Source: Bdellovibrionales bacterium (GTDB lineage: Bacteria > Bdellovibrionota > Bdellovibrionia > Bdellovibrionales > UBA1609). Taken from it: a stretch of DNA of 64,000 nucleotides. Positions within the stretch are counted from its first letter, which is position 1. Every line of letters begins with the position of its first letter. Positions 1 through 64,000 of this stretch are shown one piece after another. The position numbers and the translations under genes were made by a program. The stretch is taken from positions 30,035 through 94,034 of the forward strand of contig JBFWON010000001.1 of assembly GCA_050250515.1 (NCBI GenBank). The letters run 5' to 3'. The notes beneath the pieces were generated by a model, which was given only the letters and a program-made list of their open reading frames with translations, searched no databases and was not told the DNA's origin.

Positions 1-299
1 CCAAGGCGGCTCGTTATACCGAGCAAGTGCCCGACGAAGTAAAGAACGCGCGGTTGACTCGTTTGTTGGCTCGTCATCGTGAAATCGCATTTGAATTGGC
101 GAAGCGATATGAAGGCATGACTCTTGAAGTTTTGGTGGAGAAGTTCGACGAAGAGACCGGGCGTGTGCAAGGGCGCTCGACTCAGAATAAGTCGGTTCAC
201 TTTGCAGGACCAAAGGAATTGATTGGGCAAAACGTGATGGTCAAGATCACCGAAGCCTTTCCTTTGACCATGAGAGGAGAATGGCAACGTGACAATTGA
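1..299 (+). CDS. miaB: tRNA methylthiotransferase MiaB, C-terminal TRAM-domain fragment (5' end outside the window)
   Basis: The frame is open to the window edge (KAARYTEQVPDEVKNARLTRLL...). The tail EVLVEKFDEETGRVQGRSTQNKSVHF...VKITEA looks like a MiaB TRAM end. The track start at 27 is an internal GTG. Confidence 0.7.
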   Translation, partial: KAARYTEQVPDEVKNARLTRLLARHREIAFELAKRYEGMTLEVLVEKFDEETGRVQGRSTQNKSVHFAGPKELIGQNVMVKITEAFPLTMRGEWQRDN

Positions 300-762
300 A
301 CTAGAGGCTTTTGGACTTGCAACAGGTATGGATCGTTCGCGGCCGGTAATGCTCTTTCGTGAAAAGGGTGGGGAAGCTGTGTTGCCTGTTTGGCTTTCAC
401 CTTTAGATGCGGGAATTGCGGTCACTCAGCACAACGTTCAAGCATTTGCTATGTCTCCACATGATGTGACATTGAAAGTGTTAAAAGCCGTGGGCGTGGG
501 AGTGGAGGAATGTCATTTTGTGGAAGTGAAGGGACATCAGCAATTTGTTGAGATATCCTTCACTGGGTCGCGTAAGCTCAAGAAAATGCGCTTTCGTGCA
601 GATCACGCGATTTCTTTTTGCTTACAGGCGCGGGCCCGCTTCTTTTGTACGAAAGATTATTTGTTGATGTGTCGTGAGATGGATGTGGACATTGGGCGAA
701 TGGAGTCCCAAATGAAACCACGGATGGATGCTCGAAGAAATGGCCATCCGTACTTGAACTAG
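289..762 (+). CDS. Bifunctional nuclease (BFN/DUF151) family protein
   Basis: 157 aa. PVMLFREKGGEAVLPVWLSPLDAGIAV...HDV pattern is typical of DUF151. The GTG start overlaps the miaB stop. Confidence 0.55.
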   Translation: MTIELEAFGLATGMDRSRPVMLFREKGGEAVLPVWLSPLDAGIAVTQHNVQAFAMSPHDVTLKVLKAVGVGVEECHFVEVKGHQQFVEISFTGSRKLKKMRFRADHAISFCLQARARFFCTKDYLLMCREMDVDIGRMESQMKPRMDARRNGHPYLN

Positions 763-772
763 AGAGGTCACC

Positions 773-1294
773 TTGATTCAAACGCTGCTCGGGAAAACCC
801 CAAAAATCGGAGACGGGAGTTTTGTCGCGGCCAGCGCGGACCTGATCGGTGACGTCACCTTGGGAAAAAAATGTTCTGTTTGGTTCAACACCACTTTGCG
901 AGGGGATGTGATGCCTATCGTGATTGGCGATGAGTCGAACGTTCAAGACAACACCGTAATTCACGGCACCTATCGCAAGTGTGGTGCAAAAATCGGAAAT
1001 CGTGTGACAGTCGGACACTCGGTCGTTCTACATGGTTGCACCATCGGTGATTTGGTCTTGGTGGGCATGGGGTCCATCATTATGGATCTGGCCGAAGTGC
1101 CTGACCGATGTGTGGTGGGCGCAGGATCTTTGGTGACAGAGAACTCGCGCTTTGAACCAGGCTATTTGATCTTAGGTCGTCCGGCGAAAGCTGTGCGTCC
1201 GCTGAAACCTGAAGAATTGGCTTTTCTTCCCCAATCAGCCAACAACTATTTGGAGTACATGCAATGGTACTTAAAGGACGGTGCAAATGGATAA
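773..1294 (+). CDS. Gamma-carbonic-anhydrase-like hexapeptide-repeat protein (YrdA/PaaY family)
   Basis: Left-handed beta-helix hexapeptide repeats (IGDGSFVAASADLIGDVTLGKKCSVWFNTTLRGD...IHG). Confidence 0.75.
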   Translation: MIQTLLGKTPKIGDGSFVAASADLIGDVTLGKKCSVWFNTTLRGDVMPIVIGDESNVQDNTVIHGTYRKCGAKIGNRVTVGHSVVLHGCTIGDLVLVGMGSIIMDLAEVPDRCVVGAGSLVTENSRFEPGYLILGRPAKAVRPLKPEELAFLPQSANNYLEYMQWYLKDGANG

Positions 1295-2753
1295 TTTAAA
1301 CATCCCAATGGCCTACACCTTTGACGATATTTTGTTGATTCCCCAGTACTCGGAAATCGTACCCACAGAAGTCGCAACGGACTCTTTCTTTGCACGGGAT
1401 ACATTTTTAAAAATGCCGATCTTATCCGCCGCGATGGACACCGTAACGGAACACAAGATTGCTCAGATCATGGCGCAGTTGGGTGGCATTGGAATTATTC
1501 ACAAAAACTTTGATATCGAAAGCCAGGCCTTCGAAGTCGAGCGAGTGAAGAAATATGAAAGTGGAATGATTCTTGAGCCCATCACTCTGAGCCCAGAGCA
1601 TCAGGTGAGCGAAGCCTTGGATCTGATGAGAAAATACTCCATCAGCGGAGTTCCCATCACGATCAAAGGCAAGCTGGTCGGAATTTTGACCAACCGAGAT
1701 TTGCGATTTGAGACCAACGTCCACCAACCGATTTCCAATTTGATGACTCCACAAGAGCGTCTGGTGACGGCCCCCGTCGGTACCACCTTGGGCCAGGCAA
1801 AGGCGATTTTACAAAAACATCGAATTGAAAAGTTGCCGGTGGTTGATGATGCGGGGATGTTGAAGGGCTTAATCACCATTAAAGACATCGAGAAAGCTCA
1901 AACTTTTCCGCAAGCCACAAAAGACAAACATGGTCGCCTTCTAGTGGGCGCGGCCATTGGAGTGGACGCCACTTCGCGCGAACGAGCGGCGGCACTGGTC
2001 GCCTCCGGTGTTGACGTCTTGTGTGTCGACACCGCCCATGGTTTTTCAAAAAATGTCATTGAAATGGTGAAGCATGTTGCCACTAAGCACCCTGACACCA
2101 TTATTGTGGCCGGCAATGTGGTGACTGGAGAGGGAACAGAAGAGCTAGCCCGTGCAGGGGCCGATGTTATTAAGGTCGGAGTAGGACCAGGCAGTATTTG
2201 CACCACACGAATTGTTTCGGGTGTGGGGATGCCTCAGCTGTCGGCAGTAATCGAGTGTTCTCAGGCCGCGCGCAAGCACGGAAAAACCATCATTGCAGAT
2301 GGAGGCATCAAGTTTTCAGGAGATATTGCCAAAGGATTGGCCCTAGGTGCCAATTCCGTGATGATCGGCAATCTTCTCGCCGGTTCGGATGAGAGTCCGG
2401 GTGAAACTATTTTATATCAAGGTCGCACCTACAAACTTTATCGTGGGATGGGATCTTTAGGCGCCATGAGCAAAGGCTCGAAAGATCGTTACGGCCAGAT
2501 GGATATTTCCGACCAAGATAAGCTGGTGCCGGAAGGTATCGAAGGCCGCGTTCCGTACCGTGGCTCGGTCCGGGGAATCTTACATCAATTGGTGGGTGGA
2601 CTTCGCAGCGCTATGGGATACGTAGGCGCTCGAAGCATTGAGGATCTGCAGAAAAAAGCTCGATTTGTCCGCGTGACGCCGCAAGGTTTGCGTGAGTCTC
2701 ATGTTCACGATGTGAGCATCACCAAAGAGGCGCCCAACTATCGCTTGGAATGA
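1281..2753 (+). CDS. guaB: Inosine-5'-monophosphate dehydrogenase
   Basis: 490 aa. [12 protein letters not shown] pair, catalytic [17 protein letters not shown]. An ATG at 1287 is an alternative start. Confidence 0.95.
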
Positions 2754-2814
2754 GGTCGCCAAAGCTCAGGTCGGTGGATCTGAGCTGATTCTTTATCAAG
2801 ACGGTCAGGATTGG

Positions 2815-3417
2815 ATGATTCGCGCGGGCGGCTATGAGCTGATGAATTCCCGCATGGTGGAATCCGAACTCGAGTTGGCGCGCGTTGGATACGAGCGCAT
2901 GTGCCGAGAGAATCATCATCGCGTGTGTCGGGCTGTCATTGCGGGTCTTGGACTCGGCTTCACTCTGGCCGAATTTCTGCGTCGGACCGGCGACCTCAGG
3001 TCCCTCGATCTCACGGTTGTGGAAGTTTCCGCTGAAGTTCTTGATTGGTACAAAACCCACTTTCGACCTAATCTCCATGCGGATATTCAGGATCAATCGG
3101 TGAATTTTAGAGTGACTGACATTTTGGATTTCTTGAATGGCGCGCGGGATCTTGATTTGGTCCTATTGGATGTGGACAACGGTCCCGCTCCGATCACGCA
3201 GCAGAGCAATTCGAAACTCTATGAGGCCGAGGGATTAACTCGACTTCACCGGGCGCTTCGCTCTGGCGGTCAGGCGATTTTTTGGTCCGGCTTTCGGGAT
3301 GAAGAGTTTAACATAAGACTTAGGAATGCCGGATTTGCCGTCGACGAGATAATCGTGGATTTAGGGCGTAGTCACCACCACTTGATCTGTCTGAAAAAAC
3401 CAAAAGGTGCCTGCTAA
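2815..3417 (+). CDS. Spermidine-synthase-like class I SAM methyltransferase-fold protein
   Basis: VIAGLGLGFT (motif I), VVEVSAEVLDW, LLDVDNGP. Family-like sequence (ELILYQDGQDW) continues upstream of the first ATG with no canonical start codon. Confidence 0.5.
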   Translation: MIRAGGYELMNSRMVESELELARVGYERMCRENHHRVCRAVIAGLGLGFTLAEFLRRTGDLRSLDLTVVEVSAEVLDWYKTHFRPNLHADIQDQSVNFRVTDILDFLNGARDLDLVLLDVDNGPAPITQQSNSKLYEAEGLTRLHRALRSGGQAIFWSGFRDEEFNIRLRNAGFAVDEIIVDLGRSHHHLICLKKPKGAC

Positions 3418-4274
3418 CTTTGAACCCAAAGCGCCGAGGCTCCGCTCGGAAGCGGCAATCCCGAACGATCGAAGATCAACATTTCTTCGGCGTGAGTTTC
3501 GCCGGCTGAGCCTAAGACTCGCACCAATTGATTGTTCAGTGAAGTCGGCGTGTAGGCTTCTGAATGGGCCGACAGGCAAAAAAAGGATCCTTTTCGTCCT
3601 GAAAATAATTTCTTTAGCTCTTGTAGAAGAGGCATCAAATCGGATTCAATTTTCCAAACCTGACGTTTTTCCCCTTTGCCATAGCTGGGGGGATCCAAAA
3701 TGATTCCGTCGTACTTAGAGCCTCGCCGAACTTCCCTCGAGACAAACTCCTTAACATCATCGACCAGCCAGCGAATGGATCGATCGCCCAAACCGCTGAG
3801 CTCGGCATTCTCACTGGCCCACTTGACCGTGCCTTTAGAGGCATCCACGTGGGCGACCTCAGCCCCGGCTTGCGCGCAGAACAGGGTGCTTCCGCCGGTG
3901 TAGGCGAAAAGATTTAAAACGCGGGTGGGCCCATCATTTGACTGAAGTCCCTTAACAAGTTCTCGAAAGCGGAGCCAATTTTTTTCTTGTTCTGGAAAAA
4001 GACCAAGGTGGCCAAAGGACGTTAGCTTAATCAAGAAATGAACACCGTGGATCGAAATTTCAAAAGGGTTTTTGACTCGCTCATCTTTGATCCGCCATTC
4101 ACCAGTCCCATCGCGATGCCTGATAAATTCAGCGGCGACATCTTTCCATTCCCGCTCTGATAAATGGGGGTCCCACACAGCCGTGGCTGCAGGACGAATC
4201 AAACGAAAAGATCCCACTTGCTCGAGCTTTCGGAAGCCGCCGGTATCTAACAGGGAATATTCAGAAGAAGCCAT
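3414..4274 (-). CDS. Class I SAM-dependent (rRNA) methyltransferase, RlmI/RlmK-like
   Basis: VLNLFAYTGGSTL, AEVAHVDASK, IILDPPSYGKG motifs. Confidence 0.6.
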   Translation of the reverse strand: MASSEYSLLDTGGFRKLEQVGSFRLIRPAATAVWDPHLSEREWKDVAAEFIRHRDGTGEWRIKDERVKNPFEISIHGVHFLIKLTSFGHLGLFPEQEKNWLRFRELVKGLQSNDGPTRVLNLFAYTGGSTLFCAQAGAEVAHVDASKGTVKWASENAELSGLGDRSIRWLVDDVKEFVSREVRRGSKYDGIILDPPSYGKGEKRQVWKIESDLMPLLQELKKLFSGRKGSFFCLSAHSEAYTPTSLNNQLVRVLGSAGETHAEEMLIFDRSGLPLPSGASALWVQS

Positions 4275-4350
4275 GCCTTAAATACCCATCGAAGGTTTAA
4301 CTTGTCAGTCACATTCGACGCGCCGGTCGGAGAAAAGTTAGCGGGCACCA

Positions 4351-4968
4351 TCAGAGGACCTGAAGCGGATTTATAACCCCGCCTTTGGAATTCAATACTT
4401 CAAAATGCAGATGGGGGACAGTGGCGGCGGCATTGCCACTTTGTCCAAGACTTCCAAGTCGTTGACCAGCGACGATGCGTTGGCCGGGGCGGACGGACGG
4501 CTTGGATTTGAGATGGGCATAGTATGTAACATAACCGTTTTTGTGCCTGAGGATCACAGCCCATCCACCCGTCATATCCCAGCCGGCGAATTGCACCTTA
4601 CCGGTCCACGCGGCAACGATAGAGCTTCCAGGCTTGGCGGCGATATCGATGCCTCGGTGTTTGCGGAGTCCACCATCGCGTGGATCTCCGACTTTAGAGA
4701 TCACGTCGCCGCCATAAATCACGGGGAAGATGCCCTTCGTGTCGGTTTCAATAGTCGGATTCAATAAAGAATATTTATAAAAGTAGCGATGCTCGTGGAA
4801 AGGGCATCCAATGCATTTTTTCAGACAATCATCGCCGATGGTATCGAGGCCCCTGAGGTCCTTCGTGACCAGGAGCTCATTTCCACCCTGCGCGAAGAAG
4901 GATCCGCAGATCAGAATCAGGCTGGCTAGAATTTTGGCGACCCAGAGCCGCGGGGAGATTTTGCGCAT
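4351..4968 (-). CDS. M23 family metallopeptidase, secreted
   Basis: Signal peptide. HRGIDIAA (HxxxD) and PHLHFEV (HxH) LytM motifs. Confidence 0.85.
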   Translation of the reverse strand: MRKISPRLWVAKILASLILICGSFFAQGGNELLVTKDLRGLDTIGDDCLKKCIGCPFHEHRYFYKYSLLNPTIETDTKGIFPVIYGGDVISKVGDPRDGGLRKHRGIDIAAKPGSSIVAAWTGKVQFAGWDMTGGWAVILRHKNGYVTYYAHLKSKPSVRPGQRIVAGQRLGSLGQSGNAAATVPHLHFEVLNSKGGVINPLQVL

Positions 4969-5181
4969 ACCCAGTCTCTAAAAGCAGGATGTAGGCCGCC
5001 TCAGAGCCCATTAAATGGGCTTATGGGAGCCATTTTCGGGAGAAAAATACAAGTTGGTGCCGCATTCTGTCTCCAGTTGGGGCGTAGAACGCTTGGACGA
5101 TGTTAGAAATGCACGTCTGGAAGTGCAAAATTTTGTGGTTCGAGAAGGCATGTGAATTGCCTCCTTTGAGCCTGTGGGGGA

Positions 5182-7065
5182 GTGGGGCCGGGCCGACATG
5201 CTGCCGGTCGATGGGCCTTCTACAAGATTATGCGCCATGGATTTCTCTACCGTGTCCGAGTGACCTCTTCTGAGGGGTCTACAATTGCCTACGTTCCATT
5301 GGAAAAGTTCTCGATCGGTTCAGAGCCTCGATTGCCGCTGGCGATCAAGCATCCTCATGTCGAACGAAATCATGTCACTGTCTCTTGTGTGGATGGCGAA
5401 ATCTGGCTTACCGATCAGCAGTCCAATCTAGGGACTTATGTGGAAGGGCGCAGAATTCCCTCAGGAATTCCCTTTCGATATAGTCCTGGGGCTCGCATTC
5501 GAATCGCCGATTTGGACTATAGCCTTCAAATTCATCTCTTCGTTCAGAATGACAAGGTGGTTTCACCGAGACCCTCCTCGCAGCAAGAGGCCCAAGAAAA
5601 AGAGAAATTTCAGGCCGGCGCTTTACAAGAATTGCGAAGTGAGATGGAGAAAGTCGAGCGCCAAATGCTCGAGAAGGCTCGCTCGAAGGCCGATCACGCC
5701 TACCAAGATCGAATTCAAGAGGAGTTAAAGCAGGCGGGCGCCCAAGCCTTGCAAATTCGTCTCGCGGCCCAAAGGGAAGCTGAAAAAATCTTAGAGGAAA
5801 CTCGAGTTCGGTGTGAGGAACTCCAAATTAAGCAGCGAGGCGCGGCCGAGCAAGAGGCCGAAACAATACGTTCTGAGGCGATGACCTTTCGGCAAATGGC
5901 GGAAAAAGAAATGGGAGATCGTCTTGACGAAGTCAATCGTCGATATATGGAGGTTTTAGAGCAAGCGAGAACCGAGGGGGCTAGTCTTGTGCAAAAGGCC
6001 CAGCAGCAAGTGGAAGAGATGGTTACAATAGCCAGGCACAAAGCGTCCGTTCAGGAGCAAAATATGTTGAGTGCGACAGCCAACCGCCTGAAGGAGCTCG
6101 AAAGCGAATTTGATCAGAATCGCTCGGCAAAGTTCAAAGAATTGGAATCTCAAATTCAGCATCAACTCGCGCAGACAGAGGCCAAATGTATGACGATGCA
6201 AGAGTCCGCTCGGAGGGGTTCTCAGGAACTGATTGCCAAAGCCGAACTGGAAGCCGCTCGTATTGTCGAGGCTTCGCGACTCAGGGCCGCCGAAGAAAAA
6301 TCAGATGAGATCACTCGACTGCATGAGCAGGCTCAGCGGGAGGCAGACGCCATTCTGGCCAAAGCACACGAGCAGGGACAAGTTGAGGTCCAGGGAATTT
6401 TAGCGAGCTTGCGAAAGCAGCTGGAAGAAGAGATTCGAGATCGTCAGAAAGAAGCCTCTCACATAGTCGATCGAGCCTTGCACGATGCTTCGGTCTTGCG
6501 CGAAAAGTCCAGGGCCGAAATCGATGAGCTCTTTCAGGTCTCGCGGCTCGAGGCGCAAAGGCAGACGGATCATTTGTTGGCTCAGGCTCGAAAAGAATGT
6601 GAAGTCATGCGGGAGCACCAGCAAGAGGAACTGGCGGCCCGCCGGCGGGCACTGGAAGAGGAGCTCATCACAAGACGGCAAAAAGTCGAACAAGAGCTTG
6701 GAGAAACTCATAAGCTCGAAATTGAACGGATCGAGAAATTCTGGGCTCTGCAGGCCGAGATGGCTGAAAACAGACGCGTCCATGACATTGCATTGATCAG
6801 CGAAAACATCGCCTCTTCCATGTCCGAGCTGATAGAGGGTAATGACCGAAAAGAAGTGCTGGTGAAGGTCAAGGATGTGGTCGAGCGATCCTTTCCGCCC
6901 TTGGCTTGGAAGCAGGACCAAAACTTCAAGCAAAAAATGGGCAATTTGTTGGCTTTTCGATCCAAAAAAAAGGCGATCAAAGCGCCCCCAAAAGTGTCCT
7001 CGTTGCTTCTCTTGATCGTTGTTGTGGGAGTGCCGCTCCTTGTATCTTACTACGGCCTTAGATAG
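5182..7065 (+). CDS. FHA-domain protein with long coiled coil and C-terminal TM anchor
   Basis: N-terminal FHA (SIGSE...NHVTV...GEIWLTDQQSNLGTYVEGRRI). About 450 aa of E/A/Q/R-rich heptads. Terminal LLLLIVVVGVPLLVSYY. Alternative ATG start at 5230. Confidence 0.75.
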   Translation: MGPGRHAAGRWAFYKIMRHGFLYRVRVTSSEGSTIAYVPLEKFSIGSEPRLPLAIKHPHVERNHVTVSCVDGEIWLTDQQSNLGTYVEGRRIPSGIPFRYSPGARIRIADLDYSLQIHLFVQNDKVVSPRPSSQQEAQEKEKFQAGALQELRSEMEKVERQMLEKARSKADHAYQDRIQEELKQAGAQALQIRLAAQREAEKILEETRVRCEELQIKQRGAAEQEAETIRSEAMTFRQMAEKEMGDRLDEVNRRYMEVLEQARTEGASLVQKAQQQVEEMVTIARHKASVQEQNMLSATANRLKELESEFDQNRSAKFKELESQIQHQLAQTEAKCMTMQESARRGSQELIAKAELEAARIVEASRLRAAEEKSDEITRLHEQAQREADAILAKAHEQGQVEVQGILASLRKQLEEEIRDRQKEASHIVDRALHDASVLREKSRAEIDELFQVSRLEAQRQTDHLLAQARKECEVMREHQQEELAARRRALEEELITRRQKVEQELGETHKLEIERIEKFWALQAEMAENRRVHDIALISENIASSMSELIEGNDRKEVLVKVKDVVERSFPPLAWKQDQNFKQKMGNLLAFRSKKKAIKAPPKVSSLLLLIVVVGVPLLVSYYGLR

Positions 7066-7110
7066 CATCCGCGTCATGACCGTATTCGCCGGATTTCGTA
7101 ATGTCTTCGC

Positions 7111-8637
7111 ATGGTCAAAAACAGCGTTTTGATTCTGGATTTTGGGTCGCAGTACACCCAGCTCATCGCTCGTCGTTGTCGGGAGCTTGGAGTGTTCTCA
7201 GAACTTTTACCCTTCGATACTTCTATTGAAGATCTCAAATCTCGTGAGCCTGTGGCTTTGGTTTTGAGCGGAGGACCAAACTCGGTCTACGACTCGACCT
7301 CTCCCACCCGTGATATAAAACCACTTCTTGAATTGGCTCCCGTGCTGGGCATTTGTTACGGAATGCAGCTCCTGGCTCATCAAATGGGTGGCAAAGTGGA
7401 GCGAGCGGGCAGTCGTGAATACGGTTTGAACCGGGTCAAATGGTCCAAAGTCCTTTCTGGTGTTCCCGCCGATCAAAAGGTTTGGATGAGCCATGGAGAT
7501 GTGATTACAAAAACTCCTCCCGGAGTCGAAGTTGTCGCCCAATCGAGTTATCAGCACCCGGCGGCCATGATGGGTGAGAAATTCTGGGGTGTGCAGTTTC
7601 ATCCTGAGGTAGCGCACACCGAAGGTGGGGTGGATTTCCTTCGCCATTTTCTCTTCGACTTTTGTCAGGCGCGGAAAAATTGGTCGGTGGCGAAAATTGA
7701 AGAGCATCTTCTTTTGGATATTCGCACGCGCGTAAGTGACGATGAGTCCGTTTTGTGTGCTTTAAGTGGTGGCGTGGATTCGACCGTGGTGGCCACGCTC
7801 CTCACCCGCGCGCTGGGGCCCGACCGAGTGAAGTGCGTTTTTGTAGACACCGGGCTGTTGCGTAAAGATGAATTCGCCAAGGTAAAAAGCATGTATGGCG
7901 AATTGGGTTTGAATGTGACGGGGGTTGAGGCGCAGGCGGATTTTCTTGATCGCTTAGCGGGCGTCGAGGATCCAGAACAAAAACGTAAGATTATCGGTCA
8001 TGTCTTTATCGAAGTTTTTAAGAAAGCCTTCGTTCAGGTGGGGCAGTGCGACTGGTTGGCCCAAGGGACCCTGTATCCCGATGTCATTGAGTCGGTCAGT
8101 CCGCGGGGAACCAGTGTGACGATCAAATCTCACCACAACGTGGGGGGCCTACCAAAAGATCTGGGCTTAAAATTGATTGAACCCTTGCGAGAACTTTTCA
8201 AAGACGAAGTTCGACGAATAGGTGAAGATTTAGGGATTCCGCATAAATTCATTTGGCGCCACCCGTTTCCGGGGCCAGGATTGGCGATTCGAATTCTAGG
8301 CCCAGTCAATAAAGAAGATCTCGATATTTTGCGCGAAGTGGATGATATCTATATCACCGAACTACAAACCAAAGGTCTTTACGACAAAATTTGGCAGGCC
8401 TTTTGTGTGCTTTTGCCGATTCGCACGGTGGGAGTACAAGGGGACAGTCGCACGTATGACCGCGTGGTGGCCATCCGGGCGGTGACCTCCAGCGACGGGA
8501 TGACGGCCGATTGGTACCCATTTGAACCAGAGTTTATGGCCCATCTTTCCAATCGGATCACCAACGAGGTGAATGGAGTCAATCGAGTGGTTTACGATGT
8601 GACATCTAAGCCCCCGGGCACGATTGAATGGGAGTGA
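7111..8637 (+). CDS. guaA: GMP synthase (glutamine-hydrolysing)
   Basis: GATase GICYGMQ...HPE, ATP-PPase SGGVDS, C-terminal PPGTIEWE. Confidence 0.95.
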   Translation: MVKNSVLILDFGSQYTQLIARRCRELGVFSELLPFDTSIEDLKSREPVALVLSGGPNSVYDSTSPTRDIKPLLELAPVLGICYGMQLLAHQMGGKVERAGSREYGLNRVKWSKVLSGVPADQKVWMSHGDVITKTPPGVEVVAQSSYQHPAAMMGEKFWGVQFHPEVAHTEGGVDFLRHFLFDFCQARKNWSVAKIEEHLLLDIRTRVSDDESVLCALSGGVDSTVVATLLTRALGPDRVKCVFVDTGLLRKDEFAKVKSMYGELGLNVTGVEAQADFLDRLAGVEDPEQKRKIIGHVFIEVFKKAFVQVGQCDWLAQGTLYPDVIESVSPRGTSVTIKSHHNVGGLPKDLGLKLIEPLRELFKDEVRRIGEDLGIPHKFIWRHPFPGPGLAIRILGPVNKEDLDILREVDDIYITELQTKGLYDKIWQAFCVLLPIRTVGVQGDSRTYDRVVAIRAVTSSDGMTADWYPFEPEFMAHLSNRITNEVNGVNRVVYDVTSKPPGTIEWE

Positions 8638-8638
8638 G

Positions 8639-11600
8639 ATGTCTTTTGTCCACTTGCACGTTCACTCTCAATACTCGCTGCTAGAGGCCACTTGTCGAGT
8701 GAAAGCCTTGGCCAAGCGGGCGGCCGAGTACAAAATGCCAGCGGTCGCCCTAACAGACCTTGGCAATATGTTTGGCGCGATCGAGTTTTATTTTGCCTGT
8801 CGGGATGCCGGAGTGAACCCGATCATAGGCCTGGAAGTATTTTTAGCGCCCAAGTCGCGACATGAAAAACATCAGGAGGGTGAACCCCTTCGGCGATTGG
8901 TTCTTCTTGCGCAGAATCTCGAAGGCTACCGCAACCTTTGCCGTCTTTCGAGTGCGGGGTTCCAAGAGGGATTTTACTATCGACCCCGAGTCGACTATGA
9001 ACTCATTGCCCAAAACAGCGAGAATATCCTGGCTCTCACGGGCGGGTGGATGGGCGACGTGCCATCTCTCTTCCGTGACAAAGGTCCCGATGCGGCGAAT
9101 GCCAGAATTGAGGATCTTCGCAAAATTTTTGGCGATCGACTGTACTTGGAGCTCAATCGGACGGGTGTTCAAGGCTGGGATCCGATCAACAGTTTTTTGT
9201 GTGAGGTAGGAAAGCAAAAGGGTATAAAAACCGTGGCCGCTGCCGATGTCCATTATGTAGTGCCCGAGGATCAACTGGCGCAAGAAGTTCTGGTTTGTAT
9301 CGGTACCAATCGAACGCTTCAGGATGAAAGTCGATACAAGTTAGGTAGCGATCAGTTCTATTTTAAATCCTCGCAAGAAATGAGCGATCTCTTTCGAGAT
9401 TTGCCGGAAGCCATTGAAAATACGAATCTTGTAGCAGATCGGTGCGCGGTCAAGTTCACCCTGAAGGACGCAAGTGGCGCGCCCATCTATCATTTGCCAA
9501 GTTATCCCACGGAGGGAGGCACCAGTCTCACCGATGAGATCCGTCGTCTTTCGATGGCGGGTCTTGAGCGGCGAATGGAAGAGGCCGAAAAACGCGGTGA
9601 AGGAATTCCCCAAGAAAACCGGCAGAAGTACCGAGATCGACTGGAGTATGAACTCGGTGTGATTGATAAAATGGGGTTCAACGGATACTTCCTCATCGTT
9701 CAAGATTTTATTGGTTGGGCTAAGGATCACGACATCCCTGTGGGGCCGGGGCGGGGATCGGGAGCAGGCTCCCTAGTCGCCTACTCCTTACGAATTACTG
9801 ATTTAGATCCAATGCCTTACAATCTCATCTTCGAGCGCTTTTTGAATCCCGAGCGGATCAGCATGCCCGACTTTGATATCGACTTTTGTCAAGAGCACCG
9901 AGGGCGGGTGATTGAATACGTCACGCAGAAATATGGAGCGCAGTCGGTCTCGCAGATCATCACCTACGGACGTTTGCAGGCGCGTGCTGCGATTCGAGAT
10001 GTGGGCCGAGTGTTAGGAATGACCTATGCGGAGGTCGACATTGTCGCCAAGCTAGTGCCTGAGAAAATCGGCATCAACTTGGATGAAGCCATTGAGATGG
10101 AACCAAGACTTAAAGAGCTGATGGAACTCGACCCTAAAGTGAATATGCTTATGGAGATTGCCCGTCGGATCGAAGGTCTGGTCCGCCATGCGGGAATTCA
10201 TGCGGCCGGCGTGATCATTGCTGACGGCAATATTATGGACCATGCGCCGCTGTATCGCGGGGTCGATGGCGAAAACGTAGTCCAGTTCGATATGAAGCAC
10301 GCGGAGAAAATCGGACTGATCAAGTTCGACTTCTTGGGTCTAAAAACTCTCACACATATTCAAGAAGCCCTCGACCTGATCAAAACCAATCGTGGCAAAT
10401 TTTTCTCCGTCCAGGATATCTCTCTCTTTGACCCTGGTATCTACAGCATCATGTGCAAAGGGGACACGGCTGGGATTTTCCAGTTTGAGGGTGAGGGCAT
10501 TACAGACCTGATTCGAAAAGCCCGACCTTCCTGTTTTGAGGACATTGTCGCCATTAACGCTCTTTATCGTCCAGGTCCGATGGATATGATTCCGGACTAT
10601 CTGGCCCGCAAACACGGTGAGAAAAAGGTCTCTTACCTTTTTCCGCAACTTGAGGAAGTTTTAAAAGAGACTTACGGAGTTATCGTATACCAAGAGCAGG
10701 TTCAGTTGGTCGCGGCACGAATCGCCAACTATAGTTTGGGCGAAGCCGATATGCTCCGCCGCGCGATGGGTAAGAAAATCGCTGAAGAAATGGCGGTTCA
10801 AAAGAAGCGCTTTTTGAAAGGCGCCGCAGAGAATCAGCACGACTCAAGTAAAGCCGAACAGCTCTTTGACCTAATGGCGGAGTTTGCCAAATACGGATTC
10901 AATAAATCTCATGCGGCCGCCTATTGTGTTGTGGCGGCTCAAACGGCCTGGTTGAAAAACTATTATCCGGTCGAATTTTATGCCGCACTCCTTAGCGTGG
11001 AGATGAGCGACACCGACAAGATTGTTAAATACGTTAAGGACGCTCAGTCGCATCAAATAGAAATCGTACCAGCCCATGTGAATCACTCCAATTATCGATT
11101 CTCGGTTCAAGGCGAAAAAATCCTCTTTAGTCTTGGTGCGATCAAAGGCGTAGGCGAAGGCGCCGTGCAGGCTATTGTCGAAGCTCGCGAATCCATGCCA
11201 GAGAAAAAGTTCGCCACCCTGGACGAATTCTTCGATAAAGTGGATTTGAAAAAAGTGAATAAAAAAACTATCGAAGCCTTGATTAAAGCGGGAGCCTTAG
11301 ATGGTTTTGGGTACAACCGAAATGAGATCTCGAGTGGTTACAGCCAATTTGTCGAGCGGAGTGAAGTCGTTCGGCAAGATCGCGAGGTCGGCCAGGCGTC
11401 GCTATTCGATTTGGATGACTCCACGTCAGAGGAGCAGCAAGTTCAGTTGGCCCATATGCCCGATTGGAGCCGGGGAGTGTCGCTGGCTTTCGAAAAGGAG
11501 GTTTTGGGATTTTACCTAACGGATCATCCTTTGCGTGGGATGGAGTCTCTCGGTCGCTTTCTCGGTGTGCGCTCAATTCAAGCGCTGGCTTCTGAGAGCG

Positions 11601-12094
11601 CTAAAGCCAAAGTTCAAATTTTGGGGTTGATTTCGACTTATCGGGAGATCATCACCAAAAAAGGAACACGCATGGCGTTTGCCCGGGTCGAAGATCTAAC
11701 GGGCAGTCTTGAGTTGGTGATTTTTCCAGATACCTTTGCGCAATATGAGCGAGTTTTGAAATGCGAAGCGCCTGTTTTAGTGTCTGGAAATTTAGAGAGT
11801 GAAGAAGGCGGCGGTCAAAAGATCATTGTCGAGCAAATCAAAACGGCCGAAGAAATGTTTCGCCTGGTGAAAAGGGTGACCCTTAAGCTTAAAGGTACGG
11901 ATCAATCGCCGCTCGAAAAACTGAAAGACTGGGCGGATTCGAACTGCGGTGAAGTGGATTTGATTTTTCAATTGGATCTAGCGGATCTTGGGAAAACCGT
12001 TTTGCTAGAGGCAAAACAAGTCGCAAGGGTCAAGCCTTCATCCGAAGCCTTCGACAAACTCTCGCGCATAGGTGTGGATTATGGATTGGCATAG
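8639..12094 (+). CDS. dnaE: DNA polymerase III alpha subunit
   Basis: PHP domain FVHLHVHSQYS, GRGSGAGSLV, PDFDIDF, OB fold. The ATG at 8639 follows the guaA stop; the track start at 8624 overlaps guaA. Confidence 0.95.
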   Translation: MSFVHLHVHSQYSLLEATCRVKALAKRAAEYKMPAVALTDLGNMFGAIEFYFACRDAGVNPIIGLEVFLAPKSRHEKHQEGEPLRRLVLLAQNLEGYRNLCRLSSAGFQEGFYYRPRVDYELIAQNSENILALTGGWMGDVPSLFRDKGPDAANARIEDLRKIFGDRLYLELNRTGVQGWDPINSFLCEVGKQKGIKTVAAADVHYVVPEDQLAQEVLVCIGTNRTLQDESRYKLGSDQFYFKSSQEMSDLFRDLPEAIENTNLVADRCAVKFTLKDASGAPIYHLPSYPTEGGTSLTDEIRRLSMAGLERRMEEAEKRGEGIPQENRQKYRDRLEYELGVIDKMGFNGYFLIVQDFIGWAKDHDIPVGPGRGSGAGSLVAYSLRITDLDPMPYNLIFERFLNPERISMPDFDIDFCQEHRGRVIEYVTQKYGAQSVSQIITYGRLQARAAIRDVGRVLGMTYAEVDIVAKLVPEKIGINLDEAIEMEPRLKELMELDPKVNMLMEIARRIEGLVRHAGIHAAGVIIADGNIMDHAPLYRGVDGENVVQFDMKHAEKIGLIKFDFLGLKTLTHIQEALDLIKTNRGKFFSVQDISLFDPGIYSIMCKGDTAGIFQFEGEGITDLIRKARPSCFEDIVAINALYRPGPMDMIPDYLARKHGEKKVSYLFPQLEEVLKETYGVIVYQEQVQLVAARIANYSLGEADMLRRAMGKKIAEEMAVQKKRFLKGAAENQHDSSKAEQLFDLMAEFAKYGFNKSHAAAYCVVAAQTAWLKNYYPVEFYAALLSVEMSDTDKIVKYVKDAQSHQIEIVPAHVNHSNYRFSVQGEKILFSLGAIKGVGEGAVQAIVEARESMPEKKFATLDEFFDKVDLKKVNKKTIEALIKAGALDGFGYNRNEISSGYSQFVERSEVVRQDREVGQASLFDLDDSTSEEQQVQLAHMPDWSRGVSLAFEKEVLGFYLTDHPLRGMESLGRFLGVRSIQALASESAKAKVQILGLISTYREIITKKGTRMAFARVEDLTGSLELVIFPDTFAQYERVLKCEAPVLVSGNLESEEGGGQKIIVEQIKTAEEMFRLVKRVTLKLKGTDQSPLEKLKDWADSNCGEVDLIFQLDLADLGKTVLLEAKQVARVKPSSEAFDKLSRIGVDYGLA

Positions 12095-12680
12095 AGGCAT
12101 GAACGTGGCTTTTGTTTTGGCCCTAATGTACGCATGGGGAGGAAGTTTAGTGACATTCGCAACGGAGAATAAATCAACCGTCGGTACGCCAGAATCTTTG
12201 CACCAGTTTCACGTTCAAGACGTGGACGGTAAGAGCGTTGATCTCGGTCGCTACAAAGGGAAGGTTGTTCTTGTGGTGAACACCGCTTCAAAGTGCGGCT
12301 ACACTCCTCAGCTGAAGGGCCTTCAGGAGCTTTACGAAGAGTTCAAAGACTCAGGATTTGTCGTGCTGGCATTCCCGAGTCCTGACTTCGGTGGGCAGGA
12401 ACCAGGAGCTAATCCGCAGATTAAGGCCTTTTGCCAAACCCAATACGGTGTAGAGTTTCCTCTGATGGCCAAGGGGCCGGTGAAGGGTCCGCAAAAGCAG
12501 CCTGTTTTTAAGTTTTTGACAGAATCTGGGCCCGAACCGGGTGAGATTCAGTGGAACTTCGAAAAGTTCCTCGTCTCCCCTGAAGGGCGCGTCGTGCGCC
12601 GGTTTCGTTCCAAGGTGACACCAGCTGATACAGAGCTTCGTAAGTCTCTGCAAACGCTGCTTAAGAAGACAAAATTGTAG
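12072..12680 (+). CDS. gpx: Glutathione peroxidase (Cys-type), with signal-like N-terminus
   Basis: NTASKCGYT (TGC Cys codon, not TGA), FPSPDFGGQEP, WNFEKFL. Alternative starts at 12081 and 12099. Confidence 0.85.
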   Translation: MWIMDWHRGMNVAFVLALMYAWGGSLVTFATENKSTVGTPESLHQFHVQDVDGKSVDLGRYKGKVVLVVNTASKCGYTPQLKGLQELYEEFKDSGFVVLAFPSPDFGGQEPGANPQIKAFCQTQYGVEFPLMAKGPVKGPQKQPVFKFLTESGPEPGEIQWNFEKFLVSPEGRVVRRFRSKVTPADTELRKSLQTLLKKTKL

Positions 12681-12769
12681 AGCCTAATTTACACCAGTTG
12701 GCCTGGTACGCGGCTTGCTCTCTTTTCTTTACAGGAACTCGACCGGTGTCATGACAGCACCAGTCAAGA

Positions 12770-13039
12770 ATGGAAGGGGAAAGTATGCAAGAACAAAGTA
12801 TTCTCGGTCACGAAGACACGGTTCAAGACGATACCATTGGCCCACGTGTGGCTCAGTTGGCCAGCCGTCTTAAGGTGAAGCAGACTCGAATCGCTCAGGA
12901 TTGTGAGATCTCGCGCATTTCGGTGAACCGCTTCTTTCGTGGTCGCAGCGAAATCCGCGCCACCGATCTGGTCAATGTTCTCAAAGTACTAGGTATCGAC
13001 CTTGAGCAAGAAATCCAACGCCGTCTTTATGGTGTCTAA
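12770..13039 (+). CDS. XRE-family helix-turn-helix protein
   Basis: 89 aa. KQTRIAQDCEISRISVNRFFRG HTH pattern. Confidence 0.55.
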   Translation: MEGESMQEQSILGHEDTVQDDTIGPRVAQLASRLKVKQTRIAQDCEISRISVNRFFRGRSEIRATDLVNVLKVLGIDLEQEIQRRLYGV

Positions 13040-13106
13040 TTCGGCTTTTTAGGGCCTAGCGTTTGAGTCCGAACTTCGGATTCAACTGGGCCCGGGCCTT
13101 GTTTGA

Positions 13107-13652
13107 TTAGTTCTGTGGATCGATTGCGCCCCAATTAGAAAAATCAACTGAGGCTAAAGCTACAATGCCAGCCAAAGAGTCTTGGGCCTTTTGAATCATA
13201 TCACCCAAGTTCTTTAGGCGATCCGGGACCACCTGCAGATCTGTCAGCTGTCCGGTTGGACTACCAGACAAGCTTTTGTGACAATGCTCAATTTTATCCA
13301 GCATTCGACGTTCGCGCTGATTCAGCACATTCACGATCACTTCCAAAACCTTCGGATTGGCCGAGTAGGTCTGTGTTCCGCGTGCAGACTTGCCGCGATC
13401 TTCGATGACTTTGTGTTCGAGTAGTTCGTGCAGGGAAAGGCTCACCAGAGCTTTCGAAACGCCTAAGCGAGTCCGTATTTGACTCGCGTCCAAGGGTTCT
13501 GTTGCCAGATAAAGATGGGTCCACAGACGCCCGTGGATTCTTTTAAATCCCCAAAAGCATATGAACTCGCCGATCTCATTTGCGAGAGCTTCCAGTTCCC
13601 GACTAACCGCTTCCGCTTCCCTCACAACCACCTCGTTTGTCGAATCCAACAT
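13107..13652 (-). CDS. GbsR/MarR-family winged-helix transcriptional regulator
   Basis: GFKRIHGRLWTHLYL...PLDASQIRTRLGVSKALVSLSLHELLEHKVI is typical of GbsR-type wHTH. Confidence 0.6.
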   Translation of the reverse strand: MLDSTNEVVVREAEAVSRELEALANEIGEFICFWGFKRIHGRLWTHLYLATEPLDASQIRTRLGVSKALVSLSLHELLEHKVIEDRGKSARGTQTYSANPKVLEVIVNVLNQRERRMLDKIEHCHKSLSGSPTGQLTDLQVVPDRLKNLGDMIQKAQDSLAGIVALASVDFSNWGAIDPQN

Positions 13653-13672
13653 GGCGACCTACCCCGTAAAGA

Positions 13673-13939
13673 TTACTTCTGACGCACCAGCCTATCACGT
13701 AACAACTTGCGTTGGCTGTCCATAATGATCTTTACCACCGACTCCGGATTGACTCGGTAAAGACTGATCATGCGAGCCAAAGTCTTCAAGGGCACGACAG
13801 AAATTCCACGCTCAATGTTAGAGATGAACTGCGGGCTGCTATAGCCAAGCTTCCCCGAGACATCCGCTTGAGTTAGGCTGGAACGTTCCCGCACATCACG
13901 TAGGAAAACTCCCAGTTTCTTTCGATCATACTCGAGCAT
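13673..13939 (-). CDS. XRE-family helix-turn-helix regulator
   Basis: LRDVRERSSLTQADVSGKLGYSSPQFISNIERG. Lies 20 nt upstream of the GbsR-like gene on the same strand. Confidence 0.7.
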   Translation of the reverse strand: MLEYDRKKLGVFLRDVRERSSLTQADVSGKLGYSSPQFISNIERGISVVPLKTLARMISLYRVNPESVVKIIMDSQRKLLRDRLVRQK

Positions 13940-14037
13940 AAAAATCCCTTTCCCTTGAATATAAAGTTGTACGACACGAAACTTACGAATGGAACAAAAT
14001 TTTTGCTGTTCGCAAATCCATGGACTAGCATAGCCCT

Positions 14038-15195
14038 ATGACTTGCACAAGATGGTTATCAATCCTCCTTGGAATCAGTTTTTCATTCGGGTCTCTGGCC
14101 CGTCAGCTGACCGACTTAAATTTGGAAGTTCCGGTTTTAAAAAAAGGAACAGAAGGCCGTCAGGAAGCCATGGACCGGGCGGTGGAAGATGCCACTCGTC
14201 AGGTGACTTCGCAGATACTTCGAACGGAAGATCTGGGTCCGGATTGGGAAGAAAAGAAGGCTCGGATCCTAAAGGAGTCGCCAAGATACATCGTGTTAAT
14301 TAAAGGATCTCCCTCGGAGTCTAAAGAGGGTCAGCCAGTTATGTCCGTTAAAATTAGACTGGCCTCCGATCGTTTGGAAGCGCTTTTGCGTGAGACCGGG
14401 GTGATTGGCTCCCAGACCGTTCGGCTCTTACCCTTGGTTTATGTGCACGACCTGGAGGGCGATCGTTACTCCTGGTGGACGGATCTGGGCGACGACAAAA
14501 CCAAGTCACTTACGCGCTCGGCCTATATGAAGTTCAACTCATCGTTAATTCGGATTCTCAAAGGCCAGTCGGTTCAAGTTCTAGATCCCAGTAAGTCCAG
14601 CTTTCGAATGAGTGTTCCCGCCAGCTATCGAACATCCAGTTTACGGCGAGAAGACCAATCCTCGCTCGCCCAGTTTTTGAAAGCCGAAGTCGTACTGAGT
14701 GGCTACCTGGATGTTCAAGCGGACAAAGTGACTTACCAACTCGACCTTTGGCAGGCGCGCTCGGGGCGAACTCTAGCCGAAGCGCAGGGTTCGGAGTCTT
14801 TGTCGGATCGAAAAACCAAAACGGTCGAAAAAGAGATCGCATCGCTGGAAAAACGGGCTCTTGCCGAAATCAAAGAAAAATTGGTCGCCGTGGTAAAGGA
14901 AGGCAGCCTCAACTTGTCGGTTCTTCGCCTCGCAGTCGAAGGTGCAATGTCGCAAAAGCAGCAGGCTGATTTAAAGAATCAGCTCTCTTCGCTTCGCGAG
15001 GTACGATTGATCCGCGAGCGGATCGTAGAAGCGGAGCGGATGACTTATGAAGTTGAGTCCTCTATCTCGGCCGAGGATTTGGGTCAGGTTATTGGCAAAG
15101 CTAAGTTTCCTGGCTTTCATGTTCAGGTTTCTGGGCGGCAGGACAATAGTCTTATTTTGGCTGTGAAAGCCACGGGCTCGTCCTCCGCCCAATAG
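14038..15195 (+). CDS. Hypothetical secreted protein
   Basis: Signal-like N-terminus (WLSILLGISFSFGSLA). No recognisable catalytic motif. Confidence 0.45.
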   Translation: MTCTRWLSILLGISFSFGSLARQLTDLNLEVPVLKKGTEGRQEAMDRAVEDATRQVTSQILRTEDLGPDWEEKKARILKESPRYIVLIKGSPSESKEGQPVMSVKIRLASDRLEALLRETGVIGSQTVRLLPLVYVHDLEGDRYSWWTDLGDDKTKSLTRSAYMKFNSSLIRILKGQSVQVLDPSKSSFRMSVPASYRTSSLRREDQSSLAQFLKAEVVLSGYLDVQADKVTYQLDLWQARSGRTLAEAQGSESLSDRKTKTVEKEIASLEKRALAEIKEKLVAVVKEGSLNLSVLRLAVEGAMSQKQQADLKNQLSSLREVRLIRERIVEAERMTYEVESSISAEDLGQVIGKAKFPGFHVQVSGRQDNSLILAVKATGSSSAQ

Positions 15196-15219
15196 TCGCT
15201 GAAAGGCGAATCCTATATA

Positions 15220-16167
15220 ATGGTTTGCATGCGGATCCGATTTTGGGCGACATCTCTGCTTATACTTACCCAAGTGGGCTGTGCCGCTTTAGGGCGGAGG
15301 TCAGAAAAACCGGCTGGTCCTGAGGAGCGGGATGTTCCCATGAATGCCCGGGGATCGGAAGAGGCTCCTCGTCATCGAATTTTGGTTCTGCCCTTTTTAA
15401 ACGAGCGGATGGAGACTTCGAAAAACGTTCCTGAAGTGGCCCGTCAAACGGTCGTCCGTGAATTACTTCGTACCGGACACTTTGTCGTCGTGGCTCTTGA
15501 GGATTTTCCGCAAGACCCCAAAACGTTTATGACCGAGGAAAACGATTACGACATGGCTCAAATCGCCAAGATTGCTGCTACGATGGGTGTGGCGGCCGTG
15601 CTCGAAGGCAAGGTGATGAGCATTCGGGCTAAACGAGTCGGTGATTCCGTTGGATTGATTCGCCAATTAAAAGCCCAAATTTCCACCCAGGTGCGTGTGC
15701 GGGTTTTCGCCGGGAAGAATAGCAAAGAACTTCTTAATGAAATGCGCTCCGCCGACACTGAGGCCACAACCACACGGGTTGGGGAAAACGGAGACCTGAC
15801 CCAATCCATAGGGGATGATCCAGAGCTAGTTCGGGCCGCCGTTCGTCAGGCGTTTATGAGTTCGGTTCCCAACATTGTTCGCGCTGTGGAGAAATTGAGT
15901 TGGGAGGGTCGCGTGGCCATGATCGCAGGGGAGAGAGTTTATATCAATGCGGGCCGTCTCTCCGGCTTGCAGATCGGCGATATTCTTAAGGTCACGGAAG
16001 AGGGCGACGACGTTTATGATCCTGAAACCGGCCGGTTTATTGGTACGGCGCCGGGGCGCCTTAAAGGAACGGTTGAGGTGGTCTCCTACTTCGGCAAAGA
16101 CGGCGCGATCAGCGTGATTCATTCAGGCTCAGGCTTTAATGAAAACGATCGCGTCGAGCTTTACTGA
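15220..16167 (+). CDS. Hypothetical lipoprotein (CsgG/LpoB/FlgT-like features)
   Basis: Lipobox LTQVGC. VLPF.N...ARQTVVRELLRTGHFVVV and C-terminal GERVYINAGRLSGLQIGDILKV beta-domain pattern. The family assignment is tentative. Confidence 0.45.
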   Translation: MVCMRIRFWATSLLILTQVGCAALGRRSEKPAGPEERDVPMNARGSEEAPRHRILVLPFLNERMETSKNVPEVARQTVVRELLRTGHFVVVALEDFPQDPKTFMTEENDYDMAQIAKIAATMGVAAVLEGKVMSIRAKRVGDSVGLIRQLKAQISTQVRVRVFAGKNSKELLNEMRSADTEATTTRVGENGDLTQSIGDDPELVRAAVRQAFMSSVPNIVRAVEKLSWEGRVAMIAGERVYINAGRLSGLQIGDILKVTEEGDDVYDPETGRFIGTAPGRLKGTVEVVSYFGKDGAISVIHSGSGFNENDRVELY

Positions 16168-16188
16168 TTTCCCTATCGTTGCTACATC

Positions 16189-16773
16189 TTGGCCGTGCAA
16201 TCTGAATATCTAGGTTTCGTTCGTTATGAGCAGGCATTGAGTCGCCAGCAGGAAACTGCGGAAGACACTATTTTCGGATTTGAACCCATGCCTGTGGTGA
16301 CTTGGGGATACCGGGCGGACCCCGTGACTGAGTTGTTGTGGTCCAAAGAAGAATGGCAGGGTCGTGAATTTCGACTCTTGCCCGTGGATCGGGGCGGTCT
16401 TGCGACGATTCACAATCCCGGCCAGTTGGTGATTTTTCCGGCTGTTGAAATGCAGATGCGCGGGGCCCGCGAATTGATTGAACGGATGGGTAAGGTCACG
16501 CGCCTTCTTTTGAAAGAAGAAGGCTGCGAGGCCCGGTGGGATAAGTGTCAACCTGGCTTGTACACGGAGTTAGGCAAAATCGCTTCTGTCGGGATTCGAA
16601 TTCGTCAGGGACGAACGTTTCATGGGCTAGCGCTCAATGTGCGCAATGATTTGGCCGCTTTTTCGGGCATTCGAGTTTGTGGGGCGGAGGCCGGATCGGT
16701 CGACCGCTTAGGGGGCGACCGGCCACTTTCAGATCTTTTTCAGCAATGGATGAGGCTTTGGCTGGGATCTTAA
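16189..16773 (+). CDS. lipB: Lipoyl(octanoyl) transferase
   Basis: VDRGGLATIHNPGQLV and GKIASVGIRI (catalytic Lys) motifs. Confidence 0.85.
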   Translation: MAVQSEYLGFVRYEQALSRQQETAEDTIFGFEPMPVVTWGYRADPVTELLWSKEEWQGREFRLLPVDRGGLATIHNPGQLVIFPAVEMQMRGARELIERMGKVTRLLLKEEGCEARWDKCQPGLYTELGKIASVGIRIRQGRTFHGLALNVRNDLAAFSGIRVCGAEAGSVDRLGGDRPLSDLFQQWMRLWLGS

Positions 16774-16820
16774 GTTGACAAGAGTCACGGTTTTGGTGGA
16801 ATTTTACCCCTTCCGGTTGT

Positions 16821-16897
<77 letters not shown>

Positions 16898-16912
16898 GTT
16901 TTTGCCCCATGC

Positions 16913-17395
16913 CTAATGATTTTTAGCGAACCAGGCCACGGCAAGAACCTTATTGGTCGAGTCTTCTCGAAAAATGGAAACGGACTCCCCTGACAAGGTG
17001 GTATTGGATTTCAGGCTGTGGTTCGAGACCTTTGTGGTATTGCTACTTTCAAAATAGGCTTTTGGAAATTGCTTTAAGATTTGCTCAATGTTCATTTCAT
17101 TCTCTCCGGGCAGTGGGTTCCAAACGATCTGAATCAGCGTCTTTGATTCATTAAAGATGAATTGAGCTCTATCAAAAAGAGTTTTCGGAGCTAAATACTG
17201 CCATCTTTCGTTGGCGGTGGATTTTTGCTTAGAATCAGGTGGGCCGAATTTCTCTAAGACCTGCTCTTGGGTCAGGTCAGGTGCAAATGTTCGATTGATC
17301 GAGTCAAATGAAAGCCGAGACCCTCTGTCTCTCGATGGAGTTGATGCGCATGCAGTTATCAGAGAAAGGGTCAATAGCACGAATGCTCTTGTCAT
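16913..17395 (-). CDS. Hypothetical lipoprotein
   Basis: Lipobox LSLITAC. Shares a 4-nt overlap with the upstream gene. Confidence 0.45.
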   Translation of the reverse strand: MTRAFVLLTLSLITACASTPSRDRGSRLSFDSINRTFAPDLTQEQVLEKFGPPDSKQKSTANERWQYLAPKTLFDRAQFIFNESKTLIQIVWNPLPGENEMNIEQILKQFPKAYFESSNTTKVSNHSLKSNTTLSGESVSIFREDSTNKVLAVAWFAKNH

Positions 17396-18153
17396 TTTGC
17401 TGGGCTTCCTAACCTGAAGTTAGCATTGAAACGATTGCTAATCCAATCGAAGGCCTTGGGAGTTGTCCTCTTCAGGACCTTCGCCTCAAACAGATAGTAC
17501 TCAAGATTGTTGGCGAAATCCTCATTTGGTCCCTGCCTCCCGTCAGGTTTTACAAATTGTCCAGATCGCTCTTTATAAAGAAATTTTCGACTCTCGGGGT
17601 CAAACTCTGCGATCCATCCGAGCGCTTGACGATAGGAGGCTCGGTCGAGGTCCGTAAAGTTAACAAAGACCTCATGGGCGAGTTCATGGGCGAGAATGCG
17701 CGCTAGTCGTTGATCTTGGCCGAAAGCCGAATCATAAAGCACGATTCTTCCGTCATTGTCGTTGCTGGCGGGGTTGGGGAAAAAGATGGATTTCGACATT
17801 CTATATATTCCCTTAACAGGAAGGCGCTGCAAGGCTTCGGGGAGCTCATTCAACGCCTCGATCAATCGAGTGCGTTGCTCTTCTGTCCACTGCGAAGGCT
17901 TCTCGGATTTGTTTTCCCAATTGGGTGGAGAGCCAGTTTTGAGGATTGGTGACCATGTATCGTAAACTGCGTTCGTTTCTCGGCATGATTCGCTAACTTG
18001 AGTCGCCTTAACAAAAGTTCCGTCCGCCCTGTAGTAGGCCTTTCTTGGATGAGCGCTCACATGATAAGTTCCCGAGGGGCAGTCGAGCGCTGCGACCGAA
18101 AATGGCAACAAAAAGGGTGTTGAAATCTGCAGTAATTTTCGCAAAACGTCCAT
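17392..18153 (-). CDS. Secreted putative zinc metallopeptidase (HEXXH)
   Basis: Signal peptide. ILAHELAHEVF plus downstream NEDFANNLEYY (a gluzincin-like third ligand). Confidence 0.5.
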   Translation of the reverse strand: MDVLRKLLQISTPFLLPFSVAALDCPSGTYHVSAHPRKAYYRADGTFVKATQVSESCRETNAVYDTWSPILKTGSPPNWENKSEKPSQWTEEQRTRLIEALNELPEALQRLPVKGIYRMSKSIFFPNPASNDNDGRIVLYDSAFGQDQRLARILAHELAHEVFVNFTDLDRASYRQALGWIAEFDPESRKFLYKERSGQFVKPDGRQGPNEDFANNLEYYLFEAKVLKRTTPKAFDWISNRFNANFRLGSPAK

Positions 18154-18307
18154 GGACTCTTGTACCGTCTCGCTACGTCGATCGTCATCGACATTGATGC
18201 GCAGTTAAAATAATTCAAGTCCATTCGTTTTGAGGTCCGATTCACGGATACTTAACCCCCAGTCTTTGATCGCCTCATGAGAAAGAATTCGGTAGACTGA
18301 TGACCGT

Positions 18308-19261
18308 ATGCGGAATTCCCTTCTTCTCCTCATCAGCATCTGCATGTCCGCCCCAGTCCATGCGGACGTTAAGAATCTCGACAAGAAATTTTCAGTGGCT
18401 TTGGCGGCTGTTCAGCATGATTTTGGGCTCAATTTAAATCCGGATTTCAAAGACGCTACCACGCGCCTCCATTATCGAGCCAATACGCCGAGTCTGGCCG
18501 GTTTCGAAGTGACCATCAAAGGGCTGACGCTCGCGTACTTGGGGTCAGGTGGGCTCTCGCAATCGAACATCCAAAAGAAAGGCGACACATCTTATGAAGA
18601 TGTGCGGGCCGGACTGTTCTTTGGCAAAGAAAAGCAATTTGTTTTGCTTGCTTACTACAACCGGTTCAAAGGGCTTTACATTGAAAACACACCTGAGGTG
18701 GATCCCGGGGCCGATCTTTATCTGAAGCGAACGGATGTGGAGGCCTTTAATGCCGGGGCAGGGCTTATGTACATTTTTAGTCCGAAGACCTTTTCAGCCG
18801 CCGCCGCTTACGTGCAAAGTGCGCGGCAAACGAAATCAGGCGGCTCTTTTTTGCTCTACTTGAGCTCGGCTATGAACTACTACCACGGGACCGATGATTT
18901 GATTCCGGTCGAAATCGAGGCCGACTATGGTGATCAAAAGGACATTCGAAAGGCCCGATTCGTAACGACGGCCTTATCCCTTGGTTATGCCTACTCCGTG
19001 ATTTTGGGGAAATTCTTCCTCAATGGAACTCTTTTATTTGGTCGGGGAGTTCAAACGAAATCCTACACATACAATGAGATTTCAAAGAGTGAGACCGACG
19101 ACGCGACCAAAACCAACATTGGCGCGTCCATTGGGTACAACGGAGATGCGTTTTATACAGGGCTTTCCTATGTGCAGGATCAAACGGTGTTCAAAGCCGG
19201 GACCGTTGAATTTACGCCCTCACTTAATTCGTTTCGGGCGTTTCTTGGCGTGAGGTTTTGA
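18308..19261 (+). CDS. Putative outer-membrane beta-barrel protein
   Basis: Signal peptide, alternating-hydrophobic strands, aromatic C-terminus (...FLGVRF). Confidence 0.5.
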   Translation: MRNSLLLLISICMSAPVHADVKNLDKKFSVALAAVQHDFGLNLNPDFKDATTRLHYRANTPSLAGFEVTIKGLTLAYLGSGGLSQSNIQKKGDTSYEDVRAGLFFGKEKQFVLLAYYNRFKGLYIENTPEVDPGADLYLKRTDVEAFNAGAGLMYIFSPKTFSAAAAYVQSARQTKSGGSFLLYLSSAMNYYHGTDDLIPVEIEADYGDQKDIRKARFVTTALSLGYAYSVILGKFFLNGTLLFGRGVQTKSYTYNEISKSETDDATKTNIGASIGYNGDAFYTGLSYVQDQTVFKAGTVEFTPSLNSFRAFLGVRF

Positions 19262-19265
19262 GGCC

Positions 19266-19517
19266 TTATCTGGGGCCTCCCGCTTTGAACAAATCAATCG
19301 ATCGAAGAATCGGAAAGTCGCGCCTTAGGCTCTCGTGATGTTCGTGGGTTGTAGCCAGCCATACGCCATTGTCTTGCGGGTAATTGTCGGCTTTATCGCG
19401 CAGAATGAATACGATCTTGCTCCCCACATAGACCGAGCGGCAGCCAAACATCGGCTTGGTGTAGGGATCAAGATCGGCCAATTCATTTAAAACAAAATCA
19501 AATGGGATGATGGGCAT
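19266..19517 (-). CDS. Small TfoX-N-terminal-domain-like protein
   Basis: FVLNELADLDPYTKPMFGCRSVYVGSKIVFILRD resembles the TfoX_N pattern. Tentative. Confidence 0.35.
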   Translation of the reverse strand: MPIIPFDFVLNELADLDPYTKPMFGCRSVYVGSKIVFILRDKADNYPQDNGVWLATTHEHHESLRRDFPILRSIDLFKAGGPR

Positions 19518-19628
19518 CAGGGTTCCCTAAGCACTTTCATTAAATTCTTCATTAGCATGAACATCGTAGGTCATGCCGTAAACCTTTTTTAGCGCCTGTA
19601 CAGCTTCCAATCGCAGAGAAGTCCGACA

Positions 19629-19664
19629 TTCGTATCAACAGGGCTCGGGCCCTGTTGATACGAA
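19629..19664. promoter_or_regulatory. Perfect 16-bp inverted repeat with 4-nt spacer in a divergent intergenic region
   Basis: TTCGTATCAACAGGGC-TCGG-GCCCTGTTGATACGAA, read directly. Lies between the 19517(-) and 19794(+) gene starts. Confidence 0.6.
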
Positions 19665-19793
19665 ATTCGAATGCGGGTTTTGAGGCCTGACTGATAACGA
19701 AACATAATCTTTCGCGAAGCCAGGCGTTCAAATTTTGGAGAACGCCCAAAGTTAAGTCATGCCGGGTCGGTGAAAAATCGCTAAAGTGGCGGC

Positions 19794-22223
19794 ATGTTTA
19801 AGCGCAATCGGGGAATCATTTGGGCCGTGCTCGGCGCGGCATGGCTCTTGGTGTTGGGGAAAGGGGTGGGCCCATTGCCCGCATTGGGGCCTCTCTTGAG
19901 TCTGCACAATGGAATTTGGCGCCATCATTTGCAAGAGTGGCCCGATCAACTTCCGCTTGAGAATCTCAATGGCCCCGTCCAAGTTTCCTGGGATGAAAGC
20001 GGCGTGCCTCATATCTTTGCGGAAAACGAAGCGGATCTTTATCGAGTCCAAGGGTATTTGATGGCTTCGCAGAGGCTTTTTCAGATGGAACTGATTACGA
20101 GAGTCGCTTCGGGTCGACTGAGTGAATGGTTTGGCGAGCGAACACGAAGTTTGGATGAATTCTTCACTCGTTTTGGTATGCGTGAATCGGCTGAAAGGAC
20201 TTTGGCCGATTTTATGAAGGATCCGGGGACAGCGACCATGCTCGAGGCTTTTTCAGATGGAGTGAATCAATATATAACGAATCGCCCATCCGACCCGGCG
20301 GAGTACTTGATTCTGAATCGGGAACCCGAACCCTTTACTCCCATCAAAACCATCTTTATGTCTAAATCACTGACTTTTAATTTGGCCGGAAGAAGCTTTG
20401 ATCTCTATCTCAGCCAAATCATGAAGGAGCGTGGGTTTGATTTCGTGATGGATCTATTTCCTGACATGGAACCAATGCCATATCGAGACATCATCTATCC
20501 CACGCCTCGATTGAAGTCTGCAGACTCTCGGCGTCGCGGGCGAATGGTGGAGGGATCTCCATTTGTCACGAGCTTAAAGAGTATTCCCTTCTTTCCTTGG
20601 CCGTCCGCTGGTAAGGGCAGCAACAATTGGGCGGTGAATGCTAAGAAGTCCTCGACTGGATACAGTCTCATGGCTAACGACACACACTTGAGTCTAACAT
20701 TGCCCAATATTTGGTGGGAGGTTCAGCTGAGCGGTCCCGACTTCAATGTTTACGGCGCCTCTCTTACGGCGGTGCCTGGAATTGTAAATGGGATGAATGC
20801 CCAGGCCTCTTGGGGGCCGACCAACGGAACAACAGATGTTTTAGATTTCTATGAGATCGAGTTTGAGAACGAATCTTCGAATCGTTATCGAAAAGGTGAT
20901 CAAGTTGTCGAGTCCGAGATCCGCAATGAGCAAGTCGGTCTCAAGAATGGTCGTACGATCGAAATTCCCGTCATCAAAACAGAATATGGCTATGTTCTTT
21001 ATCGGGAGGGCTCGCGCGGTCTAGCCGCGGATTGGTTGGCGCACAAATCGAACAACGAGCTCGGCGCACTTCGACAGTTATACAACATAAGATCTGTGGA
21101 AGACTGTTTTCGAGCTTTTCAAAGATGGAATGCTCCCATTCAAAATTTTATCTGTGTAGATCGGAAATCGGTCGGTCTGCAGCATACCGGCATTTTGCCG
21201 GATCGACAGGCCCAGCCTGGGAGATTTGTTCGCGATGGTGTTCAGGACACGGCAAGTTCGTGGGCGACATTGTCCAACGAAATGCGTCCTCGTGACGTGG
21301 ATCCGCCCAGCGGTTTCGTCCTCTCGGCCAATGAGCGACCTTTAGATGACGAAAAAGGTGTATCCCTCGGTTGGGATTTTGAAGAGCCTTGGCGAGGCAT
21401 GATCATCCGAAAACGACTGAGCGAGAAGTCCAAGATCAGTCCCGCAGACATGATCCGTTTTCAAAATGATGCCTTTAACCTCAAGGCTTCGTTTGCCGCC
21501 CCCTCCTTCTTGAAACTTGTGGCACATGCTTCTTTATCGCAGGAGCAGGAAGAAGCATTGCTAGCCATTTCGAAGTGGGACTTTCAAGATTTGGCCGATC
21601 GCCCCGAAGGGGCGCTCTTTCGTTTGTGGTTTGAAGTCTTCCAAGACCTGATCTATTCGGATGAATACTCTGTGCCCAGTCGGGATTTTTATCCAAAAGA
21701 ATCTCGCACCGTCGCGCTTTTGGATAATGTCCTGCTTGATCCGACTCACTCTGACCATGCTGTTGTGGACGATCGTCGAACACAAGAGGATGAAACTCCC
21801 GAGTTTATGGTAACCAAAGCCTTTCAACTCGGGTGGGAAGAGTTGAAGTCCACGCAAGGTTCAGAATGGAAGAAGTGGAGATTTCGCGATGTGATTCAAA
21901 CGGGCATTCGGCACGTGGGTCGGTTTCCCGGTTTCGGTGTGGATTTGCTAACGATGGATGGCGGGCCAGAAAGTATTCGTGGCAACAAAGGTAAACACGG
22001 CGCTGTCTATAAAATTGTGGTGGCCCATGGGGAAGATTGGCCTCGCGCCTGGATTCAGATTCCCGGTGGAAACGAAGGCGATCCGTTAAATCCCAATTAC
22101 GCGCGATACTCAGAGGATTGGGCGCAAGGAAAAATGCGTGAGGCTCAGTTTTTCAAAACGGCGGAGGAAGCGCGCCGATCGTGCAAGAGAAACATAATAT
22201 TTCAACCACCGAAGGTGCATTGA
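19794..22223 (+). CDS. Penicillin-acylase-family Ntn hydrolase (possible acyl-homoserine-lactone or lipid amide acylase)
   Basis: 809 aa with signal peptide. GKGSNNWAV nucleophile motif at the alpha/beta junction, followed by ANDTHL. Confidence 0.85.
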   Translation: MFKRNRGIIWAVLGAAWLLVLGKGVGPLPALGPLLSLHNGIWRHHLQEWPDQLPLENLNGPVQVSWDESGVPHIFAENEADLYRVQGYLMASQRLFQMELITRVASGRLSEWFGERTRSLDEFFTRFGMRESAERTLADFMKDPGTATMLEAFSDGVNQYITNRPSDPAEYLILNREPEPFTPIKTIFMSKSLTFNLAGRSFDLYLSQIMKERGFDFVMDLFPDMEPMPYRDIIYPTPRLKSADSRRRGRMVEGSPFVTSLKSIPFFPWPSAGKGSNNWAVNAKKSSTGYSLMANDTHLSLTLPNIWWEVQLSGPDFNVYGASLTAVPGIVNGMNAQASWGPTNGTTDVLDFYEIEFENESSNRYRKGDQVVESEIRNEQVGLKNGRTIEIPVIKTEYGYVLYREGSRGLAADWLAHKSNNELGALRQLYNIRSVEDCFRAFQRWNAPIQNFICVDRKSVGLQHTGILPDRQAQPGRFVRDGVQDTASSWATLSNEMRPRDVDPPSGFVLSANERPLDDEKGVSLGWDFEEPWRGMIIRKRLSEKSKISPADMIRFQNDAFNLKASFAAPSFLKLVAHASLSQEQEEALLAISKWDFQDLADRPEGALFRLWFEVFQDLIYSDEYSVPSRDFYPKESRTVALLDNVLLDPTHSDHAVVDDRRTQEDETPEFMVTKAFQLGWEELKSTQGSEWKKWRFRDVIQTGIRHVGRFPGFGVDLLTMDGGPESIRGNKGKHGAVYKIVVAHGEDWPRAWIQIPGGNEGDPLNPNYARYSEDWAQGKMREAQFFKTAEEARRSCKRNIIFQPPKVH

Positions 22224-22555
22224 TGTTTTATTTCGCTCTTTTACTGTTTTCTGTTCAGCACATGCTTTTACCCTGGTGGACGACGGCGGTGCTGGCGGTT
22301 TTGTTGGGTTTCTTCACCGATATGGATTGGTGGCGGGCCATCACAACTTCATTTGCGGCCGGTCTTTCCGCGGTTATTGCGGCCTATTACTTCGATGCTC
22401 GTAGCGGAAGTCTAATCTCCCATCGGCTGGCCGGTCTGTTTGGTGCTCACTCGGTGACTTCTGTGTTTTTGGGAGTCCTGCTTTTATCATCGGTCACAGC
22501 CTTTCTGTGGCTTGGTTTTGGAGACTGGCTTTCCAGACGAGTGGGCGCCTCCTAG
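22223..22555 (+). CDS. Small integral membrane protein
   Basis: Three or four hydrophobic helices. The ATG at 22223 overlaps the acylase stop (TGATG). Confidence 0.45.
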   Translation: MFYFALLLFSVQHMLLPWWTTAVLAVLLGFFTDMDWWRAITTSFAAGLSAVIAAYYFDARSGSLISHRLAGLFGAHSVTSVFLGVLLLSSVTAFLWLGFGDWLSRRVGAS

Positions 22556-22622
22556 TGGCCTGAGTGTTGCTCCTTAAGGCCTGGTTGAATTGAGTTTCAA
22601 TTTTTAGGCGTTTGGAGGATCC

Positions 22623-23405
22623 ATGTCGTCTCGTTTATTGACCAGTCTTGTAATTCTTGCAGTCGTGTCCGCCTGCGGCCCCGTTTTTAAGGTGAAGCAC
22701 CGACAGGTGGCGAAGCCCGCTCCGGCCCCGGCGCCAGCACCGAATCGGGACTCGGACAAAGGCGCCGGATCGGGTGGCGGAAATCGCATTGAGACCCGGC
22801 GGGCTTCTTGTGAAACGGCGAACGACAAGAGCTTGGCCAGCGACCGGGTGGTGCAACGAAAAACGATTGAAGTAAAGATGGAAAAACAGCGAGTCGTAAG
22901 ACGCGATTGCAATGGCCAGGTGACTTCTGATCGCATGGAAAAGGTGACGTATCCAAAAACGGACATTGTGATCACACCAAGCAAGTGGTGGGCGGGCGCT
23001 TATGGCGGGACGCCTTCGTCAGCATTCAATCGCACGACCTGCGCCACTCCCGGTGCTGAGTGGGACAAATTACTGATGAGAATTATCTTCGGTGAAGGCA
23101 TAGGTCGAGATTGGATGGACTCCATCCGAGATGCTGCAGGTTTTCCGCGCCTTCGATTCAGTGTGGACACATCACCGACCAGCGCCAGCATGCACGTGAA
23201 GAAAAATCAGGACAATTACATCGACTATGAGTTTTCCTACTGCGCCGAACAAGACTCCCAATTTGGTCAGGCGACCGAGAAATGTAAGACCCGAAAGACG
23301 GTCGAAAAGGGCACATTGATCCTAACGGTCAAGTACACTGAGAACCTGGATATTGGCGGCGTTAAAGAATTGCAGGATCCCAGTTGTCCAGCAGCAAAGA
23401 ATTAG
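22623..23405 (+). CDS. Hypothetical lipoprotein with (PA)n linker
   Basis: Lipobox LAVVSAC, then a PAPAPAPAP linker. Confidence 0.5.
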   Translation: MSSRLLTSLVILAVVSACGPVFKVKHRQVAKPAPAPAPAPNRDSDKGAGSGGGNRIETRRASCETANDKSLASDRVVQRKTIEVKMEKQRVVRRDCNGQVTSDRMEKVTYPKTDIVITPSKWWAGAYGGTPSSAFNRTTCATPGAEWDKLLMRIIFGEGIGRDWMDSIRDAAGFPRLRFSVDTSPTSASMHVKKNQDNYIDYEFSYCAEQDSQFGQATEKCKTRKTVEKGTLILTVKYTENLDIGGVKELQDPSCPAAKN

Positions 23406-23735
23406 CTACTGGGTTACATCTTTTAAAGACGATTTAGGTCGAATTCCGCAAGTTTGATTCACGCAAGCGGGTTCATTTTGCCCGCAATCGAGTCGCCCCG
23501 AACAATCCGCCGTGCACATGATATCTTGGCAAACCGGTGCGAACTTCGAGTTGATCGTGTCATTGGAATGGCAGCAGGAGTCCGCCACACAATCTGCATC
23601 CACCTGACAGGCTTTCTTGTTTGTTTGTGCGGCACCAGCCAGCTGCCGACCTGCCTCTGGGTTTAAGGCGAAATACAGAAGAGCGCCCAATATGAAAATC
23701 ATGGCGAAGGCAAAATGATTTTTTGTCATAGGCAT
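23406..23735 (-). CDS. Small secreted cysteine-rich protein
   Basis: Signal or TM segment, then 10 Cys in about 60 aa (CQVDADCVADSCCH...CTADCSGRLDCG...C..QTC). Confidence 0.4.
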   Translation of the reverse strand: MPMTKNHFAFAMIFILGALLYFALNPEAGRQLAGAAQTNKKACQVDADCVADSCCHSNDTINSKFAPVCQDIMCTADCSGRLDCGQNEPACVNQTCGIRPKSSLKDVTQ

Positions 23736-23814
23736 TACTTACCTCACCTCGCCGCCGTTCAGGTAGTCCCAATAATCGAAGAGTGGGTAGCATCATGTGA
23801 ACAATTGACGCACC

Positions 23815-24432
23815 TCATTGCTCGCTGGCGGCGAAGCGATTTCGGCGCGAGAGCCAGGGGAGGGGATCGACGGGTTGGCGATGGTGAATCAATTCAAAAT
23901 GCAAATGCACGCCGCTGGCTTGGCCTGTGCGACCCATTCGACCTATGACTTCGCCAGGATAAACCGTCTCGCCCGATTGAATGTCCACACTATCTAGGTG
24001 GGCATATAAGGTGGCCCATTCATGATCAAATTCGATCAGAACCATATTTCCGTAACCACGAAATTCATTGCCAACATAAATCACTAGGCCTTCGTGGGCG
24101 GCCAAAATAGGCTCACCTTTTCTGCCACCAAAATCGATCCCCTGATGATCGGGATCTGAGGAGGGCGCAAAACCGCGATTCACATGCACGCTTTTAACAG
24201 GCCAAACCATATTGAAGGGTCCGCTGGGGCGATAAGGCCCCAACCGCTTTTGTTTTGGTGGCAGATTTTCATCTTGGTTTTGTGAGGGTCCGCGAGCGAC
24301 TGAGTCCGAATAGTCGCTGGGGACTTTGTAATCGCCGACCCCGCGATAGTGATCGGTACTGGTGCGAAAATGGCTGCAAGAGACGGCAAGAAAGGCGATC
24401 GATATTAACCCAGCCCGGAGAACACGTTCCAT
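23815..24432 (-). CDS. M23 family metallopeptidase lipoprotein
   Basis: Lipobox LAVSC. HQGIDFGG and VHLHFEL motifs. Confidence 0.85.
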   Translation of the reverse strand: MERVLRAGLISIAFLAVSCSHFRTSTDHYRGVGDYKVPSDYSDSVARGPSQNQDENLPPKQKRLGPYRPSGPFNMVWPVKSVHVNRGFAPSSDPDHQGIDFGGRKGEPILAAHEGLVIYVGNEFRGYGNMVLIEFDHEWATLYAHLDSVDIQSGETVYPGEVIGRMGRTGQASGVHLHFELIHHRQPVDPLPWLSRRNRFAASEQ

Positions 24433-24440
24433 GGCCTATT

Positions 24441-25676
24441 TTAGCGCTGGTAGATGGGATACTTCAAACAAAGATCGCGAATCTGGGCTCTGATCCGTTC
24501 CGCTTGGGCGGCATCACTCGGGTTTCTCAAAATGGATGCGATCCATCCCGCAATGAGACCCATGTGTTCCTCTTTGAGGCCCCGGCTCGTGAGTGCCGGG
24601 GTACCTATACGAACGCCCGAGGTGACAAATGGCGAGCGTTTTTCATTGGGAACCGTGTTCTTATTCACGGTGATTCCGGCCCTATCCAAAGCCTGCTCGG
24701 CTTCTTTACCTGTGATCTCCGTTTTCGAGAGATCGACCAAAATCAAGTGATTGTCCGTTCCGCCAGTGACCAGATCAAAGCCAGCTTCTAACATGCCTTT
24801 GGCCAGGGCCTTCGCATTGGCAATCACCTGACCTGAATAAACCTTAAAATCAGGTTTAAGAGCTTCACCAAAAGCCACGGCCTTGGCCGCGATCACATGC
24901 TCCAATGGACCGCCCTGAATTCCAGGAAAAATTTTAGAGTTGAGGGCCTTGGCATTCTTCTCGCGGCACAGAATAAGTCCACCACGTGGACCTCGAAGTG
25001 TCTTATGGGTGGTCGAGGTTACATAGTCCGCGTGAGGCACGGGCGAGCTATGATGGCCCGACGCCACTAATCCTGCGAAGTGCGCCATGTCGACCAACAA
25101 TAAGGCGCCCACCTCGTCCGCAATTTGTCGAAACAAAGAAAAGTCCAAAACTCGTGGGTAGGCGCTGTACCCCGCGATCAATAGTTTGGGTTTAGTCTTC
25201 TTTGCCACGTCACGAATTAGGTCGTAGTTCAGCCGTCCCGAAGTCGGCTCCAAGCCATAGTGTTCTGCATGAAACAAAAACCCACTGAAATTGACTGGAC
25301 TTCCGTGGGTCAGGTGACCGCCATGAGCCAGATCCATACCCAAAACCGTGTCGCCCGGCTTCAGGCAAGCCAAATACACGGCCATGTTCGCCTGTGACCC
25401 CGAGTGCGGCTGAACGTTGGCGTGTTCACTGCCAAAGAGCTGATTGGCCCTGTCGATCGCCAGTTGTTCAATGTGGTCAACGAATTCACAGCCACCATAG
25501 TAGCGCTTTCCCGGATAGCCTTCGGCGTACTTGTTCGTCAGTATGGACCCCTGAGCTTCGAGGACCGCCTTCGAAACATAATTCTCTGAAGCGATCATCT
25601 CTAGACCGAACTCTTGGCGCTCAGTTTCACGCGCGATCCATTTAGCGATTTCAGGATCTACTTTTTCGAGATGCAT
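24441..25676 (-). CDS. glyA: Serine hydroxymethyltransferase
   Basis: [15 protein letters not shown]-lysine motif; full-length 411 aa. Confidence 0.95.
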
Positions 25677-25688
25677 GGGACCTCCTTG

Positions 25689-26156
25689 TCAATGGGCGGA
25701 ACCGAGTTTCTCGACACGTCTTGCGTGCCGGCCTCCCTCAAAAGTCGTGGTAAGAAAGGTCTCAAAGACTTTTTCCGCAATGGGGAAGGGTATAAGGCGA
25801 CCAGGTAAACAAAGTATGTTGGCATCGTTATGTTGCCTAGCAAGGGCTGCGACTTCCTCACTCCAGCAAAGAGCGGCACGAATGAACGAGTATCTATTGG
25901 CTTTTATGGCCATGCCCTGGCCGCTGCCACAGACCAGCACTCCGCACACTTCAGTTAAGTCATCCTTCATGGCCAAACAAACCTTTTGGGCATAATCAGG
26001 ATAATCAACCGAGTCCTCTGAATCAGGGCCTAAATCGTGAAGCGGCATTGCCTGATAGCGTTCGATCAAATGTTGCTTAAGTTTATAGCCGCCATGATCA
26101 CTCGCAATCCAAATTTTTTTGTAGGGAATTTTTAACGACTTCACGTCGGACATCAT
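25689..26156 (-). CDS. rpiB: Ribose-5-phosphate isomerase B
   Basis: IASDHGGY...LVCGSGQGMAI pattern. Confidence 0.9.
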   Translation of the reverse strand: MMSDVKSLKIPYKKIWIASDHGGYKLKQHLIERYQAMPLHDLGPDSEDSVDYPDYAQKVCLAMKDDLTEVCGVLVCGSGQGMAIKANRYSFIRAALCWSEEVAALARQHNDANILCLPGRLIPFPIAEKVFETFLTTTFEGGRHARRVEKLGSAH

Positions 26157-27427
26157 ACGCGCCCGAAGAGCAAACTACAATTCGTGCCGCCAAAGCCAAA
26201 GCTATTATTCAAAACGTAACTGAGCTTTTTCTCGCGTGCCGTCTTGGGCACGTAGTCCAAATCGCAATCGGCGCTCGGATTATCTAAGTTGATCGTGGGA
26301 GGGACCACGCCCGTCGTCAGAGCTTGAATGGCAATTACGCTTTCCACGGCACCTGCCGCACCCAAAGTGTGTCCAATCATACTCTTTGTAGAGGAGATCC
26401 ACAGTTTCTTAGAATGATCGCCAAAGACTTTTTTGATTCCTTCGGTCTCGATCTCATCGCCGGCTGGGGTGCTTGTCCCATGAGCGTTGATATAGTCGAC
26501 TTTCTCCGGGCTAACTTGAGCATCTTGCAAACACATGCTCATCGAGCGAGCGGCACCAACACCGCCAGGGGAGGGTGAAGTCATGTGATAGGCGTCGGAC
26601 GAGGCACCAAATCCGCAGACCTCGGCGTAAATTTTGGCTCCTCGTTGCGAGGCGTATTCATAGTCTTCAAGAATCAGCATCCCGCAACCTTCGGAAAGAA
26701 CGAATCCATCTCGATCTCGGTCCCAGGGACGGCTGGCCGCCTGCGGATCTTCATTTCGGGTCGATAGAGCCCGCATGGCTCCGAATCCTGCAATGGCAAG
26801 AGGCGTAACCACGGCTTCCATCCCACCGACTACCATCACATCGCAGATGCCATCACGAATAAAGCCTGTCGCTTCACCAATGGCATGAGCTCCCGAGGCA
26901 CAGGCGGAAGAAATCGCGTAATTAGGTCCCTTAAATCCATAAGCCATCGAAATCTGGCCTGATGCCATATTGGTGATGACTGATGGAATAAAGAACGGCG
27001 TCACTCGACTCGGACCGCGTTCCATTAGAATTTTGTTTTGAGTTTCGATGTAGGGAAGGCCGCCCATGCCGACTCCGACAAGGGTTCCAATCCGGTCCTT
27101 CTCTTGCTCTTTAATTTCGAATTGAGCATCGGCAAGAGCCATCTTGGCCGCAGCCATGGCCAGATGGATAAATCGATCCATCTTCTTTTGTTCTTTTTTA
27201 GGAATGTATTCGTCAGGGTTAAAACCCTTAATTTCGCCCGCAATCTTAGTATCGTAACTCGAACAATCGAATTGCGTGATCGGGCCGATTCCAGATCGGC
27301 CGGAGACAAGGCCATCCCAGCTCTCGGCCAGGTTTAAGCCAAGAGGCGTAATAAGTCCCATTCCTGTAACGACCACCCGCCGCTGGGGCTTAGGAGGTCG
27401 AACAAAAATATTCGCGGCCAAGTCCAA
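26153..27427 (-). CDS. fabF: 3-oxoacyl-ACP synthase II
   Basis: ISSACASG active-site Cys, HGTSTP and GHTLGAAG His motifs. Confidence 0.95.
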   Translation of the reverse strand: MDLAANIFVRPPKPQRRVVVTGMGLITPLGLNLAESWDGLVSGRSGIGPITQFDCSSYDTKIAGEIKGFNPDEYIPKKEQKKMDRFIHLAMAAAKMALADAQFEIKEQEKDRIGTLVGVGMGGLPYIETQNKILMERGPSRVTPFFIPSVITNMASGQISMAYGFKGPNYAISSACASGAHAIGEATGFIRDGICDVMVVGGMEAVVTPLAIAGFGAMRALSTRNEDPQAASRPWDRDRDGFVLSEGCGMLILEDYEYASQRGAKIYAEVCGFGASSDAYHMTSPSPGGVGAARSMSMCLQDAQVSPEKVDYINAHGTSTPAGDEIETEGIKKVFGDHSKKLWISSTKSMIGHTLGAAGAVESVIAIQALTTGVVPPTINLDNPSADCDLDYVPKTAREKKLSYVLNNSFGFGGTNCSLLFGRV

Positions 27428-27430
27428 CTC

Positions 27431-27667
27431 CTAAGCTTTGCCCTTCGTTTGCAAATACTTCATCACATCTTGAACCGTGCGAAGTTTCTCTGCGTCTTCA
27501 TCCGGGATTTCAATTTCAAACTCTTCTTCCATGGCCATAACCAATTCCACGATATCCAAGCTGTCCGCACCTAGATCGTCGATAAAAGAGGACTCCGGCT
27601 TCACGCGCTCAGGATCAACGCCAAGCTGCTCTTCAATAATCTTCATTACCTTTGGTTCCAATGACAT
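27431..27667 (-). CDS. acpP: Acyl carrier protein
   Basis: 78 aa with the LGADSLD phosphopantetheine site. Confidence 0.95.
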
Positions 27668-27740
27668 GGTGATCTCCTTTAAAAAATAAAATTCAGTTTG
27701 AAAGGGTACTTATATCCTAATCTCAAGCCCATTGTACAGA

Positions 27741-28478
27741 CTACATGTAGAGTCCGCCGTTCACTTGCAGAACTTGGCCAGTGATATAGCGGGATTCGTC
27801 ACCTAAAAAATAGGCAACTGCAGAGGCAACATCCTCAACCTGCCCTAATCGCTGCAAAGGGATGCGGCTCTGAATGGCTTCGCGCTGCTTTTCGTCGAGA
27901 TTGTCTGTCATGTCGGTGACGATAAAGCCCGGAGCAATGGCGTTTACTCTTATGCCGCGGCTGGCCACTTCCAGGGCGGTTGAGCGTGTAAATCCCTCAA
28001 GTCCGGCCTTGCTGGCCGCATAGTTCGCCTGACCCGCATTCCCCATTTGGCCGACCACGCTCGAGATGTTGACGATAGACCCGGCACGGGCCTTTAGCAT
28101 CGGCCTCATAACCGCCCGAGTGCAGAGGAAGGCGCCCCGCAAGTTCGTGGCGATCACGCTGTCAAAATCGTCATCTTTCATCCGCATCAAGAGCTGATCG
28201 CGCGTAATGCCGGCGTTGTTCACCAGGCCATCTAGGCCTTCAAATTGGGAGAACACAGACTCAAAACATTTTTCGACAGAGGCGGAATCGGCCACGTTCA
28301 TTTGTACGGCCATATGACCAGAGCCTGACAGGCTTTCCATCACTTTATCGGCGGCGGCCTGTTGGGAGGAATAAGTGATCGCGACCCGAGCCCCTTCTTG
28401 GCTCAATATTCGTGCGATTCCGGCACCGATTCCTCGGCTACCACCCGTAATAAGAACCTTTTTATCTTTGAGCCGCAC
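27741..28478 (-). CDS. fabG: 3-oxoacyl-ACP reductase
   Basis: SDR motifs TGGSRGIG, NNAG, YAASK. Confidence 0.95.
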   Translation of the reverse strand: MRLKDKKVLITGGSRGIGAGIARILSQEGARVAITYSSQQAAADKVMESLSGSGHMAVQMNVADSASVEKCFESVFSQFEGLDGLVNNAGITRDQLLMRMKDDDFDSVIATNLRGAFLCTRAVMRPMLKARAGSIVNISSVVGQMGNAGQANYAASKAGLEGFTRSTALEVASRGIRVNAIAPGFIVTDMTDNLDEKQREAIQSRIPLQRLGQVEDVASAVAYFLGDESRYITGQVLQVNGGLYM

Positions 28479-29438
28479 TTAAACCCCCTTGGCAAAGTCC
28501 TCAAAACTCTTCAATTCTTCCAAGCTGTTGATGTTCATGACTGAGATTTCGGCGTCAATTTTCTTAACCAGACCGGCCAAGACTCGGCCCGATCCACTCT
28601 CAACGGCCTTCGTCAGACCCAGATTTTTCATGGCGTGAATCGATTCGATCCAGCGAACCGGGGCGCAGATTTGCGAAACCAAATTCTCTCTCAATGCGCT
28701 CGCTTGATGAACCGGTGTGGCTGTAAAGTTTTGCACCACCGGAAAGCGTGCGTCGTTCATGTGAATGTCCGCAAGCTCGGCTTTCATAACGGTCTCGGCT
28801 GGCTTCATCATGGAACAATGAAAGGGCGCCGAAACCTTCAGCGGAATAAACTTCACTCGCGAGGCACCAGGAACTACGTCGGAGGAGTAGTTGGAGGCCA
28901 ACCAATCCAGAAGCGTTTTTTTACCGCTGATCACAATTTGTCCAGGGGCGTTCAAATTGGCCGGTTCGATCGGTCCGTCACCCGTCTTTTTCATGGCCCA
29001 CTCGCAAACCGTCTTGATCTGCCCACCATCGAGACCCATGACCGCCGTCATGCCGCCTTGACCTATGGGCACGGCTTCCTGCATGGCGCGCCCGCGCGTT
29101 CGAACCGCACGAATCGCCGCAGGGAAGGGCATGGCCTCGGCCGCAACGACCGCTGAGTACTCGCCGACAGAATGGCCCGCCGCCATTTTTGGAGTCAATC
29201 CAAACTCAGAATGCAGAACTCGAAATGTAGCCGTACTCACTAAAACGATAGCGGGTTGGGTATTCTCGGTGAGAGCCAGGTCGGATTCGGATCCATCGAA
29301 ACATAACTTTTTAAAATTCAAACTGATCGCATCCGAAGCTTCTTCAAAGCACTCTTTCGCGGTTTTGAACTGATCCCAAAGAAACTTCCCCATACCGGGG
29401 CTTTGCGAGCCTTGTCCTGGGAAAAGGGCTGCCAACAT
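28479..29438 (-). CDS. fabD: Malonyl-CoA:ACP transacylase
   Basis: FPGQGSQ and GHSVGEY motifs. Confidence 0.95.
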   Translation of the reverse strand: MLAALFPGQGSQSPGMGKFLWDQFKTAKECFEEASDAISLNFKKLCFDGSESDLALTENTQPAIVLVSTATFRVLHSEFGLTPKMAAGHSVGEYSAVVAAEAMPFPAAIRAVRTRGRAMQEAVPIGQGGMTAVMGLDGGQIKTVCEWAMKKTGDGPIEPANLNAPGQIVISGKKTLLDWLASNYSSDVVPGASRVKFIPLKVSAPFHCSMMKPAETVMKAELADIHMNDARFPVVQNFTATPVHQASALRENLVSQICAPVRWIESIHAMKNLGLTKAVESGSGRVLAGLVKKIDAEISVMNINSLEELKSFEDFAKGV

Positions 29439-29440
29439 TT

Positions 29441-30433
29441 TTAGTACCTCAGCAAGAGAGAGCCGCTGGTTATGCCAGCGCCAAAGGCTGTCAGTAAAAG
29501 ATTTTGACCTCGGGTGATACGCCCATCGCGAATGGCCCGGTCCATCGCTACGATAATAGTCGCGGCAGAAGTATTTCCAGTGTCTTCAATTTCCACTACG
29601 ACATGGTCCATTGAAATTCCAAAGTGTTTGGCCACAGCTTCAATAATACGAAGATTGGCTTGATGGGGAATAACCCATGCGACGTCATCGGGACCCATCC
29701 CGCTTTTTTCGAGTACGATCTCACAGCAGGCCGACATGGTCCGAACGGCGTTTTTAAAAATTTCACGGCCTTTCATGCGGACGTAATGCAAACCTTCGTC
29801 GACCACCTTTTGGGAAATCGGAATGGCCGTACCGCCTGCAGGAAGAGTGAAAAGATCTCCAATATCTCCGTCGGCGCGCAAATGGCTGCCGAAAAACTTA
29901 GAGTCCTGACCCTCTTCAGCCCGGGTCAGAACCGCAGCTCCGGCGCCATCGCCAAAGAGAATGCAGGTTTCGCGGTCTTTGTAATTGACGAAACGGTGGA
30001 GAATCTCGGCTCCCACCACCAAAATATTCTTCATCGCCCCCGATTTGATAAATTGATCGGCGATGGACATTGCATAAATAAATCCAGAACAGGCAGCAGA
30101 CACGTCAAGCGCACCACAATGCCCGGCGCCCAGCTTGGCTTGCAACATACATGCGGTATTGGGCATCGGTTGATCGGGTGAGGCCGTCGCGACAATAATG
30201 AAGTCGAGATCCGTGGGTTTAAGTCCAGCGGTTTTAAGCGCGATCTTTGCAGCCTCGTGAGCTAAATCGCTCGTAACCACACCGTCTTCGGCAATGCGCC
30301 TTGAGACAATGCCGGTCCGCTCTCGAATCCACTGGTCGTTGGTGTCGACCATCTTTTCGAGATCCTGATTGGTCAGGGTTTTCTCTGGGAGAAAGGCCCC
30401 GGTGCCGGCAATTCGTGTGCGGTATTCGGCCAT
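29441..30433 (-). CDS. fabH: 3-oxoacyl-ACP synthase III
   Basis: AACSGF Cys, HQAN, GNTSAA motifs. Confidence 0.95.
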   Translation of the reverse strand: MAEYRTRIAGTGAFLPEKTLTNQDLEKMVDTNDQWIRERTGIVSRRIAEDGVVTSDLAHEAAKIALKTAGLKPTDLDFIIVATASPDQPMPNTACMLQAKLGAGHCGALDVSAACSGFIYAMSIADQFIKSGAMKNILVVGAEILHRFVNYKDRETCILFGDGAGAAVLTRAEEGQDSKFFGSHLRADGDIGDLFTLPAGGTAIPISQKVVDEGLHYVRMKGREIFKNAVRTMSACCEIVLEKSGMGPDDVAWVIPHQANLRIIEAVAKHFGISMDHVVVEIEDTGNTSAATIIVAMDRAIRDGRITRGQNLLLTAFGAGITSGSLLLRY

Positions 30434-30437
30434 TTCG

Positions 30438-30617
30438 TTAAGCTTGCGCTGTTACGACTTCACGACCGCGATAGTAACCACAGCTCATGCAGACGTGATG
30501 TGGTTGGCTAATCGCACCACAATTCGGACAAGACTGGATTCCAGGAGCCGATATGTGGTCGTGCGAACGACGCATGTTACGCTTCGAGCGCGAGGTTTTC
30601 TTTTTCGGTGTTGGCAT
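30438..30617 (-). CDS. rpmF: 50S ribosomal protein L32 (59 aa, below the ORF-track cutoff)
   Basis: Hand translation of the minus strand gives [59 protein letters not shown]. Canonical position between yceD and the fab genes. Confidence 0.9.
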
Positions 30618-30671
30618 ACTCTCATCCCATTTCGTGAAAGGTTGGCATCATTATCAATTTGGCTAGTAAAA

Positions 30672-31250
30672 TCAATCCTTTAATTTCATCTTTTCAAGAA
30701 TCGCAAAGGGTTTGGTAGAAACCCCTAATTCCTGCCCATCTGGACCATAGCTCAGCCATGGGCGCTCCACCTGGCCCAATCGATTTTCGCAGGTGGTCTC
30801 GCAGTCCGGCTTACCGAGGGGCCGCAAGGGTTCAGAAAGAGCAATCATTTCATGCAGATAATTCGCAATTTCGAAGAGATCTGAGGTCAAAACCATGTAG
30901 TCGGGCCCATGCTCCTGCCACTCGTGAGCGTGATTGGCCCGGGTCTGCTGATCGCCTTTGGCCATCGGTTTTTCAATCACGATCAGTTCATTGAGGCGAA
31001 GCTGTACCGGATACTTGAATTCAAGAGCACACAATGAGCATTCCAAGTCTAATGAGGTTGAGACCGTCCCAGAGAGCAGGAATAGATTTCCCTGAGGTTC
31101 TACCCGAACCTGAATCTGGTAAGGGTTGTTTCCTAACACATCGGCCAGAATCCCATTTAATTCGCCTCCATTGCGGTCATAGACGAACTCGCGGCCTTCG
31201 GGGGGCAGCTCGCGTAGATGAATTTGAAGTGGAGAGAGGGCTTTTTTCAT
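30672..31250 (-). CDS. yceD: YceD/DUF177 family protein
   Basis: Conserved position upstream of rpmF, acidic tail, CSLC pattern. Confidence 0.75.
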   Translation of the reverse strand: MKKALSPLQIHLRELPPEGREFVYDRNGGELNGILADVLGNNPYQIQVRVEPQGNLFLLSGTVSTSLDLECSLCALEFKYPVQLRLNELIVIEKPMAKGDQQTRANHAHEWQEHGPDYMVLTSDLFEIANYLHEMIALSEPLRPLGKPDCETTCENRLGQVERPWLSYGPDGQELGVSTKPFAILEKMKLKD

Positions 31251-31325
31251 AGCCGGCCAATTTAGGCCTATGGCGCGACGCAGTCAAGAGGGCCAATTCG
31301 GCCGAATCAACTCTACAATTCATCT

Positions 31326-32147
31326 ATGGCGCGCGGAATCGCAGTTTTGCTGATTTTGACCTGGGTCCCTATGGCCTCAGCCAAGATATTTGTGACGAAG
31401 GGGGATTTGACCGTTTATTCCGAGCCCAAACGCACTTCGACGACGTTATTCCAGCTCATTCCCGGGCAGCGCATTTCAATCGGTAAGAAACGTTACGGGA
31501 AGTTTCGCAAAATTAAAGTTCGGCTCAATGGGGTCGTGCGGTCGGGATTTGTTTCTTTGGAAGATATCACTTCGCCAACTCCGTCTAAGCCACCAAAACC
31601 CAAGAAATGGGCGGGTGGAGTGGGGATGGCCTATTCCCGACTCAGCCAAGGTAGCAAGTCGTTTACCACGGATGATCAAGTGAATTACGACATCAGCGAA
31701 ATCAGCGGCCAAAACACGAACCCCTATGGACTTCTTCAGCTGGGATATGGCGGTTTCTGGCGCTTCTATATGGGTCTTCGCAATGTGGAGCTAAAAGGCA
31801 CCGCCAAGATTAATGTGACGGGTTCATCTTCACAGGATGTTCTTATCAATTACAAGATGTTGCAAATGGGCGTTCAGGTGGCTTGGGATCTTTGGAGCGA
31901 GCGTCTCTACGCCGGGGCCGGATTTGAGGTCTCGAAATCCTTATCGGGGTCGGTAAAAATGGGCTCGCGCAACTTATCAGACGCGGAGCTACCTACCTAC
32001 TTGGGTTTAATGGGCATTGTGGGCGCACATCTTCTCGTCGCGGATCCTTGGGCTCTGGTGGTGGAAGGGCACGCCGGCATTATTTCCAATCAGACCCCCT
32101 CTTTAACTGTCATGGAATTAGCCGTCGCTGGGCTGTACTGGTTCTAA
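31326..32147 (+). CDS. Putative outer-membrane protein (SH3-like N-domain plus beta-barrel)
   Basis: Signal peptide. SH3b-like GDLTVYSEPKRTS...GFVSLEDI. C-terminal strands ending in YWF. Confidence 0.4.
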   Translation: MARGIAVLLILTWVPMASAKIFVTKGDLTVYSEPKRTSTTLFQLIPGQRISIGKKRYGKFRKIKVRLNGVVRSGFVSLEDITSPTPSKPPKPKKWAGGVGMAYSRLSQGSKSFTTDDQVNYDISEISGQNTNPYGLLQLGYGGFWRFYMGLRNVELKGTAKINVTGSSSQDVLINYKMLQMGVQVAWDLWSERLYAGAGFEVSKSLSGSVKMGSRNLSDAELPTYLGLMGIVGAHLLVADPWALVVEGHAGIISNQTPSLTVMELAVAGLYWF

Positions 32148-32341
32148 CGTCCAAATACCTGAAATTACTTTATTTATCTAAAATAGCACTTGGGGTGGTG
32201 TCCACCGGGTGGACAGTTGCCGAGCGTGAACAGGGGATTGGCCAAATTTTGTACAGGCAAAAGCTTTGAAATCGAACAAAACGAATTCTGGCTGTGGCAC
32301 CACCGTTGCAATTCTCTTCGGCAAGGGACTGAAACGGGAGG

Positions 32342-32710
32342 ATGGAAATGAAAAAGACTTACGTAGGATTTGCTGTAGTCTTTATTGGTTTAGTTACGAA
32401 TGCGGCTTTTGCTGAAGATATGATGATTGAAAAACAATACGTTCAGACAAATGACTTCAATAAGATGATCAACGAGAACGTGCAGACAACAGAAGATATC
32501 CATAATCAAATTCAGCCACAGGCTGAGTTAGATCAAGAGGCCGGAGAAGCTAAATCGGTCTTGGATTTCGTCGATGTTGAAGTCGGCTGGGGCAATGCTG
32601 AAGAGCCCGGCCAAGTGGTCGATCGACGCTTTGATAGCGTAGGTCTCCCGCAGGTAGTTGATATCCGATCCGTCGACCTAGATGTCGAGCTGGTGGATAA
32701 AGGCTCCTAA
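32342..32710 (+). CDS. Small acidic secreted protein
   Basis: Signal peptide (FIGLVTNAAFA), then a D/E/Q-rich sequence. Confidence 0.4.
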   Translation: MEMKKTYVGFAVVFIGLVTNAAFAEDMMIEKQYVQTNDFNKMINENVQTTEDIHNQIQPQAELDQEAGEAKSVLDFVDVEVGWGNAEEPGQVVDRRFDSVGLPQVVDIRSVDLDVELVDKGS

Positions 32711-32771
32711 AACTTGTGATGTATTTAAGGTTTCCATAGACCCCCATACCCCCTATGGATGACCCCACTCG

Positions 32772-32805
32772 AGCCGGCTGGACCCCACCCGCCGGCTTTT
32801 TTTTT
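32772..32805 (+). terminator. Rho-independent terminator
   Basis: Stem AGCCGGC (32772-32778) pairs with GCCGGCT (32791-32797). 12-nt loop. The T9 run (32797-32805) includes the last stem base. Confidence 0.7.
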
Positions 32806-32848
32806 GCTTGCTGTTTTCCTTGTCATGCCAATGTACGTCGTCGGTATA

Positions 32849-33925
32849 ATGGACCCTATGATTTCATGGTTCATGATTGCCGGTGGGACAGTCGCCCTTA
32901 CCTTTGGTGCGGAACTCCTGATCAAAGGCGCGTCGACGCTTGCAACTCGATTTGGAATTTCACCTATCATAATTGGCCTTACAGTAGTGGCCTTTGGCAC
33001 GAGCGCCCCTGAAATGGCGGTCAGCGTGAATGCCGCGATTCGGGGCCAGGCTGATATCGCCGTGGGCAATGTCTTGGGTTCAAATATCCTAAATATCATG
33101 CTTATTTTGGGCGCCACGGCCTTGATTGCTCCGCTGTCGGTCCATCTGCAAATCATCCGTGTCGAGGTTCCCATCATGATCGCGGCAGGAGTCTTCACCT
33201 ATTTTTTCTCGCTGAGTGGCCAAATCGACCGCATGGAAGGAATTCTGACTCTGGGCCTATTGGTGGTCTATGTCCTTTTTCAGATTCGCAACTCCCTCGC
33301 CGAAAACAAGAAAGATTCGCGGGCGGGTGGGGTCATGGTTTCTCCTGTTTGGCAAGACGGCCTCAGGATTCTTTGCGGATTGTTTTTATTGGTCTTCGGA
33401 TCGGATTATTTTGTTCAAGGAGCGGTCACTATAGCTAGAGGGTTTGGAGTTTCGGAGCTGGTCATAGGTCTGACCGTCGTGTCCGTGGGGACATCTCTTC
33501 CCGAAATCGCCACCAGTTTAATGGCTGCATTGAAAAAGCAGACGGACATCGCCGTAGGCAATGTGGTGGGCTCGAATATTTTTAACAGTCTCGGGGTATT
33601 GGGAATTGCTGGTTCGGCTTCTCCGAGTCCAGTGCAAGTTTCGCCCCAGGTATTGAGCTTTGATTTCCCTTTGTCGATCGCGGTTTCTCTACTATGTTTT
33701 CCACTTTTTTTGCGAGGCCTAAAAATCGGCCGATTAGAAGGCTTCGGCTTTCTCATTGGATATATTGCCTACGTTGGCTTTCTTATTTTGGACCAATGGG
33801 GAAACCCCATGGTTTCAGGCAAGCACGCACAAGTCGTTCATTTCATTTTCCCGCTGGTCGCCTTTTTGTTGATTGTCTATGCGGCAAGAGAACTCATCGC
33901 TCATCCTCGAGGCAAAAAGACATAA
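32849..33925 (+). CDS. Ca2+/Na+ antiporter (CaCA / YrbG family)
   Basis: Two alpha-repeats, GTSAPE and GTSLPE. The start is placed downstream of the terminator. Candidates are 32825, 32831, 32849 and 32858; the track start 32759 runs through the terminator. Confidence 0.85.
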   Translation: MDPMISWFMIAGGTVALTFGAELLIKGASTLATRFGISPIIIGLTVVAFGTSAPEMAVSVNAAIRGQADIAVGNVLGSNILNIMLILGATALIAPLSVHLQIIRVEVPIMIAAGVFTYFFSLSGQIDRMEGILTLGLLVVYVLFQIRNSLAENKKDSRAGGVMVSPVWQDGLRILCGLFLLVFGSDYFVQGAVTIARGFGVSELVIGLTVVSVGTSLPEIATSLMAALKKQTDIAVGNVVGSNIFNSLGVLGIAGSASPSPVQVSPQVLSFDFPLSIAVSLLCFPLFLRGLKIGRLEGFGFLIGYIAYVGFLILDQWGNPMVSGKHAQVVHFIFPLVAFLLIVYAARELIAHPRGKKT

Positions 33926-33972
33926 GAGCCTACTCAAAATCGCAGGCCCCTTTGCTTTCTCAAGACTTCAAT

Positions 33973-36900
33973 CTACTGCAGCGCTGCCTCGCAGGGGGAA
34001 TTCACGGTCCTTGGTTCGACTTGCGCAATAGGTGCGTCGGCCGGGATTTCAACCGAGGCATACTGTTTCGCCTTGCGCTCTTTCGCGATCTCATTGATAT
34101 CGGCCATCTTAGATGGAACGAGGACACCGTTTTCAAATTCGATACTGAGATCGTGAGCTGGCTTAGCCGCTGAAGACCAAGGCCAAAGAGAAGCCAATGA
34201 CCAACCCTTGCGCTTCTTAGGGGCCGCAGCACTAGGCTTTACCAACTCGGCCGTCTGGTAGAACTCTTGGAGCTTCTTTGCGTCCATTTCACCCAGCTCC
34301 GCAAGTTTGGCGCCCATTGGAATCAAACCATTTTTGAAATTAGCCTCGAGGGAAGCGCGCGCGAGAGCCTCGCCTTCTTCTAAAAGACTTTGAACTTCAG
34401 CCTCCAACTTTTGTTTGGCGGATTCAGATAAAGTCCCAATGTACTCCTGGACCTGCCAGCCGGAGGGAACGGCGTAATTGCCCCAAGTTCGGCCTAAGCC
34501 GTACTTAATCACGGCGTCTTGAGCCATTCGGGTGGCCCGTTCAAGGTCATTGCTCTTACCGGCCGAATCGCGGCCTCCTTTGACCACGAGCTGCTCGGCT
34601 ACGTAGCCGGCCGCGAGAACAGCAATCTGGCGCACGAAGTATTCCCGCGTGTAGGAGATTTCTTTGCTCTTTTCATATTGAGCGACACCGGCGTAGTAGA
34701 TCCATCGATCGCCAATGCGTGAGACACCGGGGATTACAGAAATCTTGACGCCGTCGAAGGCCCCTTCGAAAAGAATTCGTCGGACGAGTTCGTGACCGGC
34801 TTCATGATAAGCGGTGACAAGCTGCTCAGAAAGATTTCGCTCGAGAGATTTTTCGACGTAGGGTCTTCGAATTTTGAGCGAAAGAATTTCGGACTGACCT
34901 TCAACGGACACTTCGTAATTTACATATCCAGGGTTATGTTCGTCGTGATTCGAGGTCTTTTCTTTGAATTTAACCAAAACTTTGGCCCCGCTAGGAACCT
35001 TGTTCTGCAAAAGCAAATTCTTAAGTGGTTCCTCCACGTCGTCGCGAACAAAGCTCTCAATCGAAGCCCCTTGGTAACGAAGGGAGAATCCTTCCTCGAC
35101 CACCGTATCAATGAAATCGCTGTATTCCTGCTGGGTCGGGAAAAGGACCTTCCATCCCCGTCGACTGTCCGTCGAGCTCAGTCTTTTCAAAGCTTGACCC
35201 AACTTCAACTGGGCCAGCTGTCGGAGAGAGCGGTAGTTATGAGGTGGCATAAAGAAAATATTGTTGCGGCCAATCCGGGTGATCAACGGCTCTGGATAGT
35301 ATTTCTCAAGAACTTGGCGCTGGAGCTCAGGGTCATTTTGTGTTTGACGAGCGATCTCTTCCCAAGCGTACATCTGAACCGCCATTGGAACATCACGGGG
35401 CACGCCGCTATAGAGTTCCTGGCCGGGGTTTCCGGTGACAACGACGGTCACCCCACCCATGGGTCGGGCTTTTCCATCTGAGAACGTGTGCATCACCGGC
35501 TCGCGGAAGAAATCGTATAGGGCCTTGAGCAAATCCATATCGCGAACGTTGGCGAGTTCGTCGAAGGCGACGATCAACTTTCCACCATTACGGTCATAAT
35601 GCTTCATAAATTCAGAGGGAATGGCATTTCCCGCGCCATCCTTTAGCCCCAGAATCTTAACTTTGAAGTCATGCAGCGTCTGAATCTGGGAGAAATCGAA
35701 GGTGATAAGTTCATCATCTGACTTTCGCACCAGTCGAGCCAACTGTTTCGCGGTTTCTGTTTTACCTGTACTGGATAGTCCATTGAGCATTATGACGTTT
35801 ACAGGACGGGACGAGGAGCCCTGACTTTCATTTTCAATATTAAGAATGCGCTGAGCAATTCGCTCCACCACCTCATCGATACCAAAAACGTGCTGTTTCA
35901 ATTGGCCGGCGAGACCAGCGAGCTCCTCGATGCGGCTGTCGGAAATCGGCTCCGCAGGGATGTCTTTCAGCGTCGCACGGATCAGCTGGCGAAGGTTTTT
36001 CTTTTGACCTCCGCCCTCGGCTTCAATCACCAAGCTGAGAGTACGATCGTCGTTGCTCGCAATCGAGAGTTTTATCTTGAGTCGCTCAGCCTGAGGTAAA
36101 CGGCCTTCCCTCAGGGCATCGATCAACGGCTGCTCGACTAAGCTGGCCAATCGACCAAAGATGGGTCGAGCATTCTCCTCTGGGGAGTAGTCGTACCCCT
36201 GAACCATTTTTAGGACGTCGGGTCCCCATTCCAGGTGGATTTTGCCAATCATATCCGAATCACTCATCTTGCGACTGAGATCCTCGAGGCCGATCTTTGC
36301 GATCTTTTGCAAATCCTCGGGAGAGAGGGGCCGCATCAGAAGAACTAAATCGTCGGGGACCCGGTTGAGCATTTCTTCGGAAATTCCAGGTTTAGATTCG
36401 TCACGATCAGCGCCGTTGGCTCGACCATTGGTGGCTAGAATTTCGGCTTTAAGAGCCGCCTTATTGTGATGAACATGCTCCCATTTGGCGAGGATCTGCT
36501 CGTACGACATCGGCTTTCCATGCCGTTGGCCGTTGGATTCTCGCGAAGTGACAAGACCAATACCTTCATTCGAGGCAATGACGAAGCGGATAGGGACGAA
36601 GATCTCAGATAGGCCTCCGTTCGGGTTGTTGATCGTGAATCGGCCCTTTTCAAGGGCTTCTTTCAAAAACTGATCCTTCATTGATTTGGACCAGTTGTGA
36701 AATTCATTTACAAATACAATGCCGGTGTTGGGAGGGAAGTAACCTTGTAAAGTCTCACCCTTAAAGTCCTTGTTTTCGAGGACCTTGTAGGTCTCTTTGC
36801 CGCTGCCAGTGCCCTGAGTTTTCTCGATTTTGTATCTTCCACCGGAATGTTGAACGAGGAATTCCAGAAATGGCGGGAAATTGTCCGAACCTACATAGCC

Positions 36901-37848
36901 TGTGGCGGAGCCCAAAAGTTGCCACAGGTCCGCGTTGGCCCGAAGTTTCGGCATGCGAAACATATGTTTCCGATGAGCCATCTTAAATCCATGAAGGGCA
37001 TCGGTCAGCACTTCAGCGGCCGTATCTTTACCTGTTCCAGGTAGGCCCATTAGATAAATCACGTCGGGTAGGGCCCGGGACTTTTCATAAAGCTGCGCCC
37101 GCCATTCGAGATCGACAAGGGCTTGAATCACTTCTGGTTGGCCGACAATTCGAGCTTCCAGATAATCTTGGAAGCGTTTCATGTAGGCGTCACCTCTTTG
37201 GCTTTTGCCAATGATGTGATTGATGTGATCGTTAAGATCCAAAAGAGGTGTGCGATTGTTCTCTAAAATTTTGTAGGTGAAAACCAATTGGCGGGTGGTC
37301 CCGTCGTCGGTGGGATCGACCAGACCTAAGCGTGCGACGTGCTCTTCGATTACATCCGTTAATTCTTCAAGGTAGCGCGACGGAGAAGCAGTTCCAATTT
37401 TAGCCATTGTATCTAGAGCTAGGGCCATGACCTCAAGACTGCCTTTACCATTGTCTTTAAGGCCACGTTTCATCTCGTTGCGCAGGACTGCGAAAAGCGC
37501 TTCCACCGCTTCTTGTGTTTGGTACTGACCAAGCGCCGAAACTCGATAGAGTGGAATCGCATTGTTGTTGGATCGACCTAAGACCTCTTTCAAGAAGGCG
37601 AGGTCCTCATTCAGCATATCTCGAAGAGCTTCTAAATCGGCCTGATCCAGGGATTTAATGTACTCGGTAGTGTAGACCGTGGATTCTTCGTTCCCATCTT
37701 TGGTCCAACCCTCAGAAGAAAAGGCCAGAGCCCAGACTGACAAGCAAACCAGTGCTAATTTTTTCACGAATTCCCCTCTCACCCTTTTTACTGATCCACC
37801 CCGGATCCTGAGAGGCTGTGCTATCGAATGCTTAGAGAGAGTGTCCAC
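33973..37848 (-). CDS. Large fusion protein: signal-like N-terminus, helical region, two ClpB-D2-type AAA+ modules, FtsH-type M41 zinc peptidase domain
   Basis: Module 1: IVGQPEVIQAL, GLPGTGKD, IVFVNEF, NARPI. Module 2: GLSSTGKT, IVAFDEL. M41: TAYHEAGHELV and GKSNDLERATRMAQDAV. Likely start is the GTG at 37767, after GAGAGGGG, giving MKKLALVCLSVWALAFSS. Confidence 0.8.
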   Translation of the reverse strand: MDTLSKHSIAQPLRIRGGSVKRVRGEFVKKLALVCLSVWALAFSSEGWTKDGNEESTVYTTEYIKSLDQADLEALRDMLNEDLAFLKEVLGRSNNNAIPLYRVSALGQYQTQEAVEALFAVLRNEMKRGLKDNGKGSLEVMALALDTMAKIGTASPSRYLEELTDVIEEHVARLGLVDPTDDGTTRQLVFTYKILENNRTPLLDLNDHINHIIGKSQRGDAYMKRFQDYLEARIVGQPEVIQALVDLEWRAQLYEKSRALPDVIYLMGLPGTGKDTAAEVLTDALHGFKMAHRKHMFRMPKLRANADLWQLLGSATGYVGSDNFPPFLEFLVQHSGGRYKIEKTQGTGSGKETYKVLENKDFKGETLQGYFPPNTGIVFVNEFHNWSKSMKDQFLKEALEKGRFTINNPNGGLSEIFVPIRFVIASNEGIGLVTSRESNGQRHGKPMSYEQILAKWEHVHHNKAALKAEILATNGRANGADRDESKPGISEEMLNRVPDDLVLLMRPLSPEDLQKIAKIGLEDLSRKMSDSDMIGKIHLEWGPDVLKMVQGYDYSPEENARPIFGRLASLVEQPLIDALREGRLPQAERLKIKLSIASNDDRTLSLVIEAEGGGQKKNLRQLIRATLKDIPAEPISDSRIEELAGLAGQLKQHVFGIDEVVERIAQRILNIENESQGSSSRPVNVIMLNGLSSTGKTETAKQLARLVRKSDDELITFDFSQIQTLHDFKVKILGLKDGAGNAIPSEFMKHYDRNGGKLIVAFDELANVRDMDLLKALYDFFREPVMHTFSDGKARPMGGVTVVVTGNPGQELYSGVPRDVPMAVQMYAWEEIARQTQNDPELQRQVLEKYYPEPLITRIGRNNIFFMPPHNYRSLRQLAQLKLGQALKRLSSTDSRRGWKVLFPTQQEYSDFIDTVVEEGFSLRYQGASIESFVRDDVEEPLKNLLLQNKVPSGAKVLVKFKEKTSNHDEHNPGYVNYEVSVEGQSEILSLKIRRPYVEKSLERNLSEQLVTAYHEAGHELVRRILFEGAFDGVKISVIPGVSRIGDRWIYYAGVAQYEKSKEISYTREYFVRQIAVLAAGYVAEQLVVKGGRDSAGKSNDLERATRMAQDAVIKYGLGRTWGNYAVPSGWQVQEYIGTLSESAKQKLEAEVQSLLEEGEALARASLEANFKNGLIPMGAKLAELGEMDAKKLQEFYQTAELVKPSAAAPKKRKGWSLASLWPWSSAAKPAHDLSIEFENGVLVPSKMADINEIAKERKAKQYASVEIPADAPIAQVEPRTVNSPCEAALQ

Positions 37849-38062
37849 GCTCGAATTCAGCTCGGCTTAAATCCTGAGCAAGGCCACCTAGGAAATTAGT
37901 TCATAGAAATCATAATTTTTGCATGGGTTTAATGGATCACTCTCAATCAGATCCGTCATGCGGGTGCCGTGTGAACCCAATTTGGAACCTAGAAAAACTT
38001 ACAGGGTAAAATCTGTCGCCACTTTTAGTGCGGCGTTGCATAATGGAAAATAATTGGTTCAA

Positions 38063-38605
38063 TTACAAAATCAAACGACGCAGTTCTTCCTGAGAGTAGA
38101 GGTAATCGGCGTAGACCATCGTGTTGGTGATGTTGCGATGACCTAGGGCCACCTGCACTAAACGCAGATCTTTGGTCTTCTTATACAGACGAATGGCGAA
38201 AGTATGTCGGAGGCAGTGAAGCTTCTTCTGCACGGGGCGATAGTGCTCCCAAATCTGTCGAAGGCGATTGTAGGAGATCGGAAACAAGTGATGATCTTGA
38301 GCGCGCTCCACCTCGCGCTGAAGCTTTTGAAAGAGCCAAGACGGTAGCGGGAGCTCCCGATCATTACTGCCCTTGAGTCCGTGAATGAACACGGATTCTT
38401 CATAACTATTCAGGTCCTCGACCTTAATATTCAAAACCTCACGAGCTCGGGCGCCCGTGTTGAGTAGAGTCCAGAGCAGTGTGCAGTTGCGCGGCTCCTG
38501 GTCCTGAAACGAGTGAAGAATGTGGACCAATCGATCGTGTTCCGGATCCAAGAGGTACTTATTTTTGTTGAGAGCATACCGGACTCTCGACGAGGCACTG
38601 GCCAT
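38063..38605 (-). mobile_element. Short tyrosine recombinase (catalytic domain only, 180 aa)
   Basis: GARAREV (Arg), HCLRHTF (HxxR), LGHRN (His), VYADY (Tyr). There is no N-terminal core-binding domain. Confidence 0.8.
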
Positions 38606-38643
38606 TTTTTGAAACTCCCGCGTGTGGAAAATCTATATATAAA

Positions 38644-38840
38644 ATAAGTTTATACGCCTTGAGCCAATCGGCGATTTCACTCGATGAGGGGAGTTTCTGA
38701 TTCAATTGGGCGACGATATTCAAGATAAGTCAACCACTTAGCACTGTAACTTATAGTTATAAGTGGTAGCTCAATTTGGAATCACCCTCACTTCTACCTA
38801 TTGAGCCATCCAGGCTCATTGATACATAAGTTGTAACCAC
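38644..38840. repeat. Cluster of short direct and inverted repeats in the AT-rich spacer next to the recombinase
   Basis: ATAAGT at 38644, 38725, 38759 and 38826; ACTTAT at 38749. ATAAGTCAACCAC (38725-38737) against ATAAGTTGTAACCAC (38826-38840). CCACTTA (38734) paired with TAAGTGG (38760). GCTCAAT (38769) paired with ATTGAGC (38800). Confidence 0.7.
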
Positions 38841-38937
38841 CCAGGCCCGTACCAAATAATTGTACTTTACAACGCTTTATCGTGTGATTCACAATTTAAA
38901 GAGGTGAAATACAACACGATGTTCGAGGGGGTTCCGC

Positions 38938-39423
38938 TTGGATTTTCATCTTGAGGACCACAGCTTCCAGGGGGTCGACCCATCGCCGGGTCGAAGCAAG
39001 ACGTCTCAGCGTTTAAAATACGAGGCGGAAATCAGGGTTTTTCGATCGAAATATGGGGGCCTTGAACAGGTCCGCCAGGGGATGGGCCTCACCCGTCGAA
39101 AGATTTGCCAGCTTTTAATGGTGGATCCTTCGGCATGGACAAGATGGCTACGGGATGAGGACAAAGTTCCGCCCGCCATCTATAGATCACTCGAAAGCAT
39201 GATTCTTTTGAATGAAAAGAACCCGGATTTGATGCGAGTTTTAGGGTCCAGGGTCAGTCAAAGCCTGGGGATCGAAAAAAGCTCGGAACTAAAGTTGAAA
39301 ATCGAGCATCTTGAGGCCGAATTAGACGCCTTAAAGTCTAAAAACCTAGCCTCCACGGCCAAAGCTATGACGCTTTTGATAGGTCTATTCTTTCTGGCGA
39401 TCCTGGTGCTGCTGATGCGGTAG
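38938..39423 (+). CDS. Membrane-anchored XRE/MqsA-type HTH protein (HTH, coiled coil, C-terminal TM)
   Basis: TTG start 7 nt after GAGGGG. GLTRRKICQLLMVDPSAWTRWLRDEDKVPPAIYRSLESMILLNEKNPDL resembles the MqsA/YiaG HTH. Tail LLIGLFFLAILVLLM. Confidence 0.45.
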   Translation: MDFHLEDHSFQGVDPSPGRSKTSQRLKYEAEIRVFRSKYGGLEQVRQGMGLTRRKICQLLMVDPSAWTRWLRDEDKVPPAIYRSLESMILLNEKNPDLMRVLGSRVSQSLGIEKSSELKLKIEHLEAELDALKSKNLASTAKAMTLLIGLFFLAILVLLMR

Positions 39424-40363
39424 AGCTCGAGCTTGTTAAATCCCGGAGGACGGATTTTCCAAATAAAACATAGCTGTCATTCACATGGGCGCTGGCCGCA
39501 AAATTCGGTTTTTGCATTAGGGTCCTGTGGGCCGTCGGTAAGTTGTAGCTTGGAATGGCAGGGTAGAGATGATGGCAAAGATGCAGGTTTACGTTGTGGG
39601 GCGAAAATAAGGAATTTTCAAGAGGGCCAGAGGTGATATCTCGAGAAGAATTCAATTCATGCTCCCGAGGCAGGCCAAAATGTTCCCCCACGCTTCGAAT
39701 TCTTTGCAGCAGAGGAAAGACCAGAAAGAGCGGTGCGATCCAATACAGAAAAACCATAGACCACCCGTGCAAGGCGGTAATGATCGTTGCCGCTAAAGCA
39801 AAGAATAAAGTCTTCTTAATCAAGCGCTTGCGTAACATTGAACTTGTAAAGGTCTCTCGTCGAGTCAGACCCGAATAAAATAGAACGATCTGACACCACT
39901 CTTTTAATCCGGCGAAAATCATAAAATAAGGTAAAAAAGCTGCGATTTTTGCTTTCGTGACCGGAAAATTCCATTCGGCGAGATCCTTTTTTCGAATCCA
40001 GTCAGGATCCTTGTCCGTATTCAGATGTTCGTGGTGACGGTAATGAGTTTCTCGATAAGTGTCCATATCGAAGAGGACTGGATAGGCCGCAAGCCAATTG
40101 GCAATTCGATCGTTCCATCGTTTTCGAGCCGCCAGATGTTTGTGCACCCCTTCGTGGACCATAATAAAAAGTCCATGTTGGCGTCCCGCAATCACGAGGA
40201 CTGCAAGTAGATAGATCCAGATGTTGTTTGCTTGCTCAGAGAGAGTCGCCATTCCTAATATGATGATCCAATCCTGTAGGAGTAGCAACCAGCTCTTCCA
40301 AAATTTGGGTCTAGTTAAATCTTGAAGCTCTGCCTTAGTAAAAAAAGTTTGTCCTGCACTCAT
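39365..40363 (-). CDS. Membrane fatty-acid desaturase family protein (three His boxes)
   Basis: HEGVH, HYRHHEH, HLCHH. TM helices. Starts 6 nt downstream of the GNAT-like gene. Confidence 0.8.
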   Translation of the reverse strand: MSAGQTFFTKAELQDLTRPKFWKSWLLLLQDWIIILGMATLSEQANNIWIYLLAVLVIAGRQHGLFIMVHEGVHKHLAARKRWNDRIANWLAAYPVLFDMDTYRETHYRHHEHLNTDKDPDWIRKKDLAEWNFPVTKAKIAAFLPYFMIFAGLKEWCQIVLFYSGLTRRETFTSSMLRKRLIKKTLFFALAATIITALHGWSMVFLYWIAPLFLVFPLLQRIRSVGEHFGLPREHELNSSRDITSGPLENSLFSPHNVNLHLCHHLYPAIPSYNLPTAHRTLMQKPNFAASAHVNDSYVLFGKSVLRDLTSSSSTASAAPGSPERIDLSKAS

Positions 40364-40369
40364 ATTGAA

Positions 40370-41074
40370 CTAAGCCGCCTTCGGAAATGTCGCAGATTCG
40401 AAGCGACCGACTGTTCGTTCCCCATGAACGACCCGTCGTTCCCACAGATTTTCTACAAACTGGCTGACCTCCGCAGTTTTCCCTAAAACGGCCGTCTTTC
40501 GATCAATGGCGATGATGTCCACTTCGACATTGTGCTGTGAGTAGCCGGACTTTAGGCATTTAGCACCATGCCCGTAGCAAAGTTGGTTCACTTTTCGATC
40601 ATTGCGAGTGTAAGCAATCAGGTGGTCACAATCCGAGGATAAGAATCGCTTACATCCGAGCCCTATCAGACCATCTGCAATGATGCCGTTGTTCACTTTG
40701 CGCCACTCGGGCACCACGGCTAAATTCCCCATACTCATAACCAGGTGGGCGCCTAGTTCCTTGAGTTGGGCAAGCGTTTCTGGTGGGTAAGCTTTGAAGT
40801 ACGAATGATTGAGGTGGGATCTCAATTGGAAATTGTGCCATCCATAGCAGAAAACTCCAATGACACGATTGCCCTCGAAGATAGCCGTGACTTCGTCCTG
40901 TCGGTCAAATTCGTCAGAAAAGAGGTGTTCAAGTCCCTTAATTTCTCTAAACGTTTGTGACCAGATGGTGTGCCAACAATCGTAGACCCTTTCGTATAGG
41001 GCCACGGCTTCCTGATGGTCTTGCCATCGATCTGTAAATATATGATAAGATAGGGATTGTGGTAATTTGCTCAT
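40370..41074 (-). CDS. GNAT-fold N-acyltransferase resembling N-acyl amino acid synthase / LuxI-like / bacterial ceramide synthase families
   Basis: SDEFDRQDEVTAIFEGNRVIGVF...MGNLAVVPEWRK...ADGLIG pattern. ATG at 41074 follows GGAG with an 8-nt spacer; the track start is 41128. The family call is tentative. Confidence 0.5.
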   Translation of the reverse strand: MSKLPQSLSYHIFTDRWQDHQEAVALYERVYDCWHTIWSQTFREIKGLEHLFSDEFDRQDEVTAIFEGNRVIGVFCYGWHNFQLRSHLNHSYFKAYPPETLAQLKELGAHLVMSMGNLAVVPEWRKVNNGIIADGLIGLGCKRFLSSDCDHLIAYTRNDRKVNQLCYGHGAKCLKSGYSQHNVEVDIIAIDRKTAVLGKTAEVSQFVENLWERRVVHGERTVGRFESATFPKAA

Positions 41075-41207
41075 GCTTTTTTCTCCGGCCATAATTGTCG
41101 GTTGGAAAAGCATTTGGATTGAGGCCAATAAACAACTCTAGGACTAATTCTGGCCATTCCGAAGGAGCCATTTGCCTGGCGGACCGCGGCATGCTAGTTT
41201 TCATGAA

Positions 41208-41963
41208 ATGAACAATTTAGCCCTTTCTCAAAATCTTTTTAAGTTTAACGAGGGAATCTCCTTCTTAGATGAGTTTGTCCATTTGTCGTCCCGAGTTTCG
41301 GAATTGGCAAATGAGGTGGGCATTCAAATAACCCCTTTCCGCAATTCGAATCTTCCGCACTTTTCGCGAAAATCCGAGGAGGAAAAGAGCCGCGTTATTT
41401 GGGATCTTCGAAACTACGTAACGGTTTGTGAGAAGGTCCAGGATGATGGGGGCGACCTCAAGGATCCCGTCACTGTTACATGGATGGCTATAAAAGAAAT
41501 GGGTATGCGCCCACCTTCTGATTTATTTTCCCATATCACGGCTGACAATGTGATTGAATTTCACAACCAGGATGGGATTCAGATTTTCCGAAATTTTCAT
41601 TTTTATCAGTATTGCAGCTATTCTTTGGAGGAGCTCTACTGTTTTCCGTGGAGCACGCTCTATTCAAGGAATGAAGAGGCGCTCAATTCATTACTTCGGA
41701 TATTTGGGAGTTTTTACTGTGGTGAAATGAAGACCGGAGTAAGGACGGGTATTGCTCCACACATTATCGAAGAGATTTACTCTCCCTTTAAATACAAAAT
41801 TTATGCAAGCCAGGATTATGCGGCCCCGTTGTTTGATCTTACGGGGCGTCCTATTGCCTCTATTATAGTCGAGACGGGTAGGTTAGTGAACGCCCCTCTG
41901 TCTCCTGAGGAAGAGGAGCGTATTTTGTTGAATCATCAGAGCTATTTCGATTTCCAACTCTAA
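41208..41963 (+). CDS. Hypothetical protein with PAS-like C-terminal half and no output domain
   Basis: DNVIEFHNQDGIQIFRNFHFYQYCSYSLEELYCFPWSTLY...DLTGRPIASIIVETGRLV fits a PAS-fold spacing pattern. Locally AT-rich. Track start is 41172. Confidence 0.4.
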   Translation: MNNLALSQNLFKFNEGISFLDEFVHLSSRVSELANEVGIQITPFRNSNLPHFSRKSEEEKSRVIWDLRNYVTVCEKVQDDGGDLKDPVTVTWMAIKEMGMRPPSDLFSHITADNVIEFHNQDGIQIFRNFHFYQYCSYSLEELYCFPWSTLYSRNEEALNSLLRIFGSFYCGEMKTGVRTGIAPHIIEEIYSPFKYKIYASQDYAAPLFDLTGRPIASIIVETGRLVNAPLSPEEEERILLNHQSYFDFQL

Positions 41964-42607
41964 ACGGCCCGTCGAATCGACTTTGTCTCCGCTAGTTCTT
42001 TACTCTTGATAAGCACTTCTCGATAGAGGTCGCTCGAAAGATCGAGGTTCTCCATCGCGAGCTTGGCTTCATCTTGGTTGAGTTTATCCATGTTCCGAAA
42101 GGCTTCGTCGAGATGTCCTACGTCGGCTTCACTGTGAAGTTTGATGAATTTGGCGGATTGGGGGCCGTGCGCATCATGGACTCTTTTGTGAATTTCTGGA
42201 CCATAGTATTCGGCGATAGCTTCAAGTGCCAAGGTGTAACCAAAAAATGAAGCTGCGTTCAGATGTTGAATCCAATAGTACTGAACTTGATACATCGCTT
42301 GCGACGGGGCCAGGGCAGGGATGTCGGAGGGCTGATAGCCGAGCGCTTTCAGATCGGAAATGGCGATGAGTTGATGACCACGCTCCTCTTTTGAGTGATC
42401 AACGAATCGTTCGTGCAAGAAGCTTCTCTCGATTGGGGCGTAGGCACCTGCCAGCGCCACTAATCGGGTCGAATGGTTGACCATATAGAATGTTTGTCCT
42501 AGCCAGATGGCGTACGCTTCCCTGTTTTCCCACGGATAATCGTGAATAAAAGGTCCTGTCTTATCCATCTGCTGTTTGGCGGCCTCGCGAAAATTGATCA
42601 TATTCAC
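41960..42607 (-). CDS. Heme-oxygenase-like di-iron oxidase (iron-containing redox enzyme family)
   Basis: All-helical, 215 aa. Ligand motifs EERGH (ExxH), LALEAIAE, HSEADVGH (Hx3Dx2H), as in the CADD/UndA/SznF-type HDO family. Confidence 0.65.
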   Translation of the reverse strand: MNMINFREAAKQQMDKTGPFIHDYPWENREAYAIWLGQTFYMVNHSTRLVALAGAYAPIERSFLHERFVDHSKEERGHQLIAISDLKALGYQPSDIPALAPSQAMYQVQYYWIQHLNAASFFGYTLALEAIAEYYGPEIHKRVHDAHGPQSAKFIKLHSEADVGHLDEAFRNMDKLNQDEAKLAMENLDLSSDLYREVLIKSKELAETKSIRRAV

Positions 42608-42793
42608 CTCTCTTGAAATTGTTTAATATCATCATGGCTCCCGAAGGACCCTTCAAGTCCGGAATGAAAAAGCTAACCCAAGGCATGGTTCCAAGCCCCA
42701 GCATTCAGTCTTTGGTGTAAGCAACAGAAATCCTTGGGTGTTTCTGGTCTGGAATTGAATCACAGATAGAATTTTTAGACTGGACGACGTAGA

Positions 42794-45412
42794 ATGTGGA
42801 ATTCACGGAGGATTCGAGTGGTCCGCCTATTGATGGTTGCGGTTTTGTTTCTGTTCAATACCACGTGCACGCGGTCAGTCCCCAATGTCTCGCTGCGCTT
42901 ATCGATTCCGGCGCCTTCGGGGCTAGCGGACTTAGATGCGAATGATCTACTGGAAGTGGTCATCGTTAATATTCATATTCCGGGAAAGCCTCTCCTAGTG
43001 CGCGAGTTCAATTTTGAAAACCAGTCGATTCCATTGGGGCAGGACTTAAATCTAGATATAAACGACGTCCCCGCCGGATCAGGGGTTTTCGTTCAAGTGC
43101 TAACGGTTTATTCCAATCAGGTGAACGGCGTCTTTAAGTTTTTATATGGTGATGCGACCACCACGGTTTCATCGGGTGCGCCTCCCGTGGAAATTACGGC
43201 GGCCAATGCGGGAGCTTCGGATCGGATGATCCGATTGGCCGGGCGAATTTTGACCTCGACGGTGCCTGACGCAGGACCAACCGGGGTCCTCATCGCTCAG
43301 TTCCAGCCGCCCAACGGCAAGCCTTATATGAGCGTAGACAAAACTCCCATAGTGAATGGTTGGTTTCAAGCGTTTGCCATCGACTCGACGACCGCCGGAT
43401 TTCGCTACGTCATGGGCGATACGGTGGTCTTTGACAATTTGAATTCGCAATCGCCGGCACTGGCGACCTCGAACTCTCGACTTCAGGTGCGAAAACCGGT
43501 CAGTGCCCGCCGAGATAATAGCCAGACGCGCATGGACCCCGAAACGGACTACTACTTAGGCTTTTGGGGGGCAGGGAGCGGAAAGCAAGTGTGCTACGTG
43601 GACACCCATGAAGCTCTGCTCAATATTTACACCGACGCGACGTTGACGACGCCTCTCGAATATCGAAATACGGGTGCGACCACTGCCAATGTCCGCCCGG
43701 TGGCAGGAGGGAGTGCTGAATCTAACTATGGCGTCTTTGCCACTGCAGGATCAACCTGCACCAATCCGCAACTGCTCTCCGGCGATGCTCTTATTTTCCA
43801 CAATCAATATGCCAATGACGAGCGAGACTACGCGGGATTCCGAGTGCCCTATCAGGCACTGCGGCCATTCACTCTTCGCCCAAGCTATCTGATAGGCGAT
43901 TACTTCACGGGGCCTGATCGCTGGGAAATTAAGTGGAAATATCTGCCAGGGGCGGCTGTGACGGGATTGGGAACTGAAATTTGGGCCAAGTACGAAGCCA
44001 ATGGCGGGGGCGGTGGTGGCAAGAATGAATGCTCTCGATTAACAGAACAAGGATATCAACTGATCTCCTCCGTCGCCGCACCAACTGAAACTTACAGCTT
44101 TACGGGAGTCCCTGGCCAGCCCATGACTGCTGCCAATCGATATGATTTCCGAATTGCGGCCTGCGCTTATTATGAAGCTCCACAAGGACGCACTCAGTTG
44201 GGCGAGTACATTGAGGCCAATTGCTTAGGATCCAATTGCGGCGAAACGGAACACTTTGGTTGGGGTGTGAGTAATAAAACCATTTCGGGCGGGCAATTCT
44301 TTGATTCATTAACTCCTATCTCTGGAAAATCGCAAAGAGTCACTGGGGCCATTGCTAGCTTTGATAACTACACCTCACTCGCCGTGGGCTCGGAAGTCGG
44401 ATTTTTTTCGGGCCAAGAGGCTCTCGTTTTGGTGAACGGTGCGGGTAGCGCCACCGACTGTGGCTCGTATCAGGGGCAAACAATTGATGTGGGAACTTTT
44501 GGCTTTGCTCGAATCTTAAGTACCGGCACGGGGGAGATTCGAATCAGTAAAGGAACTTTCTTGGACGGAATCACGACGACGAATTTGTCGGCCGCGGCCA
44601 CGACTTCGACCTTTTGTTATGTGCAAATTGTCCAAATGATCCACTTTCGGGACATCACAATCACCGGTGGTCCCGCCAACTTGACCTTGGGAGCTGCATT
44701 TGATTATGGCGCGGGCGGCGGAGGCGTCATCGCCTTTCGGGCCAATGGAACACTCAATTTGGGCACCAGCGGAGATAAGATTGATGTATCCGCCAAAGGT
44801 TATCCTGGAGCGGACAGCACTAACGCCAATGGCGGCGGAGATCGACGTGCCCCCATCGGGTCGGGAATCAACCACATGGGCGGTCAGTACGGACTCGACG
44901 CAAGCGGAGGAGCCGGCTTCGGTGGCGGTGGGTCTGGTGCCATTACGACTGGAGGCATTGCCAGAACAGAAACCAATCAGGGGCTTCGTCTGGTCTTTGG
45001 GGGCGGCGCTGCAAGTAGTGGAGGCAGTGCCAATATGGGCCAAGGTGGCGGAATCGTCTTTATTGCGGCGAAGGAAATTGTCAGCGAGGGCGGCGGAGCG
45101 ATTTACGCCGATGGCGCGGGCTCAACGAGCTACAGTGGAGCTGGTGGTGGAAGCATTAACTTGATCACCAAAAAACTTTCGAAAGGCGCCTCCACTGGGG
45201 GAGTTAACTATTTGGCTCGTGGCGGAGACTCCAGTGCCACCAATAGTGGGGGCGGTGGTGGAGGCTTCGTTTCTGTGATTGCCTGCGCGAATGATCTGGC
45301 TTCAACGAATCTTCAAACCCTCGGTGGCGCGTTGACCGGTAGTGGTGTTGCCGGGTCGACAGGTTCAACTTCCGCCTATCCCAGCGCCACTAACTATGGG
45401 ATCTGCCGTTGA
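42794..45412 (+). CDS. Large secreted glycine-rich protein with beta-helix-like C-terminal repeats
   Basis: Hydrophobic N-terminus (LLMVAVLFLFNTTC). Repeated GGGG-hydrophobic rungs (GGGGVIAFRANG, GQGGGIVFIAAK, GGGAIYADG, GAGGGSINLI, GGGGGGFVSVIA). Confidence 0.6.
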   Translation: MWNSRRIRVVRLLMVAVLFLFNTTCTRSVPNVSLRLSIPAPSGLADLDANDLLEVVIVNIHIPGKPLLVREFNFENQSIPLGQDLNLDINDVPAGSGVFVQVLTVYSNQVNGVFKFLYGDATTTVSSGAPPVEITAANAGASDRMIRLAGRILTSTVPDAGPTGVLIAQFQPPNGKPYMSVDKTPIVNGWFQAFAIDSTTAGFRYVMGDTVVFDNLNSQSPALATSNSRLQVRKPVSARRDNSQTRMDPETDYYLGFWGAGSGKQVCYVDTHEALLNIYTDATLTTPLEYRNTGATTANVRPVAGGSAESNYGVFATAGSTCTNPQLLSGDALIFHNQYANDERDYAGFRVPYQALRPFTLRPSYLIGDYFTGPDRWEIKWKYLPGAAVTGLGTEIWAKYEANGGGGGGKNECSRLTEQGYQLISSVAAPTETYSFTGVPGQPMTAANRYDFRIAACAYYEAPQGRTQLGEYIEANCLGSNCGETEHFGWGVSNKTISGGQFFDSLTPISGKSQRVTGAIASFDNYTSLAVGSEVGFFSGQEALVLVNGAGSATDCGSYQGQTIDVGTFGFARILSTGTGEIRISKGTFLDGITTTNLSAAATTSTFCYVQIVQMIHFRDITITGGPANLTLGAAFDYGAGGGGVIAFRANGTLNLGTSGDKIDVSAKGYPGADSTNANGGGDRRAPIGSGINHMGGQYGLDASGGAGFGGGGSGAITTGGIARTETNQGLRLVFGGGAASSGGSANMGQGGGIVFIAAKEIVSEGGGAIYADGAGSTSYSGAGGGSINLITKKLSKGASTGGVNYLARGGDSSATNSGGGGGGFVSVIACANDLASTNLQTLGGALTGSGVAGSTGSTSAYPSATNYGICR

Positions 45413-45520
45413 TTTAGGCGTCTTCGTCGTGCCGCGCCAATCGAGCTAAATCGCACTCGATAAACGCTTGAACCCGCCCCTACTTTTCCCTATTCTCTTG
45501 CCTCCTGACTGGGAGGACTT

Positions 45521-46642
45521 GTGTTAACGTTTGAACTCATCGAGAAACACGGTGAGCACGAGGAAGTCGTGTTCTGCCATGATAAAGACAGCGGCTTGAA
45601 AGCCATCATTGCCGTGCACAATACAACTTTGGGGCCCGCCTTAGGTGGTACCCGAATGTGGCCCTACAAGAGCGAAGAAGAGGCTCTGGTGGATGTGCTG
45701 CGACTATCAAAGGGAATGACCTACAAAGCTTCGGCTGCGGGTCTGAATCTGGGTGGTGGAAAAGCCGTCATTATCGGTGATCCCAAAAAAGACAAAACCG
45801 AAGCCATGTTCCGTACTTTTGGCGCTTACGTTAATTCGTTAAATGGAAAGTACATCACGGCTGAAGATGTGGGGACTTCGGTTCACGATATGGCCTACGT
45901 TTTTATGGAAACTCCTTATGTGACGGGTATTCCGATTTCCTTTGGTGGATCGGGAGACCCATCACCCTTCACTGCGCACGGCGTGCTGATGGGAATTAAG
46001 GCTTCCGTGAAAGAAAAATTGAAATCGGATTCATTGAAGGGCGTGCGCGTGGCCGTTCAAGGTTTGGGTAATGTGGGCTCGAATTTGGTCGAGTACTTGG
46101 TGAAGGAAGGGGCCGTAGTTACGGTCGCCGACATTGATCAAGAGCGAGTTAAGCAAATGACAGCCAAGTTCGGACTCCAAGCGGTGGATCCGGATGGGGT
46201 TGTGACAAGTGATTGTGACGTTCTGGCGCCTTGCGCCCTGGGAGCGGTTATCAATGACCAGTCGATCACCAAGTTAAAATGTAAAATCGTCGCGGGTGGA
46301 GCCAATAATCAGCTGGCCGAGCATCGACATGGGGATGCCCTGATGGAGCTGGGAATTCTCTACGCTCCAGATTATGTCATCAATGCCGGCGGTCTGATGA
46401 ATGTATTTGTGGAACTTGAGGGCTATTCGCGTGAACGGGCCTTCGAAAAGACGACTCAAGTCTATGACAATTTGATGCAGGTTTTTGGAATTTCTCGAGA
46501 GGAGAAAATCGCGACACACAAAGCGGCGGACCGTTTAGCTGAAAAGCGCATTAAGTCTATCGCAAGCTTACGCCAACATCATCATGGTCGAATGGCGCGA
46601 CCGTTCTCGACTCTTAAAGAAATGACCAGTCGACAGAAATAG
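45521..46642 (+). CDS. ldh: Leucine (Glu/Leu/Phe/Val family) dehydrogenase
   Basis: GPALGGTRMW, GLNLGGGKAVI, GLGNVG Rossmann motif. GTG start. Confidence 0.85.
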   Translation: MLTFELIEKHGEHEEVVFCHDKDSGLKAIIAVHNTTLGPALGGTRMWPYKSEEEALVDVLRLSKGMTYKASAAGLNLGGGKAVIIGDPKKDKTEAMFRTFGAYVNSLNGKYITAEDVGTSVHDMAYVFMETPYVTGIPISFGGSGDPSPFTAHGVLMGIKASVKEKLKSDSLKGVRVAVQGLGNVGSNLVEYLVKEGAVVTVADIDQERVKQMTAKFGLQAVDPDGVVTSDCDVLAPCALGAVINDQSITKLKCKIVAGGANNQLAEHRHGDALMELGILYAPDYVINAGGLMNVFVELEGYSRERAFEKTTQVYDNLMQVFGISREEKIATHKAADRLAEKRIKSIASLRQHHHGRMARPFSTLKEMTSRQK

Positions 46643-46650
46643 GGTGAATT

Positions 46651-47412
46651 ATGAGTAAAAAGCAGCACGAAGAGGCGAAGGCGCCCGACGCGTTTTTGAC
46701 CACCTCTAATCAAGTTTTGAACTGGATTGAAAAACATGCGCTGCCCGTGTTCGGCGCGGTGGGTCTGCTGGCGGTCATCGGAATCGGCTACGTTGGTTAC
46801 GGGTATTGGCAGCGTCAGGTGGAGCAAAAAGCCGCCGAGCACATTTACCAATTTGAATCGGATCTTAAAAAGGCCGAAAAACAGGTTGAGGAAGAGCGAT
46901 CAAAGATCCAGGCGAAGGGCAAAAAAGAACTCGAAGCACCAATCGACTTTGATAAGTCCTATAGCGCCATTGTCGAATCGATCAAACAAGCCATTCGAAA
47001 AGAGTCCGGCACACGGGCTGCGGTGGTGTCAGCGTTAGGCCTTTCCAACTTTCTTCTACAGCAAAAGCAATACGCCAATGCGCTTGAGGTCTTGCAGCTA
47101 CCGACTTTTCATCCCGGCACAGGGGATCTGCTCGGTGCCTTCTTTCGTATGCAATACGGTGCTGTGTTAATTGAAAATGCCAAACCGGACGAAGCGATCA
47201 AGAACTACGCTGAAATCGTCGACTCTAAGAATCTAAAAGCTTTCCATCCGGAGGCTATGTTGAAGATGGGAATCTCCCATGAAATGAAGGGCGATCTGAA
47301 TAAAGCTCGCGAAGTCTATGAAAAGATTGGGCGTGAGTATCCGAATTCTGAGGCCTCCTCGACCGCCAATCAGTATCTTAGACTCATGGAACTAAACTCA
47401 TCCAAAGGATAA
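46651..47412 (+). CDS. YfgM-like TPR membrane protein
   Basis: N-terminal single TM, then TPR-like helices. Directly upstream of bamB, as in E. coli yfgM-bamB. Confidence 0.6.
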   Translation: MSKKQHEEAKAPDAFLTTSNQVLNWIEKHALPVFGAVGLLAVIGIGYVGYGYWQRQVEQKAAEHIYQFESDLKKAEKQVEEERSKIQAKGKKELEAPIDFDKSYSAIVESIKQAIRKESGTRAAVVSALGLSNFLLQQKQYANALEVLQLPTFHPGTGDLLGAFFRMQYGAVLIENAKPDEAIKNYAEIVDSKNLKAFHPEAMLKMGISHEMKGDLNKAREVYEKIGREYPNSEASSTANQYLRLMELNSSKG

Positions 47413-47414
47413 AG

Positions 47415-48545
47415 ATGTTGAAACGCCTAGCCCTCGTCTCGTTGCCGTTTTTGGTCGCTTGTTCGAGCATGTCGTCGACACCCAATCGATTCGTCATAGA
47501 CAAGCGTTGGGTGCGGGACACATTGAAAGAAGAGTACCTTGGTGGGCGGCGCATGCATAGGTTTTCGCCGGTGCTGACTGAGACGATGGTGATCACCGCC
47601 AATTCGATTGACGGCATGGTAGCCTATGACCGTCAGACGGCCCATCGCCGCTGGCGACTCGATATAAAAGATGGCTGTGAGGGTGGAGCTGTTATCTCCG
47701 ATGGCGTGTTGTTCTTTGGAGCTGGTGACGGTCAGTTCTACGCGGTACAGGCCGAATCTGGGACCGTCCTTTGGAGCTACCCTCTCAAGTCCGAGGGACT
47801 TTCTCGACCTTTGGTTAAAGGTCCGGAAGTCTTCGTACTGGGCGGGAACAATGTGGTCCACAGCCTGAATGCGAAGACGGGAAAATTGAATTGGGTTTAC
47901 AACCGACGGGAAGCCACAAATATTTCGATTCGCGGTGGGTCTCGACCTGCTCTTGCAGGCGATTTGCTTTTAGTAGGCTTCTCGGATGGTGCATTGGTCG
48001 CTTTGAAAAAGTCTTCCGGGGCCATTGTCTGGGAGGCGACATTAAATCGTAACAAGCGGTTTAAAGACGTGGACGCCTCACCCGTCGTCGACGGCGATAT
48101 GATCTATGTATCGAGCTATGACGGCGCTTTGTACGCTCTCAATCGCTCGGATGGCCGCGTTATGTGGATGGTGGATGAAGGCGGCTACGACCAGGTCCTC
48201 GTGAAGGGGAAGACTGTTTTTCATTCAAGTTCCACCGGAAAAATCATGGCCATCGATAAGAGCTCTGGCAAAGTGATTTGGAGTCATGACAATCCCAGAG
48301 GAATTGCCACAGCCCCCACTTTGATGAAGGGCGTTCTGATCTTTGGTGAGATGTCTGGCGCCTTAAGATTTTTAGATGCGCGGACAGGCGATTTCTTAGG
48401 GGAGTTTAGCCCTGGGCGGGGAGTGACCTCGACCGCATCGGTTGACTCAAAAACTGGTGATGTTTACTTTATGTCCACAGATGCCAATCTTTTTGCCCTT
48501 AGGGTCAGCTGGCAAAAAATGTTTCATAACTGGGAATGGGAATGA
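47415..48545 (+). CDS. bamB: Outer-membrane assembly lipoprotein BamB (PQQ-like beta-propeller)
   Basis: Lipobox FLVACS. Repeated G.v.A.d...G...W blades. Confidence 0.8.
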   Translation: MLKRLALVSLPFLVACSSMSSTPNRFVIDKRWVRDTLKEEYLGGRRMHRFSPVLTETMVITANSIDGMVAYDRQTAHRRWRLDIKDGCEGGAVISDGVLFFGAGDGQFYAVQAESGTVLWSYPLKSEGLSRPLVKGPEVFVLGGNNVVHSLNAKTGKLNWVYNRREATNISIRGGSRPALAGDLLLVGFSDGALVALKKSSGAIVWEATLNRNKRFKDVDASPVVDGDMIYVSSYDGALYALNRSDGRVMWMVDEGGYDQVLVKGKTVFHSSSTGKIMAIDKSSGKVIWSHDNPRGIATAPTLMKGVLIFGEMSGALRFLDARTGDFLGEFSPGRGVTSTASVDSKTGDVYFMSTDANLFALRVSWQKMFHNWEWE

Positions 48546-48949
48546 AAATCGCTGTTTTTTGGCTCTCGATTTTGATTTTAAGTGTGGCCGCATGTTCCCA
48601 TGGTCATTGTCGGCATAAGAAAGAAGATGCACCCACCGCAATTGTTTCACCGTCCGAAGTGGGAAGCGGGACTGACGCTGGACAGAAGTCGGATGCAATT
48701 GAACAGAAAGTTTTTGTTTATAAATACGATGGAAGTCTTCAGTGTGGCGCTGGAAAAGCGATTGCCTTGGATGTCATGGCCAAAGAATTGGCTGGGATTC
48801 CGATTTATTCTTCTAATAAGAAGCAAGATGGCCTTATGCACATTCAAGTTTGTGGTTCCAATACTGGAATGGCCAATGTTTACGAGATCTCCGCAAAAGA
48901 TTTGAAGAAAGCAGAAAGTAAAGGATTTAAAAAATGGGGGTTCCAATGA
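48542..48949 (+). CDS. Hypothetical lipoprotein
   Basis: MKIAVFWLSILILSVAAC lipobox. ATGA overlap with the bamB stop. Confidence 0.45.
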   Translation: MKIAVFWLSILILSVAACSHGHCRHKKEDAPTAIVSPSEVGSGTDAGQKSDAIEQKVFVYKYDGSLQCGAGKAIALDVMAKELAGIPIYSSNKKQDGLMHIQVCGSNTGMANVYEISAKDLKKAESKGFKKWGFQ

Positions 48950-49470
48950 GTTCTATGACGATTGATCAAATTCACAAGATGATTCGCGATGTACCTGATT
49001 TTCCGAAACCCGGTATTTTATTTAAGGATATCACCCCCGTGTTGGCGGATCCCAAGGCGTTTAAGTCGATGATCCATCATTTGGCAGAGCTGGTTCCTAG
49101 TGGCACGACTCGTTTGGTGTCCATCGAGAGTCGTGGATTTCTTTTAGGAGCTTCCCTCGCGATGGAGATGGGCATAGGGATGGTTTTGGTTCGCAAGCCT
49201 GGAAAACTTCCGTATGCGACGTTGTCACATTCCTATGACTTGGAATACGGCAAGGACACACTTCAGATTCATGTGGATGCCCTGACCTCAGGCGACCAAG
49301 CCTGCATCGTGGACGATGTTTTGGCCACTGGTGGTACGGCTCGCGCCACGGAAATTCTTTGTATGGAAACCGGCGCCAACGTGAATGGTTTGGTGTTTTT
49401 GATGGAACTTGGTTTCCTCAAAGGACGTGACAAGCTCAAAGCTCCGTCACGTAGCTTAATTACTCTTTAG
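48946..49470 (+). CDS. apt: Adenine phosphoribosyltransferase
   Basis: FKDITP and the VDDVLATGGTA PRPP motif. Confidence 0.9.
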   Translation: MSSMTIDQIHKMIRDVPDFPKPGILFKDITPVLADPKAFKSMIHHLAELVPSGTTRLVSIESRGFLLGASLAMEMGIGMVLVRKPGKLPYATLSHSYDLEYGKDTLQIHVDALTSGDQACIVDDVLATGGTARATEILCMETGANVNGLVFLMELGFLKGRDKLKAPSRSLITL

Positions 49471-50353
49471 AATTCGACGCGGACTTAGAATCCGATTTGC
49501 GACTAACGGGCTTCTTAACTTTGGGTTGAAGCCTTCCGGCTTGAATAGCGATTGTTCCTGCGATGTCTTGCAGGCGATCAAATTCTTCTAACTTCTTTAG
49601 GTCCTCATTGCCTTTGAGCTCAATGGTCAGCACGGGAATTTTGCGGTCCACCCACATATAGCGACCAAGACTTCCTGGAAAATTACCGAGCGATATCCAG
49701 GGAAGTGGTCTAAAGGACGGTGGTGAGCGCATCTTGGGACCATCCAAATCAAGAACGCCCAAAGGGGTGTGCACGGAAATCAAAAAATCCGGTTTAAAGT
49801 CTTCGAAGTGACTGACTAAACATTGAGTCTCGATTTCACTGGCGGGCCCAGTCCCGGGATTACGGCGCGGGTCCAATTTTCCGTTCTTTTTCCAATAATC
49901 GAGCGCTGACTTTTCCCAGTCTTTGGTCGGAAAATTTCGATTGAGATCCACGCCATTGGCGTTCATTCTGGTTTTCAGCTTCCACCCATCAGGATTGGCT
50001 ATGGGAACCACGCGCCAAGAATTTCTTGGATCAATTTTTTCCAGGCGAGTCATCCAGGCTCGTCCCATGACTCCGGCCATGGTTTCATCCCCGTGAATGA
50101 GAGACTTTACAAAAATCCGTTTTGGATTCTTCGAGACACCCGCTCGATCATAATGAAATATGGGAAGACCTTTCATGCTTTGGCAATTGGGGAGCTGCTT
50201 CACCTTCGCACAAGCTTTGGCTAGATCCTCAGCAGAATCCAGCATGGGAAGTTCTTTTAAAGAGGTCTCACAAAATTCAGCGAGCGTCGGATGGTCAGTA
50301 ATAGATTCACTCTGACCAAAGGCCAAGCTCATAAGCAGTAGGACGGCGCGCAT
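49460..50353 (-). CDS. M14 family zinc carboxypeptidase, secreted
   Basis: IHGDE (HxxE), NPDGW, DLNRNFP, and a later VHT His. Confidence 0.75.
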   Translation of the reverse strand: MRAVLLLMSLAFGQSESITDHPTLAEFCETSLKELPMLDSAEDLAKACAKVKQLPNCQSMKGLPIFHYDRAGVSKNPKRIFVKSLIHGDETMAGVMGRAWMTRLEKIDPRNSWRVVPIANPDGWKLKTRMNANGVDLNRNFPTKDWEKSALDYWKKNGKLDPRRNPGTGPASEIETQCLVSHFEDFKPDFLISVHTPLGVLDLDGPKMRSPPSFRPLPWISLGNFPGSLGRYMWVDRKIPVLTIELKGNEDLKKLEEFDRLQDIAGTIAIQAGRLQPKVKKPVSRKSDSKSASNSKE

Positions 50354-50393
50354 GGTTGAAGTTTAGGCGGCATTGGCAAGTTCGTCAAAGATT

Positions 50394-51989
50394 TCAATTT
50401 CTCGGGCAACTGAGGCTAGAAAGAGAGATGGATCCTGATCCAGATCCTGTAGCGGGATACTCCCGATGAACAAGGTCCGCCAAAGCCTTTAAATTCAAAC
50501 GATTTCCACTCTTGAAGAAAGGAGAAAGCTGCGACGACTTTTCAGCACTGGCCAGAATCAATCGTTCGACCTCGGCTGGAGTAGGGGGTTGGCCATAGGC
50601 ATTTTGAATGAGTCCAATGACAAGTCCGGCAGCGGCGCTGACCAGCGGTCCCGCCTGTGAAGTTCCTGCCAGGCGACCATAAGTAGATCCAGGTAACGTG
50701 GAATAAAGTCCAGTTGTGCCAGTCTCGGCCCCGGGTGCGGCAATTTCACCGTATGTTGTAGAGAAGTGACTAAAAAAGCTTTTTTCGCCGGTTTGGATGT
50801 CATAGGAACCCACGCCAAGTACACCCTCTCGAGTGGAATACATCGCGGGAATCGAAGTGAAGGTGACTCCATCGATATTTTTTCCTAAGGCCCCGCTGGC
50901 CGCATTGCCAGTCACGGTGACAACCGTAACACCACTATTGACCGCCCTGGTGACCGCATTCATCTCAGCCCCGTCGACTTGATTGCCACTCTGATCGTAT
51001 TGTGGATAGGACTCGTTTTTCAAGTCACCTAAACTCAGGTTGATAACCTGTGCTCCGTTTAAGTAGGCAAACTCAATAGCGTTAGCCAGGTCTTGAGATG
51101 TGGTTGTTAGCGAACCATCGGTCTGCCTTCGAAAAAGTTTGATGGTCATAATCTGGGCACGAAACGGCATGGCGCCTTGGGTCCCTACGCCGTTGTCTGA
51201 AGTGGCACCAATCAGACCCGCCACGTGAGTGCCGTGCCCGATACCCGACACGTCGAGCGGGTTGTAGCTCACCTGTGAGGTCCCAACAGTCGTGATATCA
51301 ATTCCAAATCCCGCTTGATGGCGCCATAGGGCTCCGGTTAGGTCCGGATGACTCGCATCCGTTCCTGTGTCGACTACTGCGATGACGACGGCCTTACTTG
51401 TTCTTCGATCCATTGCACCTGAGGAATCGTAAAAGAGGGGGTAAGCTTCTTCTGCATGTATAGAGGCCAGATGTGACTGATAGAAGGCCTGGGGATCATT
51501 GTAGGTTTGCAACGTGAAGGTTCGGTTTTTGGACAACCCCACAACGCATGGATCCGCTTCGGCGATCCTCTCGAGTTCCGATTGGGAGATATCTTTCTCA
51601 GGCGACCAGCTATAAGACTGCTGCTCTAGGCCAGCCAAGACGGTCTCTTGGGCAATTGACGAAGTGAGGTCTCCGCCCCGATTTTCCAATAAACACTGAT
51701 TATTGACCACCAACACAAGAGGAGTGCCGGCCTCGATGATCGTCGCTGTGGGCTTACTCGCCCCCGTGGATCCAAGCGCCCCAGCAATCCTTACCTTTTG
51801 GTCAGCAAACGGCGATCGCATCTCCTCATAGGGCACCACTTTTCCTTTTTGGTAGCCCGCCTTACAAGAGGCACTGTAGGACCGAAATCCTTTACTTGAA
51901 ATCAGTCCAGCCTGACAGGAATTGAAAAAGAACGGCATCGAAAAGAGGACCAGAAACAGAATAAATATAGGATTCGGGGGACGAAACAT
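50394..51989 (-). CDS. S8 subtilisin-family serine peptidase, secreted
   Basis: VVDTGTD, GHGTHVAG, GTSQAGP triad motifs. Confidence 0.85.
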   Translation of the reverse strand: MFRPPNPIFILFLVLFSMPFFFNSCQAGLISSKGFRSYSASCKAGYQKGKVVPYEEMRSPFADQKVRIAGALGSTGASKPTATIIEAGTPLVLVVNNQCLLENRGGDLTSSIAQETVLAGLEQQSYSWSPEKDISQSELERIAEADPCVVGLSKNRTFTLQTYNDPQAFYQSHLASIHAEEAYPLFYDSSGAMDRRTSKAVVIAVVDTGTDASHPDLTGALWRHQAGFGIDITTVGTSQVSYNPLDVSGIGHGTHVAGLIGATSDNGVGTQGAMPFRAQIMTIKLFRRQTDGSLTTTSQDLANAIEFAYLNGAQVINLSLGDLKNESYPQYDQSGNQVDGAEMNAVTRAVNSGVTVVTVTGNAASGALGKNIDGVTFTSIPAMYSTREGVLGVGSYDIQTGEKSFFSHFSTTYGEIAAPGAETGTTGLYSTLPGSTYGRLAGTSQAGPLVSAAAGLVIGLIQNAYGQPPTPAEVERLILASAEKSSQLSPFFKSGNRLNLKALADLVHREYPATGSGSGSISLSSLSCPRN

Positions 51990-52036
51990 CCTACCTCCAG
52001 ACTAACACAAGTCGGGCGGGGTGGCCTGGGTCCGTC

Positions 52037-54133
52037 TCATTTTGAGGCACCCTGGGCGATTTTCGCTTTGCGAGCAATCTCAAGATCCTCACGGAGTCGA
52101 CTTTCGGAAATGGTTTCAATAAAAACCCCTAAGTCGATGTGCTCCACCAGGATCTCCCAGAAGGAGTCTGCCGAAATCTTGAAAAGGGCACTGGGCTCGC
52201 GAGTAAGGATGGTGGCGGTCCGCGGGATATTGGCAATCAGAGCGATTTCTCCAAAAAAGGAACCGGATCTCAAGGTTTTGACAAGATTGTCCTGTACACA
52301 CACATCGACTCGGCCGCGTAGAATAAGATAGAGACTATCCCCGCGGTCGCCCTGAGCAAAAATGATTTGGTTTCGATCATAAAATTCGAGGGTCCCTCGA
52401 CTCGTTAAGAACTCCACCGATTCTGGCGTCAAACTTCGAAACACGGGAGAGGAAGAGAAAAACTGATTCACCATAATGGCCGATCTAAAGTCGTCGAGCT
52501 GACGAACAGTCCCAGCATCTTGCGCGATTTTGCGCACCGATTGAATGGGAACCCGAAGCACGACGACCCCCGTCTTGGCCACAATGTTGGCGCCCCGAGG
52601 AGATCCCTCGAGTAAAGCGGCCTCTCCAAAGATAGAGACCGGCCCTTGCTCGGAAATCCATTCTTCCAAACTTCCGGTGGCCGACCTGGTGATCTCGATC
52701 ATTCCTTCAAGAAGAACAAAAATGTCCGGGGAGACATCTCCTTGCGCAATGATGGTGGACTTGGCCCTAAAGGACTGGACAGTTGAATGGGCCAAAAGAT
52801 CATCTAAATATTGTTCATGAAAGTGCGAGAATAACGGAAGTCCTTCGATTCGTTTAATCAGTTCGGACCTCGGCCACTCACGCTCAGGATTTCTTGCCAG
52901 GTTTTTATAGCGAGACCGGACACGATTCCATCGAGGTTCAACCAAGGGGAATAAGACCTTTTCCACCATAGCCTGGACGACTAAGAAAAGTCCCATAAGC
53001 CAAATACAGAGTCCAACTGCCGCCACCCAGCTACTGGCCTCCCAATTCGCGAGCCGGTAGAGAAGATCAGGACCGAATTGAATGCTCGCCTCATGAAGGA
53101 CCGTTAGGGCCATCATGAGCCACAAACCACCCCAAATCGAAGCTATGGTCGCAAAATCTTGATCATTTTGTCGAAGCCCCGGGCTGAAGGTGTTGATTAA
53201 ACTGCTTTTGTCAAAGTGCCAGAAATAGACCTCTTCATCGCGTGGAGAAATAAGGGCTCGGATAAGGGCTCGGATAAGGGCTCGGATAAGGGCTCGGACT
53301 TCGCTCTCAACAAAAGGGTTCAGCTCCCATGCCGAAATGGCAATTGCCATAAGAACAAGAGGGCTTAAAGTAGCTGGGTCCATAAAGGCGTGAGCCGTGA
53401 AGACCACCGCCCAAGGAGTGAGGATTTGGCTGATTTGAAACATAACTGTATATAGCCGATTTTCAAACAACCCATTCGATTCATCCCCCACATGAAAATG
53501 AATGCCCCAAACGCTAAGGCGAAGTGAAACGTTATAAGCCTTTCCAGTTAGTAAGAGCAGTTGCAGCCCTGCCAGGATATACCGAAGGGTTTGAACCACC
53601 GATCCGAGGAAGAAGTAGGTCAGGAAGAATTCTAACATACTTCGTTCAGACGCCCATTCATGCAGCACCTTGATCGGCGCGGTGGGGTAGTATTGCAATC
53701 CAAACATGGATAAAATAAGTAAGCCCAAAGTGGTCGCATAGAACAAGAACGGAGAGTTCGAATCGGCCACAATCCGTTGCCCAAATCGCCAAGATAAGTG
53801 CCACCGGCTGGTTCGGGGAGTGACCCAAGATTCTAGATTGGCACTGAGTTGAAGCTCCTCGGCGTTTTCTAGAAATCCTCCCTGATGAAGAGAATGGATT
53901 GTCGCCAAAATCCATTTGAAGGGAACTGCTCCTGTCTTACGATAGATTTTCTCGACTATTTGCCGAACGGTGAACTGACCGCTGCACAGGAGAATGAGAT
54001 CGGCGAGCGCCATCGGAAGAACAATCTGGTTGTAGGGATTGTCCGTCTCGAAGATGATTCGTGATCCCTGCGGAATCACCCGTCCAGCCCTTAGTTTTGG
54101 TTTATAATTCTCGAGATTGGCGGTCATTTGCAC
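52037..54133 (-). CDS. Polytopic membrane protein with PqqD/RRE-like N-domain and two C-terminal cyclic-nucleotide-binding domains
   Basis: N-terminus LADLILLCSGQFTVRQIVEKI...FLEN (PqqD-like). At least six TM helices with no HExxH. FGEAALLEGSPRGANIVA and FGEIALIANIPRTATILT. Confidence 0.75.
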   Translation of the reverse strand: MQMTANLENYKPKLRAGRVIPQGSRIIFETDNPYNQIVLPMALADLILLCSGQFTVRQIVEKIYRKTGAVPFKWILATIHSLHQGGFLENAEELQLSANLESWVTPRTSRWHLSWRFGQRIVADSNSPFLFYATTLGLLILSMFGLQYYPTAPIKVLHEWASERSMLEFFLTYFFLGSVVQTLRYILAGLQLLLLTGKAYNVSLRLSVWGIHFHVGDESNGLFENRLYTVMFQISQILTPWAVVFTAHAFMDPATLSPLVLMAIAISAWELNPFVESEVRALIRALIRALIRALISPRDEEVYFWHFDKSSLINTFSPGLRQNDQDFATIASIWGGLWLMMALTVLHEASIQFGPDLLYRLANWEASSWVAAVGLCIWLMGLFLVVQAMVEKVLFPLVEPRWNRVRSRYKNLARNPEREWPRSELIKRIEGLPLFSHFHEQYLDDLLAHSTVQSFRAKSTIIAQGDVSPDIFVLLEGMIEITRSATGSLEEWISEQGPVSIFGEAALLEGSPRGANIVAKTGVVVLRVPIQSVRKIAQDAGTVRQLDDFRSAIMVNQFFSSSPVFRSLTPESVEFLTSRGTLEFYDRNQIIFAQGDRGDSLYLILRGRVDVCVQDNLVKTLRSGSFFGEIALIANIPRTATILTREPSALFKISADSFWEILVEHIDLGVFIETISESRLREDLEIARKAKIAQGASK
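53249..53298. repeat. In-frame 12-bp tandem repeat (about 4 copies) inside the CDS
   Basis: AATAAGGGCTCG, then three copies of GATAAGGGCTCG. Encodes (RALI)4 on the minus strand. Confidence 0.9.
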
Positions 54134-54828
54134 TCCTCCGCCAAACTGAGAAGCAGTTGGCTCTGAAGCTCTGTGACCTTAAGACTTGGACGCTGAATAT
54201 TTGCCAGGTAGATCAGGACTTTTTCGGTCTCGACTGTGGACAGGGGTTTTCCGCGGTGGTCGACCGGCCAAGATTCTTGCTGAAAAGTAACAAGGTCACC
54301 ACTTCGAGACAGATCCGCAACGTGCAAAACGTCACGAAAGAACACCAAAGAATCACCCGTAAGGGAGGTCCATATTTCTTCCGCTTTCACATCTAGGCGA
54401 TGAGATTCAGTCATGGACGGTCGAAGGGATTGTGCATCCACACCCGGAAGAATGGCCTGCTGTATGAGTTCAGCCATTTCCTTAGGCAGGTCTAAGAACT
54501 GAATGTGTCTGCGATTCTCAACTCGCGATACCACTCGGGAGCGAACAGGCGTTTCACCATGCGGCCAAACAAGGCGCAGATCAATTTCTTGCCCAGCCCC
54601 TGGACCTAGTCGGCCTTCACGATCCAAGAGACAGCATCCGCCCCGCGAAAGATCGGCCACGGACAGGGGGACGCCAGAATAAAAAATGCGCGGCAAAATC
54701 GAAAGTTTTTGGGTGGGGTAGCGCACGCGAATACTCTGTCGCCGCTCAATCCCGAGCTGGCTGGCGTACTTCAGCACCATTGAGATGGAGGTGTCATCCG
54801 GTTGATTTTTCCGCTTACGCCAAAACAT
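54124..54828 (-). CDS. PilZ-domain protein
   Basis: RRQSIR (RxxxR) and DLSRGG (DxSxxG). Overlaps the downstream gene by 10 nt. Confidence 0.65.
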   Translation of the reverse strand: MFWRKRKNQPDDTSISMVLKYASQLGIERRQSIRVRYPTQKLSILPRIFYSGVPLSVADLSRGGCCLLDREGRLGPGAGQEIDLRLVWPHGETPVRSRVVSRVENRRHIQFLDLPKEMAELIQQAILPGVDAQSLRPSMTESHRLDVKAEEIWTSLTGDSLVFFRDVLHVADLSRSGDLVTFQQESWPVDHRGKPLSTVETEKVLIYLANIQRPSLKVTELQSQLLLSLAEECK

Positions 54829-54831
54829 AAA

Positions 54832-55434
54832 TCACCAATTCACCAGCCAACGGCGGATTAGGTCCCAAGATTCGGCCTCTAGAATCTTGAGTTGAATCGA
54901 ATTCACTCGCTCACAGCGAATTTTCGATACCTGTTCATTGTGGGCCAAGTGCGCCCTAAAAATCGGGGGGACCCAGTCGGGAAGGTCTTCAGCCAAAGAG
55001 AGACCATTCATAGAGAGATCCACGGTCTCACAGGAAAAGGCGTTCTCTCCGATTTGAATCGCAAACTCCAGCTGACGGTTGTAACGTCGGGCCGAACGGC
55101 GCTCTTTCACAGTTTGTTTCTCAACCATTAGGGTGGGCGCGGACTCCATCTCGAGCGGCGGATCTTCAAAAAGCGGCCGTCTCGCGGATTTGGCCTCGCC
55201 GGCCGCAGGCCGCATGACCGTGGCTTCGCCTTTGATCGCCTGTACGTCGTCACAAAATTCGGCGATATCACGGAGGCTTCTCCAGTGGATTTCACCCGAT
55301 CGACAGGCCACCCAATCCTTCATTTTACGGGTTGGGATGGCCAACAAAATGATCTTCACCTGCGCTGTGCGCAAATCATCAATTCGAAGGCGTTCCACTT
55401 TGTTGAACAAGCTCCAAGTTCCCTTCATCACCAT
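54832..55434 (-). CDS. PilZ-domain protein (C-terminal PilZ)
   Basis: RRSARR and DLSMNG motifs. The track TTG start (55548) overlaps the rlmE 5' end by 33 nt. ATG at 55434 or 55428 is preferred but uncertain. Confidence 0.55.
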   Translation of the reverse strand: MVMKGTWSLFNKVERLRIDDLRTAQVKIILLAIPTRKMKDWVACRSGEIHWRSLRDIAEFCDDVQAIKGEATVMRPAAGEAKSARRPLFEDPPLEMESAPTLMVEKQTVKERRSARRYNRQLEFAIQIGENAFSCETVDLSMNGLSLAEDLPDWVPPIFRAHLAHNEQVSKIRCERVNSIQLKILEAESWDLIRRWLVNW

Positions 55435-55515
55435 GTCTTTTCGGAATATAATGACAGCCGCTTCACCCTCTAATACTGATATAGACCTTGGTCGCACCCA
55501 TAGAGAAAGAACGAT

Positions 55516-56097
55516 ATGAAATACAACCCGCGGGACCGATTTTTTCAAAAGGCTAAGGACGAGGGATTTCGGGCACGTTCGGCTTATAAGCTGAAGGAGA
55601 TTCAGCAGAAATTTCGCCTGATCAAATCGGGTGACTTGGTTGTGGACCTAGGGGCGGCCCCCGGGGCCTGGAGCCAAGTGGCCCTGCAATCGTCCAGCCC
55701 CAATGGACTTGTTGTAGGTCTTGATCTCAAAGAGATCGATTGGAAGGCGCCCAACGCTCGATTCTATCAAATGAATGTTTTTGAGTTTGATCCCGGCATC
55801 TTGGAGAACCGTAAACCAGATGTTCTATTAAGTGACATGGCTCCCAATACCACGGGCCATCGAAGCGTGGATCAAGCACGGAGTTTAGAGCTTTGCTCGG
55901 CCGTTTTAGATCTCGCAGTTGAACATCTTAAGCCCGGCGGACACTGTGTTATGAAAGTTTTCGAAGGACCAGAGTCAAAGACCTTGGACAAGCGAATGAC
56001 GGGAATGTTTAAGGAAGTAAAACGCTACATACCTGAAGCGGTTCGCAAAGGAAGCATTGAACTTTACCTGGTTGGGCTCAAAAAAAAGGATCTCTGA
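55516..56097 (+). CDS. rlmE: 23S rRNA (uridine2552-2'-O)-methyltransferase RlmE/FtsJ
   Basis: RSAYKL, DLGAAPGAWSQ, LSDMAPN, and a K-D-K-E tetrad context. Confidence 0.9.
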   Translation: MKYNPRDRFFQKAKDEGFRARSAYKLKEIQQKFRLIKSGDLVVDLGAAPGAWSQVALQSSSPNGLVVGLDLKEIDWKAPNARFYQMNVFEFDPGILENRKPDVLLSDMAPNTTGHRSVDQARSLELCSAVLDLAVEHLKPGGHCVMKVFEGPESKTLDKRMTGMFKEVKRYIPEAVRKGSIELYLVGLKKKDL

Positions 56098-56131
56098 TAA
56101 GTTATATTATGTTGCACTCGATATTTGTCGG

Positions 56132-58000
56132 TTAGTTTTTCTTACTGAATCCAACCAGTTCCGCCAACAACTTCTGATGTCCGTTTTCATACTTTAGTCT
56201 ACGAACGACCACTCCTAATTTTTCCGAATAGAAGAAAATTTCGCGATCCGAAGTGTCCTTATCAAGGCAATCTACTTTTTTGGTTGGGATCTTTCCGAGT
56301 TCGGTTTGTAGAGTCTCTTGTGAAGCTAACGTGCAAATTCGTTCGAACTCTGTACCCGTCGACTTTCGAATTTTCACATTTAGCGGCTGTGACTGGGTCA
56401 AGGCAGAGGTCACTTGCTTAGGGTCATAGTCGAATCTAGGTTGGTCACGCAGCGGTGTTTTTTTAGCCTGAATGGGTGGCAGAAATGGACTCGGACCAAA
56501 AAGTTCTTGGGCTCCATTGTCATCCTCCCAAACCACATAACCATTTTTATTAGATAAAACATCCCAGACCCGAGTCTGGGTGTGTACGATCTGACCCTTT
56601 TGATCAAAAACTTTGTAGGCATAGGTAAAACTTTCGCCCGGAACGATAGGACGAATCTTCAGCTCAAGCCCTGAGTTGATGGCGGCAAGAGATCGGCTCT
56701 CTGGACTGTCTTGATTCGCCGACCGTGCTTTAGCAAAAGAGGTTTTTTGCTCGATCCATACTTCGATCTTCTTTTTGTCCAGAGAGTGGATAGCCAAGGA
56801 AATGGCGACACCCACGGCCAACTTGGCGGCCCAGCCCGCAAATCGGCCGAAATCCCAACTTGTGATTACTGGTGCACGCGACGGAGGAGGACCTTCCGTC
56901 TGGATTTGCATCGTAGGCTCTGCCACCCGACGGGCCATCGTCTCTTGTAGTGCACTTTGGTAGCGCTGGAGCGCTGTTTTGATTTGAACTTCGTCAATCT
57001 TGATCCACTTTTCTTCACCTGGAGGGCGTGCTGGTAGAATATTCGTCGCGAGGTTGATGACCGCCCTGGCCTCCCCCTCGCTCAGTCCAAGTTTCGCGCA
57101 GTGAGTGTAGACCTCTTCCAGATTTTTGACTTCAACACTCTGGGAAGCACCGGTTATCAGGTCGGGGTGAACTTCTGTTAGATTTATCTTATTTAGATCC
57201 GCTAGGATTTCGTCTATCGAATCATAGCGCAGCTCAGGCGAGCGGTGAGTCATCGCGGCCATCATTTCACGCAAAGAATTCGGCAAAACTCGAAGCAATT
57301 TAATGTGGACTCGACTTGAGCCCTCATCAATGATTTCCATAACAGACTTTTCTGACTGATGAAAATGAGGAATGTCATCCGTGAGCAGAAAGTAAAATAT
57401 GAGACCCAAGGAATAAATATCTGATTTTACTGTCGCAGGTTTACCTTTGAAGATCTCGGGCGCCATGTAGTTGGGTGTCCCCCACATATGCCCGGCCTTG
57501 GTCTGCTGCTGCGGATTGGCATTCCCACCGCCAATCTTTGCGATACCAAAATCAACTAACTTTACCTGGCCCATTCGATCAATCATGATGTTCGAAGGCT
57601 TGATATCGCGATGAAGAATTTGCGCCTGATGGGCCGCCTTCAAACCCTCCGCGATCTGACGGAAGAGCTTAAGGACTTCGTCTAGGCCAGGGTGATGAAG
57701 ATGAACATATCGATCGATCGTCATTCCTTCGATGTATTCCATAGCCAAAAAAGGTCGGCCTTCGTGCTCACCTAGCTGGTAAGCACGTACAACATTCGGA
57801 TGGTTGAGAATTCCCAGGGCCTGACCTTCACCCAAGAACTTAGCTTTGATTTCTTCCTCGTGAGCACCCTTGATTGTCAGAATCTTAACGGCGACTCGAC
57901 GGGAAAGTTTGGGGTCTATCGCCTCAAAGACCTCGCCCATCCCACCTTCAGTGATCTTACGGACAATGTCGTAAGGACCGATCTTTGAGGGAAGATTCAT
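56132..58000 (-). CDS. Ser/Thr protein kinase with one TM and an extracytoplasmic C-domain
   Basis: GGMGEV, VAVK, HRDIKPSN, DFGIAK, APE. TM segment AAKLAVGVAISLAI. Confidence 0.9.
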   Translation of the reverse strand: MNLPSKIGPYDIVRKITEGGMGEVFEAIDPKLSRRVAVKILTIKGAHEEEIKAKFLGEGQALGILNHPNVVRAYQLGEHEGRPFLAMEYIEGMTIDRYVHLHHPGLDEVLKLFRQIAEGLKAAHQAQILHRDIKPSNIMIDRMGQVKLVDFGIAKIGGGNANPQQQTKAGHMWGTPNYMAPEIFKGKPATVKSDIYSLGLIFYFLLTDDIPHFHQSEKSVMEIIDEGSSRVHIKLLRVLPNSLREMMAAMTHRSPELRYDSIDEILADLNKINLTEVHPDLITGASQSVEVKNLEEVYTHCAKLGLSEGEARAVINLATNILPARPPGEEKWIKIDEVQIKTALQRYQSALQETMARRVAEPTMQIQTEGPPPSRAPVITSWDFGRFAGWAAKLAVGVAISLAIHSLDKKKIEVWIEQKTSFAKARSANQDSPESRSLAAINSGLELKIRPIVPGESFTYAYKVFDQKGQIVHTQTRVWDVLSNKNGYVVWEDDNGAQELFGPSPFLPPIQAKKTPLRDQPRFDYDPKQVTSALTQSQPLNVKIRKSTGTEFERICTLASQETLQTELGKIPTKKVDCLDKDTSDREIFFYSEKLGVVVRRLKYENGHQKLLAELVGFSKKN

Positions 58001-59289
58001 CAGATGATCCTGTAGTCCTTGAGTTCCCGAATCAAAGTTTCAACCGCCGTTTTCACAATGACCACTGTTGGAATCGCCAGCAACATTCCCCACAGGCCCA
58101 TAATCACCGACCCACCCAATATGGCGACGATTACCACCATGGGATGCAGATTGATCGCGCCACCCAAGACAAAGGGCTGAAATACGACGTTGTCGAGAAC
58201 GTGCGCCAATCCCACTAGAACCAACACATAAAGCGCAAGATCTTCAGGGTTTAAACCAGGAATGAGAGGCTGAACATTTTCAGCGATAAGGGCATACCCT
58301 AGTCCAATGATGAGTCCAAAAACAGTACCCAAAAAGGGAATCGCATTCACCAATCCTGACACCACACCGATCGCAATGGCGACACTGACCGGCAAGCCCA
58401 GGAGGCACAGACCAGAAGCCAGCGTTAGGCCCACGAGGCCACATTCCATAAAGGTGCCACGTAGGTACTTACCTATAGCGTCGTCCAACATGTCCAAAAC
58501 GGTTAGACTCAGCTCGAAGTAACGATTCGGAACGAGACCAATAAAATAGCGGCGAATTTGCCCACTATCGAAGCTCAGAAAGAAGAAAACTAAAGGTGCA
58601 AGAAGCCACGCCGACAGTGCATCATGGTTGACTCCGCTCACAGAAGCCGACTCTGAACTCGGAGCTGACGACCTCTCCTCTGAACTCATTGATGCTTCCT
58701 GTTCCTTTTTTTGAAAATTGGCATTGGTCGTCAAGTTTGCCTGGAAGTACTCAAAATAACGATCTTCGATGGGTTTTTGTCCGCGATATCCAGTTCGATA
58801 TTTGAGAAACAAATCGATTTCTATCGGACTGAGCTCCAACCACCGATTGACCTGATTCATGAGCGCGGCGGCCTCTCTCGCCACAACAGGAATAATAGGG
58901 TTGGTCTCTTTCTCTTTCTTGCTGAAAAGCTGGGTGTATTTCTCGTTGAGTTTATATTTCACTCGAACCTTCAGCTCAAGAGCCTGTCTTTCGTCGGGAA
59001 TTTGGGTTCGAACCGTGCTAATGACGGCGAACAGGGCCAGTCCGATAGCCGCGAAAAAACTAAGGGTTTGAACTTCGTGAGGTAGCCACGGGATCCTAAA
59101 GCGATCCTTGAGTGGACGAAACAAAAAAGCCAGGAGCGCCCCGACCGTTATAGGCAGGAGTAAACTTCGCAGGCTCCAGACCAAGGCCACGAATGTAATA
59201 AAGGACAGGACCCCAAAGCCTCGGTAGAAGTATTTTCGGCGAAGCTTTCTTTCCAGCTCGTTTTTTTCAAAGTCTTGTCCACGCCTCAT
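58000..59289 (-). CDS. AI-2E (PerM) family transporter
   Basis: Polytopic, with a typical AI-2E C-terminal half (GLVNAIPFLG...LLAIP). Confidence 0.75.
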   Translation of the reverse strand: MRRGQDFEKNELERKLRRKYFYRGFGVLSFITFVALVWSLRSLLLPITVGALLAFLFRPLKDRFRIPWLPHEVQTLSFFAAIGLALFAVISTVRTQIPDERQALELKVRVKYKLNEKYTQLFSKKEKETNPIIPVVAREAAALMNQVNRWLELSPIEIDLFLKYRTGYRGQKPIEDRYFEYFQANLTTNANFQKKEQEASMSSEERSSAPSSESASVSGVNHDALSAWLLAPLVFFFLSFDSGQIRRYFIGLVPNRYFELSLTVLDMLDDAIGKYLRGTFMECGLVGLTLASGLCLLGLPVSVAIAIGVVSGLVNAIPFLGTVFGLIIGLGYALIAENVQPLIPGLNPEDLALYVLVLVGLAHVLDNVVFQPFVLGGAINLHPMVVIVAILGGSVIMGLWGMLLAIPTVVIVKTAVETLIRELKDYRII

Positions 59290-59819
59290 GCAGCAACCTT
59301 TGGATCCATCTCACCATTTTGAACAAGTTCGTTGGTCGACCTTAGACGATCTCCAACGATTTGCGCGAGGGCCCGGTAGATTTGGCATGCCGTGGCCGGA
59401 TCGCGGTTAATCAGCCGATCCAGGTCATTGCGAAACAGAGCCAAGCATTTTGTGGGTTCAATCGCTCGAGCGGAGGCCGACCGAGGAGCTCCATCTAAAA
59501 GCGCCATCTCGCCTAAGAAGGAGCCTTTTTCGAGTGTCGCCAGGTTCGCCGTGAACTTTTCGCGATAGACCTCGATGGATACCTTACCCTCAACTATCAA
59601 GAACAATGCGGTTCCAGGTTGCCCTTCTTCGAAAACCATTTCATTGGCGCTGTAGGTCCGATCAAAAATGATTTCCGAGACTGACTTCAACTGCCAATGA
59701 GCCAGATCATTGAAAAACGGGATGGTCTGAAGAAATTTAATTCGGCCGATCTCGGGACTTGTCTTTCGCCACCGACTGAGAGTCTCCCACAAAAGTTTTT
59801 GGGCATCGAACTTCGCCAT
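59286..59819 (-). CDS. Stand-alone cyclic-nucleotide-binding domain protein
   Basis: FEEGQPGTALFLIVEG...LGEMALLDGAPRSASARA. Confidence 0.8.
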   Translation of the reverse strand: MAKFDAQKLLWETLSRWRKTSPEIGRIKFLQTIPFFNDLAHWQLKSVSEIIFDRTYSANEMVFEEGQPGTALFLIVEGKVSIEVYREKFTANLATLEKGSFLGEMALLDGAPRSASARAIEPTKCLALFRNDLDRLINRDPATACQIYRALAQIVGDRLRSTNELVQNGEMDPKVAA

Positions 59820-59867
59820 GAAACCTCGCCACTAAGCTCTCATTTCATCGGCAATAATAAGATAAAA

Positions 59868-60290
59868 CTAAGTTCGACTTTGGTCGCTATTCCACTTTAA
59901 AAAATCCAGAAGAGGAAGTCGATCTGCCGGGGCCAAGAGACCAGGATCGATGTCTCCTTGGGCCATCCATTCGACACCTGCCACCTCAGATGTTAGGCGG
60001 GGTTCATTCATCGGCGTGACGATGAATACGACCATTTCCAACTCTCCCCAATCATACGTATGAAAATATCGACCCAACCTATGCTGGACTTTGATCGAAA
60101 GGTGAAGCTCTTCGAACAACTCCCGCTTAAGAGCTTTCTCAAGACTTTCACCTGATTCCACTTTTCCGCCCGGAAACTCCCACATCCCGGGAAGAGTCTT
60201 GGTCATGGGCCTCTTTGCCAAAAGTATTTTCTCGCCTTTGAGAATAATCGCTGCCACGACTAAGAGAGGGCTTTTCACGCCGGACGACAT
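59868..60290 (-). CDS. NUDIX hydrolase (MutT-like)
   Basis: GGKVESGESLEKALKRELFEEL Nudix box. Start placed at MSSGVKS (60290), because the longer track ORF overlaps pcp. Confidence 0.8.
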   Translation of the reverse strand: MSSGVKSPLLVVAAIILKGEKILLAKRPMTKTLPGMWEFPGGKVESGESLEKALKRELFEELHLSIKVQHRLGRYFHTYDWGELEMVVFIVTPMNEPRLTSEVAGVEWMAQGDIDPGLLAPADRLPLLDFLKWNSDQSRT

Positions 60291-60865
60291 AAAAACTGAA
60301 GCACGTCTCGCAGTGTCTCGACCGCGCTCTCCGTTGATACCTTGGGAAGACCTTCGAATTGGGGTTCCGATTGAAAATCCAAAAGTGGAATATGAACAAA
60401 TCCACCGAGCAGCTCGGAATTCATACAATAGTGACAAATTTCATACATGAGCGAGTTGCACACAAAAGTTCCTGCCGAATAAGATCTTTCGGTCAGCGAA
60501 TTCTCCGGAAATTTTGCCCACTGAATTTTAGACCATAAAAGGTCGGGTCCGTTTCGCACAGGAATCAATCGAGGCTGATTTCCTTGGTTGTCCGAAATGC
60601 GTGCATCAATTCGATTCAGGGCCGCCATCTCGAGCGAGATTTTGCGCCTGGATTCAGCTTGACCAAGAGCCAAGATTCCGATCGAAGGATTATGTTGCTG
60701 AACAAAATTTTGCAGCACGGGCCATGCCTGCTCAAAAGACACTGGCAAAGGTCCCACAAACTCAATTCCTGAAAGCTGACCTTTCAGTCGCTCCGCTAAA
60801 ATCTGAGAGGAATTGGATCTGGCGGAATCGAAAGGCTCAAAATACGAAACCACCCATTTGATCAT
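60275..60865 (-). CDS. pcp: Pyroglutamyl-peptidase I (C15)
   Basis: FEPF (Glu), GTFVCN (Cys), FVHIP (His). Confidence 0.8.
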   Translation of the reverse strand: MIKWVVSYFEPFDSARSNSSQILAERLKGQLSGIEFVGPLPVSFEQAWPVLQNFVQQHNPSIGILALGQAESRRKISLEMAALNRIDARISDNQGNQPRLIPVRNGPDLLWSKIQWAKFPENSLTERSYSAGTFVCNSLMYEICHYCMNSELLGGFVHIPLLDFQSEPQFEGLPKVSTESAVETLRDVLQFLCRPA

Positions 60866-61431
60866 GTATTGAGTCGAGAATTGGCGTCGAGTTTCTCAGA
60901 CTTCAGAGCCCTCAGGAAACTACAGAATTCTTTCGTCTGAATGTCGAGCAACTCATCCAACATAGGATCCACCACACGCCCCTCTTTTACCGACTCTTTA
61001 ACATTGCTCATAAACACTCGATTAGGAAAGAGGTAGCCGTTGCGATAGGAAAAGACCTGTTGCAAATGCTCGACTGGACGAAGCCCACCCCAACGTCCGC
61101 CGAGTCCAATAAAGGCTATAGGACGACTTTCAAAACTTCGCGGATATTGCCAATAATCAATGAACAATTTTAAGATTCCGGGGAATGATCCGTTGTACTC
61201 AGGCACAACAACAACAAGACCTTCGGCCGTCGTCACTCGGTCCACACCCTCTCGAAAAGTTCCTTTTGCCCCCTGATAATAACCGCCGCCATTGGCATCG
61301 CCCAGATTCAGCTGGGCCAGATCGAGCAGTTGAGCCGCCTGTCCGTACTTTTCGTATTTGCTCACAACATAGCGTGAGATTTGGACAGAGACACTTCCGG
61401 GGCGATCGGTTCCTGAGATAACTTCAATCAT
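60862..61431 (-). CDS. NAD(P)H-dependent FMN reductase family oxidoreductase
   Basis: ISGTDRPGS...VVVVPEYNGSFPG pattern. Confidence 0.7.
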   Translation of the reverse strand: MIEVISGTDRPGSVSVQISRYVVSKYEKYGQAAQLLDLAQLNLGDANGGGYYQGAKGTFREGVDRVTTAEGLVVVVPEYNGSFPGILKLFIDYWQYPRSFESRPIAFIGLGGRWGGLRPVEHLQQVFSYRNGYLFPNRVFMSNVKESVKEGRVVDPMLDELLDIQTKEFCSFLRALKSEKLDANSRLNT

Positions 61432-62837
61432 TTCTTCACCACTAGGAGTTTTTGATAAAGTAATTTTTTATTGAGACTAAAGGCCTTAACATCCACTTTC
61501 AAACGAAAGCGTCCTGCCTGCATCACTTCCAAAATAGAGTAATTGTATTCACCGGGAACACCTACGACTTGCGCAGGAGAGGGCGCCTTCTCAAAGGCAT
61601 CCGCGTGGACCGTCGCATGAATTCCGCTTGAGGTGATTTCAAAAGTAGAAAATCCAAGGTGCTCTCGCCCGACTTTTATCACTTCACTCAAATGGCGATC
61701 GCCACTCAAAAATAGCGCTGGAACTTTAAGGGCTTGGCGCCACTCATTCAGCTGTTCTTTAAACCGCCTTGGGTGACTGCCTTCAAAGGACTCAAATTGA
61801 TGATAACCACCGAAGAACTGATCTCCACTGGCCAAAAAGACGGCTGTCTTACTTAGCGCTAATTTTTGATTCAGCCATTTCTCCTGTTCGACGCCAAAAT
61901 GGGTCTGGTCTGGCGAGTCCAAAAGATCCGGCGAACGAAAAAACCGATCATCGAGAAGCGCCATATTACCACCGAAAAGCGTGACCCATGAGGCCACACC
62001 AGGCCCGCGTTCAAACCCTGGACTCGACTTTTTCTGGGGAAAGAAAGACAAAAAAATCTCTCGCGATTCCGTCTTAAAAGGAAATGTCCGATCCCCATCA
62101 TTAACACCATAATCATGGTCATCCCAAGTCGCGATCACGGGAATCAAAGTTTCTAACCGATAGACTTTCAGTCGGCTACGGAGCTGAGCATAGCGCTCCC
62201 AGATCTGACTTGGATGGGTAACGGGCCGTTTAACGGTTCCCACTCGGTCGACATAGACATTGTCACCTAACATTACAATGAGATCCGGTTTCATTTCGGC
62301 GAGATCCGACCACATTTGTGCCTGGATGGAATCAAATCGGGCATCATCATCCATGCAGCTCACCAGAGCCAACCGACCTCGACTTTGAGATAAGTTCAAG
62401 GATCTGAACCTTCGCTGGTCCCACACTCGCGCGTTGGGACCCACAACAGTCAAAAGATAGTCTTGTCCTGGAGTCAGATGAAAGGCCTCAAGCTGAGCGA
62501 CGGCCACATCCGAGTCTCGATCTTCCAAAATATCGGGATTCAATCGCTCAAGACGGCCGTTTCCCTGCAGATAAAACCGAAAGGATTTCCCCTTCTCAAT
62601 ATCGACGACAAAACGGGCCTGCTCGGCACTCGAGATACCTTGCATGATGGGCAGAATATGCTCACGGGTAGCCGCCTGGCCCGTTAGAGAGCAGGCCGCA
62701 ACATGATCTTCCCGACAAAGTCGGCTTAAACTCTCGGGACCCTCGGTAAAGGCTTGATCCAGCAAGGAAAGTCTTTTCCCTGCGGTGGTGCAGCCGACCC
62801 AAAAAATAAGGGCCGGCAGAAGGACAATAATCCTCAT
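61428..62837 (-). CDS. PhoD-like alkaline phosphatase / metallophosphatase, exported
   Basis: Lipobox-like WVGC. GDNVY, WDDHDYG, GDRH motifs. Confidence 0.75.
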   Translation of the reverse strand: MRIIVLLPALIFWVGCTTAGKRLSLLDQAFTEGPESLSRLCREDHVAACSLTGQAATREHILPIMQGISSAEQARFVVDIEKGKSFRFYLQGNGRLERLNPDILEDRDSDVAVAQLEAFHLTPGQDYLLTVVGPNARVWDQRRFRSLNLSQSRGRLALVSCMDDDARFDSIQAQMWSDLAEMKPDLIVMLGDNVYVDRVGTVKRPVTHPSQIWERYAQLRSRLKVYRLETLIPVIATWDDHDYGVNDGDRTFPFKTESREIFLSFFPQKKSSPGFERGPGVASWVTLFGGNMALLDDRFFRSPDLLDSPDQTHFGVEQEKWLNQKLALSKTAVFLASGDQFFGGYHQFESFEGSHPRRFKEQLNEWRQALKVPALFLSGDRHLSEVIKVGREHLGFSTFEITSSGIHATVHADAFEKAPSPAQVVGVPGEYNYSILEVMQAGRFRLKVDVKAFSLNKKLLYQKLLVVKK

Positions 62838-63143
62838 TTACCAGCTGGCTTTAGTCACACCTGGCAATAGACCGCGATGAGCCAGTTCGCGAAATGCAAT
62901 ACGAGACAAACCAAATTTTCGGTAGTTGCCACGGGGACGGCCGCTCAAGGAGCACCGAACTGTGGTACGGATTGGAGATGTATCACGCGGAAGCTTCTCC
63001 AACTTGAGGCGTGCCTCAGCCCTTACTTCATCGGGCAAATTCGGATTGTTCGCTTTTTTTCGAAGCTCTGTTCGATAGCGTCCAAATTTTTCTGCCATCT
63101 GACGACGACGTTCGTTTTTATTGATTGAGCTCAACTTGGCCAT
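62838..63143 (-). CDS. rpsN: 30S ribosomal protein S14 (long form lacking the CxxC zinc-ribbon motifs, 101 aa)
   Basis: MAKLS...LPRDTSP...RKFGLSRI...KASW aligns along its length with E. coli S14 as I recall it. No CxxC pairs. Start at 63143, not the track start 63170. Confidence 0.9.
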
Positions 63144-63201
63144 AAACCTACCTTTTCTTCGCGAATCCAAACACTTAAAGGTTTATAAGCCGCTCGTCAA
63201 G

Positions 63202-63636
63202 CTAATCAAATCGGTTCGGGCGGGAGGCCGGCATGCGATCCATCAAATTAAGCTCCGAAGCCGGGTCTTTAAAGAGGATCTGCACGGGTCCGATGCGGCC
63301 CCGGCCCATTTCTATTCGACTCAGAGCGGATTTTAGGCAGCTGGCCAGGCTATCAAATTCCGGAGCTTGAATCGTAACCTCTTGAAATTGACCATCAAAT
63401 CCTAACTTTCCGATCACTTCAAGCTCACGCCCTTCGCCTTTGGACTGACTCCAGCAGGAATTCATTTCACGGTTCTTAAGCAGAAGATCAGCCACTTCTT
63501 TCGACCGCCTGGGGGCCACCTTCACATCCACGGCGAAATCGGATACGGGTCCCTGCGCCTTTGGAGGGGCGGGACAACCGGCTATGGTCATAAAGCAGCC
63601 AAAGATAATGGAAACTTCAATCCATCGAAATTTCAT
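63202..63636 (-). CDS. Hypothetical lipoprotein
   Basis: Lipobox MTIAGC. Confidence 0.45.
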   Translation of the reverse strand: MKFRWIEVSIIFGCFMTIAGCPAPPKAQGPVSDFAVDVKVAPRRSKEVADLLLKNREMNSCWSQSKGEGRELEVIGKLGFDGQFQEVTIQAPEFDSLASCLKSALSRIEMGRGRIGPVQILFKDPASELNLMDRMPASRPNRFD

Positions 63637-63648
63637 TCTTTCAGTCTA

Positions 63649-64000
63649 TCAGCAGCCCGTATCACTGCCCAGAGAAACCGTGGCGTCCTGGCAGTCCTGA
63701 TTTCCAGGACAGCGGAAGCGAACGTGAAAATGATTATGGTGCCCTGGTGAATACTTCATGGAGTTCAGCGCCTTGAACGTACAGGATGAAGGATCGCTTA
63801 GATCCTGTGGTCGGGTCTTGCGCACATATTCACAAAGATGCTCTTTGATCTGTGTATCGATGAAGATCGCGAGCACCGGACTTTTATCTTGGGCACAAAC
63901 CAGCTGTTCCGCGAACGACAACAACCTCTCCGTATCTAAATTGTCATTGATCTCGCTTCCACGGTTGCAACCACCACCCGACCGCCGGCAAGCGGCCCAC
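63649..64000 (-). CDS. mepA: Penicillin-insensitive murein endopeptidase MepA-like (M74), C-terminal part; 5' end outside the window
   Basis: The frame is open to the window edge. VLAIFIDTQIKEHLC...HHNHFHVRFRCPGNQDCQD...GC mirrors the MepA C-terminus (RIFVNPAIKQQLC...HMHVRLRCP...C) as I recall it. Confidence 0.7.
   Translation of the reverse strand, partial: WAACRRSGGGCNRGSEINDNLDTERLLSFAEQLVCAQDKSPVLAIFIDTQIKEHLCEYVRKTRPQDLSDPSSCTFKALNSMKYSPGHHNHFHVRFRCPGNQDCQDATVSLGSDTGC

Follow-up and report, generated by a model that had tools for sequence, protein, structure and literature searches.

The locus examined here combines a 180-aa tyrosine recombinase with a repeat-containing spacer and a divergently oriented neighbour, and raises the question of which DNA this small enzyme acts upon and to what end. 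A preliminary description of the window (i.e. the whole stretch of 64,000 nucleotides of Bdellovibrionales DNA that was analysed) had considered (i) a FimB/FimE-type DNA switch and (ii) the remnant of an integration event. In this study, the locus was compared with more than 80 related loci, and the order and orientation of the spacer elements were read in 64 species. A literature search identified no paper on this recombinase gene.

A recombinase consisting of the catalytic domain

The recombinase gene (38063..38605, minus strand) is an intact open reading frame, and residues 21–168 of its 180-aa product matched the Pfam Phage_integrase model PF00589 with an E-value of 5.6e-21 (75.5 bits against a cutoff of 27.1 bits). 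Residues R53, K78, H130, R133, H156 and Y165 (R-K-H-R-H-Y) showed no change among 16 homologues, in agreement with the initial reading of a catalytic-domain enzyme with all signature residues, and the PF00589 score together with the full R...K...HxxR...H/W...Y set assigns the protein to the tyrosine recombinase superfamily. The protein represents the catalytic domain alone, beginning at approximately residue 20, without the N-terminal core-binding (SAM-like) domain; no remnants of a lost core-binding domain were detected upstream of the gene, where the spacer is made up of conserved non-coding blocks. Approximately 215 clusters of relatives were identified, almost all of 165–200 aa. The nearest solved structures were those of XerA, XerH and XerD, and the matches to the structure model agree with the recombinase fold; however, as the AlphaFold model was of mediocre quality (pLDDT 71.8) and the TM-scores were just 0.34–0.39, no more was drawn from it. 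Among cultured phages, the search returned generic integrases at approximately 30% identity only.

Inheritance of the recombinase and its divergent partner

Hundreds of homologues of 175–181 aa with 63–80% identity were found, all named ones belonging to the Bdellovibrionota. The gene was single-copy in each of the 80 distinct genomes retrieved, with a dN/dS of 0.03–0.07 that indicates strong purifying selection, and a divergent gene for a helix-turn-helix (HTH) protein lay beside it in 71 of 84 loci, plus 17 further metagenomic loci. The recombinase thus belongs to the core genes of Bdellovibrio-type predators, and the pair, together with the spacer layout, is inherited vertically as a single copy per sampled genome under strong purifying selection. 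For the recombinase orthologue of strain HD100, the cluster examined for a coordinate contained short metagenomic contigs only. The window neighbours on the far side of the spacer, which encode the HTH protein, a desaturase-like protein, a haem-oxygenase-like protein and a protein of 870–880 aa, are syntenic in related genomes.

Two departures from this arrangement are counted against the reading of the locus as a recombination module that is developed below. In the L049 group and in L099, genes have been inserted between the pair, and the palindromic site described in the next section remains with the HTH gene, not with the recombinase; in addition, four loci possess the recombinase but neither the site nor the HTH gene nearby.

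A conserved palindrome within the spacer

The spacer (38606–38937, 332 nt) has a G+C content of 40.7%, against approximately 50% for the window, and had been described as the longest non-coding stretch of the latter, whereas it ranks as the fifth-longest gap on a crude map of open reading frames of at least 90 aa. All five reported copies of ATAAGT/ACTTAT were located in it (at 38644, 38725, 38749, 38759 and 38826); the 25 copies in the 64-kb window correspond to an expectation of approximately 0.13 per 332 nt, and 24 of 2000 dinucleotide shuffles of the spacer (approximately 1%) gave five or more.

Among the five hexamers, those at 38749 and 38759 alone belong to a deeply conserved element, which is a 28-bp palindrome, ACTGTAACTTATA GT TATAAGTGGTAGC, at 38743..38770, with GT at its centre (38756–38757). 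This palindromic core recombination site lies approximately 140 nt from the recombinase start codon, occurs once in the whole window, and is conserved in 47 loci as the pattern ACTn5TTATA-NN-TATAAn5AGT. Crossover would be expected within the central TAGTTA (38754–38759). The arms co-vary: double changes number 36, compared with 17.8 in shuffles (none of 500 shuffles being as high), and 82% of cells are paired across the two arms, which is the outcome expected of selection by one homodimeric binder. Between species, the 2-nt centre alone flips while the flanks are constant. A match to the palindrome in locus L045 lies inside a coding region and was treated as a chance match.

The adjoining 14 nt (38729..38742), which read GCTAAGTGGTTGAC in the recombinase sense and have the consensus AGTnnTAAGTnnTTGA across 47 loci, constitute a conserved flank of the core site that comprises an additional TAAGT half-site, at a distance of 13 nt from the closer palindrome arm, followed by TTGAC. 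Of the two short inverted pairs pointed out previously, both of which are present, CCACTTA/TAAGTGG corresponds to one palindrome arm and the conserved adjoining half-site, whereas GCTCAAT/ATTGAGC was found in this window alone. A similar division applies to two other features of the preliminary description: both copies of the composite ATAAGT..AACCAC repeat are present but are not kept in the closest relatives, and the TTGTAA-18-AATAAT promoter match exists, although its -35 hexamer TTGTAA is likewise not kept there. In these relatives an alternative promoter-like pair, TTTACA at 38866 and CACAAT at 38890, is invariant.

Two further blocks were delimited in the spacer. Close to the recombinase start, the stretch 38611..38658 (minus strand), which 15 relatives from the window clade have kept, reads GCGT(C/A)TAAA-n5-TTTTATATA...CGCGGGAG in the recombinase sense and probably holds the recombinase promoter, or a 5' leader, and the ribosome-binding site. 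Block B (38818..38829), ATTGATACATAA or TTATGTATCAAT in the recombinase sense, is near-invariant in the window clade; the clade of the genus Bdellovibrio is without it and has GTCAAGCTAAGTCATTGAAAC instead. The possibility of a structured RNA in the spacer was rejected on the grounds that Rfam gave no credible match, RNAalifold on 15 relatives yielded -0.45 kcal/mol for one strand and -3.2 kcal/mol for the other, and the palindrome contains G:T and A:C mismatches in balanced numbers (21 versus 23).

Phage-derived elements integrate at the palindrome centre

The palindrome, which is present in the window in an empty, uninterrupted form, is occupied in one related locus. The loci L103 (empty) and L102 (occupied) are approximately 99% identical on either side, up to the palindrome centre, and it is exactly at this centre that L102 carries a 9.4-kb phage-derived element flanked by a 12-bp direct repeat, TAGTTATAAGTG. 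The element encodes an integrase that is 43% identical to the window recombinase (E-value 4e-40), as well as a truncated terminase and an endolysin, while the resident recombinase gene of L102 lies outside the inserted DNA. Additionally, attP-like sites with the same core, TAGTTATAA, occur near short recombinase genes on the viral contig L085, where the attP-int arrangement matches that of gene and site at the present locus, and on the metagenomic contig L236. The conserved flank of the core site (38729..38742) is reproduced in the attP arms of the element, as seen in the attL of L102 and in the L236 site. Family members with 36–51% identity were also found in phage-like contigs.

Mobile phage-derived elements with paralogous mini recombinases therefore integrate exactly at the palindrome centre, and the L102/L103 pair together with the attP-like sites on two element contigs establishes the palindrome as a genuine recombination site for the mini recombinase family. 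An occupied site with direct repeats and an empty counterpart were thus found for this site and a paralogous enzyme, as distinct from the enzyme of the window; the palindrome is acted on by the element-encoded paralogues and may also be acted on by the resident enzyme. The earlier proposal that the recombinase works through site-specific recombination or binding at the spacer repeats is sustained to the extent that an ACTTAT/ATAAGT pair forms the core of the 28-bp site and that relatives of the enzyme integrate there. A scan of metagenomes with element-type integrases revealed no second occupied site, and a scan of viral contigs for CTTATAGTTATAAG returned 120 chance matches, none of which was accompanied by a related recombinase. 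The integrated example is therefore a single one, a fact that we also count against the module reading.

The HTH partner and its putative operators

The divergent gene (38938..39423, plus strand) encodes a protein of 161 aa which, according to HTH family matches and homologue sequences, comprises an XRE/MqsA-type HTH (approximately residues 42–90), a coiled-coil stretch and a C-terminal transmembrane helix. Its start codon is TTG, with ATG at the aligned position in the L005 homologue. Three operator-like pseudo-palindromes extend over its promoter (38860..38914, plus strand), namely TTGTACTTTACA at 38860–71, GTGTGATTCACA at 38882–93 and GGTGAAATACAA at 38903–14, and coincide in part with this gene's conserved TTTACA-18-CACAAT promoter-like pair. 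Exactly three sites are present in 31 of 64 loci, and 71 of 96 measured spacings are 20–23 bp. Elsewhere in the window the motif is not enriched (seven matches against 4.6 expected), and it is absent from the element and phage loci searched. The HTH protein is predicted to bind the three sites.

A relationship of the partner to the Xer activation factor XafT / VC1465 was considered and rejected, as the protein scored 20.1 bits against a family cutoff of 70 bits. Among 20 partner proteins, seven matched the XafT / VC1465 model weakly (best E-value 1.3e-4), while 12 matched an MqsA-type HTH model better, so that the likeness to XafT is attributed to a generic XRE-type HTH.

Proximity to dif and probably to the replication terminus

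A canonical XerCD dif site, ATCTCTGATAAGTTATATTATGTTGCAC, is located between convergent genes at 56089..56116 (plus strand) and includes a 19-nt stretch identical to the published dif of Bdellovibrio bacteriovorus HD100. The locus lies 17.5 kb from this site and is probably near the replication terminus; the cumulative GC-skew maximum of the window falls at approximately 50–56 kb, and the recombinase gene is found at 48.6–50.2% of the chromosome in six of ten complete Bdellovibrio genomes, positions that assume a start at the origin and come from the non-independent genomes of one genus. For B. bacteriovorus, xerC, xerD and dif have been reported. The palindrome system is consequently not XerCD's replacement for chromosome dimer resolution, and a second resolution system is not obviously needed. 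Comparison of the sequences also led us to reject the idea that the palindrome might be another XerCD dif, its inner arms being CTTA..TAAG as opposed to ATAA..TTAT.

Proposed function and competing explanations

We favour, at slightly better than even confidence, the view that the Bdellovibrionota possess in this locus a conserved chromosomal module for site-specific recombination, which is neither a switch nor an island scar. Its parts would be the 180-aa Xer-like catalytic-domain recombinase, the divergent membrane-anchored XRE-type HTH protein and the structured spacer between them. It is marginally probable, to a similar degree, that the palindrome is the substrate of the resident recombinase, which would bind the two symmetric arms as its own core site and exchange strands across the central TAGTTA, while the HTH protein would act via the three operators as a repressor of its own promoter, and its further roles might include gating or assisting the recombinase. 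As each chromosome carries one site and this has no inverted counterpart, recombination could take place between sister copies or with an attP partner. The former, which would amount to the resolution of chromosome multimers and agrees with the position near dif, is our favoured reaction for the resident enzyme, put forward tentatively and with considerable doubt; the latter could serve to integrate or excise an element or to police the site.

The two explanations offered at the outset both appear very improbable. In a FimB/FimE-type phase switch, the recombinase would flip a promoter-bearing segment of the spacer and so toggle the gene at 38938, an idea in keeping with a small single-domain protein, with the short inverted pairs and promoter-like match of the spacer and with the size of the latter, 332 nt being close to that of fimS. 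However, a computed search of 33–47 kb gave chance-level inverted and direct matches only, as the failure to find long flanking repeats by eye had suggested, and the single palindrome has no inverted partner; furthermore, the conserved spacer blocks follow one another in one order, and face the same way, in all 64 species as well as in the three independent assemblies available for this organism. With neither an inverted-repeat pair nor an orientation variant in this material, the switch is unsupported. The candidate promoter is not conserved, the palindrome centre alone flips between fixed flanks, and the invertase models NF007370 and NF007371 scored 33.7 and 32.2 bits against cutoffs of 221 and 222 bits, respectively. 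Equally hard to credit is a recent integration in which the recombinase mobilised the adjacent cassette (approximately 38.9–45.4 kb) and lies at the end of the resulting island: a slight dip in G+C from 38 to 42 kb and the adjoining genes of unknown function would suit it, but there are no island-end repeats, no tRNA gene lies close to the locus, and the palindrome is uninterrupted. The comparison with related genomes that had been proposed for defining the island boundaries instead revealed the downstream genes to be syntenic, and the recombinase, with its constant partner, is the single-copy, constrained and vertically inherited gene described above.

A less easily dismissed, though still unlikely, alternative is that an ancient prophage integration module, made up of an integrase, a repressor-like HTH protein and an att site, has been domesticated and survives as a relic that now forms a guarded landing pad and has no role in the chromosome cycle; the chief task of the resident enzyme would then be to excise elements, to block them or to help them, while repressor-type immunity would come from the HTH protein. 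The family members in phage-like contigs, the match of the gene-site layout to attP-int in L085 and the use of the site by an element all argue in this direction, and the arrangement of three operators in tandem across a divergent promoter recalls phage immunity regions. Against it, the site is a symmetric palindrome with co-varying arms instead of a hybrid attL/attR, the identity of 63–80% across named families and the low dN/dS suggest a host function, the operator motif is missing from element and phage loci, and neither the recombinase nor the HTH protein matched any PADLOC defence model. We regard it as somewhat less likely again that the recombinase, or the pair, serves mainly as DNA-binding regulators, with the palindrome as an operator or architectural site and no strand exchange in normal host life. 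The palindrome does lie between two divergent genes, just upstream of the conserved TTGAC motif, and keeps with the HTH gene after insertions, and some tyrosine recombinase sites also serve as promoters, as in the case of Tn4430 IRS/TnpI. Nevertheless, a pure DNA binder would not need the six invariant catalytic residues, including the tyrosine, paralogues recombine at the palindrome, and the operators have no sequence in common with it, so that one HTH specificity cannot account for both. Finally, the module reading may be extended to a second, Xer-independent recombination system by the terminus of the Bdellovibrionota chromosome, in which the minimal 180-aa recombinase, the 28-bp palindrome and the membrane-tethered HTH partner would resolve chromosome multimers and would be parasitised by phages with a captured mini recombinase. 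The Bdellovibrio predator replicates many chromosome copies in one filament prior to synchronous septation, and the HTH partner could supply DNA targeting or activation, as the septum-anchored FtsK-gamma or the phage protein XafT does for XerD; this extension is speculative, and we consider it improbable.

Comparison with known systems

The locus most closely recalls XerS/difSL of streptococci and XerH/difH of Helicobacter and Campylobacter, in which one Xer-like gene is similarly linked to an imperfect palindrome of 28–31 bp; these systems lie in the terminus region, where the present locus is probably also situated, and the solved catalytic domains closest to that of the mini recombinase are, as stated, of XerA, XerH and XerD. 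XerS has approximately 356 aa. Unlike the mini recombinase, XerS and XerH (the latter with 363 aa in PDB 5jjv) have an N-terminal core-binding domain of approximately 100 aa; moreover, the present locus differs from these systems in coexisting with a canonical XerCD-type dif and in having a conserved membrane-anchored HTH partner. Tyrosine recombinases are generally considered to need the core-binding domain as a DNA clamp, the small fimbrial invertases being the known exception. A family of 165–200-aa enzymes nevertheless appears to perform integration, and one of its members has become established in the core genome of a phylum; the family thus offers a natural minimal system for what the catalytic domain alone does and what a separate HTH partner adds. 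The locus is, in addition, a conserved feature that has so far gone unstudied, probably close to the terminus, in a bacterium whose multi-chromosome cell cycle is unusual, and the natural attachment site and small integrases could serve as genetic tools in these predators.

Those invertases (FimB/FimE, MrpI and HbiF) are functional at approximately 200 aa with little beyond the catalytic domain, and their genes adjoin the target DNA, as here; the similarity of FimB/FimE to the mini recombinase is weak, as the above scores attest, and the locus, unlike theirs, is without an invertible segment, flanking inverted repeats or orientation polymorphism. TnpI of Tn4430 is a 284-aa, transposon-borne tyrosine resolvase that resolves cointegrates at a site upstream of its own gene. 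Its IRS resembles the present spacer in combining a palindromic core with directly repeated accessory half-sites upstream of the recombinase gene, overlapping the control region, whereas the module described here is a conserved chromosomal locus with an additional HTH partner. Integrative elements of the IMEX type (CTX-phi, TLC-phi and gokushovirus prophages) are likewise phage-derived and use a conserved host site, there terminus-proximal and here probably so, by means of a mimicking attP; they rely only on the host enzyme, while the elements observed here bring their own paralogous mini recombinase, and the target in the present case is not dif. The HTH partner, for its part, is comparable to XafT / VC1465 in that a small HTH protein is encoded beside an Xer-type recombination function, and is distinguished from it by the C-terminal membrane anchor.

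A conserved recombinase and its divergent partner

The tyrosine recombinase gene (38063-38605, minus strand) and the divergent gene for a helix-turn-helix (HTH) protein (161 aa; 38938-39423, plus strand) constitute a conserved chromosomal module, and between them lies a genuine recombination site that is used by related mobile elements. The recombinase has 180 aa and the catalytic domain PF00589 as its sole domain (residues 21-168, E 5.6e-21), in agreement with the preliminary description, and the signature catalytic residues reported there are indeed in place, R53, K78, H130, R133, H156 and Y165 being invariant in 16 homologues. The predicted structure model of the enzyme was of modest quality, and a literature search found no paper on the gene. 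Hundreds of relatives of 175-181 aa share 63-80% identity with the enzyme, those that are named all belonging to Bdellovibrionales, Pseudobdellovibrionaceae, Bdellovibrio or Oligoflexia, and a scan of species-representative genomes yielded 217. An exhaustive profile search returned 215 clusters (50% identity) at E <1e-30, nearly all of 165-200 aa, which indicates, as judged by length, that the short recombinase is the norm of its family and not a truncated form.

The 80 recombinase loci that were kept derive from 80 different assemblies with one copy in each, and dN/dS was 0.03-0.07 (read only where dS was unsaturated). Recombinase and HTH partner are a core gene pair, and the proposal that the recombinase marks an integrated island was abandoned. 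The partner lies divergent to the recombinase at 71 of 84 loci and at 17 further metagenomic loci; in nine of the 13 exceptions the sequence upstream of the recombinase is shorter than 1 kb, while in the other four the flanks are complete and the recombinase has no site nearby. The partner comprises an XRE/MqsA-type HTH, a variable coiled-coil stretch and a C-terminal hydrophobic helix. Long lysine-rich tails replace this helix in the homologues of four loci (L022, L039, L042 and L075), and a membrane anchor is therefore not universal. Assignment of the partner to the XafT family was rejected (20 bits against a 70-bit cutoff), the weak match being to a generic HTH.

Organisation of the intergenic spacer

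The spacer (38606-38937) measures 332 nt and has 40.7% G+C, compared to approximately 50% for the window; it is not the longest non-coding stretch, as had been supposed, since a crude ORF map contains four longer gaps. The five reported copies of ATAAGT/ACTTAT were confirmed against approximately 0.13 expected, and a shuffling check, in which dinucleotides were preserved, reached such a count in 24 of 2000 shuffles. The short inverted pairs are present as described. Likewise, the composite repeat and the promoter-like match facing the HTH gene exist, but the former, and the TTGTAA -35 hexamer of the latter, lie in sequence that is not conserved among relatives. A search for longer flanking repeats, of the kind proposed in the preliminary description, found none between 33 and 47 kb, and the only tRNA gene of the window is at 16.8 kb.

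Conservation was assessed by aligning the spacers of 64 loci and, in more detail, those of the 15 closest. Adjoining the HTH gene are three pseudo-palindromes of operator-like appearance, related to TGTGAAATACAA (38860-71, 38882-93 and 38903-14), which overlap a promoter-like TTTACA-18-CACAAT shared without change by close relatives; exactly three such sites occur in 31 of the 64 loci, mostly spaced by 20-23 bp, and no enrichment of the motif was found elsewhere in the window. Additionally, an 11-codon ATG ORF (38919-38954) runs across the TTG start codon of the HTH gene in a different frame; the AGAGGTG ahead of it is at once a good Shine-Dalgarno-like sequence and operator 1. The block TTATGTATCAAT (38818-38829) is specific to the window clade, and a further conserved block adjoins the recombinase start. 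Between these lies a block of approximately 55 nt centred on a 28-bp palindrome, ACTn5TTATA-NN-TATAAn5AGT (38743-38770), after which come another TAAGT half-site and TTGA(C).

The order and orientation of the spacer blocks are the same in every species aligned, three independent assemblies of this organism do not differ in the spacer, and invertase models scored far below their cutoffs, so that neither the identity of the enzyme as a DNA invertase nor the suggested FimB/FimE-type invertible switch is supported.

The palindrome occurs once in the window. Its arms co-vary, with 82% of cells paired and 36 double changes compared to 17.8 in shuffles, none of 500 of which reached 36. No strand bias was found among the palindrome mismatches and no conserved RNA fold in the spacer, which points to the symmetry being a property of the DNA or of protein binding. 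Only the central dinucleotide of the palindrome (38756-38757) alternates across 47 loci (GT in 29, AC in 16 and GC in two), while the flanking sequence is unchanged between related species. Palindromes are known to undergo loop flips or template switches, and such behaviour would account for the alternation, with the GC centre as a possible intermediate.

Inserted genes part the recombinase from the site in two clades, in which the site remains with the HTH gene. A secreted ParB-like nuclease gene (PF08857) lies between palindrome block and recombinase in L049 (2878-3765), L051, L057, L058 and L059, and an unrelated 176-aa gene does so in the Oligoflexia MAG locus L099 (4397-4927); in the L049 group and L099, operators and palindrome both remain with the HTH gene.

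Insertion of an element at the palindrome

Two MAG loci, L102 and L103, have an identical recombinase and common downstream synteny. In L103 the HTH gene, operators, palindrome (ACTCTCACTTATA GT TATAAATGAGACT) and recombinase are contiguous, whereas in L102 a 9.4-kb segment (547-9939 of GCA_019637915.1, JAHBUV010000001.1), flanked by TAGTTATAAGTG, splits the site into two halves. The left junction reads GACTCTCACTTA-TAGTTATAAGTG-TGAGTATTAAGTACTTGAAATT and the right junction TACTTTAACAG-TAGTTATAAGTG-AGACTATTAAGTACTTGATTTT, and near-identity between the two loci ends on each side exactly at the palindrome centre. The segment encodes its own recombinase of the short family, which shares 43% identity with the window enzyme (E 4e-40), along with a fragment of a terminase large subunit, an SLT transglycosylase/endolysin and an acetyltransferase, and is read as a decayed prophage. 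The integrase gene call of this element is 279 aa, of which the first ~70 residues look doubtful.

Furthermore, a 176-aa recombinase with 51% identity to the window enzyme is found on the viral contig L085, where an attP-like TAGTTATAA lies approximately 250 nt upstream of the gene; the left flank that precedes this sequence resembles the L102 element arm. Three tandem copies of GTCACATA (2713-2742) precede this site and may represent arm-type binding sites for the mini integrase. The metagenomic contig L236 carries an attP-like CCGTC-TAGTTATAA-ACTAAACTGCTAAGTAGCTGA near its 48%-identical recombinase, and more distant family members are located among phage-like genes. Taken together, the occupied and empty pair (L102 being the one occupied site found), the attP-like sites and the phage-like settings show that the palindrome centre is where elements are integrated by mini recombinases of this family. 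The conserved TAAGT..TTGA flank is reproduced in the element arms, suggesting that this flank is functional.

Replication terminus and possible function

A canonical XerCD-type dif, ATCTCTGATAAGTTATATTATGTTGCAC (56089-56116), was located in a 34-nt gap between convergent FtsJ-like methyltransferase and Ser/Thr kinase genes. Over a 19-nt stretch it is identical to the predicted dif of B. bacteriovorus HD100 (PMC2731167), which places the replication terminus within the window; the cumulative GC skew maximum in the window falls at ~50-56 kb, and the recombinase is 17.5 kb from dif. In six of ten complete Bdellovibrio chromosomes the recombinase is positioned at 48.6-50.2% of the sequence, which agrees with a terminus position only if the records start at the origin. 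Both xerC and xerD have been reported in B. bacteriovorus (PMC11318664).

The resident enzyme would bind and recombine the same palindrome, because it has kept every catalytic residue and co-variation preserves the symmetry of the arms, a symmetry that would be absent from a relic hybrid att site. The three operators would serve the HTH protein in autoregulation. As each chromosome has a single site, this may recombine either with its sister copy or with an attP partner. We favour a resolution-type role, given the location at the terminus and the growth of these predators as filaments with many chromosomes, although this is the weakest step. Live alternatives are that the module was domesticated from a phage and polices the site, or that its role is mainly in regulation.

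In logic, the module comes closest to single-Xer systems with a gene-linked site (XerS/difSL, XerH/difH) and to the use that mobile elements make of dif; FimB/FimE is closest in size, and TnpI/IRS of Tn4430 is what we take to be the nearest known site layout. The module nevertheless departs from each in a defining feature, as it has no core-binding domain, a canonical dif alongside and no invertible segment, and is not element-encoded.

Neighbouring genes

Synteny around the pair is partly kept in the closest genomes. The product of the next gene (33973-37848, minus strand) is 1291 aa long and combines two AAA+ modules and a ClpB D2-small domain with an M41 (FtsH-type) peptidase domain at the C-terminus; it weakly matches the PADLOC models DolB and PDC-M37B, and the same gene is found beside the recombinase in the related locus L004. 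The region 39365-42607, whose synteny is partly kept in related genomes, may represent a small set of genes for tailoring or biosynthesis. It encodes a membrane desaturase/hydroxylase-family protein (best match the guanitoxin GntB arginine hydroxylase model, E 5.6e-44, below cutoff), a Haem_oxygenase_2-type iron enzyme and two proteins without a family match. Finally, an 872-aa protein without a family match (42794-45412, plus strand) begins with a signal-like stretch and contains repeats rich in glycine (GGGGG runs), and ~880-aa homologues occupy the same position in the related loci L001 and L002.

Follow-up and report, generated by a model that had tools for sequence, protein, structure and literature searches.

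The heme-oxygenase-like di-iron oxidases and oxygenases (HDOs) form a superfamily whose predicted size is put at approximately 9,600 to over 10,000 members, about a dozen of them characterised (reviews including PMC13108848). Their oxidations include alkene, alkyne, nitrile, N-nitroso and azetidine formation, and deorphanisation is the stated bottleneck of the field (PMC13108848). In the 3H/3C class the metal ligands are supplied by core helices α1, α2 and α3 (PMC13108848), and the substrate ligates Fe1, often triggering the addition of O2 (PMC7848743; PMC13108848); ligation of Fe1 by the substrate is seen in five of the five substrate-bound 3H/3C HDO structures (PMC13108848). The 3H/4C subclass, of the SznF/RohS type, follows the rule of an extra coordinating Glu, borne by a β-turn insertion in auxiliary helix α2 (PMC7848743). 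New HDOs are now routinely recognised by six residues, an example being DtpC (PMC13232832).

Described members with which the present protein can be compared include UndA, the Pseudomonas fatty-acid decarboxylase and 1-undecene synthase (PDB 4WWJ and 6P5Q; homologue 3OQL), and CADD/PabS of Chlamydia trachomatis (CT610, PDB 1RCW). BesC, HrmI/BelK, SznF, AetD/SktA, PolF and MboA are amino-acid-oxidising members of the superfamily, mostly with a 3H/3C site, and such enzymes act in small-molecule biosynthesis with the substrate ligating Fe1 (PMC13108848). The closest solved relative is 3DDE (Sden_3740, Shewanella denitrificans), a structural-genomics ‘domain of unknown function with a heme oxygenase-like fold’ that its depositors labelled ‘TENA/THI-4’. 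A literature search returned nothing on 3DDE/Sden_3740 and nothing on a Bdellovibrio HDO.

We analysed 64,000 nucleotides of DNA from a Bdellovibrionales bacterium (GCA_050250515.1 JBFWON010000001.1:30035-94034; this whole stretch is referred to as the window), which encode a protein, hereafter HDO, that can be placed in this superfamily, with an intact site, with high confidence. Taken by itself, HDO is one more correctly recognised orphan of the superfamily and is already generically annotated. The main interest lies not in the ligand set itself but in a conserved and previously undescribed A-HDO-PAS-HTH gene module of predatory bacteria, and in the swapping of oxidases within it. The clade thus offers a compact putative two-enzyme system (A and HDO, both below 240 aa), a candidate PAS/HTH ligand sensor and, in 3DDE, an uninterpreted solved relative.

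HDO has in common with UndA the heme-oxygenase-like fold, a 3H/3C set, E-x2-H on core α1, H-x3-D-x2-H on α3 and the lack of an auxiliary-α2 Glu. However, the two proteins are only ~12% identical, their global profile alignment is not significant and HDO is ~45 residues shorter. Whereas UndA acts on a fatty acid, the conserved non-ligand residues of HDO are largely polar (R48, R67, R76, D70, D85, Q107, Q109 and R196), suggesting a pocket that is not like a fatty-acid tunnel. With the amino-acid-oxidising HDOs no sequence relationship was detected beyond the superfamily; only HrmI (9N1X) was returned by Foldseek, at rank 44, and for none of these enzymes has a GNAT-like partner or a PAS/XRE pair been reported.

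The HDO gene and its family

The original prediction, made from the DNA alone, had described an all-helical protein of the CADD/UndA type, with an intact set of six di-iron ligands, in an open reading frame carrying EERGH, LALEAIAE and HSEADVGH. The frame and its three motifs are present at 41960..42607 on the minus strand and give 215 aa when counted from GTG, although the start probably lies at 42601. The GTG falls within the Shine-Dalgarno-like GAGAGGTG, whereas an ATG at 42601, 6 bases 3′ of the GTG, is correctly spaced from it. From this ATG the translation is 100% identical to a 213-aa NCBI protein (P0001, from a Bdellovibrionales MAG) that bears the name ‘iron-containing redox enzyme family protein’. 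Because the GTG is inside the ribosome-binding site, and the ATG is well spaced and matches the 213-aa protein, the gene is most likely 41960..42601 (minus strand, 213 aa), and 42607 is likely an upstream in-frame GTG inside the ribosome-binding site. Residue numbers used here are those of the 215-aa frame. Promoter and terminator scans between 38.9 and 42.9 kb gave nothing above shuffled expectation, and no inverted repeats were found upstream of the HDO gene or of the gene for protein C described below.

HDO matches Pfam PF14518 (Haem_oxygenas_2) over residues 35–183 with 39.0 bits, compared with a gathering score of 28.9 (E 9.6e-10), and the domain is present in 96 of 96 full-length homologues. 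The sole other Pfam match is to ferritin, sub-threshold and located around the E-x2-H motif. The AF2 model, built on 44 homologues, is entirely helical, as had been claimed (pLDDT 93.8, pTM 0.90), and at the level of a predicted structure the seven-helix heme-oxygenase-like fold is established. Foldseek searches with this model gave TM values of 0.84 for 3DDE, 0.74 for UndA, 0.73 for CADD and 0.7 for HmuO, and heme oxygenases were also returned. At the sequence level 3DDE was found by phmmer (E 2e-14, identity ~21%), and a PDB profile search with the HDO family profiles returned 3DDE only, without reaching CADD. The assignment to the CADD/UndA-type HDOs is borne out by the PF14518 score, by the fold and by the alignment of the ligands.

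The proposed metal-ligand set

The proposed ligands are spread over three core helices. Core helix α1 carries the motif H71-x2-E74-E75-x2-H78 (42374..42397, minus strand), of which E75 and H78 are the proposed ligands; E129, the proposed bridging Glu, lies on core helix α2 (42221..42223, minus strand); and core helix α3 carries H158-x3-D162-x2-H165 (42113..42136, minus strand). Both motifs and E129 are invariant, E75, H78, E129, H158, D162 and H165 being retained in 44 of 44 aligned homologues with 44–70% identity to the query. This alignment has 31 invariant columns among ~215 (also H65, D70, H71, E74 and R76), and the hypergeometric probability that six chosen positions all fall within the invariant set is ~6e-6. 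Judged by these columns, the six-residue motif is not a chance match. The six residues would be expected to bind metal. Beyond these proposed ligands, the HDO clade also has H71 and E74 as invariant residues. In the model the helix is broken at residues 161–164, within the α3 motif.

We take the ligands of CADD to be E81, H88, E142, H174, D178 and H181, and those of UndA to be E101, H104, E159, H194, D198 and H201; the residue types fit the verified sequences, which were checked against the PDB chains (1RCW, 100% identical, for CADD; 3OQL, ~99%, for the UndA homologue). The numbering of UndA Asp198, Val65 and Phe68 in PMC7848743 agrees with the numbering used here. With MAFFT L-INS-i all six residues of HDO fall on UndA ligands and five fall on CADD ligands. 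E75 and H78 align with UndA E101 and H104, and H78 with CADD H88; E129 aligns with E159 of UndA and E142 of CADD; and H158, D162 and H165 align with H194, D198 and H201 of UndA and with H174, D178 and H181 of CADD. Alignment by hhalign gave the same matches of α3 and E129, at weak significance (E 0.01–0.03).

The α1 carboxylate of CADD, E81, lies at a different turn from E75 of HDO, and its spacing is E-x6-H as compared with the UndA-like E-x2-H of HDO. Since E81 aligns with the invariant H71, the HDO clade has a distinctive H-x2-E-E-x2-H signature on core α1. This signature is common to the query, to 3DDE, to P0306 (a longer homologue discussed below) and to the HDOs of loci L025 and L028. 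In 3DDE it reads HHAHEEAGH and is accompanied by an aligned Glu and by HSKIDAKH on α3.

No conserved Asp or Glu was found at the auxiliary-α2 ligand position (residues ~44–60) in the 44-sequence alignment. The invariant residues there are R48, L49, A53 and G54, and the model helix 46–56 is uninterrupted. Because there is no conserved acidic residue at the position of the SznF-type auxiliary-helix Glu, the site is read as being of the 3H/3C type. The 3H/4C N-oxygenase subclass (SznF/RohS) was considered for HDO and set aside for want of this Glu.

HDO could in principle be a metal-free enzyme of the TenA (thiaminase II) or PqqC type, in which the His, Glu and Asp residues are incidental, but this is very improbable. 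TenA and PqqC structures were returned by Foldseek at TM 0.66–0.75, about level with CADD and UndA, and as these scores do not separate UndA and CADD from TenA, the distinction is carried by the ligands and not by the ranking of folds. The best solved match, 3DDE, was deposited as ‘TENA/THI-4’, but it bears the same six residues. In Pfam, HDO exceeds the PF14518 threshold, and no match to TENA_THI-4 or PqqC was obtained up to E 10. TenA needs a catalytic Cys nucleophile, and no invariant or near-invariant Cys occurs in the 44-sequence alignment of the HDO family. The TenA reading fails because the family has neither a conserved Cys nor a TENA_THI-4 match; with six ligand positions that are invariant and aligned with those of UndA and CADD, the claim of an intact site, and not a TenA/PqqC relic, was upheld. 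Equally hard to credit is a self-sacrificing p-aminobenzoate synthase for folate of the CADD/PabS type. The fold is the same and α3 is nearly identical (HSEADVGH in HDO, HEEADVRH in CADD), and there is a weak partial match to the CADD subfamily model TIGR04305. That match, however, scores 13.5 bits where the cut-off is 200 and is limited to residues 141–187, so that HDO fails the model; the PDB profile search did not return CADD, the α1 spacing is that of UndA, and HDO is conserved together with a transferase-like protein and with a PAS/HTH pair instead of with folate genes. An HDO-superfamily oxidase with an intact dimetal site is the reading retained below.

A conserved gene module

HDO belongs to a module found in ~20 loci, nearly all of Bdellovibrionota: 16 come from GTDB genomes (all Bdellovibrionota MAGs) and the others are metagenomic (L001, L003, L024 and L028). 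A ~230-aa protein, A, is encoded in these loci immediately 5′ of HDO (same strand, gaps −4 to 38 nt). The gene for a ~250-aa protein, C, is convergent with that of HDO and overlaps it at the 3′ end by 4–86 nt in 13 of the 16 measurable cases. L016 is the only exception with regard to A, the HDO gene there being preceded by ahpC/ahpF in place of A. PADLOC, run on all module proteins, gave no defence-system match.

In locus L024, A and the HDO domain are joined in one polypeptide of 426 aa (P0306), in which the ligand motifs are kept and which is followed by a convergent C homologue; as it comes from a single metagenomic contig, the fusion could be an artefact of a lost stop codon. L025 has an A-HDO pair whose stop and start codons overlap; C is missing there, and the surrounding cluster, which looks different from the other loci, includes a Trp_DMAT prenyltransferase and another protein with weak resemblance to HDOs. 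Because of the P0306 fusion and the L025 pair without C, A-HDO is regarded as the enzymatic core and C/HTH as a lineage-specific addition.

Protein A

In the window, protein A is encoded at 40370..41074 on the minus strand (234 aa from the NCBI start). The family is large, with 1,010 clusters at 50% identity (E<1e-3). Neither A nor C has an above-threshold Pfam or NCBIfam match or a PDB sequence match, but sub-threshold matches to Pfam families of the GNAT clan occur in 17 of 148 A members. These are Acetyltransf_1 in 11 (best E 0.0064), FeeM in 2 (0.0026), Acetyltransf_5 in 1 (0.0025), Acetyltransf_7 in 2 and Acetyltransf_CG in 1; no non-GNAT family recurs in more than 2 of the 148. The NCBIfam scan of the same members gave scattered noise only, and PDB profile searches gave nothing meaningful. 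From these sequence signals a GNAT fold for A is likely, although unproven, and A is treated here as a probable divergent GNAT-fold transferase.

A match of A to 3VU0 (E 0.004) was rejected as noise, covering 49 residues of an uncharacterised protein. A LuxI-type assignment was likewise not supported, hhalign of A with a LasI sequence having found no match.

Protein C and the associated HTH proteins

Protein C is encoded at 41208..41963 on the plus strand (251 aa from the NCBI start) and is convergent with HDO, the 3′ ends overlapping by 4 bp. Its 99 homologues are all unannotated and all come from Bdellovibrio-like sources. The AF2 model (pLDDT 92.8) consists of N-terminal helices, a five-stranded antiparallel PAS sheet with strands at 115–120, 125–128, 185–189, 197–209 and 215–226, and a C-terminal helix. 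Foldseek returned LOV2, NifL PAS and the PAS-B domains of HIF-2a and BMAL1 with E values of 1e-5 to 1e-2 and target-normalised TM of 0.6–0.7, and also ARNT PAS-B. As modelled, C has a PAS fold; in the Pfam search it had no PAS match, and no DNA-binding domain of its own was detected.

A gene for an XRE-type HTH protein of ~92 aa lies directly beside C in seven loci (L001, L006, L008, L009, L017, L018 and L028). The XRE HTH is upstream of A in L003 and forms part of the same ORF as C in L013 (P0123). This fusion may be a lost-stop artefact, as the only difference from the orthologue in L009 lies close to the stop codon. In the window the 92-aa HTH is not present next to C. The window does encode a 161-aa protein (38938..39423, plus strand) that has a hydrophobic tail at its C terminus and a weak XRE-type HTH; related proteins flank the module in L005, L014, L021 and L027.

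The variant in the window and oxidase swapping in its relatives

The order of genes in the window is the 161-aa HTH-like protein (+), a desaturase-like protein (−), A (−), C (+) and HDO (−). Here A is relocated away from HDO and stands beside the desaturase-like gene (39365..40363, minus strand), which begins 6 nt downstream of A. This gene encodes a membrane di-iron enzyme of the FA_desaturase family (PF00487) and is confined to window-type loci, being missing in most module loci. Its best NCBIfam match is GntB, with 150.8 bits, below the cut-off of 380; GntB is a transmembrane L-arginine γ-hydroxylase, called αKG-dependent in one review. The original prediction had deduced an acyl or N-acyl substrate from the neighbouring genes. 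This is plausible but weakly supported: A, the true conserved partner, gives only weak GNAT-clan signals, and the desaturase is GntB-like and missing in most loci.

Syntenic relatives of the window have no HDO. The order is des2/C′/A/des in L021 and L022 and C′/des2/A in L027, and the flanks common to all three and the window comprise a Glu/Leu dehydrogenase, an 872-aa Gly-rich protein, the 161-aa protein and a short tyrosine recombinase. The slot beside C is thus occupied either by HDO or by a non-homologous membrane di-iron desaturase-like enzyme, which suggests that both oxidases act on the same A-derived scaffold. Loosely, the swapping points to a substrate that is lipophilic or amino-acid-derived.

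Possible functions of the module

The family membership of HDO, its fold, the conservation and alignment of its ligands and the linkage of the genes are directly supported, and from these we infer metal binding, the coupling to the product of A, the type of reaction and a part for C and the HTH in regulation. In the reading that we favour, with moderate confidence, HDO is a 3H/3C dimetal oxidase that would oxidise what A makes, while C and the HTH would either regulate the two proteins or sense the resulting compound. The site would coordinate a pair of metal ions (Fe/Fe, possibly Fe/Mn) through E75, H78, E129, H158, D162 and H165. A substrate bearing a carboxylate or an amine would probably ligate Fe1 directly and trigger the addition of O2, as in the characterised 3H/3C HDOs, and desaturation, C–C cleavage, hydroxylation or N-oxygenation would follow. 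This substrate would most likely be the small-molecule product of A, and the PAS-fold protein C together with the XRE HTH would most likely regulate the A-HDO pair or sense its product.

A role in stress protection or in the sensing of O2 or iron, exerted with the PAS/HTH regulators, has to be set beside this reading. It has been proposed for DtpC of A. baumannii, an HDO-domain protein with a protective role and no known substrate (PMC13232832). The position of the HDO gene directly after ahpC/ahpF in L016 would fit such a role, as would the flavin-binding redox and light sensors (NifL PAS, LOV) among the top fold matches of C. It is nevertheless unlikely: a shared small-molecule substrate is indicated by the tight and near-universal coupling of A to HDO, by their union in a single ORF, by the presence of both genes in a prenyltransferase cluster and by the loci in which membrane desaturase-like enzymes take the place of HDO. 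Alternatively, A and HDO may make a diffusible signal that is detected by C and the XRE HTH, in a LuxI/LuxR-like cassette where the swapping of oxidases yields signal variants. We consider this possible but doubtful. The module brings a synthase-like pair together with a protein of ligand-binding fold and one that binds DNA, oxidase content varies among syntenic relatives, the C-terminal tail described below is found on the enzymes only, and the HDO and C genes, like those of EsaI/EsaR-type pairs, converge, in most cases with overlapping 3′ ends. All of these arguments come from gene context, however, and a biosynthetic or catabolic operon that regulates itself could have the same arrangement; no DNA-binding domain was detected in C, the 92-aa HTH is missing beside C in the window, and L025 has the A-HDO pair without C. 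Oxidation of the product of A by HDO, with C and the HTH as regulators or sensors, accordingly remains the preferred reading.

A shared C-terminal tail

A, HDO and the desaturases, despite their unrelated folds, have in common a C-terminal tail of the form -(K/R)x0-1A(A/S), which is absent from the A-HDO pair of L025. An -AA end is found in 45 of 97 HDOs and in 54 of 148 A proteins, most of the others ending in -AG, -AS, -SA or -VA, but in only 1 of 99 C proteins. Tails of the -(K/R)AA type resemble an ssrA-like C-terminal degron; a tmRNA gene with which the -KAA tail could be compared was not found in the window. Tentatively, and at rather long odds, the Bdellovibrionota cassette might combine A with a swappable di-iron oxidase to give a strain-specific signal that is read by C and the HTH, with the -(K/R)AA degradation tag keeping synthesis transient. 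Such a signalling cassette, if real, would give Bdellovibrio-like predators their first described dedicated small-molecule signal system. Among the 55 large ORFs of the window only three end in such a tail, two of them being genes of the module.

A hypervariable locus beside a tyrosine recombinase gene

Comparison of the window with three syntenic relatives (loci L021, L022 and L027) showed that the stretch lying between the Gly-rich 872-aa gene and the gene for a short tyrosine recombinase (window 38063-42607) is hypervariable. In the window its gene content is HDO/C/A/des, namely the heme-oxygenase-like dimetal oxidase (HDO), the PAS-fold protein C, the probable GNAT-fold transferase A and a membrane fatty acid (FA)-desaturase-like di-iron enzyme (des). 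The content is des2/C'/A/des in L021 and L022 and C'/des2/A in L027, C' being the counterpart of C. The place of HDO is taken in all three relatives by a membrane di-iron enzyme that is not homologous to it.

The recombinase (180 aa, 38063-38605, minus strand) matches PF00589 and consists of the catalytic domain alone. Adjoining it is a 161-aa protein (38938-39423, plus strand) with a hydrophobic C-terminus and a weak match to HTH_31 and a VC1465-like ‘Xer recombination activation factor’. Because the relatives keep both genes beside the variable module, the latter may be a recombination-driven cassette. The 872-aa gene (42794-45412, plus strand) is divergent from the HDO gene, and its secreted-looking product has a Gly/Ala/Ser-rich C-terminal half and no Pfam domain; paralogues lie at the module flanks in L005, L020, L021 and L027. 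The window also encodes a 1291-aa protein (33973-37848, minus strand) in which two AAA+ modules, with a ClpB D2-small domain, are joined to an FtsH-like peptidase M41 domain at the C-terminus.

Association of A and HDO at other loci

Protein A and an HDO domain occur within a single 426-aa ORF with intact ligand motifs (P0306, L024 777-2057), followed by a convergent C homologue; the source is one 2.7-kb Logan contig, where a lost-stop artefact is possible. In L025 (2895-7856) the genes of an A-HDO pair overlap at their stop and start codons and lie next to those for an aromatic prenyltransferase (Trp_DMAT) and for a second, weakly PF14518-like protein of 234 aa. This cluster, which lacks a PAS protein and -KAA tails, looks like a natural-product cluster of a different lineage. 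In L016 (3589-6553), the HDO homologue follows the peroxiredoxin gene ahpC and the corresponding reductase gene ahpF, which stand in place of protein A.

A common C-terminal tail

A, HDO and the FA-desaturase-like proteins belong to three mutually unrelated enzyme families of the module and share a -(K/R)AA or -KAS C-terminal tail (window 39365-42601; P0001-P0117 and P0217-P0364). The -AA ending is present in 45/97 HDOs and 54/148 A proteins, and in 1/99 PAS proteins; among the large ORFs of the window, 3/55 have a tail-type ending. The shared tail may serve for docking or as a degron of the ssrA type. The sole further large window ORF with a -KVAA end encodes a 177-aa cyclic-nucleotide-binding-domain protein (59286-59819, minus strand).
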